Part shown: one piece after another, positions 1 through 64,000 of the stretch
Layout: the number at the start of each line of letters is the position of its first letter
How positions within the stretch are numbered: position 1 is the stretch's first letter
Origin: Auanema rhodensis
Lineage: Eukaryota; Animalia; Nematoda
NCBI GenBank assembly: GCA_964057225.1
Contig: OZ059895.1
Coordinates: 19,034,001 to 19,098,000, forward strand
Direction of reading: 5' to 3'
Length of the DNA stretch: 64,000 nucleotides
Position numbers and translations under genes: made by a program
Notes under the pieces: generated by a model
Seen by the model: only the letters and a program-made list of their open reading frames with translations
Databases searched by the model: none
Told to the model about the DNA's origin: nothing

Positions 1-128
1 TCTTCGGTGATTCCTGGACTCTTCGGTTCTTCCTCGGCTCTTTGGTTTCTCCTGGACTTTTCGGTTCCTCCTCGGCTCTACGGCTCTTCCTCGGCTCTAC
101 GGCTCTTCCTCTGCTTGTCGCTCTCTCC
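1..128. repeat. Pyrimidine-rich ~16-19-nt minisatellite (partial, continues left of window); same family as 20100-20835
   Basis: Units such as TTCCTGGACTCTTCGG and TTCCTCGGCTCT also occur in 20100-20835 in the same orientation. Confidence 0.85.
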
Positions 129-3100
129 TGTGCCTGGTGAATGTCCCTTTTTCTCAAAAATCATCAACTAAAATCAAATAAAAATAATCTGTGGTTGGGT
201 ATTCAGATGTGTAGAATCTGAAATTCCTAGTGAGATTTGCCTAGGACTTCTCCTTATTCCGGAAAACAGGTTTATATCGTGCCCATCCATAAGATTTGTT
301 CACAAAAAGTTCAGGCTCTATTCACGTTGTGCCTGGTGAATGTCCCTTTTTCTCAAAAATCATCAACTAAAATCAAATAAAAATAATCTGAGGTTGGGTA
401 TTCAGATGGGTAGAATCTGAAATTCCTAGTGAGATTCGGATAGGACTTCTCTTTTTTCCGGAAAAGAGGTTTATATCGTGCCCATCCATAAGATTTGTTC
501 ACAAAAAGTTCAGGCTCTATTCACGTTGTGTCTGGTGAATGTCCCTTTTTCTCAAAAATCATCAACTAAAATCAAATAAAAATAATCTGAGGTTGGGTAT
601 TCAGATGGGTAGAATCTGAAATTCCTAGTGAGATTCGGATAGGACTTCTCTTTTTTCCGGAAAAGAGGTTTATATCGTGCCCATCCATAAGATTTGTTCA
701 CAAAAAGTTCAGGCTCTATTCACGTTGTGCCTGGTGAATGTCCCTTTTTCTCAAAAATCATCAACTAAAATCAAATAAAAATAATCTGTGGTTGGGTATT
801 CAGATGGGTAGAATCTGAAATTCCTAGTGAGATTCGGATAGGACTTCTCTTTTTTCCGGAAAAGAGGTTTATATCGTGCCCATCCATAAGATTTGTTCAC
901 AAAAAGTTCAGGCTCTATTCACGTTGTGCCTGGTGAATGTCCCTTTTTCTCAAAAATCAATAACTAAAATCAAATAAAAATAATCTGTGGTTGGGTATTC
1001 AGATGTGTAGAATCTGAAATTCCTAGTGAGATTTGCCTAGGACTTCTCCTTATTCCGGAAAACAGGTTTATATCGTGCCCATCCATAAGATTTGTTCACA
1101 AAAAGTTCAGGCTCTATTCACGTTGTGCCTGGTGAATGTCCCTTTTTCTCAAAAATCATCAACTAAAATCAAATAAAAATAATCTGTGGTTTGGTATTCA
1201 GATGTGTAGAATCTGAAATTCCTAGTGAGATTTGCCTAGGACTTCTCCTTATTCCGGAAAACAGGTTTATATCGTGCCCATCCATAAGATTTGTTCACAA
1301 AAAGTTCAGGCTCTATTCACGTTGTGCCTGGTGAATGTCCCTTTTTCTTGAAAATCATCAACTAAAATCAAATAAAAATAATCTGAGGTTGGGTATTCAG
1401 ATGGGTAGAATCTGAAATTCCTAGTGAGATTCGGATAGGACTTCTCTTTTTTCCGGAAAAGAGGTTTATATCGTGCCCATCCATAAGATTTGTTCACAAA
1501 AAGTTCAGGCTCTATTCACGTTGTGCCTGGTGAATGTCCCTTTTTCTCAAAAATCATCAACTAAAATCAAATAAAAATAATCTGAGGTTGGGTATTCAGA
1601 TGGGTAGAATCTGAAATTCCTAGTGAGATTCGGATAGGACTTCTCTTTTTTCCGGAAAAGAGGTTTATATCGTGCCCATCCATAAGATTTGTTCACAAAA
1701 AGTTCAGGCTCTATTCACGTTGTGCCTGGTGAATGTCCCTTTTTCTCAAAAATCAATAACTAAAATCAAATAAAAATAATCTGTGGTTGGGTATTCAGAT
1801 GTGTAGAATCTGAAATTCCTAGTGAGATTCGGATAGGACTTCTCTTTTTTCCGGAAAAGAGGTTTATATCGTGCCCATCCATAAGATTTGTTCACAAAAA
1901 GTTCAGGCTCTATTCACGTTGTGCCTGGTGAATGTCCCTTTTTCTCAAAAATCAATAACTAAAATCAAATAAAAATAATCTGTGGTTTGGTATTCAGATG
2001 TGTAGAATCTGAAATTCCTAGTGAGATTTGCCTAGGACTTCTCCTTATTCCGGAAAACAGGTTTATATCGTGCCCATCCATAAGATTTGTTCACAAAAAG
2101 TTCAGGCTCTATTCACGTTGTGCCTGGTGAATGTCCCTTTTTCTCAAAAATCAATAACTAAAATCAAATAAAAATAATCTGTGGTTGGGTATTCAGATGT
2201 GTAGAATCTGAAATTCCTAGTGAGATTCGGATAGGACTTCTCTTTTTTCCGGAAAAGAGGTTTATATCGTGCCCATCCATAAGATTTGTTCACAAAAAGT
2301 TCAGGCTCTATTCACGTTGTGCCTGGTGAATGTCCCTTTTTCTCAAAAATCAATAACTAAAATCAAATAAAAATAATCTGTGGTTGGGTATTCAGATGTG
2401 TAGAATCTGAAATTCCTAGTGAGATTCGGATAGGACTTCTCTTTTTTCCGGAAAAGAGGTTTATATCGTGCCCATCCATAAGATTTGTTCACAAAAAGTT
2501 CAGGCTCTATTCACGTTGTGCCTGGTGAATGTCCCTTTTTCTCAAAAATCAATAACTAAAATCAAATAAAAATAATCTGTGGTTTGGTATTCAGATGTGT
2601 AGAATCTGAAATTCCTAGTGAGATTTGCCTAGGACTTCTCCTTATTCCGGAAAACAGGTTTATATCGTGCCCATCCATAAGATTTGTTCACAAAAAGTTC
2701 AGGCTCTATTCACGTTGTGCCTGGTGAATGTCCCTTTTTCTCAAAAATCATCAACTAAAATCAAATAAAAATAATCTGTGGTTGGGTATTCAGATGTGTA
2801 GAATCTGAAATTCCTTGTGAGATTTGGCTAGGACTTCTCCTTATTCCGGAAAACAGGTTTATATCGTGCTCATCCATAAGATTTGTTCACAAAAAGTTCA
2901 GGCTCTATTCACGTTGTGCCTGGTGAATGTCCCTTTTTCTCAAAAATCATCAACTAAAATCAAATAAAAATAATCTGAGGTTGGGTATTCAGATGGGTAG
3001 AATCTGAAATTCCCAGTGAGATTCGGATAGGACTTCTCTTTTTTCTGGAAAAGAGGTTTATATCGTGCCCATCCATAAGATTTGTTCACAAAAAGTTCAG

Positions 3101-6100
3101 GCTCTATTCACGTTGTGCCTGGTGAATGTCCCTTTTTCTCAAAAATCATCAACTAAAATCAAATAAAAAAAATCTGTGGTTGGGTATTCAGATGTGTAGA
3201 ATCTGAAATTCCTAGTGAGATTTGCCTAGGACTTCTCCTTATTCCGGAAAACAGGTTTATATCGTGCTCATCCATAAGATTTGTTCACAAAAAGTTCAGG
3301 CTCTATTCACGTTGTGCCTGGTGAATGTCCCATTTTCTCAAAAATCATCAACTAAAATCAAATAAAAATAATCTGTGGTTGGGTATTCAGATGTGTAGAA
3401 TCTGAAATTCCTAGTGAGATTTGCCTAGGACTTCTCCTTATTCCGGAAAACAGGTTTATATCGTGCCCATCCATAAGATTTGTTCACAAAAAGTTCAGGC
3501 TCTATTCAAGTTGTGCCCGGTGAATGTCCCTTTTTCTCAAAAATCATCAACTAAAATCAAATAAAAATAATCTGTGGTTGGGTATTCAGATGTGTAGAAT
3601 CTGAAATTCCTAGTGAGATTTGCCCAGGACTTCTCCTTATTCCGGAAAACAGGTTTATATCGTGCCCATCCATAAGATTTGTTCACAAAAAGTTCAGGCT
3701 CTATTCACGTTGTGCCTGGTGACTGTCCCTTTTTCTCAAAAATCATCAACTAAAATCAAATAAAAATAATCTGTGGTTGGGTATTCAGATGTGTAGAATC
3801 TGAAATTCCTAGTGAGATTTGCCCAGGACTTCTCCTTATTCCGGAAAACAGGTTTATATCGTGCCCATCCATAAGATTTGTTCACAAAAAGTTCAGGCTC
3901 TATTCACGTTGTGCCTGGTGACTGTCCCTTTTTCTCAAAAATCATCAACTAAAATCAAAAAAAAATAATCTGAGGTTGGGTATTCAGATGTGCAGAATCT
4001 GAAATTCCTAGTGAGATTTGCCCAGGACTTCTCCTTATTCCGGAAAACAGGTTTATATCGTGCCCATCCATAAGATTTGTTCACAAAAAGTTCAGGCTCT
4101 ATTCACGTTGTGCCTGGTGAATGTCCCTTTTTCTCAAAAATCATCAACTAAAATCAAATAAAAATAATCTGTGGTTGGGTATTCAGATGGGTAGAATCTG
4201 AAATTCCTAGTGAGATTTGCCTAGGACTTCTCCTTATTCCGGAAAACAGGTTTATATCGTGCCCATCCATAAGATTTGTTCACAAAAAGTTCAGGCTCTA
4301 TTCACGTTGTGCCTGGTGAATGTCCCTTTTTCTCAAAAATCATCAACTAAAATCAAATAAAAATAATCTGAGGTTGGGTATTCAGATGGGTAGAATCTGA
4401 AATTCCTAGTGAGATTCGGATAGGACTTCTCTTTTTTCCGGAAAAGAGGTTTATATCGTGCCCATCCATAAGATTTGTTCACAAAAAGTTCAGGCTCTAT
4501 TCACGTTGTGCCTGGTGAATGTCCCTTTTTCTCAAAAATCATCAACTAAAATCAAATAAAAATAATCTGAGGTTGGGTATTCAGATGTGTAGAATCTGAA
4601 ATTCCTAGTGAGATTTGCCTAGGACTTCTCCTTATTCCGGAAAACAGGTTTATATCGTGCCCATCCATAAGATTTGTTCACAAAAAGTTCAGGCTCTATT
4701 CACGTTGTGCCTGGTGAATGTCCCTTTTTCTCAAAAATCAATAACTAAAATCAAATAAAAATAATATGTGGTTGGGTATTCAGATGTGTAGAATCTGAAA
4801 TTCCTAGTGAGATTTGCCTAGGACTTCTCCTTATTCAGGAAAACAGGTTTATATCGAGCCCATCCAGAAGATTTGTTCACAAAAAGTTCAGGCTCTATTC
4901 ACGTTGTGCCTGGTGAATGTCCCTTTTTCTCAAAAATCATCAACTAAAATCAAATAAAAATAATCTGAGGTTGGGTATTCAGATGGGTAGAATCTGAAAT
5001 TCCTAGTGAGATTCGGATAGGACTTCTCTTTTTTCCGGAAAAGAGGTTTATATCGTGCCCATCCATAAGATTTGTTCACAAAAAGTTCAGGCTCTATTCA
5101 CGTTGTGCCTGGTGAATGTCCCTTTTTCTCAAAAATCATCAACTAAAATCAAATAAAAATAATCTGTGGTTGGGTATTCAGATGTGTAGAATCTGAAATT
5201 CCTTGTGAGATTTGGCTAGGACTTCTCCTTATTCCGGAAAACAGGTTTATATCGTGCTCATCCATAAGATTTGTTCACAAAAAGTTCAGGCTCTATTCAC
5301 GTTGTGCCTGGTGAATGTCCCTTTTTCTCAAAAATCATCAACTAAAATCAAATAAAAATAATCTGTGGTTGGGTATTCAGATGTGTAGAATCTGAAATTC
5401 CTAGTGAGATTTGCCTAGGACTTCTCCTTATTCCGGAAAACAGGTTTATATCGTGCCCATCCATAAGATTTGTTCACAAAAAGTTCAGGCTCTATTCACG
5501 TTGTGCCTGGTGAATGTCCCTTTTTCTCAAAAATCATCAACTAAAATCAAATAAAAATAATCTGTGGTTGGGTATTCAGATGTGTAGAATCTGAAATTCC
5601 TTGTGAGATTTGGCTAGGACTTCTCCTTATTCCGGAAAACAGGTTTATATCGTGCTCATCCATAAGATTTGTTCACAAAAAGTTCAGGCTCTATTCACGT
5701 TGTGCCTGGTGAATGTCCCTTTTTCTCAAAAATCATCAACTAAAATCAAATAAAAATAATCTGAGGTTGGGTATTCAGATGGGTAGAATCTGAAATTCCT
5801 AGTGAGATTCGGATAGGACTTCTCTTTTTTCCGGAAAAGAGGTTTATATCGTGCCCATCCATAAGATTTGTTCACAAAAAGTTCAGGCTCTATTCACGTT
5901 GTGCCTGGTGAATGTCCCTTTTTCTCAAAAATCATCAACTAAAATCAAATAAAAATAATCTGTGGTTGGGTATTCAGATGTGTAGAATCTGAAATTCCTA
6001 GTGAGATTTGCCTAGGACTTCTCCTTATTCCGGAAAACAGGTTTATATCGTGCCCATCCATAAGATTTGTTCACAAAAAGTTCAGGCTCTATTCACGTTG

Positions 6101-9100
6101 TGCCTGGTGAATGTCCCTTTTTCTCAAAAATCAATAACTAAAATCAAATAAAAATAATATGTGGTTGGGTATTCAGATGTGTAGAATCTGAAATTCCTAG
6201 TGAGATTTGCCTAGGACTTCTCCTTATTCCGGAAAACAGGTTTATATCGTGCCCATCCATATGATTTGTTCACAAAAAGTTCAGGCTCTATTCACGTTGT
6301 GCCTGGTGAATGTCCCTTTTTCTCAAAAATCATCAACTAAAATCAAATAAAAATAATCTGTGGTTGGGTATTCAGATGTGTAGAATCTGAAATTCCTTGT
6401 GAGATTTGGCTAGGACTTCTCCTTATTCCGGAAAACAGGTTTATATCGTGCCCATCCATAAGATTTGTTCACAAAAAGTTCAGGCTCTATTCACGTTGTG
6501 CCTGGTGAATGTCCCTTTTTCTCAAAAATCATCAACTAAAATCAAATAAAAATAATCTGTGGTTGGGTATTCAGATGTGTAGAATCTGAAATTCCTTGTG
6601 AGATTTGGCTAGGACTTCTCCTTATTCCGGAAAACAGGTTTATATCGTGCCCATCCATAAGATTTGTTCACAAAAAGTTCAGGCTCTATTCACGTTGTGC
6701 CTGGTGAATGTCCCTTTTTCTCAAAAATCATCAACTAAAATCAAATAAAAATAATCTGTGGTTGGGTATTCAGATGTGTAGAATCTGAAATTCCTAGTGA
6801 GATTTGGCTAGGATTTCTCGTTATTCCGGAAAACAGGTTTATATCGTGCCCATCCATAAGATTTGTTCACAAAAAGTTCAGGCTCTATTCACGTTGTGCC
6901 TGGTGAATGTCCCTTTTTCTCAAAAATCATCAACTAAAATCAAATAAAAATAATCTGAGGTTGGGTATTCAGATGTGTAGAATCTGAAATTCCTAGTGAG
7001 ATTTGCCTAGGACTTCTCCTTATTCCGGAAAACAGGTTTATATCGTGCCCATCCATAAGATTTGTTCACAAAAAGTTCAGGCTCTATTCACGTTGTGCCT
7101 GGTGAATGTCCCTTTTTCTCAAAAATCATCAACTAAAATCAAATAAAAATAATATGTGGTTGGGTATTCAGATGTGTAGAATCTGAAATTCCTTGTGAGA
7201 TTTGGCTAGGACTTCTCCTTATTCCGGAAAACAGGTTTATATCGTGCTCATCCATAAGATTTGTTCACAAAAAGTTCAGGCTCTATTCAAGTTGTGCCCG
7301 GTGATTGTCCCTTTTTCTCAAAAATCATCAACTAAAATCAAATTAAAATAATCTGTGGTTGGGTGTTCAGATGTGTAGAATCTGAAATTCCTAGTGAGAT
7401 TTGGCTAGGATTTCTCCTTATTCCGGAAAACAGGTTTATATCGTGCTCATCCATAAGATTTGTTCACAAAAAGTTCAGGCTCTATTCACGTTGTGCCCGG
7501 TGATTGTCCCTTTTTCTCAAAAATCATCAACTAAAATCAAATTAAAATAATCTGTGGTTGGGTGTTCAGATGTGTAGAATCTGAAATTCCTAGTGAGATT
7601 TGGCTAGGATTTCTCCTTATTCCGGAAAACAGGTTTATATCGTGCTCATCCATAAGATTTGTTCACAAAAAGTTCAGGCTCTATTCAAGTTGTGCCCGGT
7701 GATTGTCCCTTTTTCTCAAAAATCATCAACTAAAATCAAATTAAAATAATCTGTGGTTGGGTGTTCAGATGTGTAGAATCTGAAATTCCTAGTGAGATTT
7801 GGCTAGGATTTCTCCTTATTCCGGAAAACAGGTTTATATCGTGCTCATCCATAAGATTTGTTCACAAAAAGTTCAGGCTCTATTCACGTTGTGCCCGGTG
7901 ATTGTCCCTTTTTCTCAAAAATCATCAACTAAAATCAAATTAAAATAATCTGTGGTTGGGTGTTCAGATGTGTAGAATCTGAAATTCCTAGTGAGATTTG
8001 GCTAGGATTTCTCCTTATTCCGGAAAACAGGTTTATATCGTGCTCATCCATAAGATTTGTTCACAAAAAGTTCAGGCTCTATTCACGTTGTGCCCGGTGA
8101 TTGTCCCTTTTTCTCAAAAATCATCAACTAAAATCAAATTAAAATAATCTGTGGTTGGGTGTTCAGATGTGTAGAATCTGAAATTCCAAGTGAGATTTGG
8201 CTAGGATTTCTCCTTATTCCGGAAAACAGGTTTATATCGTGCTCATCCATAAGATTTGTTCACAAAAAGTTCAGGCTCTATTCACGTTGTGCCCGGTGAA
8301 TGTCCCTTTTTCTCAAAAATCATCAACTAAAATCAAATTAAAATAATCTGTGGTTGGGTGTTCAGATGTGCAGAATCTGAAATTCCTAGTGAGATTTGGC
8401 TAGGACTGCTCTTTATTCCGGAAAATAGGTTTATATCGTGCCCATCCATAAGATTTGTTCACAAAAAGTTCAGGCTCTATTCACGTTGTGCCTGGTGAAT
8501 GTCCCTTTTTCTCAAAAATCATCAACTAAAATCAAATTAAAATAATCTGAGGTTGGGTATTCAGATGTGTAGAATCTGAAATTCCTAGTGAGATTCGGCT
8601 AGGACTTCTCTTTATTCCGGAAAAGAGGTTTATATCGTGCCCATCCATAAGATTTGTTCACAAAAAGTTCAGGCTCTATTCAAGTTGTGCCCGGTGAATG
8701 TCCCTTTTTCTCGAAAATCATCAACTAAAATCAAATAAAAATAATCTGTGGTTGGGTATTCAGATGTGTAGAATCTGAAATTCCTAGTGAGATTTGGCTA
8801 GGACTTCTCCTTATTCCGGAAAACAGGTTTATATCGTGCCCATCCATAAGATTTGTTCACAAAAAGTTCAGGCTCTATTCACGTTGTGCCTGGTGAATGT
8901 CCCTTTTTCTCAAAAATCATCAACTAAAATCAAATAAAAATAATCTGTGGTTGGGTATTCAGATGTGTAGAATCTGAAATTCCTAGTGAGATTCGGCTAG
9001 GACTTCTCTTTATTCCGGAAAAGAGGTTTATATCGTGCCCATCCATAAGATTTGTTCACAAAAAGTTCAGGCTCTATTCAAGTTGTGCCCGGTGAATGTC

Positions 9101-12100
9101 CCTTTTTCTCGAAAATCATCAACTAAAATCAAATAAAAATAATCTGTGGTTGGGTATTCAGATGTGTAGAATCTGAAATTCCTAGTGAGATTTGGCTAGG
9201 ACTTCTCCTTATTCCGGAAAACAGGTTTATATCGTGCCCATCCATAAGATTTGTTCACAAAAAGTTCAGGCTCTATTCACGTTGTGCCTGGTGAATGTCC
9301 CTTTTTCTCAAAAATCATCAACTAAAATCAAATAAAAATAATCTGTGGTTGGGTATTCAGATGTGTAGAATCTGAAATTCCTAGTGAGATTCGGCTAGGA
9401 CTTCTCTTTATTCCGGAAAAGAGGTTTATATCGTGCCCATCCATAAGATTTGTTCACAAAAAGTTCAGGCTCTATTCAAGTTGTGCCCGGTGAATGTCCC
9501 TTTTTCTCAAAAATCATCAACTAAAATCAAATTAAAATAATCTGAGGTTGGGTTTTCAGATGTGTAGAATCTGAAATTCCTAGTGAGATTTGGCTAGGAT
9601 TTCTCGTTATTCCGGAAAACAGGTTTATATCGTGCTCATCCATAAGATTTGTTCACAAAAAGTTCAGGCTCTATTCACGTTGTGCCTGGTGAATGTCCCT
9701 TTTTCTCAAAAATCATCAACTAAAATCAAATAAAAATAATCTGTGGTTGGGTATTCAGATGTGTAGAATCTGAAATTCCTAGTGAGATTCGGATGGGACT
9801 TCTCTTTTTTCCGGAAAAGAGGTTTATATCGTGCCCATCCATAAGATTTGTTCACAAAAAGTTCAGGCTCTATTCAAGTTGTGCCCGGTGAATGTCCCTT
9901 TTTCTCAAAAATCATCAACTAAAATCAAATAAAAATAATCTGTGGTTTGGTATTCAGATGTGTAGAATCTGAAATTCCTAGTGAGATTCGGCTAGGACTT
10001 CTCTTTATTCCGGAAAAGAGGTTTATATCGTGCCCATCCATAAGATTTGTTCACAAAAAGTTCAGGCTCTATTCAAGTTGTGCCCGGTGAATGTCCCTTT
10101 TTCTCAAAAATCATCAACTAAAATCAAATAAAAATAATCTGTGGTTTGGTATTCAGATGTGTAGAATCTGAAATTCCTAGTGAGATTCGGCTAGGACTTC
10201 TCTTTATTCCGGAAAAGAGGTTTATATCGTGCCCATCCATAAGATTTGTTCACAAAAAGTTCAGGCTCTATTCAAGTTGTGCCCGGTGAATGTCCCTTTT
10301 TCTCAAAAATCATCAACTAAAATCAAATAAAAATAATCTGTGGTTTGGTATTCAGATGTGTAGAATCTGAAATTCCTAGTGAGATTCGGCTAGGACTTCT
10401 CTTTATTCCGGAAAAGAGGTTTATATCGTGCCCATCCATAAGATTTGTTCACAAAAAGTTCAGGCTCTATTCAAGTTGTGCCCGGTGAATGTCCCTTTTT
10501 CTCAAAAATCATCAACTAAAATCAAATTAAAATAATCTGTGGTTGGGTATTCAGATGTGTAGAATCTGAAATTCCTAGTGAGATTCGGCTAGGACTTCTC
10601 TTTATTCCGGAAAAGAGGTTTATATCGTGCCCATCCATAAGATTTGTTCACAAAAAGTTCAGGCTCTATTCAAGTTGTGCCCGGTGAATGTCCCTTTTTC
10701 TCAAAAATCATCAACTAAAATCAAATAAAAATAATCTGTGGTTTGGTATTCAGATGTGTAGAATCTGAAATTCCTAGTGAGATTCGGATGGGACTTCTCT
10801 TTTTTCCGGAAAAGAGGTTTATATCGTGCCCATCCATAAGATTTGTTCACAAAAAGTTCAGGCTCTATTCAAGTTGTGCCCGGTGAATGTCCCTTTTTCT
10901 CAAAAATCATCAACTAAAATCAAATAAAAATAATCTGTGGTTTGGTATTCAGATGTGTAGAATCTGAAATTCCTAGTGAGATTCGGCTAGGACTTCTCTT
11001 TATTCCGGAAAAGAGGTTTATATCGTGCCCATCCATAAGATTTGTTCACAAAAAGTTCAGGCTCTATTCAAGTTGTGCCCGGTGAATGTCCCTTTTTCTC
11101 AAAAATCATCAACTAAAATCAAATAAAAATAATCTGTGGTTTGGTATTCAGATGTGTAGAATCTGAAATTCCTAGTGAGATTCGGCTAGGACTTCTCTTT
11201 ATTCCGGAAAAGAGGTTTATATCGTGCCCATCCATAAGATTTGTTCACAAAAAGTTCAGGCTCTATTCAAGTTGTGCCCGGTGAATGTCCCTTTTTCTCA
11301 AAAATCATCAACTAAAATCAAATAAAAATAATCTGTGGTTTGGTATTCAGATGTGTAGAATCTGAAATTCCTAGTGAGATTCGGCTAGGACTTCTCTTTA
11401 TTCCGGAAAAGAGGTTTATATCGTGCCCATCCATAAGATTTGTTCACAAAAAGTTCAGGCTCTATTCAAGTTGTGCCCGGTGAATGTCCCTTTTTCTCAA
11501 AAATCATCAACTAAAATCAAATTAAAATAATCTGTGGTTGGGTATTCAGATGTGTAGAATCTGAAATTCCTAGTGAGATTCGGCTAGGACTTCTCTTTAT
11601 TCCGGAAAAGAGGTTTATATCGTGCCCATCCATAAGATTTGTTCACAAAAAGTTCAGGCTCTATTCAAGTTGTGCCCGGTGAATGTCCCTTTTTCTCAAA
11701 AATCATCAACTAAAATCAAATTAAAATAATCTGTGGTTGGGTATTCAGATGTGTAGAATCTGAAATTCCTAGTGAGATTTGGCTAGGATTTCTCCTTATT
11801 CCGGAAAACAGGTTTATATCGTGCCCATCCATAAAATTTGTTCACAAAAAGTTCAGGCTCTATTCACGTTGTGCCTGGTGAATGTCCCTTTTTCTCAAAA
11901 ATCATCAACTAAAATCAAATAAAAATAATCTGTGGTTGGGTATTCAGATGTGTAGAATCTGAAATTCCTAGTGAGATTTGGATGGGACTTCTCTTTTTTC
12001 CGGAAAAGAGGTTTATATCGTGCCCATCCATAAGATTTGTTCACAAAAAGTTCAGGCTCTATTCAAGTTGTGCCCGGTGAATGTCCCTTTTTCTCAAAAA

Positions 12101-15100
12101 TCATCAACTAAAATCAAATTAAAATAATCTGTGGTTGGGTATTCAGATGTGTAGAATCTGAAATTCCTAGTGAGATTTGGCTAGGATTTCTCGTTATTCC
12201 GGAAAACAGGTTTATATCGTGCTCATCCATAAGATTTGTTCACAAAAAGTTCAGGCTCTATTCACGTTGTGCCTGGTGAATGTCCCTTTTTCTCAAAAAT
12301 CATCAACTAAAATCAAATAAAAATAATCTGTGGTTGGGTATTCAGATGTGTAGAATCTGAAATTCCTAGTGAGATTCGGATGGGACTTCTCTTTTTTCCG
12401 GAAAAGAGGTTTATATCGTGCCCATCCATAAGATTTGTTCACAAAAAGTTCAGGCTCTATTCAAGTTGTGCCCGGTGAATGTCCCTTTTTCTCAAAAATC
12501 ATCAACTAAAATCAAATAAAAATAATCTGTGGTTTGGTATTCAGATGTGTAGAATCTGAAATTCCTAGTGAGATTCGGCTAGGACTTCTCTTTATTCCGG
12601 AAAAGAGGTTTATATCGTGCCCATCCATAAGATTTGTTCACAAAAAGTTCAGGCTCTATTCAAGTTGTGCCCGGTGAATGTCCCTTTTTCTCAAAAATCT
12701 TCAACTAAAATCAAATTAAAATAATCTGTGGTTGGGTATTCAGATGTGTAGAATCTGAAATTCCTAGTGAGATTCGGCTAGGACTTCTCTTTATTCCGGA
12801 AAAGAGGTTTATATCGTGCCCATCCATAAGATTTGTTCACAAAAAGTTCAGGCTCTATTCAAGTTGTGCCCGGTGAATGTCCCTTTTTCTCAAAAATCAT
12901 CAACTAAAATCAAATTAAAATAATCTGTGGTTGGGTATTCAGATGTGTAGAATCTGAAATTCCTAGTGAGATTTGGCTAGGATTTCTCCTTATTCCGGAA
13001 AACAGGTTTATATCGTGCCCATCCATAAAATTTGTTCACAAAAAGTTCAGGCTCTATTCACGTTGTGCCTGGTGAATGTCCCTTTTTCTCAAAAATCATC
13101 AACTAAAATCAAATAAAAATAATCTGTGGTTGGGTATTCAGATGTGTAGAATCTGAAATTCCTAGTGAGATTTGGATGGGACTTCTCTTTTTTCCGGAAA
13201 AGAGGTTTATATCGTGCCCATCCATAAGATTTGTTCACAAAAAGTTCAGGCTCTATTCAAGTTGTGCCCGGTGAATGTCCCTTTTTCTCAAAAATCATCA
13301 ACTAAAATCAAATTAAAATAATCTGTGGTTGGGTATTCAGATGTGTAGAATCTGAAATTCCTAGTGAGATTTGGCTAGGATTTCTCCTTATTCCGGAAAA
13401 CAGGTTTATATCGTGCCCATCCATAAGATTTGTTCACAAAAAGTTCAGGCTCTATTCACGTTGTGCCTGGTGAATGTCCCTTTTTCTCAAAAATCATCAA
13501 CTAAAATCAAATAAAAATAATCTGTGGTTGGGTATTCAGATGTGTAGAATCTGAAATTCCTAGTGAGATTCGGATGGGACTTCTCTTTTTTCCGGAAAAG
13601 AGGTTTATATCGTGCCCATCCATAAGATTTGTTCACAAAAAGTTCAGGCTCTATTCAAGTTGTGCCCGGTGAATGTCCCTTTTTCTCAAAAATCATCAAC
13701 TAAAATCAAATTAAAATAATCTGAGGTTGGGTTTTCAGATGTGTAGAATCTGAAATTCCTAGTGAGATTTGGCTAGGATTTCTCCTTATTCCGGAAAACA
13801 GGTTTATATCGTGCCCATCCATAAGATTTGTTCACAAAAAGTTCAGGCTCTATTCAAGTTGTGCCCGGTGAATGTCCCTTTTTCTCAAAAATCATCAACT
13901 AAAATCAAATAAAAATAATCTGTGGTTTGGTATTCAGATGTGTAGAATCTGAAATTCCTAGTGAGATTCGGCTAGGACTTCTCTTTATTCCGGAAAAGAG
14001 GTTTATATCGTGCCCATCCATAAGATTTGTTCACAAAAAGTTCAGGCTCTATTCAAGTTGTGCCCGGTGAATGTCCCTTTTTCTCAAAAATCATCAACTA
14101 AAATCAAATTAAAATAATCTGTGGTTGGGTATTCAGATGTGTAGAATCTGAAATTCCTAGTGAGATTCGGCTAGGACTTCTCTTTATTCCGGAAAAGAGG
14201 TTTATATCGTGCCCATCCATAAGATTTGTTCACAAAAAGTTCAGGCTCTATTCAAGTTGTGCCCGGTGAATGTCCCTTTTTCTCAAAAATCATCAACTAA
14301 AATCAAATTAAAATAATCTGTGGTTGGGTATTCAGATGTGTAGAATCTGAAATTCCTAGTGAGATTTGGCTAGGATTTCTCCTTATTCCGGAAAACAGGT
14401 TTATATCGTGCCCATCCATAAAATTTGTTCACAAAAAGTTCAGGCTCTATTCACGTTGTGCCTGGTGAATGTCCCTTTTTCTCAAAAATCATCAACTAAA
14501 ATCAAATAAAAATAATCTGTGGTTGGGTATTCAGATGTGTAGAATCTGAAATTCCTAGTGAGATTTGGATGGGACTTCTCTTTTTTCCGGAAAAGAGGTT
14601 TATATCGTGCCCATCCATAAGATTTGTTCACAAAAAGTTCAGGCTCTATTCAAGTTGTGCCCGGTGAATGTCCCTTTTTCTCAAAAATCATCAACTAAAA
14701 TCAAATTAAAATAATCTGTGGTTGGGTATTCAGATGTGTAGAATCTGAAATTCCTAGTGAGATTTGGCTAGGATTTCTCGTTATTCCGGAAAACAGGTTT
14801 ATATCGTGCTCATCCATAAGATTTGTTCACAAAAAGTTCAGGCTCTATTCACGTTGTGCCTGGTGAATGTCCCTTTTTCTCAAAAATCATCAACTAAAAT
14901 CAAATAAAAATAATCTGTGGTTGGGTATTCAGATGTGTAGAATCTGAAATTCCTAGTGAGATTCGGATGGGACTTCTCTTTTTTCCGGAAAAGAGGTTTA
15001 TATCGTGCCCATCCATAAGATTTGTTCACAAAAAGTTCAGGCTCTATTCAAGTTGTGCCCGGTGAATGTCCCTTTTTCTCAAAAATCATCAACTAAAATC

Positions 15101-16993
15101 AAATAAAAATAATCTGTGGTTTGGTATTCAGATGTGTAGAATCTGAAATTCCTAGTGAGATTCGGCTAGGACTTCTCTTTATTCCGGAAAAGAGGTTTAT
15201 ATCGTGCCCATCCATAAGATTTGTTCACAAAAAGTTCAGGCTCTATTCAAGTTGTGCCCGGTGAATGTCCCTTTTTCTCAAAAATCTTCAACTAAAATCA
15301 AATTAAAATAATCTGTGGTTGGGTATTCAGATGTGTAGAATCTGAAATTCCTAGTGAGATTCGGCTAGGACTTCTCTTTATTCCGGAAAAGAGGTTTATA
15401 TCGTGCCCATCCATAAGATTTGTTCACAAAAAGTTCAGGCTCTATTCAAGTTGTGCCCGGTGAATGTCCCTTTTTCTCAAAAATCATCAACTAAAATCAA
15501 ATTAAAATAATCTGTGGTTGGGTATTCAGATGTGTAGAATCTGAAATTCCTAGTGAGATTTGGCTAGGATTTCTCCTTATTCCGGAAAACAGGTTTATAT
15601 CGTGCCCATCCATAAAATTTGTTCACAAAAAGTTCAGGCTCTATTCACGTTGTGCCTGGTGAATGTCCCTTTTTCTCAAAAATCATCAACTAAAATCAAA
15701 TAAAAATAATCTGTGGTTGGGTATTCAGATGTGTAGAATCTGAAATTCCTAGTGAGATTTGGATGGGACTTCTCTTTTTTCCGGAAAAGAGGTTTATATC
15801 GTGCCCATCCATAAGATTTGTTCACAAAAAGTTCAGGCTCTATTCAAGTTGTGCCCGGTGAATGTCCCTTTTTCTCAAAAATCATCAACTAAAATCAAAT
15901 TAAAATAATCTGTGGTTGGGTATTCAGATGTGTAGAATCTGAAATTCCTAGTGAGATTTGGCTAGGATTTCTCCTTATTCCGGAAAACAGGTTTATATCG
16001 TGCCCATCCATAAGATTTGTTCACAAAAAGTTCAGGCTCTATTCACGTTGTGCCTGGTGAATGTCCCTTTTTCTCAAAAATCATCAACTAAAATCAAATA
16101 AAAATAATCTGTGGTTGGGTATTCAGATGTGTAGAATCTGAAATTCCTAGTGAGATTCGGATGGGACTTCTCTTTTTTCCGGAAAAGAGGTTTATATCGT
16201 GCCCATCCATAAGATTTGTTCACAAAAAGTTCAGGCTCTATTCAAGTTGTGCCCGGTGAATGTCCCTTTTTCTCAAAAATCATCAACTAAAATCAAATTA
16301 AAATAATCTGAGGTTGGGTTTTCAGATGTGTAGAATCTGAAATTCCTAGTGAGATTTGGCTAGGATTTCTCCTTATTCCGGAAAACAGGTTTATATCGTG
16401 CCCATCCATAAGATTTGTTCACAAAAAGTTCAGGCTCTATTCAAGTTGTGCCCGGTGAATGTCCCTTTTTCTCAAAAATCATCAACTAAAATCAAATTAA
16501 AATAATCTGAGGTTGTGCATTCAGATGTGTAGAATCTGAAATTCCTAGTGAGATTTGGCTAGGATTTCTCCTTATTCCGGAAAACAGGTTTATATCGTGC
16601 TCATCTATAAGATTTGTTCACAAAAAGTTCAGGCTCTATTCACGTTGTGCCCGGTGATTGTCCCTTTTTCTCAAAAATCATCAACTAAAATCAAATTAAA
16701 ATAATCTGAGGTTGGGTATTCAGATGTGCAGAATCTGAAATTCCTAGTGAGATTTGGCTAGGACTTCTCTTTATTCCGGAAAACAGGTTTATATCGTGCT
16801 CATCCATAAGATTTGTTCACAAAAAGTTCAGGCTCTATTCAAGTTGTGCCCGGTGAATGTCCCTTTTTCTCAAAAATCATCAACTAAAATCAAATAAAAA
16901 TAATCTGAGTTTGGGCATTCAGATGGGTAAAATCTGAAATTCCTAGTGAGATTTGGCTAGGACTTCTCCTTATTCCGGAAAATAGGTTTATAT
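129..16993. repeat. 199-bp tandem satellite array, ~85 copies
   Basis: The GCCTGGTGAATGTCCC landmark recurs at 132, 331, 530 and onward (period 199). Copies differ almost only by substitutions. 16865 bp / 199 = ~84.7 units. Confidence 0.99.
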
Positions 16994-17218
16994 TCCTTAC
17001 CATTATCAGTTTGTATCTTTTTTGGTGTTCTTTTACTTTTTGTAAAGATAGATTCCAAAGCTTCTGCAGTTTCTTTACCTGTCTTACTTTTTAATGGTAC
17101 TACCCATGCAAACTTAGTGAGACAATCTATAATTGTTAAAAGATTTCTATAGCCTTTGTTTTCTTCCGCGTAGGGAATCTTTTCTACGAGATCTGATTGC
17201 CGCTTCTTCCTAACTATG
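16994..17218 (-). mobile_element. Truncated Maverick/Polinton-type (retroviral-like DDE) integrase fragment
   Basis: Translation QSDLVE..YAEENKGYRNLLTIIDCLTKFAWVVPLKSKTGKETAEALESIFTKSKRTPKKIQTDNGKEY matches the Maverick integrase pattern WQADL..NKGY.Y.LT.ID.FSK.AW..PLK.K..QTDNG.EF. The first two catalytic Asp are present. The part carrying the Glu is replaced by satellite. Confidence 0.88.
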
Positions 17219-17280
17219 ACCAAGCGCAATCACACACGCAAACGCGTTGGTCCAGAGTGGATGAGAGTGGCGTGTGACCA

Positions 17281-17290
17281 GAGACGCAGA
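17281..17290 (+). promoter_or_regulatory. GAGACGCAGA motif (common nematode promoter / EOR-1-type motif) upstream of the protease gene
   Basis: Exact GAGACGCAGA ~340 bp upstream of the ATG at 17627; function is inferred. Confidence 0.35.
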
Positions 17291-17626
17291 GAAAGCGAGA
17301 AACATCGCATTATTCCATTAACTTGCTTAAATAGAAAAGAGACCTCTTTTTTCAGGAAAAAATCATTTTTATTTTCTCCCGCTGTCTGCTCCCAAATTGT
17401 TGGGTTCCTCTTATGGTGAAATTTTGTTTTTTGTTGTCATAAAATTCATGTTCTCTTACTTAATTTTTAGTATTACTCCATTTAGGAGCAATAATTCTAT
17501 TAAGTTGCGGTGCAATCTAACTGTGCTAGTTTTTTTCCGGAAATGGACGCTTTTCCTTTGTGTTAGTTAGTTTGTAGAGTTTGTGTAAGCAATTAATTCT
17601 TTATTTTCCGATTCTCATCTTACAAA

Positions 17627-18898
17627 ATGTCTGGTACAGTCACGATAAAGATGCACGACAAAGAAGTTGAATTTGATTTAACTGACAATAAGATCACCTT
17701 CATCTCCATCAAATCAGCCTGCCTTCTTCCCAATGAGGCGATTGTTTCTTTGTCATACGAACTCAATGGCCGCCGAAAATTTTGCCAGTAAGTCACATTT
17801 CTGATTTTAAAATATTTTATCTGATTTAATTTCTATTTCAATTAATTTAGGAGCCAAGTGGTCCCCGAACCGTGTTTTGTGCTTCCCGCTGGCTGGCCGA
17901 CCATGCAGTTCAATGTTGAATCCGATCGAGTACCATCACGACCATCAACGCCTGCTGATCAATGTATTTTCTAAGTATTTTAACACCTTTTATTCATTTT
18001 TTTTTACATTTTAGGATTTATTTTAAACATTGTCAATTTATTTATCAATTTTAGGCGCTACACAACCGAAGAAGCAGAAAATTGATTTTGAACAGTTCCC
18101 TGTTGATGGGGATTTGGCCGCTTCTATTGGACAATATGCTCTGTTTTACAATGTGAAAAGCGACGACTACAAAAGATGCGCGATCCCGTTGAGCACGAAA
18201 CTCGCAGCAACATTTCAACATGGCGAGAACAAAAAGATCAAAATAGGTGTGTTAGTAATGGGTTTATTTTAATTGGATATTTTTAGATGATGAAATTGTA
18301 ATTCGCTCGTGGTCGGATGAGAAGTTTAATGTAAAAACTCGTGTTGTGAGAATCATTGAAGAACTCGATGTGATCATCTTGAAATCGGACGAAAAAGATT
18401 TGTGTAATCAAAGTTTGCCTTTGAGTCCAGTTCCGCCTCAAAAAGGAATGGAATATCTGATGGTAATTTTTTATCAAATGAAATTTTTTCTAAATTACCC
18501 TTAAAAACACTTTTTTTAAGATGGGATATTCGATTCTTCACAACAAGACAAGCCATCTTTCACTGTCTACCGGAATCATCGCTAGTGATGTGAAGCGAAG
18601 ATTTCGATATACGGGATCGAGTGGCTCATTCAAAGGAGATAGTGGTGCCGGATGTTGGAACAAAAAGGGGCAATTAATAGGAATGCAAGTCGAGGTAGAA
18701 AAGATGGGGCACACAAAAGATGACAAAGGACGACCTGCATCTCCTACATGCAGAGGTCGTTGTTGTATCGTCGCAGTCTATGATGTTCTCGTGGCGATTC
18801 GGGTAATATTAATTGTTATTTTCACTCAAACAATTTTTGGATTTTAGGATTTGTTGCCACCGGCCGACTCTGATGATGAATATGAATTGAACGAATGA
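17627..18898 (+). CDS. Intracellular trypsin-like serine protease, WOSP-like (Maverick cargo type), 324 aa, 6 exons
   Basis: Exons 17627-17787, 17851-17963, 18055-18246, 18287-18462, 18521-18802, 18848-18898 splice GT-AG in frame (975 nt). Catalytic triad: His in LAATFQH (18219), Asp in ELDVIIL (18367), Ser in FKGDSGAGCW (18641). No signal peptide; basic PKKQK motif. The WOSP assignment is inferred from fold and Maverick context. Confidence 0.88.
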
Positions 18899-19180
18899 AT
18901 TTCTTGATCTTCTTTATCGGTTGTTTCTCGCTGCTCATAAAATTTCTTTTTGTCTAAAAATTATTTTCTTTTTGTATTAAAACATTTTTCTCGGGTCACA
19001 AAATATTCTTTTGGAGGAAGGAAGGCTTTTTGAAGAAAGAAGCCGAGGTTTTTCAAGTTTACTATATTTGGTTCCGTAATACTTGATTTATTTCAGTTAA
19101 TTATACGTTTTAGTGAAATTATACTAGAAAATACAATAGTCTAACATATCAGAAAATATTTAGTACTGTCAAGTACAATT

Positions 19181-19207
19181 CTAGGCTTAATCGTATGCAC
19201 TGCCTAT
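19181..19207. other. Telomere-like inverted motif TAGGC-N15-GCCTA (candidate sequence-for-elimination / telomere addition site)
   Basis: cTAGGCttaatcgtatgcactGCCTAt. The left arm TAGGCTTA is an 8-nt match to the nematode (TTAGGC)n telomere. It lies near the transition from repeat/mobile DNA to unique DNA. Confidence 0.35.
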
Positions 19208-19643
19208 AGTTTCTTTCAAAAACATTATCATTAAAGAACTTTTTAAGCATAAAATTTATTAAACAAATTCACACAAGCGCGCTAAATTAGAATAAAGGAG
19301 GAGTGGGTTAGGCATTTGTTAATAATTATTATGTTGATTCTATCATTAAATTATAATTAATTATCTTAATCTTTATATGTTTCAAATTATTCAAATGTTT
19401 ATTAATGATTTCCAGTTTAAAATAAATGAAAAACAATTATTCAGTTAACAATATTTATTATATAAAATTATTTTATATTTTTAAACAGTATAAAAAAGTA
19501 TAAAACAATATAATAATTTTAAAAATATAATATAATTGATTAAAATCTGAATTAAAACATTTATTTTACATAATTTTCTTTCATTTCTCGTAATTTTCAA
19601 ATCGTGTACAGCCGGTTTTTGTTTTTGAAATTTTCAAAATCTT

Positions 19644-19714
19644 ACGTAAACGTGGTTTACGTGGTCTGTCCGTCAAAGGGTATATAAGCAAATTTTTTTC
19701 AGTTGACAATCATT
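19644..19714 (+). promoter_or_regulatory. Pol II core promoter: upstream palindrome, TATA box and initiator
   Basis: ACGTAAAC-gtg-GTTTACGT inverted repeat (19644-19662), GTATATAAG TATA (19680-19688) and TCATT Inr (19710-19714). The Inr A is 31 nt after the first T of the TATA. Confidence 0.7.
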
Positions 19715-20915
19715 TCTCCGACTGTCGCCGTCCGAATAGGTCGACAGCTTCTGAGCTCTTCAGACTGCAGTCCTGTGTCAGCTCTGAAGTACTCGCGGAA
19801 AAACAAAAGAATGAGCAAGGTAATTTATTATTTAACTTGAAGCTTTCATTTATAAGCTTATTCTCAGAAATTCCATAAGATCAACTGAAAAAATAACTTC
19901 TATATGATAGTTCTGCAGAAGGAAGACTGCAACAGCTGGCATTACGGTCAACAGCTCCTGCTCTTTTCAAACTTCGAAGTACTGGGGAAAAAACATGGTA
20001 TGGAATTAAAAAAAACATGATATATTCGTAGTCTTGAAATTTACAGAACTCGGAACTACGGATATCCTGAACTATAAGCTTTCTGGACAAAGGATCATAT
20101 TTTTCGGACTTCTTGGGTCCCTCCTGGAGTCTTTCGATTCTTACGCAGATCTTCTTCGACTCTTTGGTTGGGTTGTTCCTCGGCTCCTCCTCGGCTCTTC
20201 GGTTGTTCCTGGACCATTCGGTTCCTCCTGGACCATTCAGTTCCTCCTGGACCATTCGGTTCCTCCTGGACTCTTCGGTTTTTCCTCGATTGTCTCTGCG
20301 CTCTCCCTCGGCTCTTCCTCGATTGTTCCTCTGCTCTCCCTCGGCTTTTTGGTTACTCCTGGACTCAAATCTTCTTCGACTCTTCGGATCTTCCTCTTGT
20401 TCCTCGTCTATCGTTTCTTCCTCTGCTTCTTCTTGGTTCTTCCTAGGCTCTTCGGCTCTTCGGCTCTTCCTCGATTGTTCCTCGGCTCTTCGGTTCTTCC
20501 TAGGCTCCTCGCCTCTTCGATTCTTCCTAGGCTCTTCGGTTCCTCCTGGACTCTTCGGTTCTTCCTCGGCTCTTCGGTTCTTACTCAGCTTCTCCTCAGT
20601 TCTTCGGTTCTTCATCGGTTTTTCGGTTCCACCTGGACTCTTCGGGTCTTCCTAGGCTTCTCGGTTCTTGCTAGGCTTCTCGGTTCTTGCTCGGTTGTTC
20701 CTCGGTTCCTTCTCAGATCTGCTTCTACTCTTCCGTTCTTTCTCTGCTTCTTCTCCGTTCTTCCTCGGCTCTTCGGTCCTTCTTCGGCTCCTCCTGGAAT
20801 CTTCGGTTTCTTATCAGATTTTCTTTGGCTCTTCGATTCTAAAAATTTGTATTTTTCTTGTTCAGTCACAGAAATGTCTTGCCAAAAATGTTTTATTCAA
20901 TATAATCATAGCTAA
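19712..20915 (+). ncRNA. Putative spliced transcript (lncRNA or nonsense-interrupted orphan gene) ending in a pyrimidine-rich minisatellite
   Basis: TATA/Inr followed by two typical-size introns, 19820-19867 (48 nt, GTAATT..TTCTCAG) and 19998-20046 (49 nt, GTATGG..TTACAG). The first ATG (19811) gives only MSKKFHKIN-stop. The 3' end is uncertain. Confidence 0.5.
20100..20835. repeat. Degenerate pyrimidine-rich minisatellite (~16-19-nt units, e.g. GGACCATTCGGTTCCTCCT, TTCCTCGGCTCTTCGG)
   Basis: Consecutive 19-nt units visible at ~20211-20270; strong C/T versus G/A strand asymmetry. Confidence 0.9.
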
Positions 20916-20951
20916 TAGGAAATTTACAACCAGTTTAAGTTTAAAGAATGT

Positions 20952-22326
<1,375 letters not shown>

Positions 22327-22750
22327 AGTAAAAGTGTACTATGAAGATAATATGAGTTAGAGGAACGACTTTCTCTTCTCTCATAAAGCTTCTCCAATCT
22401 TCTTCTTCCTATCATACCGATATTACAACGTCATCGCGTCGAATAGGAATCAGCTGTTCTTCCTGCGAATCATCTATCTCTGTCATATGCAGCTATCTCG
22501 TGTTATTTTTTCATTTTGGTCAATATGCATACAGAATTTTGGATAAAGTATATACTTATTGTAAGAAAAGATTCAAGCTATTATTCTTTTATTTTTTTTT
22601 TCAAAAACTATTCGGTATAATTTATATATTTTATTGTAATAAAATAAAATGTTCAATCAATTATTTTTAAATTACATTGAACCATTATGCTTTCCGTTTA
22701 CAGATCCTTTGTGTTATTATTTTATATGTGGCATAGTTAAAATATATATA

Positions 22751-23160
22751 CAGTCATGTGCGATGAAAGTCGGACACCCACTAGAAACCCTTATATCTGA
22801 CAAGACAAACTACAAAAATTCAGAAAAAATATATTTTGAGTGTTAAAAAACGAAAATGAATTCAGAAAAAATTAAAAAATTTTAAAAATCATGTTTAAAA
22901 GTAATTTCTAAAGTCTCCGAAATTTTCATAAACTGCTTGAAGTCTTTTTCCATGAATTTCATAAGTTTCATCAAAACTTCGAACTTAATCTTCTGATAGA
23001 ATGTTAGGAGTACCCTAAACGTCAATTTTTCTTTTAAACGGGAGAATTTGGTTGTACGTCAACCAAGTTCTCTTCATAGATATTCAGTAAGATTCAGATG
23101 CTGAAGATTACTTGTTTGAAGCTATGCCATAGGAAAAACATAGTTATTGATCGAGTTTTG
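22751..23160 (-). mobile_element. Degenerate Tc1/mariner (Tc1-like) transposon relic: transposase C-terminus and one terminus
   Basis: TA|CAGTCATGTGCGATGAAAGTCGGACAC resembles a Tc1-type terminus after a TA target. The minus strand gives decayed LQHLNLTEYL*RELG*R (cf. SPDLNPIENLW..L) and LMKLMKFME..LQAVYENFG (cf. L..LV.SMP.RL.AVI...G). Confidence 0.65.
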
Positions 23161-26100
23161 TGCTGAGAATGATTTTAAAATATTTTTAATGAATTAACAT
23201 GTTCCTAATCGCAAATTTTGTTAAATCAAAAGAGATTATTCAAAATAGTCAAAAAACACTATTTTTCGTTATAAATTTAGAAAAAAATATTAGTTTTAAT
23301 AGTTTTAGTTATATTAACATATATTTTCACTGACTATATACTATATGAACTCGTAAAATTTTTGAAATTAAAAAAAATTTATAAAATATAATACATACAT
23401 AAATATATGTATGTATTATATTATATGTAATAGTTAGTGAGTGTTTCATGTGTTTATATGTAATAACGAATGTATCAAAATCCAATATGAAAAACGATAC
23501 TTCAACTATTTCTTATCTTTATGTAATAAAATATTTTAGAGTTACGTGTGTATCTTTTATTGTAACATTTTTGAATAAAAACAACCTTGTACCTCTACAG
23601 TTACTCTAATTTCTTATTTCATATGTATGCACCTTCATCATGTTTAACTATCATAATTATACAATTCTAATTATACATCTGATTGTTTCATATAATTACC
23701 GTATCAAATAGTTTCCGATAATATTTATGTGATTTCCAATGGGATTTCAGGATTGGTACTGCAAGTCGGCATCTATTCATGTATTGTTCGCAATATATAT
23801 ATATTTTTGTATTTAACTATCTAGATATATATTTATATATTATATAAATTAAGATAAAATATTTCAATGTATGACTTGTAACTTATAATTCTCCCCTACA
23901 TTACAATTGCCATTTTACTGCAAAATGAATATGAAATACTAATTTTAGCCATATTACTGTAATAAGCTTATATAAGCTTTTTAAATAAAATTAAAAGAAC
24001 AATAAGAATTTCAATATTTTGTTATTAGAAGAAAATCAGCATTCGAATGAAGAAATTAAATTAAATTTCTTAGATCGATTCTTAAATCTTCTCGAACAAA
24101 AGATATTTCGAGTGAGCAGATGAAGTACGTATACGGTAATCAAAGAAATGGGACAAAAAAAATAAGAAAATAAGATGAGATTTAAATAAATTTTCAATAC
24201 AGTATCTTAATTTATAAAATAAATTATATGATTCAACAATTAATTCAATTTATTTTGTAATTATATCCACAGTCGAGACACATACAAATCTTCAAATTGG
24301 TTGCTTATTAGGTAGCAGCTTTCCTCTTTAAGTAACTAACTAGCCAGACTAATACTACAAGTACTAACCATATTATAATTTTATAAATATTACAAATAAT
24401 TAAGTTAGTTATGTTTTAGCTGTTTTCAACATTAAAAAAATTAATCACATTACCTACAGTAACAAGAATTAGAAATCCTTTAATTTCTTTCATTAATTAT
24501 GGATTTTTATAATTATGTCTTAACACATAGTATTTATAAAATATATTTTTTATAATAAAATAAAGAATACATAATCAATAATCAAACTAGTGGTATATAC
24601 ATATACTATATATTCCTTTCTCGGTTTTCTTATTCAATTCCTAATTCAACCCCCCCATTGCGATGAATTATATTTTTCAAAGAAAAATTTGAGCGGGAAT
24701 TCAATTATAAAACGACCTTAAAAGGACATTAATTAGTAATATTTGATCGTACTCTTTTTATTTTCAGAATTCTTAACCTCTTCTCATCAAAATTTATTGA
24801 TATAGTTAATTTTTCATTTGATTTAATATAAAGACTTTTCAATAATAATTTTTTAATCATCCAATCAAGTACAGTATCATACTATACTCATGTTCGCTCT
24901 TCTTGTTTTCAAACTTTTCAAGAACAAAATTGAGATATAGAGAGTGAAATAGATATAGAAAGATATCAACTTAACAAGAGATCTTAACCAAGAATGAGAG
25001 ATTAGCAAAGTATTAGATGGAGAACTATTATTTTTAAAATTATAAAACTCTATTTTCATTAAACGTATTCTTAAATTTGCATAAAATACTGAATGTCTCT
25101 TCTATTATGGTTATCGCCCATATTTTCTAGTTTGTCAGCATTTTTTATATAAATCAAGTTTGTTTTTTTTTCATTAAAATACAATTTTTACTTTTTTTTT
25201 AAATTTCTATTTTGGGAGAGAAATAAGACAAAATATAATGAGAAATATAATAAAAATTTAGAACAGCTGCATCAATAATATGAAAAGAGATTGTGTTCTT
25301 CTATTTATAAACAAATAGTATCCTATTGTTTCTTTAATCACAGACAATTTCCTTCAATCCGTTCGTACAGTTTTGTTGGGACAGTAAGCCTGTGTGTATG
25401 TGTGTAAAATGCCTGAGGGCAAATTTAGATCATTGACTTTATCTTATTCCCTTTACAGATACACATATACATACACATAGATATCACTATACTCATCATG
25501 GTGCTGAAATATCTATTGCACTACTGAGCTATCAAGCTATTTATGGAAAATAATTGTGATTTGTATGCTTTAGTCCGCTAAATTTTGTTGATTTTTCCTC
25601 GCTGCAGCATCATAGGCTAATAGAACTATGAGATATATCATATGAACATTGTTCATTAGTTCTTACGGATTTTCCGTAGTATTAAACATAACCTTCAGCG
25701 TGCATCCATAGTTTTCATGTTTTTCTACAAACAATATATTAACTGTTTAATAGCTTTTCAGATGTTTAGACTTAAATAGCTTATAACATATATTTTATTG
25801 ATTTTTTTCGAAATTTTCACTCCATTTCAACACACTTGTACAGTTTTGCGATTTGAGGTAAGCCTGCACTTAATCATCAGGCAATGAAGTAGAAACAACA
25901 GATTGAAAAATTCACATTTTCCTGTTAAAACCCAATTGAAGCGATAAATAATAAGAGTTCTTCTCATATTTCTTTCCAAATCAAGGAATATCGTTCGAAT
26001 CTTCTATGTTAGTTTCCTTCTTCTCTTTTCCGTTTCGTGATCGGCTGCGTGACTTGGAAGGCGTTTTGTGTGCACTTCTAGCTCACCATCTTCTTTCAAA

Positions 26101-29100
26101 ACTTGCTCTCTAATTCTCTTTACCTCTTATTCTATATTTCAAATTTTATCTCTATCTCTCTCATTCTCTCTCTCCAAGTATTCTTTCTCACTATCTTTCA
26201 CTTTAATTTCACGTTTTCCTTTTTCTTTTCTTTCTCATTTTCTTTTTTCCTACTATTTTCAAGGCTCCAGATTAATCTATTACTATTTTTATATGCTATT
26301 TATACAATTTATGTAACTATTTATTTATATGTATATATAGTATACATATATACATATATTTCTATTATATCTGGTAATGCCTTCGTTCTTGGAAGTTACT
26401 TATGAGATAGCAAGTCTTTCATATATGTGATAACCTAATATCTTTCTTTATTATACATATCTTTATAAAACTATTAATATTTATTCTTTAAATGAATATT
26501 GAAAAAAATACTTTTCTTCTCTCTTTATTTATCCCTTTTGCAATATAATCCATTTTTGAAGCCCATTTACCAATGTAACTGAATGTAAATGAGTTCAGTT
26601 CGCTCTGGAAATGACACAGAGATGTGGAGAATGGAAAACAAAAAGGAAGAGAATGATGAGGAAGAACTATCATCATCCTATTCACTATGCGTCCTCGAAG
26701 ACTACCATCCTTTAAGCGTTGAACGTCGTCGTCGTCCATTTGGGTCGTTAATCTCTTCTCTGCTATCTGTGAGCTCGTGTATCTTCAAACCATGGCGTAG
26801 TCTGATTGGTTGCTGAAGACGCGCTTGTTCTCACTTTTGCATCATAGAGTGATCGTTTTCGATCTCTCTGTTTCTCTTTGCCACCTTCACCCACAGATAC
26901 AGAGTTAATGGTCTTCTGACTCTATATTTGCATATTTAAGATCCATCAAAAGAATTATTTCAATTTCCGGAAAATACAATATTGATTAGTTAAGATATAT
27001 GGTTTAGAATTGAAAAAAAAAACAGTTCTTAACGACATGAACAATGATAATGACGCCGCTGATGTTGCTTTGATTTGAATGATATGTGGTCAACGTGAAT
27101 AAGTGTCATCGGTCGAGGGAAAAAGAAAAGTTAAGGAGATAGAGAGATAGGAAGGAAGAACGTGAGAAAGAAAGAGAGAGAAAGAGAGAGAAATGTAGAC
27201 AGAGAGCTATAATACGAGAGAATGACCTTGTGAGAGCAAGAGGTGAAGAGAGTGAAAAATGAGGAACGGAGAAAGACGTGATTTGTCTCTATGAGAGAAG
27301 AGCATAAATCGCTCACGATCATCTTAGGTCAAGCAGCCAGTTCAGACGGCTTTATGTTTACTTTCTAATTTGTTTTGAAGCGATAGCCCTCAGGGCTGAA
27401 AAACCTAGTAGGTATACCTATCACACTGATTTTCTTGAATAATCTCCTTGAAACAAGTAGAGTTTCTAGAGTTTTTTTAAAGGAAGAATATATGAAAAAT
27501 TATAAAAATAAATCTGTCTCTTTCCATATTATAATTTTGAAAACAAACATAAAAATAAATATGTTTAACTTCTTATTTTTAATAAATATTATATATTATA
27601 TGTTCAAATTAGTTTTAAATTATATTTAATGTACATAGTATATGATATTTTTTAAAAATATCATATATTTTAATTATAATATAATATTTTATTTTTACTA
27701 TAATTGATGAATTTTCCCCCTATTTTATATTTATTTTACGATTATTTCAATACTTTAATTTGAATAAAGTAAAGATGAGAGAAGCTCAATGTAATCACAT
27801 TTAACCATTTTGAATTGCTCTAACCACCTTCACTTGTGACTATTACAGTTCTATTTCTCTGACTCTTTATTTCATGTTCTCCTTCATTCTGGAGATTAAA
27901 ATGAAAAACCTGTTGAGTGGGGAAAAGTTTGAATTTTTCTTTTGTACTTCCTGTCTCATAATAAGCTGAATTGATGATTCGTGTGAGGACACAATTCATC
28001 CATAGATGCATAGACAAATCAAGGCACATCATCAACATGATCATCTTCTTTGATGACATTTTCATCGACGGTGGTATTTCTGAATTCTCTATAACATCAA
28101 CCATATCCGCCTATCTCAGCCCCCATTGGTTTTCTATTCATTTTCAAATGTTTCAAGATTTCAATTGAAACTATAAATTTGAATTGGATTGAGAAGAAAT
28201 TTAGCCGATTTGAGGAAGGCTATGAAGAAATGCACAATACTTCCCGCTTCTCTTGCTTGTAACTTTGACGGAAATGTTAAAGGAATTGCAAAATTCATCA
28301 AGTTTATTAGAAGAATATCAGAATGATCCAAATTTAATATTTGTTATCCTCACACGAAATAATTCCATTGAAAATCCAGGCTAACAGGAAAAGAGAAGGT
28401 TGATAGCAAAGAAATAGAGAGACAGTGGGAGAGAAAGAGAATAAGAGCTCAGCTCAAAGAGAAAGGAAAATTGAGAGTTTGGAGATAGAAAAACGAATTT
28501 TTACAAGAAGACGGTCCCCTAACCTCCATATGTATTCCGTCTTCGAAAATGATATATTTCGCTAGCTGTCAATCAATCTACCTCTTTCACTTTATCCTTC
28601 CTCTCTCTCTTCCTTTCTACAGCACGTTCATGTCGTCGTCGTCATCATTATCATCATCTTCGTCGTCGTCGTCGTCGTCTTGGTTTTCGTCGTTTCAACA
28701 TATATTCTTCCTTCCAATCTACTGTCATGTTCTCTTCCTCTCTCCAATTTTAAACCATTTATCTGCCTACTACCTCATTTCCTCTTTATCTTTTTCATTT
28801 TCGAATCCTTATTACTCGTCTCATTAATTCTTATTTCGGTATGTTTCATCGTTCTCTAATCTTATGATCTTACCGTCTTTCGCATTAGTTTTCCTCAATT
28901 TTTCAATACAAGGAAGCTATAATTACCTCTTTTCTCATTATGCTATACATATTCGTTTATACAATCGCAATACTACTCTTCATAACTTGTCGTCATTATC
29001 GAAATTCTTTTTATTTTTTATTTGAATTTTTAAATTTTTGTTCACAAACAAAAATATCAATATTAAGATTTGAAGATGTTTTTCATTTAATACCTACCCC

Positions 29101-31065
29101 TCATCTATCTCATCTGATCCTTTTGCAATACATTCAATGAACTGCTTGCAAATTTCATCTGTAAAACGATTAGAGTTATATGGTATAATAAAGCAAAAAA
29201 GGTTTTACAATATCTACTTTTGTGGCCAACCTTACGACGACCTGTCTGTCGATAAATTTTTACAAAATTAGCTTAATCCCTTAATCTACTACTCCTAAAA
29301 CCTTCAACAAATCCTTTGATGTGCGCCATTTTCTTCCATATTCTGAGTCATTTTTATCTAATTACAATATTGTAAACGATCAAGAGTTAAATGTATATTT
29401 CTATTTTTCAAGTTTCATACAAAAACTGGATGAAAACTGAACGAAATGACCAAATAACAATCTATTTCAACACCCCCCCCCCTCCCCAATTTATTCCCTG
29501 TCATCATCGTTCGACTAACTTTTACTTATCCCTTCAGTCTTCAATTTATTCCAACCTTGTTTTAACAAACTCAAATTTAACTTATGCAAATATAAAAAAA
29601 ATAATTATATCGTGTAATTAGTCCCGAATGGAATATACTTCAAACCGTTATTGCATTTTATTAGCAACTACATCAAAAAATATTAGTTTTTTTTTTGTCT
29701 TAAAAAACAGCTGTCATATTCAATTGAATGATAAATGACTGTACTTTTTCGTCTCACTCTTTCGTCGATCCCTCATTTGCTCAAACTTTTCAACGAGAAA
29801 ATAGACTTGATAAGAAGACCGTATAGACAAAAAACTAATAAGATCTAAGTTTGCTGATCTTTATCAATAACCATGTAGTTATAAATTAAAAGCAAATGAT
29901 TACATCAAGTCAACGGGGTGCCAATTACCATATGCTATATGCGGGAACTCAGTGCCGACAACTGCAAATGGACACTTCATGCTGTGCACACATATCTGTT
30001 TTTCTCCGACAGTCCGGAAATTCTTTTGTGATAACATCTCTTACAGTCATAGCTTATAAAAAGGGCAACATTGAATAAGATTAAATCCATTATTAGAATA
30101 TCTTAAACTAAACATATAGTTTATATAATATTAAAAAGATAAACTAAAAATGTTTGGATGTAACAAGAACAAGAAGATACAGAAAGATAGATAGATCTTT
30201 TATTGCTCTAATTCACATATAACACTCAGAGCTATCTGATTCATTCTTCAGTCAGTTAATCTTCCATTCAAATGTGTTAAAATTCATTTTTCTTTTTCAC
30301 ATTCCTATAGACTAGTTTGTCAAAAATACATACATAACTACAGTATACCATTTGTTATTAAGTAAATGAAATTTAAGCCACTAATTCTAATTCAAGTTCA
30401 ACTGTTAGTCCCATCAATTGAGTTCTCATTTTCTAATATTTCAAGCTACTTTTCTGAGGAAAAAAAATTTAGTCCAAAATATGAATCACATCCGAAAATT
30501 TTCGACGAAATGTCCTTAAACAAGGTTTTAAACTCATCAACAGCATTATCGTTTTAGAGTTATTTGCCCGTTTATCTGGTAAAAAGCAATTTCAACAACT
30601 CATCTACCGTAATCTCGTCTTCATGTCCTCCACCAAACATAAGAATATTTCACTAACTAGCCAATTCTGTTTCTTTTATTCTCTCTTTCTAGTTAACTCT
30701 CTTTCACAATTTTTCTAAATATTTTCTCTTCTCTCTCCCTCTCTCTGTTTATTACTATTTCTCTATATCTCGTTCTTTGTAATTTCTAATTTAGCATGCA
30801 AATACTGATGCTAGCCTTCAACTAACTGCTAACTGTAAGAGAGGCTAAACAAGGAAAGACCTCAACCTATCTTTTCTCTCTATCTTCCTCTCAATCTCTT
30901 TTTAACTACTGAAGAACATTCACATTTCTAGAAGTAAATTGGTTGGAAAGTCATTGAATTTCAGATTTTTCAATTTTTACGTTCATATGAATTCGTTTAG
31001 CAACATAATGAGCAGAATTTTGTAAAAGAAAAAGACAAGAGAGAAATGAAATAGTATATGTTGAA

Positions 31066-31096
<31 letters not shown>

Positions 31097-31113
31097 TGAA
31101 GAGAAAGAGAGAG
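31066..31113. repeat. (GA)n microsatellite, imperfect
   Basis: Direct inspection. Confidence 0.85.
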
Positions 31114-32204
31114 ATCTAGATAAACCAACCGCTTCTTATCGTTTACATTTTCCAAATAAAGTCAGGAAAATTCTAACATTCATTGAAAATGCTGATGATT
31201 ATTATAGTTTCAAATCACATCACTGATATCAATATATAATAACACATAACAGTTATACTTTTATTTGCAAATTATATAATATTTAATATAGGTTAAGAGT
31301 AGTTAAGAGTCTTCTGGAACAATAAGATTATTCTATATAGTCTTAATTACAACAACTACTTAACTAGCAATCAACTATATATATAGTATATATTAACTAC
31401 ATATATAGTCTTCTTATCTACTGAAATTTAATCTGCCTCCTGTCTAACTATTTCATTTCTGGCGCATAGCTGTGAAACAGCCTGATGACAGTTTTGACGA
31501 TCATCTGCTCAACGAACAGACATGAAAATAGCAAAATGGCGTCATACTAAAGATATTGCATCACCAGCTGATCGAAAATAGCTTACGAGGACATACACCA
31601 GCTAATACAGATAGGTTACCCAAAAAGGAGTTGCAACCCATATATACGCGTTTCACACGTGTGTTTCTGTTCGCCTGAGAGCCTCATCAGTCAGCTGTTG
31701 TGCGATGAGAAGCAAAGTTGAGGTTATGCCATCGCATACGTTGCATACATTCACGCCATTTATCGGTCACTCTCTCTGTCTCTCTTCTTCTAGGCCTCCG
31801 TTTCTCACAGCTTTGCTCACTCTCACGTTATTATGAGAAATGCAATATTATCATTTTCAAACATCAGATGGTTTCAATCATCAAAGTTGTCATATTAGGC
31901 ACATCTTCCGTCTTCCGTCTGGCATCTGTTGTAGTTTGAGTTATCCTCATAGAGGTACTCATCTTCACCGAACAACATTATTTGCATGAAGACCTTTAGG
32001 AAGTAGTTAGCGATTGCATGTGCCTCCTAGTCTATAGTTTTGATTAGCTGAACAGTTATGCGAGCAAGAACTCATAATCTCTAACCCCTATGTAACAACT
32101 CTAGTTGTTAGTACTCATTATGAAGGAATTCGCTTTACTAAATTATACAAAATGTATAAAAAAGAAAATATTATTTTAATCTTCAATATTACATAACATA
32201 TATA

Positions 32205-32207
<3 letters not shown>

Positions 32208-32263
<56 letters not shown>
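32208..32263. repeat. (TA)n microsatellite
   Basis: About 28 uninterrupted TA units. Confidence 0.95.
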
Positions 32264-32267
<4 letters not shown>

Positions 32268-34518
32268 GAGAAAGAGAGATAGAGATAGATTAGATAATGC
32301 AAAATTGTTTTTTGTTGGTTTCTCTTGCTTTTTTCTTTTCTCTCTTTCTACTGTCACGTCTCTCTTATCGCATGATGCGACGAGTGTCACAGATATGTAT
32401 ATACATGTATTCTCACAACTATCTTACGTACAGCTGCCATATCAGAAAATCAAAAATTTCTGTTTCAAGGGCAGCTGATAATCAGGCTTATCATATTCAT
32501 TATAAACTATAGACAAGATGTGTGATTCAAATATAAATTTGAAAAGCTTAACAGTTCTTATGCTTGCCCATGTATTCGTACGTATATGCAGGTCTATAGT
32601 TGTGCGACTGTGTATATGGACCTACGATCATCCTTTGTGTTTGACGATGGCTTGTTTCTACCAATACAAGATACAATGTAGAGACAAACTGAGCGTTCTT
32701 TACTCATATTATGTGATTTTGAAAAAACATTTTCAAAAAAAATTGTGATTAGATAATTAGAAACGTTTTCTTTTAAAACCATTCTGGTAACGAGGAAGAA
32801 GATATGAACATGAAAAGGGGAGAATATGATTGAATGGCAGATCATATACAGTTTATAACGTTCTATACACAAAGAAAGAGAGGGGGGATAGCATGAGAGT
32901 TTCCCTAAATCTTCTGTAAAATCTTTACAGTATGGTAGCTGCGGTGTTTTCAATTATCAACATCACATCACTGAGACATCATCTTCTTTTCTGATTAGCA
33001 GTAGTATTTTTCTTGAATCCAGCTTTTGGTTCTGCAACTCACTTATGATTGAATCTGCTACCACAAGCCAAGATCAAGTCTTGTTCACACTCTCTCTCTT
33101 TTCGTCTTCACCTCATACAAATGTATTGTTTATTCTTACTTCATATTTCAAACATGTTTCTGTTTGTAAACCAACATTCTGTAATTTAAAGTTCAAATTA
33201 ACATTGTTCATCTCCATTCTCTTTCTTTAACTCTCTCTCCCTCTCTATCTCCCTCCCTCTCCCTCTCTCAGATTTTTCACTTCTTTCTGCCATTGTAAGA
33301 CTTACTATCATTTACTATGTGTTTCTCCTTACTTTTTTCTTTGGAAATAAATTCTCAACCCTCTTCCTATCTTTCTCCCTCACTACTTTGCTACTCTCCA
33401 TACTTTTTAGCATAGCCTCCAGGTATCATACACCTCGTTCCCTTCTTCTTTCTCTTTTCTTTCTTTTATTTCTAGCCTTTATTTGTATGGACCTACCGCT
33501 GATAAGGCTCTTTTTGACTGTTAAGATCATTGGCTACTATACGATTTAGAAATTTTGCCAAGAAATTCCTTTCATATATCTTTAATTTATGGATATAATA
33601 ATTATCATCCATTGCACATATCAATTTTCCTTTTTTTTTTACCAAGAAAAACGTTTTTTTTTTGGTTTTTGTCACATATAAATATTTCCTATAATTCGTT
33701 TTGTTTATGTTTTTAAAACAAATTCTTTCGAATTAAATATTTAATTTCTGCTCATTTTTCTTTTTTTGAAAATTATTTTTTAAAGATTTTGACCACTTAG
33801 TTTTCATAATGTTTAAGTTCTTGATGTCATCAACCGTTATTTTTATTCTATATATATTATTAGTTTAGTATTGTTCTTGTTCCCTCTCGAAGCTTTCCGG
33901 AGTTTTCGATTATATGTTTTTGTGAGTGTTCTTGATGTGATCGACCAGCTTCATCTCATGGCTGGCATGCCTGTGTCAGAGGTCACGAAATCAAGTTTTA
34001 GAACCTGTTAAGCGGATTCAGCAGCATTTGAAGAACAGCAAGAAAACGAACTATCAACTTTATGAGATAGAGAAGAAAAAGAAGAGAGTAAAAGATGAAG
34101 ATAGATGCAAGTCTCATGAAGTCTAGCGAAATCAGCGATAGTATGTGGTTGGAAGAGAAAAACGATTAAATCATCGTTAACTTAATAGACTGTAATGCTG
34201 CTTTTCCTTTATTTTGTTTTTTTTATCATCTCTTGTAGTAACATCACATCACCACGTCCAAGATTAATGCCCTTAAGGCATATTCTCGAACTGATGTCAT
34301 TAAAATTTCACGTTTCTCGTCCTTTTTCCTATATATATTTATTATATATGTGACTTTCTTTTTCCATCTCAGTTTTCAACTTTTTTTTAAAGTAATCAAG
34401 CTTCCTTTTTCTTTTTCTAAACTACATTCTTATTTTTTCAAACAAACTCATTAAACAATATGTTGTTATGATCTCTGTTTTTCTTTTCTATCTAACCTCT
34501 CTAACTCTCTTTCTGCGC

Positions 34519-34520
<2 letters not shown>

Positions 34521-34579
<59 letters not shown>

Positions 34580-34587
34580 TTCTCTCT
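34521..34587. repeat. (TC)n microsatellite, imperfect
   Basis: Direct inspection. Confidence 0.92.
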
Positions 34588-37500
34588 ACCTACCTACCTA
34601 TCTATCTCTTTCTCTTATATAATCTGTTTTCCTTACCTTAAACTTTTATATATTATATATCCAATTCTTTTGTACTTCTGGAACTGCTCGTTCAAAGTAA
34701 CTGTCTCTCTGCAGACTGTTAACTACATCATTTTGTTGGTTGATGTTATAGTCCTGGTTCTCAAATGATCATGATCATCTTCGACTTTCATTGGATCTTG
34801 TTGCTTATAAAGAAGCACGTGGATCTTTGTATTATGTATAAACTGAGAAATATAATTACTATAAGAGACGATGATCATCACAACGACAAATATGGAAGAA
34901 CCGCCAGTCACAGAATATAGTGGTGGTGATGATAGTTAGTAGTACGAGAGAAGTAATGAAAGAAAGTGATTGACTCAGAGATATAAAAGACGTAGCTAGA
35001 GAGAACGTATGGTAAACCATATGAAATCTGAGGTAGTAAGAGAGAGAAGGGGGGGGATCAACATGAAATGAATGCGGGATTTAACTGAACAGAAGATGAA
35101 ACTACAAACCCCTTGTCAAAATCATGATCTCTGCCTCTCTCTTGCTTCTTTTTTTTTTTTTGCTTCCAATAAATTTGTCTATTCTTTAGTGCTATTTAGT
35201 GTATACCATTTTTCGTTAAAATTCTTTTAATTTAAAGAAAGACTTGAGTCAAATTGAGTTGTGTTCAGCTTTTCTAACTGAAACTGGAACATCACTCTGA
35301 TCCTCTACTTTCCCTTCTCATTATCTATTTACTTGCATTTCTAACCTTACTATATTTTAGTTTTCTAATTTAATTTTGTAATCACATAGTTAACGCTTAG
35401 CTTGTATTACTAATCCGGAAGTGCTACTTACACCTGCTTCATGGGGGGTAGGGAAGTATTACCACTCAAACTGATAATGACACATAACTTGTCAATGTTG
35501 TCCTTTCGTCACCTCAACTTATGTGAAAATCTTATAATTCGTCTCTTACTTCTCAATCCCTCTCTCTCATATATTTTTTTCTTTTCTTCTCCTAATTAAA
35601 TACACTCTCTAGCTCATATCAGTCTAATGTATTTTCACGTCTCGACATATTTGCTCCTTGTTTGTACATGACTAAGCTAGGAAGAATTGTTTGGATTGTC
35701 ACCTGCAACAACCAGACTTCACGATATTGGGAGAGAACGAGAAAAAGAATGAGAGAAAATGAGAGACAAATGAGACGTCCACACGCTTCTTTATCCTCAC
35801 ACGTCCAAATCCTGACCTCTAGCACTACTGGCATATATAAACCAAACTTTCCCTCTTTGTCTTTCTCTTTAATCTCTCATTTAGTCATACTCTTTTATAT
35901 TGCTATACATACCTATCTATCACTTCTTCAAGTCTACCATTTTTTCTGTGTGTTTTCTCTCTGTTGTTGTTCTACTCTCGCATCTTCCACATACACACAT
36001 AATACATAGCTACCGTAATCCTATGTTAGTCTAGTACTAGCACCACCTCTGCTGGTGCAATGGCATGGCCACGCTATATCTCCCGCAGAGTTGAGCTTAA
36101 GACATAGCAGACATACGAAAGAGCAACAGTCTATGTTTGATATTGAGTACACTACAAATCCTTATGAACTATCCCAAACATATACTGCACAATTTTTCAA
36201 TTTTAGCAGAATGGAGATGTTCTATGTATGTATTTCATTCGCATTTGTCCTCCCTTTGCAACGAATACAGTTCTCCTCTTCCAGTCCCCATTTTCCTCCC
36301 CTTTTCCTCATTTCTCATTCGTCTTCTCCTGATCATCTTGTCGCCCTTTTCTCTTCTCTGCATTTCTTTTCACTATTTTCATCTCAAATTCTTATGCTAC
36401 TCAGGCTAACCTACCTCTTTTCTACTGCGTGATGAGGATGAGGAGATGTGAAGATGAGCATTAGAGTCTTCTCAACCTCCTAACCTCATAAGTATCTGTC
36501 GGCTTGTTGTTTGATATCCGAAAGATACAGAAGATGCTGTAACCCTCTTGACACCTAGATGTCAACTACGAAGGTAATGCCGACAGCTTTTACCCGTTTT
36601 CGTGTATTTTGACAACTATTTCCAAGTACAGAAATAAGATGCTTCTATATTATGTACACACTAAGCTTATTCGCTATACAACACTATTTTCTGTGTTCAT
36701 GTTGACACGAACAAGAAATGCTGAAACAGAGATGTTTCAGCTTTCATCAGGTTGTCGAATAATTCAATATCCTTCCTTGTTTTAACTAATTTTTTGATCT
36801 TTTCGTTGAAAAATACTTCAAAAACAGAGATTTGATAGAAGTGCAACGAAAATACTACCAAAATCCTATTCAGTTAGTTTTAATCACAGATTTATTCTTG
36901 CCCTTCTACTGTAGAAATATAGAATGAGAGAAAATAGTGATTAAGATATAAGAAAAACAGAGAAGAAGATCTATTTCTTTTCGTAGCAAGCCTTCTAATA
37001 AGATATAGTTATTATAAACATTTTAATTAATAAACTAATATTTATAAAAGCTTAACACATAATTCTATAACAAGTAATCCTCCTGTTTGAATAATATTCC
37101 TGAAGTAGTTGAAGTAACTGTCCCAGCAGCCAATCTTGTGTCACAAAGACCTCTTGCCAGCTTCGGATAATCCAAAACTCAAATATAGTTGAACAAGCTA
37201 TATGTTATAAGTATTTTTTTCTTGTTTATATGCATATAGTTAATACAAATAAGAAGTTGTAATCATGTATCTTCTTCACTAACTAATGCAAAGTATTATA
37301 CCTGTTGTTGTTGTTGCCACTAATTTATATACATATCATCTTCCTTGAACATCTATTGACCACGTTTTTTCACTTTTAACAGTTTTTTGGTTCGTTTTGT
37401 CTTGACGTTCATCTCACACTCTCCTTCCAATACTCCAACAATCGGGTTTAAACAAGAACTATCGGAGATAATTAGCTGATTTACTTCTTATAGCAGCTGT

Positions 37501-40500
37501 TGCAAGGCTTATTCTAAACTGAAATTAAGTGAGAATAGAAGATTTCCAGCTTGTTGATTTTGTGTTCGTCTTCTGTAATGAGTATGTAAAGTGTCTGTTT
37601 TTTATTCGAGTGATAATTCGCCCGGAAACAGCATCAGTAGGATGGTTTTCACACTTGCACTCACGTCATCATCAGTTCACGATTAGCGATCCTTCTCTCT
37701 CCCTTCTCTATCTCTATCTCTATTCCTATCTTTTTGGAATTCTGAATCTCATGCTTATCCTGAACTATTGTCATAACTCTCATCTTTTTCTTTTTCTGGT
37801 GAAAAAAAATATGACACATCAAACACATGGAGACAGGCAGACATGTGTGTCTTGTATTCATGTCTTCTTACAGATGTATCATTTCTTATGAAAATTTAGC
37901 TGGGAAAAATTGAAAAAACTGCCTATACATCTCCTTTTTCCATTTTTTTTTCTTGAACGAAATCGTCATTTACAATGCTTCCATGTTTATCTTCTTTTAT
38001 TTTCACGGTAGTCTCGGATGAATGTTGTGATTTCTTAAGTAAACCTGAACAATACATTCGTTTAATTTAATTTTAAATTCATCTTCATATTCGTTTTGTA
38101 GTTTTAGTCTCTTTGGTATTTTCTTAAAATGTTATTTTTTTTCAGCAAAACAGCCTGGAAAGCAATTGTGTGGTGGGCGGTGCTTGCACAAACCAATACT
38201 CAATTGCACAGACCGTAATCTTGATACTCTCCTCCCCCTTTGCTGCTACTTGTTCCATCCTCCAGCACTTCATCCCTCCCACTCTCTCCATATTCTTCAC
38301 ATTCAGTTTTGTTAAAAATCAGAGTTTGTGATGTTCGAAGTCTACTGTTTGAATTGTGAATCTTTTAAATTTTTTATTCTTTCTAGATTTTTATTTTTAA
38401 AATACATCATCTTGCATTAAGTTCATTTCATCTACGCTTGACTATTGTAAAGAGAATGAAGGAAAGAACAGGGCGGTGGCCCTGTGCTCCTCGTTCTTCT
38501 TGAATATCATCGTCCTTCTCTTTCACTATTGGCCGCTTCATCTTCCTTCTGTTCGTCGACCATTTTTCTTTTCTTCTGTTGATACTTCGACTCTATCTAC
38601 TGGCAGCCCATGTATCTCCGTAATGATTGTTCCTGTCGTCTTCATCGTCGACGGTTTGTCAAATCGGCCGACGGTAGTCGCGTGCTGCCGCCACCTATGG
38701 TCTCACATCATCCCTCCTTCAACGCCTAACCATTTCACCTCACAACTTTATCAGATGAATCCATCTAAGCCTGAATATACTGCACTTTGAGATTCATATC
38801 TTACAAGACTTCGCAAATCAAAGGAATATACAAAATAGTATATGATTGATAGAGAGATAGAGAGAACCACAGACAGGTGGATCCTTTTGCCACACAGCCA
38901 CCGACTGCACCACCCACCGTGACCCCCTACTGTCAACTTGTCGTTGGCTCGTCGATCCCTTCGTACCCCATTCCCCCTACTCTTTCAGTATCTCTCTCTA
39001 TCCTTCTAAGGAATCGAAGAAAGCGACGTCGAGGACAGGTTATTCAATTCTACTAACTAACTGATGACGTACTGGTGAAAATGTACTGCTTTCATGTCTT
39101 CAAATTGTCAGATTCCCATTGGGATCCCTGAACGATTTACCACAACTACTCCTCTTACGCATCTTTTCTTGTGTTGTACCATATTAATTGGCTAATACTT
39201 CAGCTGCAAATTCTAAAAACACAACTTTAGTTCTTAATTTATTTTTTTTAATAATTCAGTTTCTTGAACCTTAAAGTATATTCATTTAATTTCCTCCTTT
39301 TTTTTGCAAATTTATCTCGTTTTTATAGGAAAATTAGATATTGATTAGTCATCTCTTCTCAATAATTTTAAAAATTAAAGCAATATATCCAGAGATGCTT
39401 CATGCTTTTCCTCATTTTCATGACACTTGTCCTGCATATTTTGTCATGTCCATGAGACTTTTCAAGCAAATCTTCATTGCAAATCTGAAATATCATTAGT
39501 CATTCAACTACATGTCTGTTCATTGGATGATTGACAACCTGATGAAGCTTCATCATCAGCACCACAACCACGATCATCATCATTAACCATTTTAGGAAAT
39601 ATTTTAAGATTTTTGATTTCAAGATTTCACAATTCATACATATATCGTTAGCTTTAAACTTTCTTTTAACATAAAACTATTAATCATTATAGTTTTGCTG
39701 AAACAAGAACATGTTCTGATTGAAATGACTTACACATCAGCCAAGAAAGTTTTTCTCGAATTCTTGAGTTTCCATGTGTCAATTATCTTTCAAAGCAATA
39801 ATCTAATATGAATAATCATGTAAGTACTGTCGATTACATTCATTTCTTTTATTATCTTATATACTATATGGTATAAATAGATAAATATTTCAATAATGAC
39901 ATACAACATCAAAAGAACCAAATGCTATTGCGTAAACCATATGTATATATAGATATAGACAACTGTCTTCTATCTATACACATATAGCTGAGAAGAGTTG
40001 AATCTGTCGGCTTTTTTGCAGAATCACAGCAGGTCATCTTCCTTATGTAAACGAAATTATTTTTTCTTCTCTTCTTTATTTTCTTTTTATTTTTGTGGTC
40101 TCATCTTTTGATACTGAAACAACTAATGATGGCATCATCATCATCATCCCTAATCATCTAATACAGTAGGTTTATTCAGTGTCCAAACAGCCTATGTTCA
40201 TTTCGTTCTCCCTATGTTACTTGTACTATCTTACTCTCTTTCTAATCAACATCATCGTGATCATCATCTTACCGCAAATTGCTCGATACCCTCTTCATTC
40301 GTTTAGACTTTTGGAATTTTTTTCTTTCCTTCTTTTCTCACCAAAAAAAGTTCGTATTTCCTGAAAATTTATTTCCCTCTTCCTATTTCATCACAGCATT
40401 TTTACAAAACCCATAGATATTGAAGTCATGATTAAGCTACATAATATTTAGGAAATTTAAAACAATGCAGCTTCTTCGCCACTGTTTTTGGTTAATTTCT

Positions 40501-43500
40501 CTCTTTCTCGCTTAATATCTTGTTATCCTTTTCCATTTCTTTTCTGTTACTGTCTATCCTCATTTCCTTCTCTCTATCGTATACTCACATCTGAAACTCT
40601 GTTTTTCAATTACCCTCCCACTTCACATTCTACAGATACTTTTGTGTTAAAAATACGAAAATTTAGGTTTTCTCTTCTCGTTTCATCTCACCATTAAAAT
40701 TCTTTATATTAACACTTCTACAAAGTTTCTCCTCACTTAAACTCGATCTGGTTTATCACGCACTGCATGCGATAGGCCGTAGCGGGAGCTCGCTCGCACT
40801 TGCCTTCACCGCTACAGGGGGCCAGCAGCGTCGTCAACGGTGGCCTCTCTTCTTGATCGTCGTCAACTTTGTGATGATCATCCTTGTCGTCGTTGACGAT
40901 GTTGTCATCATCGGATCATCGTCAACGTCTTGGCGACCATCAGTACGCATGATTGCGAAAAGCTTTTCCGATACGTATTCTTGAAATCTTTTCGATTATA
41001 TCCACTAAACGAGCAGCAGACGTTGTCAATTCAGGAACGCTTCGTCATGCTTTATACAATATTTCGTTCAAATTCCACAATAACCGTGAAGTTAGCTATT
41101 CTCTCGTCTGTTTTCAGTTTCTCTTCCCGTCTCTCTGTCTCTCATCTTTTCATATGTTTTCCCGTTATCTTTAGTATCCCTAAATTCATCTCGTATCCTC
41201 TCACTCTCAATCTCGTTTTCTCTCATATAAAACTTTCACCTGAACCACCGATGACATATTTTCTCGGAACATCATCATCTTTGACTGTCTCAAACCTTCT
41301 GAATCTCATCATGTTCTGTTTCTCTCTCGTTCGTGAGTGAAAGACGTGCTTCTCAAAACGTCAACGTATCGTCTCCCGCCGTCAACGACCTGGTTGAGGC
41401 GCGTAATCATCTCCTTTGCCAATATACTTCAGCTCGTAAATTTATTAAAAAAAAGAAAGAGTGATGAAGAAATTAAAATATTTTTGTTAAAAATGAGAAT
41501 AAAGAATGTCGAGAAGTGGAAGTTTTAAGGCACCTTATCGAATCATTCAATAAATAACATGTGATGATGAATATGATGTCTTCTTGTTTGGAAAAGTTTG
41601 CCTATCCTGATCTAACTTCTACTAAACTTCATATGTTACATATGAATAACGGTTTAAAGATTTTTAACCAAAAAGTGCATGATCTGCTTATCCAATATAC
41701 CATCTCTTTTCCTTTGCGACGACTGGATGATACTGCCCTAGATGAAGTGTGGAAAAGTGAGAGAGAGGGGGGAGATCTATGGATCGTTCCCTTTTTCTTT
41801 TTCTTCTTTCTCTGTACCTCTTTCAATCAGTTTGTTGTCACAAGGTCTCTCTATATCTCTCATCTTCCCAACCCCTTTTACAAGATTTCCTTTGCTGCTC
41901 ATTTTCGTTGCAAAACGTTTTCCCCTTTTTACATCGTTCATCTTTAAGCATCTGTAATTCATTTTCGTTTAAATTATTTCGTTTACTTTCCTCTACCACC
42001 AACTCATATCATATCCGAATTCTGATTCTTGTATTCCATATACTGTTCTCTTCACCGGAGAACAGATCAAGAAGATGTATTAGCTTGTCAATGTGATCGT
42101 CTTCTGCACGTTTATTTTTCTCACCCAGCTACTACTTACTTCATCATTTCTTCATCAGTAACTGAAGCTAAGAAAAAGTACGAAACGAGAGAAAGGCAGT
42201 CATCAAGCCAGCTTTTGCATCTTCATCTTCACATCATAGCAACGACAAGAGACCGTCATATCGAACAGAATTCTCCGTATAATATACTAGGAAGATCATT
42301 CACAACTCGGCTTCTGGTACTACGATCATGCCTCGATTTGAACCGGTTCTCTTTCCATTCTCTTACCATCTCTACTCTCTAATACTATCGTGATCTCTAC
42401 CTCTCGCAACCTTTCACATTGCCCTAGGGCACGAATGAGACACACATACATACACACGCAAGATAGTTGGCTGTAATTGAACACACTATCTTTTGCTTCA
42501 TCAACATATCGAGATTACACCCTAACATACCTTGCTTACGAGAAACTGTTTTACACAGTCTACGAGAGGCAAAAAGAGAAATCAAAAGAAAGAGTGAGAG
42601 AGAAAGAAAGATTGAGAAATTGAGAGAAAAGCCACACATCCGTCTTCGTTAAACGCTAGTCTTGGCTTTTCTAGTTATTCCATCTACATCATCGTCCATG
42701 CTTCACTTCTAACTGTATATTATTATTCCTACTTCTCTGTATCTTTCTCTCAGTTCTTCAGTTTATCATATACCTGTATTACACTTTGCCACCTTTACAT
42801 CAAAGTAATATTTCTAATTTTCACATAACTATAAATATATAGATATATACATAGTTAGGAATATATCTTGTACATCTGCCTGTACAGTGCATGTTCTCAT
42901 GTTCATGTTCATGTTCTCTTCGGTTCATTACCTTTGGATATGCTGCCATGTTCACAAGCTGTACATAGTCGCTGTAGCTAAACGCTTTCTCACGTCTATC
43001 TAAGGCTCTTTCACATGTAATGAGCATGAGAAAAAGAATTCCCAGAGCATTAATATCTGAACTTGAACACACGATCAACTGCTCATCATCAGCTTGATCA
43101 GTTCGCTCAGATAGTTCTCTTGAGCACATTCAAGTGATGTCATCTCTAACAAGCTTGTACCTCTATGCGGGTACCTTTGACTACTACGGCCAACTCTTAA
43201 AGCAATCCACGGTATGTTCAGCTACAAAACATTTTTTCAACAAAAAATTATTTTAACTACAAGTATTTTCAATTAAAAATCTTTTTTTAACCGTATTCTT
43301 GTTTCAAACATTCATATGACTCCTGGCTCCATAATTTCTAACTTCTCATTTGCTTTTTCGTTTTTTTTTTTGAATAAATTTAGTAACAAGTTCTTCAAGT
43401 CAAAAGCCTGTTTGACCTACCAGCCGTACTACTCACCCTTTCTCTCTTCTTCTAACCCCTACTCTCGTTCTGACTTCCCTATATTAAGCTTGAAGTTTCA

Positions 43501-44164
43501 AAACGTCTACATCAACCTTTTCTCCAAAGTTGCGGGTAAACGAGAACAAGAAACAGAGCTTGTCGCCCTGTATTATATTTTTCATGTTTTACAGTACTTA
43601 TTATTAACGATAATAGTAATAATATTGTAAATAATTATATGAACTCGTAGTCATTTTTTTGAATCGAAAGACCCTAACCGTCCTGTTTATACGTTCAGCT
43701 TCTCCCAAAACTAACTTGTGTTCTGTTACGTTCATGAGCAGTTCTTCATGTTTTCTGAACTTTCACTCATCTACCATATACATCTATATTGATCAAGTGT
43801 CTCATGTAATCTCTGAAGAGTTTTGGAGGAAAACTTTTTTTTTTACTAATATAGTTGATAAAACTATAGAGAGTATATGATAAAGAGAGTTACGAAGAGA
43901 AACATATAGAGAAAGAGTAATGAGAGTAGAAAAGCGAAAAGGGCTTCGAGAACGGGTTCGACGCCCACATCTCGCTCTTCTTCGTGTCGTCTCCCTTAGA
44001 CTGCTTTTGCTTCGTCGTGTTCTATACTATTTTGACGATTCACTCACCTCGTCTATCTAATCAGTAACTTCTAAATTGATTCATTTTATAATACTATACT
44101 TATATAGTTAATCTAATATTCATTATTAAATGTAATAGTTTTCTCCCTATATCTTTCAATATCT

Positions 44165-44197
<33 letters not shown>

Positions 44198-44920
44198 ACA
44201 TATATTACTCTAACCATTTTCTTTTCTTTTGTACCGCTTGGTTCCAGCATCTGTTATATAGCTGATACAGTTTGCTTGGCATCTGATCTTTCCACCACCT
44301 AATATATTCTCGCACCAGTCCCTCTGTCCCCCTCTCTCTGTATATTATTTTCTGATTCTCTGTCCCTCTCTCTCTATCATTCTATCACCCTGTTTGACCC
44401 TGGTATCGAGTGGCATCAGACTAAATCATCTCTTCTCCCGATAAATGCCTCGAGGCATGTCTCTTAAAGCGGTTTTTGCCAGTTCCAGCTTCTTCCTTTT
44501 TCCTTTTTGTTCATTAAACTTTCTCCTTTCCTCGTTGACGTGATGACACGTATCGAGAGAAAGACAGAGAGAATATAAGATACAACGACTGTGTAGCGAT
44601 ATGAGGAGTAAAGGAAAAGCAGAGACATCAAGAAACCAAGTTAGAAAGAAAGATAGAGAGAGCTTTTTCATGTTAACCGTGAACTTAGTATCCACTTCGA
44701 GGCTACGTTACAGCAGCAGACGAGAACAACTTTTCGTTGACGCCTCAAGGCATTTTCCTTTTCTTTGCCATCTAACACAGTTTGTAGCCTTGTGTTGCAA
44801 ATCCAACAAACCGAACAAGACTTTAAGACTGAATATAGATTGTTCATCTCCATTCCCGACCGATACCATGAATATGAGGCAGTTAGCAACTTTCTCTCAT
44901 CTTCCTTCTCTATCTTCCTA

Positions 44921-44924
<4 letters not shown>

Positions 44925-44985
<61 letters not shown>
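44925..44985. repeat. (TC)n microsatellite
   Basis: About 30 TC units; source of the SLSLSL/ERERER pseudo-ORFs. Confidence 0.95.
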
Positions 44986-44987
<2 letters not shown>

Positions 44988-46213
44988 AGCGGCTTCCTCT
45001 ATATATCTATCTATATATTTGTTTCCTTCTATTCCCAGTCTTGTCTGAACTGTTTGCATTACAAACGCATTTTCATTCAAAATCATAGCTATTTCTCTTA
45101 GGCTCATCATCAGATGTTCATGTTGTAAGATGATTTCTGAGTTTATCTAACCCAAATATCTGCAATATCTCTTCAATATTGTATAAATTCATTCAATTTC
45201 ATATTTTAAAACAAAAATAGTTTCACGTAAAGCCATCACGTATCTTTTTGTTCAAAAAATCTTTTAATCTACCATACATTCTTTCTCTAACTTTCTCTAC
45301 CTCGATTTCACTTATTCCCTTTCTATCTCTATCGCTCTCTCTTAAAATCTTTCTCCAAAAACGTTAAGTAGTCATCCGTTTGAAAATTAATGTCTTCAAT
45401 TCATTTGTAAGATTAAAATCTCTTGTACCCCGATTAGTTGTGATGTCGATAGTGCAAGTTCCATGAAATTCTCGATCCAGGTATCTCCATCCGATTTATC
45501 GACCTCTCTTTCCATCACTACCTTCCTTCTCACCCCCCCCCCCCAAACCATCACCATCCAACGCCGTCATCATCATCACCTTCTTCTTTCAATCGTTGTA
45601 CTCTTTTCTGAAGAAGACCAAGACGTATATAGAGATCTTCAACCTTTTTTCTTCATTTCGTTTATTTTTATTTATTTTTTCATTCTAAAAGCAAAAATAG
45701 TTCATTATGAAGATATACTTATCTAATTTTTTTTGTTTTTTTCTTCAATAGTTTAACTAATATATGACCACCATATAACTATGTTTCTTCTTTCCTCACA
45801 TATATTTTTGTATATTTTCAACTTAAAAAGTTACAAACTTTCTAATCAAACTACCCAATCAACCCCTACCCATTCTCTCTCTCTCTCCCTCTCTCTTTTT
45901 TTCTTTCTTTCTTTCTTTCTCTCTCCTTCTCTTTTTCTTTTGATATAACTACTTCTCACTCACTCTCTCACCACACCCATGTAAGCGAAATAGCATAACA
46001 GTCTACCGTATACCATGAAGCAGTCATCATAATTACTACAACGTTTCAGAATTCATATTCCATTGATATTCAATGCATATTCTCAAAAGATTTTTGATCT
46101 ATTTTAGTCTTCTAATAGTTCCATTTCTCATCATCAACACCATCATCATCGCTGTGTTCTCTCGAACTACGTCTTGCTTTCGCCTGATTATCGACTTTCA
46201 GATCCATCTTCAA

Positions 46214-48447
46214 ATGAACATTATGATGGATAGTAAAGCATCTTCAGGCATGGTCATTGAATTTCTAAAAACCTTTATCAGAACACTACAGAGTGTTTTC
46301 TTTCTCTTCATTTCTTATACTTTTTAACGTTGATTAATAATATTTATTCATATTTCTTCCCCTCCTACCCCATTTCTCAAGTTCGATTTTTTGTTAATTT
46401 TTTAAATTTTATACGGAAATTTCTTTTTTCATTTCTTTTTTATTTTTATTTTTTTTGTTTACATACAGATGTTTTCTAATTTTTTTTAATTTCAGAACAG
46501 TTGGTCGCCAACCAACTTTTCCAATCCAATGATCTCTCAACCAATGATAACACATCCACCGATGACACATCAGTGGGATGTCCAGCTTGCTTCTCAAAAG
46601 GTAACATTTTAAACAAAACAACCTTGGACTATTCTAACTATTTGACTTCACTCTCTTTCTCTGTCATTTTCGCTTCATTTCAATGTCATTCCAGGCCTTC
46701 AACGTGAGCCAAAAGCTTGCTGCACAAACTATTCCCAATCAGCCACAAACTGTACAATCTCGTGGTTCGAATGTTTGCGAATCAAGTTCAACTCCATACA
46801 CAGACGCTACTAATTGCAAAAAATCAAGTAACCATATAAAAAGACCAATGAATGCTTTTATGGTATGGTCTCAACTTGAGAGAAGAAAGATCTGTGAGCA
46901 TCAACCAGACATGCACAATGCTGAAATCAGCAAGCAGGTTCGTCAAGTTTCAATCTTTTTTTTTATTTTTGATTAGAAAATCTAGTATTTTTGAATTTTC
47001 TTATGGGGACGATTCCCTAAATGTCATTGATTCGCTTAGTTTATACGATTTTCTAGTTTTCTTTTAACCGAGACTATTTCAGTTGGGATCGAGATGGCGC
47101 CAATTATCTGAGGTTGAAAAGGCTCCATTCATTCAAGAAGCTGAACGTCTTCGTCTCATGCACATGCAGGTAACTATTTATTTTCTTTACTTTCAAAAAT
47201 CTGTTTTCCTAATTAAAGGAATATCCTGACTACAAGTACAAGCCAAGAAAGAAGGCAAAGAAGAACGCTGATGGAGCTGTACAAAACTCTCAAAACAATC
47301 AGAATAGCAGACCAGCATCTCCAAGAGGAAAAGGACAAAAAAGGTAATATTAATTTGAATACCATTCATTTTAAGTAAAATCATATTCTTTTTCAGACCA
47401 TCTCAACAAATGGGAGGAATGGGCGTTAGCATAAACGGTTCACAAGATTCTTATCCAGTTGGAAAAAGTATGAAAATTGATCACGATGGAGTTCATTCTG
47501 TGCCACCTTTCATTACATCATCTCCACAGGATGATATCAAAGCTTCACAGCAAAAGCAGCAGGTAAACATAACTTCTGTCTTCAACCTCTACATAGATAT
47601 CATCAAAATGTTTTTTTCGAATATTGACTCAAAACTTTTTCAGGAATTGCGCCTCTTTCATCCCGCTTATCCTTCACCCTCTGAATTCGGACATGCTCCA
47701 TTAACACCCGAATCAGGATTCTACGATGATTTCTACTCATCCTCATGTCCATTCAGTGTGTCAACTGGAGGCAGTCCACCAAGCAAAACACCTCTTCTCA
47801 TGCCAATGCAGATTATTGTAAGTTTTATATTCAAGTTTTCAAACAAGTTCTTCTCTCGCCGGAAGCTTTTTTTTCTGAAATGATCCAATTCTTATTCGAA
47901 TGTTTTACAGCCTCAAATGGATGTTTCACAACTTCATCCGACCTATCACCAGTCAACACACCCCATCGTACAAAACCAGCAAACGGCACAAGCAACAGCA
48001 ACAACTGGATCACAGATGATTCGACATGCTCAACCCGCTTCCCATTTCTTTGTTCCACAACAATCATCACCACTCCAACCATTAAACTCCTCTGATCAGG
48101 TATGTATTATTATGTAATATTTTATATATTGTACTATATATGTATATAGTTCAGTCAATACCATTTTCTGTAACTATTTCTAATTTGTAATACTATTATA
48201 GGATGATATGCGATCACATTCCTCTGGTTCTTCCGGCTACAGCAGCATCACAACTGATTCCACAGATCATGTGACCATGTCCTTCGGACATCAGCCTTTT
48301 GGCCAAAATTTTTCTGAAGCTGAGCTGTTGCCATCTATTTACGATTTCAACTTCACCGCTGCTGTCAACGGAGCACAAGGCTGGAACGATGCCATTTGGC
48401 AAGGCCATCTTACGAATGCTCCCGCTTTTGAGCACATTCCCATCTGA
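46214..48447 (+). CDS. sem-2: SoxC HMG-box transcription factor (SEM-2 orthologue), ~9 exons
   Basis: HMG box [35 protein letters not shown]|[29 protein letters not shown]|[12 protein letters not shown], preceded by [11 protein letters not shown]. Exons ~46214-46252, 46496-46600, 46695-46937, 47083-47169, 47219-47343, 47397-47562, 47644-47817, 47911-48099, 48202-48447. The first exon is least certain. Confidence 0.93.
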
Positions 48448-50510
48448 AGAAGCAGTTGTGCTGGCAACATAGCCAACCCAACCATGCCATAGTCTATCAC
48501 CTCCTTGTTCTTCATTATTTTTTTTCTAAAAATTGAAAAAGAGAAAAATAATAATGATTGTTTGTATATTTCTCAAGGTACAACGTAAAACCGGTTTCCG
48601 GCTAATTGTGTTATCCCCATCTTCACCCCCTCCCCAAAAATACTCAAATATTATCTCTATATTCTTATAAATATATATATAAATATATAATTATATATAT
48701 GCAACTAAATGTTTAGCTTAATCAGTCCATTTATTGAGTCAGTATTATTCTGATGTGATTCTCTCTCTTTCTCTCTCTACCCTTTCTCTATCCTCTCTCT
48801 TCCTCTCTTTACTGCTCTCTCTTTCTCTCTCTCTATGTTAAATCCTCTTATTAATATATGTTTCTTGAACGCTGCTCGAATTCGAGTAACTTTTTTGCGC
48901 TGTAAATGTTTTCTTCACTTTCAATAATTTCCAACAATTCCTACTTAATAGTATTTCAATCCCTTTTATAGATAGCTAGCTTTTCAAATTATTCCATAGA
49001 CTGTTTTGTGATTTTGGAGATTGTTTCTTGTCTGTATTTTATCGAACTTTTTTTATGCCTTTAACAGTAGATTGGTTTCACATTCATCTACTCTCCCTTC
49101 TTCCTCTTAGTCCTAACTTTTTTCCTCCATCCCTTCTGTTGCTTCTTTCAGCTAAACTTGTACAGCATAATGATTCAATTATCTTCCTCAGTCTTCTTGA
49201 AATTATTAGTCTGAAATCGTGTTTTTTAACAAATTTCTGTATTTTACTGCTTCTCATGCTTAGTCATAGTCGAACATGAATAATGCTGTCATCCAGCAAC
49301 GTTGTGGTCATCGGCGTGTCTATGCATCCATCCTACAAACCATTTTGAACATTAGAAAAGCTTTATTGTGCATGCTCGCCCTATACTGTTCCCTAATAAG
49401 TCTTATTCCAACGATTCTCCCATATGATGTTTTCTTTCAAAATATAATTTTTTTTTACTAGAATGAATAGTATATTGAATCACCTCAACATGAAGTTTGT
49501 GCCACTGAAATTTGCATTTATGCTGCTAATTTTTCTCTCGCAGATCGTGACAAATTATATATAAAGGTTTATATATGTAAATTTATTTCCATAATTCCAA
49601 TAAAACTCTTTCAAATCCAAGTTTTCATTTTTCTCTCTCTCCCTCTCTCACTCAAGCGAATTCTCTCTTTATTTCTTTCTCTGTTTGTCACTTCTCGTGC
49701 TTCACTGTATATTTATAGATATTTTAAAATAAAAATTCTATGTTTACATGTTTCTTTCAGTTTCAAATAATTTCAAAAAAAAATTCAAATTGCGCCGTCG
49801 TTTATAACTTTTTCTTGGCCATCATCTGCACGTAATCTGAACATGTTATCAAATTCTGTTCATCATCATTTTCTAGCTGTTTCAACTTGAAAAACGTCCT
49901 TAGACGACCTTCTAAAACGACCACCCGATGTATTTTCTGAATGGGTAATAGCTAAAAAATCTTTTTTCTTAAGATAATATCAATTGGCACACGACAAGCA
50001 CACGCTGAAAGACTTCGATTAAAAGTACTGATCTGGGGCGGTTTTTTTTTCATTTTTCTCCTGTCGCTAAGTAATTATGGAGACAAGGGCTTTATACCTT
50101 CGAAAAAATGCATGGGATCTTTTCACCTAACGGAGCATCCAACGTTTTTTCTGCTATACTAAAAAAACCAAAAGCTTCTAAAGAACATATATTTATTTTA
50201 TAACTTTAATGGTGTAACAAAAACAAAAAATAACAGTAAGATTCAACAACTGGAACCAATAAATTTTAAAATATTAACTAAGAATTCAAAAACCATCGGC
50301 AACTCAACAAATCAACAAATAGATCTTAAAAATCATATATTCTAAGACGGAAATCTATACGATAAGATCTTGTATGCCGAAAAAAAATGCCACATACAAA
50401 AGTGTGAACTTAAGTTGCACCTATCTATCCACTTTTCCGTAAATTAACAAAGACAACAATTACAAAACTATGGTTAAACAAGAAAAATAGAGCTAATTGT
50501 TAAGATAAGA

Positions 50511-53500
50511 TTATTGCAAAACCTGATGAACGAATTCTAAAATCAAGTTCGATTCACCGAAAAGTTTGCTTTCAGCGAAAGGCCGACTGGCACAAGCATC
50601 AAAGAGACCATCTCTCTGAAAAAAACCGTTAGTACAGAATTAGCGAAACATTTAGCTGACCTTTTTATCCGTAATATCCGTCAGTTGTTTGAATATATAT
50701 TTTACTTCTTCGTCAGCCATAACTAACCTAAAGCATACATCGGGATTTAACATCACAGAGCTTTGTAGGAAGTTTTTCGATATGATTTTAGAGGCCTGGA
50801 AATCATGAGAATAATATTAATATGATCAAATATACTTACTAATTGTCTGATGTCCTCACTTTCATCTTGTAAGAATAATGACAAATTGGCGATAAAATCT
50901 TTCGGTTTATCTTAAAAAATTAATTTGAATTTTGAAGGTGAAAGCTAAATTACATGAACGGATCATAATTTCACTTATTTCCATTGCAATTTCTTTCACA
51001 GAATCATCTTCATCATAATCAGATACTGTTTTCAGCCATGTGACATCGGAACCCGCTTCTGCGCTTTCCTCTGAGATAAAGTATTTAACTTTACGACCCA
51101 ACAACTTAGTTTTGAGTCTAAATGTAACGTTGAATAACATTTTATAACAGGATCACAATACGTTTTGGAAAAATGCTCAGAGGAGAGAATCGCTGCTAAC
51201 TTGGGTCCATACCGAGATTTTTGGATGGATGCAACGTTGTTAATGAGGAAGAGAGTAATCTAAAATTTTAAATAAAGAAGTGAACATATTTTGCTTGACC
51301 TCAGAAATTTCCCTTTCGACTGTACTCTCAGCCAAATCTTGACAAGCCTTTTCAATAAGCTCAAATTCTCCTTTGAAACCCGAAATCTATAAACAAAATA
51401 TTGGAAAAAAGCTTGTATATCTCGTGTACATTAGTTGCTGTACGATAATACTCGAAACGAATAGCCTTATTTTCCATATGAAGCTGAATATCCTTCATTG
51501 CTAAATTCTGACTAGCTAGCGGTCTCTATAAAGTTTTAACAAAATAAATTGAAAAGAATTAAAAGAAAAAACCCATGTAAGAATGAAATTTTTCGTACAA
51601 CTGGTGGAATAATCTATGTGAAACTCATTGCATAAAAGGAACATAATGTTCTTGTTAAAATCAGATCTGATAGAAAAAAGAGAAAATAATTACTTCTTAA
51701 TAAATGTAACTTACAATCGTTGTTCAGGATGACTTATCATTAAGCTTCTAATAATTTTATATATTGTCTTCATATGATCATCAGTTTTCGTCGTAGTAAT
51801 CAACATGTTTTGAATCTACAATAAGAATAACATGAATACATAAAAAATAAGGAGCAATACTTACCAGAATTAGAATAGAGTGTAAAACATTTTCGCTAGC
51901 AGCTGAAATAGAATATTGGTTCAGCAAACTCAAAAGATACGAAATATCCTGAAATAAAATGTAATTGTATAAAATTAATTTTAAGAAGAACACGAAGTGC
52001 ATACTTCTTCCTGAGATATAGCTATAATAGTAGCTGCTGTCAGATTTCTTAACTTTTCCGCTTTACAAGTAAATAACACGCTTAGACAAGCTGGTATGAA
52101 CGGTGCCAAAGGAAACTATGAACAATTTTTAAATTAGCTTATTTAAAAAAATTAAACCTGGGATGCTACTGTAGGAAAAATATGGGAGAGGAATATAAGG
52201 ATGGGATAACATTTAAAGTCATCAGTGTTAGCGGAAGTTAACTGAGAGTACAATTGGGAATATAAAGACGGAAATCTTAATGAAAAGAGGTTTGTACCAC
52301 GAATAGATAGAGATTAACCTGGTGAAAAAGTCGAAAGCACTCAATTTATTCTTCGCATCAACATGATATCCTCTTTGACTACTCCGGGTAACACCGAAAA
52401 TTCGTACTCTGAGAGCAGCAGCTAATTGAGCCCCTGCATTTCGCTCAGGCCATGAATCAGCAGAACATGCAGCAATAGCCAATGAGCAAGATTTCTAAAA
52501 AATATATTTTGTCTAGATATGAAAACTTTCAATAAAAACCTCTAAAGCGAATGTTATTCGTTCTCTTAACAGTGAAGAAGATATTACTGCTCGGAGAATA
52601 TTTAAACAATGTATTCTGGAATTAAAATAAATTTCACCATATAGAATATTATATGACACCTATATGTGACATCTTTGTCTTTCATATTAATTAAAGAATC
52701 TAATACTTTTGGTAAAATGGATTGAGCATGTGTGAAATCAGCAGGTTCAGTAGCGAGAATTGTCGTAACAAGATGGGGAACTCCTGCACTTCGTCTTGTA
52801 GAGCAGAGCTTATGAGAATCTAAATAAAGGTGGACAAAAAGTTATTATAAATATCATGCCTGTTTTGCCTTCTAAGGCTAAAATTATTTCATCCGCCCAT
52901 TTAGATGGATTTGGAAGTTCAGGATTATTAGAACAGCTCCATAGAAAAGTGCATAATTGAGAAAATCTTTAAAAAATCATATAAATAGCAAAACTACTCA
53001 TGTCAAACCCTTCAACTGCACTTTCGAAAGCTCCACAATGCTTACATTCTGTTAATTGTAACCAGAAATATTTACTGATCTCATTAATAGTATCACTAGT
53101 TAAAATCGAATGCTTAGAACTCTAAATGTATTTTCTTGGTTTGCTGGATATCATTACCTTAGATATGACAATTCCGAAAATGGATGAAACAAATTTGTGG
53201 GCTCTCCAACAACATGCAAGAAGAAGTTGTGACGTATCAGCAACCGATTGAACTTTGATTTCAGCTGTTAAATACTTACAACAAATATCATAAAGACTCG
53301 AACTTACTCATACTTGCAAGCTCTTCATCTGGTATAAATCCTTCTGGAGACAAGGAATGAACAACAGGTGTGACCTAAAAGCAAGCTTATTAACCCTATT
53401 ACAAGAAAGCCTTAAACCAATCGAGAAATTTCGAAACATAATGGTAGGAGTTTATTAGTGTACTTCTTGAAAAATTCAAAGTTATCTTTTCTAAACAGAA

Positions 53501-55863
53501 GACAGAGCAATTATAAAACTTTAAGGAAACAATCACTAACGATAAGAACGACCATGTTTCTTGGAACAAATATGAAATCGCATTCAAATAAGGATGAACA
53601 AGTTGTGTAGTAATATTCATCTAAAATCATTTAAACAGTATTCATAAGTTCAGATAAAAAATCTTTTCAGCTTACTAAGTCCTTTTTACATTCCGTTACA
53701 TTTGCTTCACATCTTTCGAGTAATATATTTAATAGGTTTATTTCAGATCCAGGTGTATTAAGTAAAGAGTACTAAAATTATACTTATACTCACTGCAAAA
53801 ATGTAAGATAAACCTGAAGCCTATAACCAGAAGATAATGTGTCCTGAGTCCTAACTGAAGTAATCAAGTCCAAGGTTTCATCAGTGTACTTTGAGAAATC
53901 CTAGATTTTTGAGTATTAGTAATAATAAGAGACTTACACTCACAAATTCGATATTGTCCTTAGGATATAAATTACACAATAGTTTTATAGTGATCATTTG
54001 ACATAGTTGGAAATCATTATCCAAATTAGAAAGAAGGAGTGAGAATCGTTCCATGGTCAATTCCTTTTTCAAATCCAATAATTTCAAAATTTTAGCTTCA
54101 AAAGGATATTATTAAAACAATTTCACCCCAAACGTACATTTTTCCTTTGTAATCAGATAATCCCTACAGAAGATATAGTCAATTATGGATAATCCCATTA
54201 ACCTACGCGGGAAATTTGCTTCAACAGAAAGACTTTCAAAAGCTAATCGAATTAAGAACCTAGATATAAAGCTAAACAAAAAGTTAAACATGAAATACTA
54301 CCTAATAAAATCGAGAATATTAGAAAGTTCTTCTTTGCCATCATCATTATTAGGATTATAGCTTTCACCCGCTTCACATATTCTCATTAACATCTGATAT
54401 ACAAATAAAGACTAGTGGAACGTCTTCACAAATTAATAACCTTCTTGAGACCTGTTAATATTCTCTGTTGCGATGCAGGAAGCTGCTCCGAAAGATTAGT
54501 GCTAATAAAGATTTTCATTAATTTAAAATCTTCTACTGTGAACGGTTGTGTTTTTTTTGGATGATCAGTAAGCAAAGACCACATTGCAATTCTAACCTAA
54601 ATAACAACTTCAATTAAGCAATTATATTGCAACATTACCTCAGAGTCAATGTGAATAACCGATTGAGCAGCAATATTGTAATCTATGAAGTCAGTCCACA
54701 CAGATCTTATTTTACTCTTGTTTGGTTGAAAAACGGCGAAACGTACTATTGATAAAACAGACTCAAGTTTAGATTGTTTTCTTGATTCTAAACATCAGTA
54801 TATAATTGGAATTTTAAAAGGTTAGAAAACCAGCTAATTTTAATAAAATATCTTGGAGGAACCTATCAGGAATTTGAGAGTTTTTCATTAAAATAGGAAT
54901 TACACGATCCTGTATTACATTGTATAAGTAAGGAAATATTCATAAATACTTACTTTAACTGCGGCGCTAACACTACGTGAATCAGAAACTAATGAATTAA
55001 CGATTTCGTTCAAATGAATATCATAATATTGCTTCTTTTCGCAAATATCTTGTTCAATCAATTCACTAATCTAAACAACTTGTAATGAACTTTTAAAACA
55101 GATTCTAACATGCCACAACTGAAAGTGCAGGATTTTCCAGCAAATGATAAATTTGATTAATAAAATTTTTATCTATACCAGGTATTTCATCAAAACTTTT
55201 TTGAATTAAACCCTGAAAATTTTAATAGAAAGAACCTTCCAATTCATAACGTACGATGCATTTGAATCGAGCTTTAGATTTTGAGATAGATTTCATTACT
55301 GTATCTACAATACTTGTTGAAATTGGGCATAGGTTTCTGAAAAAACAAAATATATCATTCACTTTCACTCGCTTATTAATACCGTAAGCGACATATATCA
55401 CAATAAGTGCTGTGATTACTTAATAAAAGAGAAAATATGTCAACACAGTTATAAGCAACAACGTTAGCGGAAGCATCCCAATTAAGAAGACAATATTGTA
55501 AAAGTGATTCCAACTGTTCAGATGATAGTGTTTTTTCATAATCTCTGAAGCTTTCAAATTCCTTCCATTAATATGTTACACGAGCACCTGTAGAGAATTA
55601 AAATTCGTTTGATGAGTCCAGAATTAAGAACGTCGTTTTCCACATTTTGTGACTTGCCATGCCGGGTGCAAACGGCCAAACAATAAGAAATTAAAGAATA
55701 ATTTTTTCCATCAATTTTTTCAAAATAACACTGGTCAACCTAGAACAGTTGTTGTGTTATATTGTTCTTTTAAATTATTTAAAACCTTATTAAGAAGAAA
55801 ACTCATAGAAGCAACTCCATCACTATTTATCTGCTGCCATAATTTTTCTACACTTTCGCTCAT
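50511..55863 (-). CDS. THADA: THADA / Trm732 family (DUF2428, HEAT-repeat tRNA 2'-O-methylation cofactor), many short exons
   Basis: Minus-strand motifs CWRAHKFVSSIFG, CKHCGAFE, LCSTRRSAGVPHLVTTILATEP and SWPERNAGAQLAAALRVRIFGV match DUF2428 motifs (CWR..KE.S, RHRGAF, TRRSAG.P, W..RN..L..RIFG). ATG at 55863 and stop at 50511 are inferred; not every exon was resolved. Confidence 0.88.
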
Positions 55864-56213
55864 GGTTTCACTAAATAATATATATGCAAGATCATTCTTT
55901 TTATAACTTTATAACAATCAAGAGTATTATAATTGCAATTTTATATTAATATTTTACAAATTTCAAAAACTATAACGAAAAACTACGTACTCTTTTAAAT
56001 AAGAAATAATGCTCTATAGTCAATTTTCGCGCTCGATTGCTAAACGTTCTAAGTCATTCAAGTCTAAAATTATCATCATAGTATAAAAATATATATTTCT
56101 CTTCTATTTCGTGCTTTATCTCTTGTATGTTATCATGACGCTACTTTCTATTCATTATATTCTAAATGTATTCTGCATTCTGTATGTTAAATTATGTTTC
56201 TTTAGTTATAAAG
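55864..56213. promoter_or_regulatory. Short bidirectional promoter region between THADA and rpt-1, with an E2F-like TTTTCGCGC (56024-56032)
   Basis: Head-to-head ATGs 350 bp apart; the motif is seen directly and its function is inferred. Confidence 0.5.
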
Positions 56214-58011
<1,798 letters not shown>

Positions 58012-58313
58012 AGCGGGATTTTCTATCTGTTTTCATTATGATTGATCTGCTTTTTTCTTTTGTGATTTACTGATTACTTTCTTGGTTTACTCAAAAACCG
58101 AGTTTTTTCAACTCCAATGTAATTTATTATTAAATGAATACCTTCTTCTGTTGCATATATCGATAAATTATTTTGACGTACATGTACATAAATGATAAAA
58201 AAATGTTTACCCAAGGTATGGCTTATTGTTCATTGTTTATTATGACCTGCAGCATTTCCCAACACTTTCTAACATATGAACAAAGAGTATAACATTAGTC
58301 TTCTAACCCTACT

Positions 58314-58326
58314 GGGGGGGGGGGGG
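58314..58326 (+). repeat. G13 homopolymer (G-quadruplex-capable)
   Basis: 13 consecutive G. Confidence 0.85.
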
Positions 58327-58978
58327 TACAAACTTGACCCCGGGTACTCTTCTGGTCAGGTAGGCGGGGCGAAAGTTTGGTAAAGTAGCTATGTAGTATT
58401 GCCAAGAGTATCAGTCAGACATAATTCCTTCTTATTAGTTGGTATTGTTCCTTTCTATCATTTTCTTTCGATTTATACTTTGCACTTTTTCTACAGAGCA
58501 ATACTTCTGTTAGCCTCGCATATCTACTTATTCTCTATCCCATAATTCGATACAGGGTGATGATCCGTTTGCCTTCTGTTCGCTAGTTGTTACCCTTTTG
58601 CATCCCCCTAAAGAGGCGGTCATTGGTTGGCAATTTGCCAAAGTTCCTTATGTCTCTTCATCAGTTGTGTTGTATACAGTTCTCTAATTGTTTACACTCT
58701 CTCTTTAATGTGCACTGTCTCACTTTCTCTCTCACCGAGGTCAGCGTGGTCCGGTGGCGTCCTTTTCTCTTTATATTCTAAGCTAAACATGTTTTTGCTC
58801 AAATTGTTTAATTTTCATTTTTTTAAACTTATTTGTTATTAATTCGTTATAGTTTCGTCTTAAAATTATTTTTTCGTTCTGTTTGTTTCTCATTCACCAT
58901 AACCTGTTGTCTTTCAGACCCTCAATAGAGGAAAGTCTTCAAAGTTAATTCTTCTGAGAATTGTAGTTATTACTGAAA

Positions 58979-60179
58979 ATGGTTTGTCATCTAAACTATT
59001 TCAGTTAGATAAAAATTTCATATAAACATAACTAATCGTTTTTTACAACCAATATAGTTCCATTACTAACTAATAAATATTATTAAACTTATTAATAAGT
59101 TAAAAGGAACGAGCAAAAGAGATAGACATCTATGTATTCACATATACGGAAGTCTTCTTTTTTGTTTCTTGAGAGATATAACTCATGAGATTAGCCTTCG
59201 TTTCTGTAATTATTGCTAGATACTACTTGGTTGATCTGATAATATGCCCACTCTCTCTCATCAACAATCTATTAATCCTTTAACTACTAGCAATTAAGAT
59301 TTTTTTGGAGTTGTTAAATACGGAGAGCACTACTAAATAAAGGACAAGTAGTGTTATGTTTTTGAATTTTTATTTTTAGGCTGCTGCTAGATCAAAGTCA
59401 AAGGATACAAAATCTCCTGCTCGTGCTAAAAAGGCTGCGAAATCGCCAAAGCCACCCAAGTCGCCAAAGTCTGAAAAGAAGGTAACACTGAATTTTTGAG
59501 AATGTTGTTATAATATATAATTTAGGTCGCTAAGCGCACTCCTTCTCGATCTCGCTCAACAAGCCGTGGTCGGACCGTAAAGAAACCAACTACTACTACT
59601 ACTACTACTACACCAAAGAGTGCTCAAGCTCCCAAGCCTACCCGAAGCAGGTAATTTACTATTATTGTTAGTCTTTGCCATTGTATACCTCACCTTCTAG
59701 GTCATCGTCACGTGCACGCATCGCTCCAACCCCACAGGTCAAGTCTGTGGCCCCAACTCCCGTGTCTGTTCGATCTCGGTCAAGCGAGCGGAGAAAGCCC
59801 CAAGCAACCTCAACTCCCATTAGAACACTGCGTTCGGATAGTCATTCTCCTTCTAAATCTCCTGCCAAATCTCCTGCCAAGGTACTAATAATTTATTCAT
59901 GTTTGTTTAATGTATCTATGTTTCTAGGTTAAGCTGACCAAATCTTCTGCTTGCCCTCTCTATCCTAATCTAGTTTGTGACGCTGGGAAAAAAGCTTGCA
60001 CTTTCGTCAAGGACAACTCTAAAGATTTGTTCATTAGTTTCCTCATTGTCGGACTCCTCTCTGTTCTAACTCATTTAATCTTGTTCTATGACCCAGCACA
60101 TATTCGCGATCACCTCCAGAATATCCCAGCAAAGATTCAAACTTTTGCTAAGACAGTATATTCTTCAATAAGAAAATAG
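58979..60179 (+). CDS. Uncharacterised basic RS/SPK-rich protein with a single C-terminal transmembrane helix, ~220 aa
   Basis: ATG-only first coding exon 58979-58981, then 59380-59481, 59526-59650, 59701-59881, 59928-60179 in frame. MAAARSKSKDTKSPARAKKAAKSPKPPKSPK..RSRSTSRGR..KSPAKSPAK; hydrophobic stretch LFISFLIVGLLSVLTHLILFY. Confidence 0.8.
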
Positions 60180-62472
60180 AAAGTTTCTGGTCTTACATGA
60201 CACATGTTTACAATTGTGGCTCGAAGCCAATTAAGTCTCTTTGTATTAATATTTATATTTTCAATCTAATAATGTAACTTTGAGCTCGTCTCGAAGTTTT
60301 TCAACACCTTGTAATGTTTAAAACTATTCTGACGTTTTGTACTTGTCCTGTGGACGCAAAGCTATCTTTTACCCTTTGTTGTTCTTTTTTTAAGTTTGTA
60401 GTTAGAGTTGTGTGTCTCATATACCCGTGACTTTGGTAGGATACCTACTGATATTAATGATCTTTCATATGACAACTCTAACACTCACTTTGCAGAGCAG
60501 ACTTCCAAATTGTAAAAAAATCTCAACCTCCTTATCAAGTTTATAATTGTATGAAAATGACAGCAATAAATCAGTAATAATCTTCGTTTATAAGAATAAT
60601 TCTGGATACACACCATTTTAATCTTAAAAGTAGCAAAAATAAAGATCTTGACACAACAAAGCTTACTTATATAGGTTGAGAGAGCATTTTCAAATAATCA
60701 AGATGGTAAACAATACTTAACGGTAAAAGTTCTCACGTGGAGGCGAGGTGTATTACGTGAAATGTCATTTTTCTCAATAGCATAGTGAGAATCGGTCAAC
60801 TATTGCTAGGTTTATTATTCGCTATTGCCAAAATAAATTATATGAATATAATGGGTTTGGCGGAAATTGTTTCAAACAGCAGAGTAATTGACGATAACTT
60901 AGGTGAGTTCAATTAATTTATATTTCTCATTAAAAAAATTTGGAAGCAATTGTTTTAAAAGATTCTATCAAGAACTAGATCTTTTCTGATTGAATTTTAT
61001 GAGAAACGGTCAATTTTCAACAAAGACAAGGCCATTAGTAGAAGAAACCCTCAAGATATGTCATCAGGATGATGTCTATTCGATCCGAATGATATGTCGC
61101 CATTTCAATTGTAAGTCGTTTAATTTTGGTTAGAACAATTTCGCAAAACACAAGCTGACTTGGTATATGTATAAAATAAGACAGACGGGTCTTTGCCATA
61201 TGACCATCATGGTGAGGAGGATGAAGAGGGCAATGTATATGTCGTTCAGCGGCGTAATGCCAAATATCGATTAGAATAAGAGCCAGTCTCTACAATGTTC
61301 TCTCATTCATTCATCCACACGCCTTATCCTTACCTTAACACGTGTTTAATTCGAATAATTTATTCGATATCTTTTCGAACAAAAATATAAATTTCTTTAA
61401 ATCTATTAGATTTTATTCTGTTTTTTTTCTCTGAATTGTTCTCATTTAAACGTATATCCGTTGTATGTTGCGCAATTTTCGAAGTTTTATTTTAAATTTC
61501 TTTCATCTATATTCAATGCAACACGTGTTGTATACGGAATTGTAGACAAATCAATTTTTACTCCTCACTAATTTATTTAAATTCCAGATCCGTATATATT
61601 CATATGTATTCTTTTTTTAATGTTCTCATTTGTTTATGTTTTTAACTTCGTTTCTGATAACTCTGAAAGCCATCTGGGCTATATGATTAAAAGTTTCTGA
61701 GTGTCTCTCATAGCGAAACACAATGGAAGACATTTAATATTGACATTTATCGAAACTCATCTTTTCACATTTGCTCTTCTTTTCACCCATGGTTTTTTAT
61801 TCAATTCGCCTTGAATATTTTCTTACTTTCATCATTATTGAAAGAGGTGGTACAGTGTCGGTTATTAGTGTTATAGTTTCCGCTTGATATTTTGTTGTTT
61901 TAATTTTTTTATTTCTTACATATTTTTCTATACATTTCTATTATGCCAAGTTGCAAATGTTATTTTTTCTTTTACATTTTCTCATTACAACTTTTTCATG
62001 TTACATGGAACATGTCAAATGTTTTGTGTTGAAACATTAGAACGGGCTTACATTCCCTCGTTTAAAATATCCCAACACTAAAATCAAAAGGAATATTTAA
62101 CGGAAGAGGATTTGGGCAATAATGAATGACCTCCCTAGAGACATATCTTTAGAACCTTACAACTTACGAAACTTTTGTTAAGCAGAATTGTCTATTGAAA
62201 CATCTATATCTGTTCTTAACGACTTTTTGCGAAATAACGTTTTTTATTGAAGAGATTGTTAGAACTTTTATTTCCATTTGGCTTGATTAAATTAAATTAG
62301 TTTATATTTTCTTTTTTCTTTTATTGTATTGAGATTTTTTTGTTGATTTTGCTTAATTATATTATGTCCTATTGATTTTCCCCTTAGGTATTTAAATATT
62401 TGTTAATTTCATACTTGGAATAGAGTTGAAAGTTTAAAAATTTAATCATCTTAGTTCTTAGGGAATTCCCCA

Positions 62473-64000
62473 ATGGATGGCTCGCAGCCTCCATCTGAGC
62501 TGCTTGTTCCGCCTGTTTTCGATGACATCGATGAGGTTAGGTTTCAGTTTCTATTGCTTTTTAAAGCGAGTTGTATTGTTTGATACAAATTCATGAGTTT
62601 TCTTTGTTTTTTTTAATCACAGAAGTTTTAATTGTATATCTATAATGCTTTTAGATGTCTGCCGGTTGTGCTAGCTGGCAATTGTTATCCGTGTCACTTC
62701 ATAGGGTTAGTTCTTTTTCTTTTTTATTATTTTTTTCATTTTTTCTCTTCATGTTTATCTGTCCTTTTCATGTTTTTCACCTGTTCTTATGGGAGTTCGT
62801 GCTCTTTATCTAGCTTTAACATAGTATTCACTTTTTTTTTGTTTGTTTGTATACATAATATTTCATCTCAGATATTTTCACTTTTGCACAAATTATACCA
62901 AAAAATGATTCTTAGTGTTTCTTGGTTTAGTGCTGTATCTTTTCTATTTAAAAGAGCTTTGGAAGTACTTGTTGATGCTTAGCGATGGACAGCCGCTTCT
63001 GGCACAGGGTCATCAACTCTTCCAACACTCGTTCACTTTACATTCTTAGAGGTTCCTAGGTCTCAAAAACCTCAACATATCTATCTAATAGTTTTTTTTA
63101 TATTTTATTTGCTTTTTTTACTAGGGTCTACATAACGGTTTTGTTTGTTGTTTTTCTTATAAATTTGTGCACTTTTCACTATTCAAGTTCTGAACCTCCT
63201 TTCTTGTCTTATAAGGATGGCTGAAGAAGTGTTTGAGTCGTATAACTAGCCGCTGATCAATGAAGAACCCATAGGGGAAAGAGGGATAAATGGTCGTCAA
63301 TAGGCCCAGAAATATAGCTAAGAAAGGAATAGTGGCTTCTGAGAGTAGAGATTAGCACATCTTCTTTATCTTCATCTTACACATAATTCTACTTGTTGCT
63401 TTCGTAAAGTATTCTCACAATTATTTCTAGGCATCTTCTCTTGGATTTGGAATAGCTGTTAGTGGTGGTAGAGATAACCCTAATTTCACTTCGGGAGATC
63501 CAGCTGTAGTTATTTCTGACGTTCTCTTAAACGGACCTGCCTTTGGACTATTACAGTAGGAAACTATAGTTATTAATTATATTATAGTGTTTCCTTATAG
63601 AGTTAATGATCGTATATTATCTGCAAACGGAGTCTCTTTCGAGAACATAGATTACGCTTCCGCAGTTGATATAATTAAAAAAGCTGAACAAATTAATATG
63701 GTAAACTTCTTTCTTTGAAGTAATATATTTTTGTTTTATTTGTATAGATTGTTAAAAGAAAAATCCCGGTTCCTGTTATGGAGTTTGAACAGAGAACCTT
63801 GAAATTTACCCTTTCAAAATCAAGAAAGAAGGAAGATTTTGGCATAGTAGTTGGATGCAAATTCTATATTAAAGAGATTAGGAATCCTAAATTAGCTGAT
63901 AAAGTTGATTTTCACAGTTAGCATTTTTGTTAAATATTATTTAAAGGATCCTGGATTGAGAGAAGGAGATTCAGTTCTCAGAATTAATGGCCAAAGTTTA
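62473..64000 (+). CDS. zoo-1: Zonula occludens (ZO-1) MAGUK orthologue, 5' part (PDZ1 and start of PDZ2); runs off the window
   Basis: Exons 62473-62535, 62655-62705, 63431-63555, 63601-63700, 63748-63903, 63947-end give [43 protein letters not shown] (ZO-1 PDZ1) and [21 protein letters not shown] (PDZ2). Confidence 0.92.

Follow-up and report, generated by a model that had tools for sequence, protein, structure and literature searches.

A wosp (WASP) protease gene beside an integrase fragment: a probable leftover of a Maverick-type insertion in a nematode genome

Maverick/Polinton elements are virus-like transposons characterized by terminal inverted repeats, a protein-primed polymerase, a retroviral-like integrase, and capsid genes (PMC10748475). 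The protease family named WASP in one study (10.1101/2022.07.12.499685) and wosp in another (PMC10680173) is associated with these elements by position, as a Maverick core gene is found no more than 6 kb away from about 20% of the members, and the C. plicata prototype adjoins an integrase in a divergent pairing (10.1101/2022.07.12.499685). Horizontal transfer and domain shuffling ("modularity") within the family were described by Widen et al., and a C. virilis member was found to be closest to a member from M. belari (10.1101/2022.07.12.499685). MSFT-1 consists of a ubiquitin-like domain and an HtrA-like protease (10.1101/2022.07.12.499685), and wosp and krma are treated as separate families in a meeting report. 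A preliminary description of the locus studied here had referred to msft-1 as a wosp-krma fusion, which it is not, given the domain content described in the preprint and the standing of wosp and krma as two families.

Here we compare these systems with a locus contained in a window of 64,000 nucleotides, by which we mean the whole stretch of DNA that was analysed. We consider it probable that the locus is the leftover of a Maverick/Polinton-type insertion through which a wosp (WASP) cargo gene was recently acquired horizontally.

The protease gene and its family

The gene and its exons were delineated as follows.

17627-18898, plus strand: wosp (WASP) protease gene, six exons, 324 codons, intact (from reading frame, splice sites, and family alignment)
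17627-17787, plus strand: exon 1
17851-17963, plus strand: exon 2
18055-18246, plus strand: exon 3
18287-18462, plus strand: exon 4
18521-18802, plus strand: exon 5
18848-18898, plus strand: exon 6

The coding sequence comprises 321 in-frame codons without a stop and three split codons (324 in total), and is interrupted by five introns of 40-91 bp, all of which are bounded by GT-AG. The splice dinucleotides are preserved in the genes of relatives at 10 of 10 positions, and a close relative has an intron-less contig in which introns 3-5 are missing. Alignment places the His, Asp, and Ser residues in the catalytic columns of the WASP/WOSP family, while the basic motif PKKQK lies in exon 3, within a linker motif that is conserved across the family. 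At the N-terminus, a ubiquitin-like domain opens with its first strand, and inspection by eye alone suggested no signal peptide; only 16 codons follow the protease domain. The locus had been described as carrying a complete, correctly spliced protease of 324 residues with an H/D/S triad and a PKKQK motif, and each of these points is confirmed by the exon structure, the retention of splice sites in relatives, and the family alignment.

Evidence on the protein was obtained from searches performed exon by exon, and from close full-length relatives that served as proxies. A search of 1.84 billion representative sequences with exon 5 returned 24 matches only, and all of those with a named source are nematode proteins. 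Homologues include CBG26403 (P0044), CRE_07855 (P0033), GCK72_007928 (P0035), and B9Z55_017126 (P0014), all of which are listed as WASP members in Data S1 of 10.1101/2022.07.12.499685. Exon 5 matched P0011, which falls in the same 90% cluster as CBG26403, with E = 4.9e-15, and B9Z55_017126 with E = 2.9e-9, while CRE_07855 was matched by 6 of 6 exons at 49-64% identity. When two full-length relatives were used as queries, the best matches reached 87-100% identity per exon; the copy studied here is itself absent from the searched protein collection. Homology to named WASP members, a colinear alignment, and the presence of the triad uphold the earlier designation as WOSP-like and, at the level of sequence, the predicted protein is a true WASP/WOSP family member.

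Given that Pfam searches with single exons yielded sub-threshold matches only (DUF5734, 0.022; Trypsin_2, 0.013), domain calls rest on the full-length relatives. Trypsin_2 was recognized by Pfam in P0026 (30.3 bits) and P0030 (29.0 bits) at a cut-off of 27.6. P0026 is 89-100% identical to exons 3-6, and its structural model (pLDDT 78) was matched best in the PDB by Rv3671c, DegS, and HtrA1 (Foldseek E-values about 2e-8, target TM about 0.7); a family profile searched against the PDB recovered peptidase Do (E = 8e-4). For exons 1-2, the proxy P0010 is 94-100% identical, with a pLDDT of 88-93 over residues 1-80. Its model was matched best in the PDB by the TDP-43 N-terminal domain (target TM 0.68, with weak E-values of at least 6.7e-3), and further by UBL, FERM-F1, RBD, DIX, and PB1 folds. 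A PDZ domain was matched in no protease exon and in no close relative. Taken together, the product has a ubiquitin-like domain at its N-terminus, followed by a basic linker that is disordered and by a serine protease of the HtrA-like type, with the catalytic triad and without PDZ. The predicted product is most likely an intracellular protease, the level of which would be set via the ubiquitin-like domain, as has been reported for MSFT-1 (10.1101/2022.07.12.499685).

Mosaic structure and horizontal transfer

Comparison with copies from other nematodes divides the gene into two modules and a junction.

17627-17946, plus strand: module 1, ubiquitin-like N-terminal domain (exon 1, intron 1, and most of exon 2)
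17947-18106, plus strand: junction segment (end of exon 2, intron 2, and the exon 3 linker with the basic motif)
18107-18898, plus strand: module 2, HtrA-like serine protease domain with His/Asp/Ser

Module 1 displays 97.5-98.8% nucleotide identity to a copy from C. auriculariae (L004), to which intron 1 is 98.4% identical. Module 2, followed in steps of 80 nt, is 93-100% (mostly 97-100%) identical to copies from Mesorhabditis belari (L002) and C. niphades (L003), with introns 3, 4, and 5 at 97.5%, 98%, and 100%, respectively. Identity across the junction falls to about 80% with the M. belari and C. niphades copies and to about 69% with that of C. auriculariae. Between themselves, the copies of M. 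belari and C. niphades share 98.9% identity over 962 nt. GC content is 45-47% in the C. niphades genome and 24-46% in the window, which marks the window as DNA of a different species.

The combination of a C. auriculariae-like module 1 with an M. belari/C. niphades-like module 2 was encountered in no database match and, judging from these alignments, the gene is a natural recombinant of the two modules. That each module is 97-100% identical to copies of different species points to a recent arrival and to recombination between cargo lineages. Since introns as well as exons are nearly identical to the copies of other genera, with a dS of 0.105 relative to that of C. niphades, acquisition of the gene by horizontal transfer, which had been put forward for this locus as a possibility, is strongly supported by the sequence comparisons. 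The pattern is the one that Widen et al. described for transfer and shuffling of domains.

The integrase fragment and its surroundings

The remainder of the locus, which includes an integrase fragment on the opposite strand, is made up of the following features.

1-128, no strand: C/T-rich short-repeat stretch, left of the block (blastn, 72-86% identity on the same strand to 20150-20810)
129-16993, no strand: 199-bp satellite array, 84.7 copies, adjoining the integrase fragment (TRF period 199)
16996-17229, minus strand: rve integrase core fragment, 78 codons (Pfam rve; foamy-virus integrase core in the PDB; relative P0045)
17230-17626, no strand: spacer of 397 bp from the divergent integrase fragment to the protease start, with two short ORFs without Pfam match
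18899-19880, no strand: AT-rich tail after the stop codon (GC 0.28), 3' UTR and further sequence
20150-20810, no strand: C/T-rich short-repeat stretch, right of the block (GC 0.46, strong skew), of the same family as 1-128

The integrase fragment matches positions 9-76 of the 102 positions of Pfam rve (E = 1e-7) with 32.5 bits, against a cut-off of 32.6. In the PDB it was matched by retroviral integrase cores only, including a weak match to the catalytic core of the foamy-virus (PFV) integrase (E = 2e-3), and the protein search revealed one database relative only, the unnamed 118-residue P0045, at 57% identity. The divergent arrangement of an integrase piece and the protease at a distance of about 400 bp was noted correctly, as the fragment lies on the minus strand, 397 bp from the plus-strand gene. 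Its characterization as broken applies to its two ends, both of which are truncated, but not to the retained piece, in which 78 residues are read without a stop or frameshift. The spacer presumably contains the promoter and 5' UTR of the protease gene.

Little else resembling a Maverick was recovered. DNA polymerase B, capsid, packaging ATPase, and maturation protease were each absent from ORFs of at least 62 aa outside host genes, the Pfam scan of the window covering selected ORFs, so that remnants in heavy decay could have escaped recognition, and ORFs of the flanking repeats gave no Pfam match. The tail (18899-19880) contains no ORF of at least 45 aa and no recognizable terminal inverted repeat. 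A search of 16900-21200 for terminal inverted repeats or a target-site duplication produced short AT-rich chance matches only, one end having presumably been lost; a self-similarity scan of the locus likewise gave AT-rich chance matches only, and a scan for bacterial-type promoters and terminators was uninformative for a nematode gene. The satellite array, for its part, is homogeneous (96% matches, no indels by TRF) and is devoid of higher-order repeats, identity remaining at about 97% for each multiple of 199. The locus is at most a remnant of a Maverick/Polinton, and not an element. Viewed in its context, the fragment presumably remains from the Maverick that had the protease gene as its cargo. 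Under such a course of events, it would be the stump of the integrase of the vehicle, the remainder of which may have disappeared in a single large event or a few such events, with 16.9 kb of satellite now filling the space.

The alternative that survives best is that the two genes are neighbours by coincidence, the rve fragment being derived from an unrelated LTR retrotransposon or other rve transposon, and the wosp gene having arrived independently. Cores of the rve type are found in many classes of element, the best solved relatives of the fragment are retroviral integrases, no other Maverick gene is present in the window, and the fragment differs from the protease gene in GC3 (0.29 versus 0.43). 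Conversely, the fragment has no reverse transcriptase, RNase H, or LTR-like repeat next to it, the divergent pairing of integrase and protease matches that of the C. plicata prototype, and some kind of vehicle is needed to account for a protease gene that is nearly identical across genera. We regard chance proximity as unlikely.

Composition also bears on the origin of the protease gene. GC3 is 0.427 (137/321) in the protease gene versus 0.307 (132/430) in the host gene rpt-1 (Fisher p = 9e-4), and CpG observed/expected is 1.11 versus 0.66; rough ORF-based estimates of GC3 are 0.32 for THADA and 0.38 for a Sox gene. The enrichment in CpG and GC-ending codons that had been judged by eye is therefore real but modest and, because it is modest and is not shared by the integrase piece, it is given little weight as evidence of foreign origin.

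Intactness, toxicity, and relation to known systems

It had been argued that an intact cargo beside a decayed vehicle is what would be expected of a domesticated gene or of a toxin. This reasoning does not stand, given that the integrase piece carries no point damage, window-specific codon changes are not biased towards synonymous ones, and introns are as well conserved as exons. It is important to note that a wrecked vehicle next to its intact cargo is no proof of selection if a single large event produced the wreck and the cargo arrived recently.

Domestication, in which the host would have recruited the protease for a function of its own and purifying selection would have maintained it as the useless vehicle disappeared, is nevertheless compatible with an intact gene that possesses its triad and splice sites, with the near-complete disappearance of the vehicle, and with a dN/dS of 0.32-0.39 relative to other copies. 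The latter value, at about 0.3-0.4, shows some constraint on the family overall, so that a function may have been kept in this host, but is measured over the whole path between copies and not on the lineage of the window. The seven window-specific codon changes consist of two synonymous and five non-synonymous changes, as expected without constraint. Introns are no more diverged than exons (2 mismatches in 143 positions of introns 3-5, 12 in 506 positions of exons 4-6), and at so small a total divergence a gene free of constraint would be expected to be intact as well. Domestication is accordingly judged distinctly unlikely. As the 2:5 ratio of codon changes and the low divergence of introns both point to a young gene, delivery by a Maverick-type insertion would explain the intact state through youth rather than through demonstrated selection.

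A more elaborate scenario, which we consider improbable, is that the gene is a very recent three-way recombinant whose vehicle has just been destroyed, leaving an orphan cargo that is becoming either a host gene or an incipient toxin with an unlinked or unrecognized antidote, in a host that is new to the Maverick exchange network of Mesorhabditis, the Japonica group, and basal Caenorhabditis. If this were so, the satellite might be part of the disposal of the vehicle by the host.

That the protease is at present a selfish toxin, in an element like msft-1/tlpr-1 of C. briggsae, is very improbable. The gene and MSFT-1 are members of one family, and the triad on which toxicity depends (10.1101/2022.07.12.499685) is retained. 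Its exons are 50-80% identical to those of P0031 (about 63% overall, 186/293 aligned residues), a sequence that, when shifted by 8 residues, reproduces the published numbering of MSFT-1. At the column on which the toxicity of MSFT-1 reportedly depends (10.1101/2022.07.12.499685), however, the window carries the family-typical residue found in 13 of 15 aligned rows, the MSFT-1 state being present in P0031 only. No antidote candidate, MULE, MULE-associated protein, or transposase-like ORF was found nearby, the ORFs of the spacer are without family match, and most family members are not toxins (10.1101/2022.07.12.499685). From the typical residue and the lack of an antidote-like neighbour, which run counter to the toxin proposed initially, we infer that the protease is not, in its present state, the toxin of a toxin-antidote pair.

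That the gene was inherited vertically and strongly conserved, or that it stems from contamination or a chimeric assembly, is barely credible, and nothing specific speaks for either. Selection on the protein cannot explain identities of 97.5-100% across genera in introns 3-5, nor of 98.4% in intron 1 to the copy of a third species; intron sizes and intron GC (0.185) resemble those of the host gene rpt-1 (0.223), and the window shows the block running on into host genes without a break.

Set against the systems outlined at the beginning, the locus shares with Maverick/Polinton elements a piece of retroviral-like integrase core beside a known Maverick cargo gene, and the block between the C/T-rich stretches, at about 20 kb, falls within their size range of 13-25 kb (PMC10748475). 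Unlike them, it consists mostly of satellite, with no polymerase, capsid, ATPase, protease, fusogen, or terminal repeats of the element recognized. With the HtrA/Deg proteases (DegS, DegQ, HtrA1, AlgW) the product shares a trypsin-like fold and triad, but it differs in the lack of a PDZ domain and (by eye) a signal peptide, in an identity of only 13-18%, and in an extra ubiquitin-like domain; it resembles an HtrA protease domain and, without PDZ, is not a canonical HtrA/Deg member. FAM111A, a vertebrate protease of similar outline, pairs ubiquitin-like domains with a trypsin-like domain. Its protease domain was among the structural matches of the proxy, and the likeness is one of analogy only, given the different size and lineage.

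Closer at hand, MSFT-1 of the C. briggsae msft-1/tlpr-1 element shares family, domain order, and catalytic columns with the protease (numbering being off by one residue), the contrast residing in the family-typical residue at the toxicity-linked column and in the lack of a MULE and an antidote gene here. Agreement is greatest with the WASP/WOSP family at large, in which a ubiquitin-like domain, a linker, and a PDZ-less HtrA-like protease are likewise combined in about 320 residues (10.1101/2022.07.12.499685). Restriction to nematodes, a position beside a gene of putative Maverick type, near-identity across genera that extends to introns, and domain shuffling are also held in common; the distinguishing feature is a vehicle reduced to 78 codons beside a large satellite. 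While the family, its vehicle, its transfer, and its domain shuffling have already been published, the present case is new, and it allows the Maverick-associated movement of genes from one nematode genus to another to be followed cleanly and in numbers.

Protease gene, integrase fragment and host genes

17627-18898, + strand: wosp protease gene, six exons, 324 codons
16996-17229, - strand: rve integrase core fragment, 78 residues, stop-free
46683-48450, + strand: Sox-type HMG-box gene (Pfam HMG_box E=3.4e-11 for 46683-46976)
~50900-55900, - strand: THADA/Trm732-like gene (TPR_Trm732_C E=3.5e-5 for ORF 52228-52482)
56214-58011, + strand: rpt-1 (proteasome ATPase), 12 exons, 434 codons

The protease gene comprises 321 in-frame codons without a stop and 3 split codons, is interrupted by five introns of 40-91 bp (GT-AG in 5/5), and is separated from the integrase piece by a 397-bp spacer. 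The six-exon model has three independent lines of support: the window exons are colinear, and in the same order, with family proteins in the alignment; introns 3, 4 and 5 are missing exactly from an intron-less contig of a close relative (L001; Logan SRR33369742, 1234 bp); and all splice dinucleotides are preserved in the genes of three relatives. L001 encodes a relative ~92-94% nucleotide-identical to window exons 3-6 and, given its lack of introns, is most simply a spliced transcript, such that a close relative would be expressed in some sequenced sample.

Searches and fold comparisons were performed using single exons or full-length relatives. Exon 5 alone retrieved only 24 matches from 1.84 billion representative proteins, and all source-named matches from this search and its follow-ups were nematode proteins, the names being obtained through follow-up searches with two full-length relatives and a cluster look-up. 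Named family matches were CBG26403 (P0044), CRE_07855 (P0033), GCK72_007928 (P0035), and B9Z55_017126 (P0014), catalogued in Data S1 of Widen et al. (10.1101/2022.07.12.499685) as C.BRIG-WASP-1, C.REM-WASP-5, C.REM-WASP-6, and C.NIG-WASP-2, respectively; the family is called WASP in that preprint and wosp in later usage (PMC10680173). The two closest full-length relatives passed the Pfam Trypsin_2 cut-off, and the family profile weakly matched peptidase Do, DegQ, DegS, and AlgW in the PDB. The best structural matches of the predicted model (pLDDT 78) of Caenorhabditis sp. 36 protein P0026, which is 89-100% identical to window exons 3-6, were Rv3671c, DegS, and HtrA1. In the model of C. auriculariae protein P0010, 94-100% identical to window exons 1-2, the confident residues 1-80 matched the TDP-43 N-terminal domain first, followed by other ubiquitin-like folds. 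The window protein has His, Asp, and Ser in the catalytic columns of the family alignment; its basic PKKQK motif is part of a disordered linker, and motifs of this kind are found throughout the family (P0026 model and alignment). The coordinates and anatomy given in the preliminary description were correct, as were its H/D/S triad and its WOSP-like label.

The by-eye impression that the protease exons are rich in GC-ending codons and CpG was also right, the signal being modest: compared with rpt-1, GC3 is 0.427 versus 0.307 (p=9e-4), with a CpG observed/expected ratio of 1.11 versus 0.66. Rough GC3 values from ORFs are 0.32 for THADA, 0.38 for Sox, and 0.29 for the integrase piece. The TPR_Trm732_C match confirms the THADA label in outline, and the Sox-type gene looks SoxC-like (putative). 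The 11 introns of rpt-1 (GT-AG, 38-64 bp) outnumber those of C. elegans rpt-1, suggesting a rhabditid host richer in introns.

Mosaic structure and horizontal transfer

Nucleotide comparison was performed with gene-only loci (zero flank) of Mesorhabditis belari (L002), C. niphades (L003), and C. auriculariae (L004), together with the 1.2-kb contig L001. C. niphades, a Japonica-group species with a genome GC of 45-47%, is the same as Caenorhabditis sp. 36; the window, at 24-46% GC, therefore derives from a different species.

17627-17946: 97.5-98.8% identity to the C. auriculariae copy (intron 1, 98.4%)
17947-18106: ~80% to the M. belari and sp. 36 copies, ~69% to C. auriculariae
18107-18898: 93-100% per 80-nt step (mostly 97-100%) to the M. 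belari and sp. 36 copies

Introns 3, 4, and 5 are 97.5%, 98%, and 100% identical to the M. belari and sp. 36 copies. At the protein level, the protease part is, exon by exon, 87/100/92/87% identical to M. belari protein P0030 and 89/100/94/87% identical to P0026; exons 1 and 2 are 94% and 100% identical to P0010, the protease part of which is only 61-66% identical to the window. Selection on protein cannot be the cause of introns this similar, and near-identity including introns is the signature used for Maverick-mediated transfer by Widen et al. (10.1101/2022.07.12.499685), who name such a two-module pattern "modularity". Whatever the host, species boundaries are crossed by at least two of these near-identities and a genus boundary by at least one. 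Horizontal transfer of the protease gene, as proposed in the preliminary description, is strongly supported by this comparison of introns and exons across species and genus. The locus is a real, well-defined feature, of a kind of system already published.

Positions 266-1227 of L002 and 375-1335 of L003 share 98.9% identity across 962 nt that include the introns, which makes this M. belari/C. niphades wosp pair a separate case of cross-genus transfer; the preprint species table does not list C. niphades (10.1101/2022.07.12.499685). L004 (CAJGYM010000010.1:1274178-1275486), the C. auriculariae copy that pairs with module 1 of the window gene, has an annotated product of 224 residues. Two runs of frame-shifting indels separate it from the window exons, so this copy has probably decayed and its gene model been forced.

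Presumed vehicle and state of the gene

129-16993: 199-bp satellite, 84.7 copies, 96% matches, adjoining the integrase fragment

The integrase fragment matches positions 9-76 of 102 of Pfam rve (E=1e-7) and, weakly, the foamy-virus integrase catalytic core (PDB); both ends are missing, with no stop or frameshift inside, and the sole relative in the database is an unnamed protein of 118 residues on a 6.6-kb contig. We infer a Maverick origin from its pairing with known Maverick cargo, from the same integrase-protease pairing described in the C. plicata prototype (10.1101/2022.07.12.499685), and from window ORF and repeat scans, which found no reverse transcriptase, RNase H, or long terminal repeats nearby. 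No further Maverick genes or terminal repeats were recognised in window ORF and inverted-repeat scans.

The satellite fills the space where the remainder of the presumed vehicle would sit. This 16.9-kb array is in perfect register and ~97% identical at every lag, with no higher-order repeat in a comparison at all lags, and shows no similarity to 16994-19900. A C/T-rich short repeat occurs on the same strand at 1-128 and 20150-20810 (72-86% identical), bracketing a ~20-kb block of satellite, integrase piece, protease gene, and AT-rich tail; it represents either one repeat-rich gene split by insertion or two flanking copies. The purine-rich minus strand of 19881-20615 holds an open Glu/Arg/Lys/Pro-rich frame with no Pfam match.

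The preliminary description took the survival of the cargo next to a decayed vehicle to indicate a domesticated gene or a toxin, an argument that the numbers do not bear out. Codon changes unique to the window in exons 3-6, in a comparison with three relatives, comprise 2 synonymous and 5 non-synonymous, near what neutrality predicts; mismatches to the M. belari copy are 2/143 in introns 3-5 versus 12/506 in exons 4-6; and the kept integrase piece is likewise without point damage. The dN/dS of 0.32-0.39 relative to relatives shows constraint somewhere along the paths to them, not on the window lineage. Domestication is not supported; most simply, the protease gene arrived recently and one or a few large losses came later.

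Comparison with MSFT-1 and FAM111A

In the preliminary description MSFT-1, the C. briggsae toxin, is called a wosp-krma fusion, which is wrong: it combines a ubiquitin-like domain with an HtrA-like protease (10.1101/2022.07.12.499685), and wosp and krma are two separate families (PMC10680173). With a shift of 8 residues, the annotated C. briggsae protein P0031 (L5515_003724, 317 residues) agrees with the published MSFT-1 numbering at both the catalytic residues and the toxicity column, which identifies it as MSFT-1 lacking its first residues; an internal methionine is probably where the public model begins. P0031 is 50-80% identical to the window exons. At the residue column reported to be needed for MSFT-1 toxicity (10.1101/2022.07.12.499685), the window carries the residue common to 13/15 aligned rows; the other state occurs in P0031 only. 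No MULE or antidote-like gene was found near the protease gene among ORFs in the window or spacer ORFs compared with Pfam. A toxin reading of the gene is not supported by these comparisons.

The protease domain of vertebrate FAM111A was among the structural matches of the P0026 model. In FAM111A, as in wosp, a trypsin-like protease is combined with ubiquitin-like domains, and the two may be functionally analogous.
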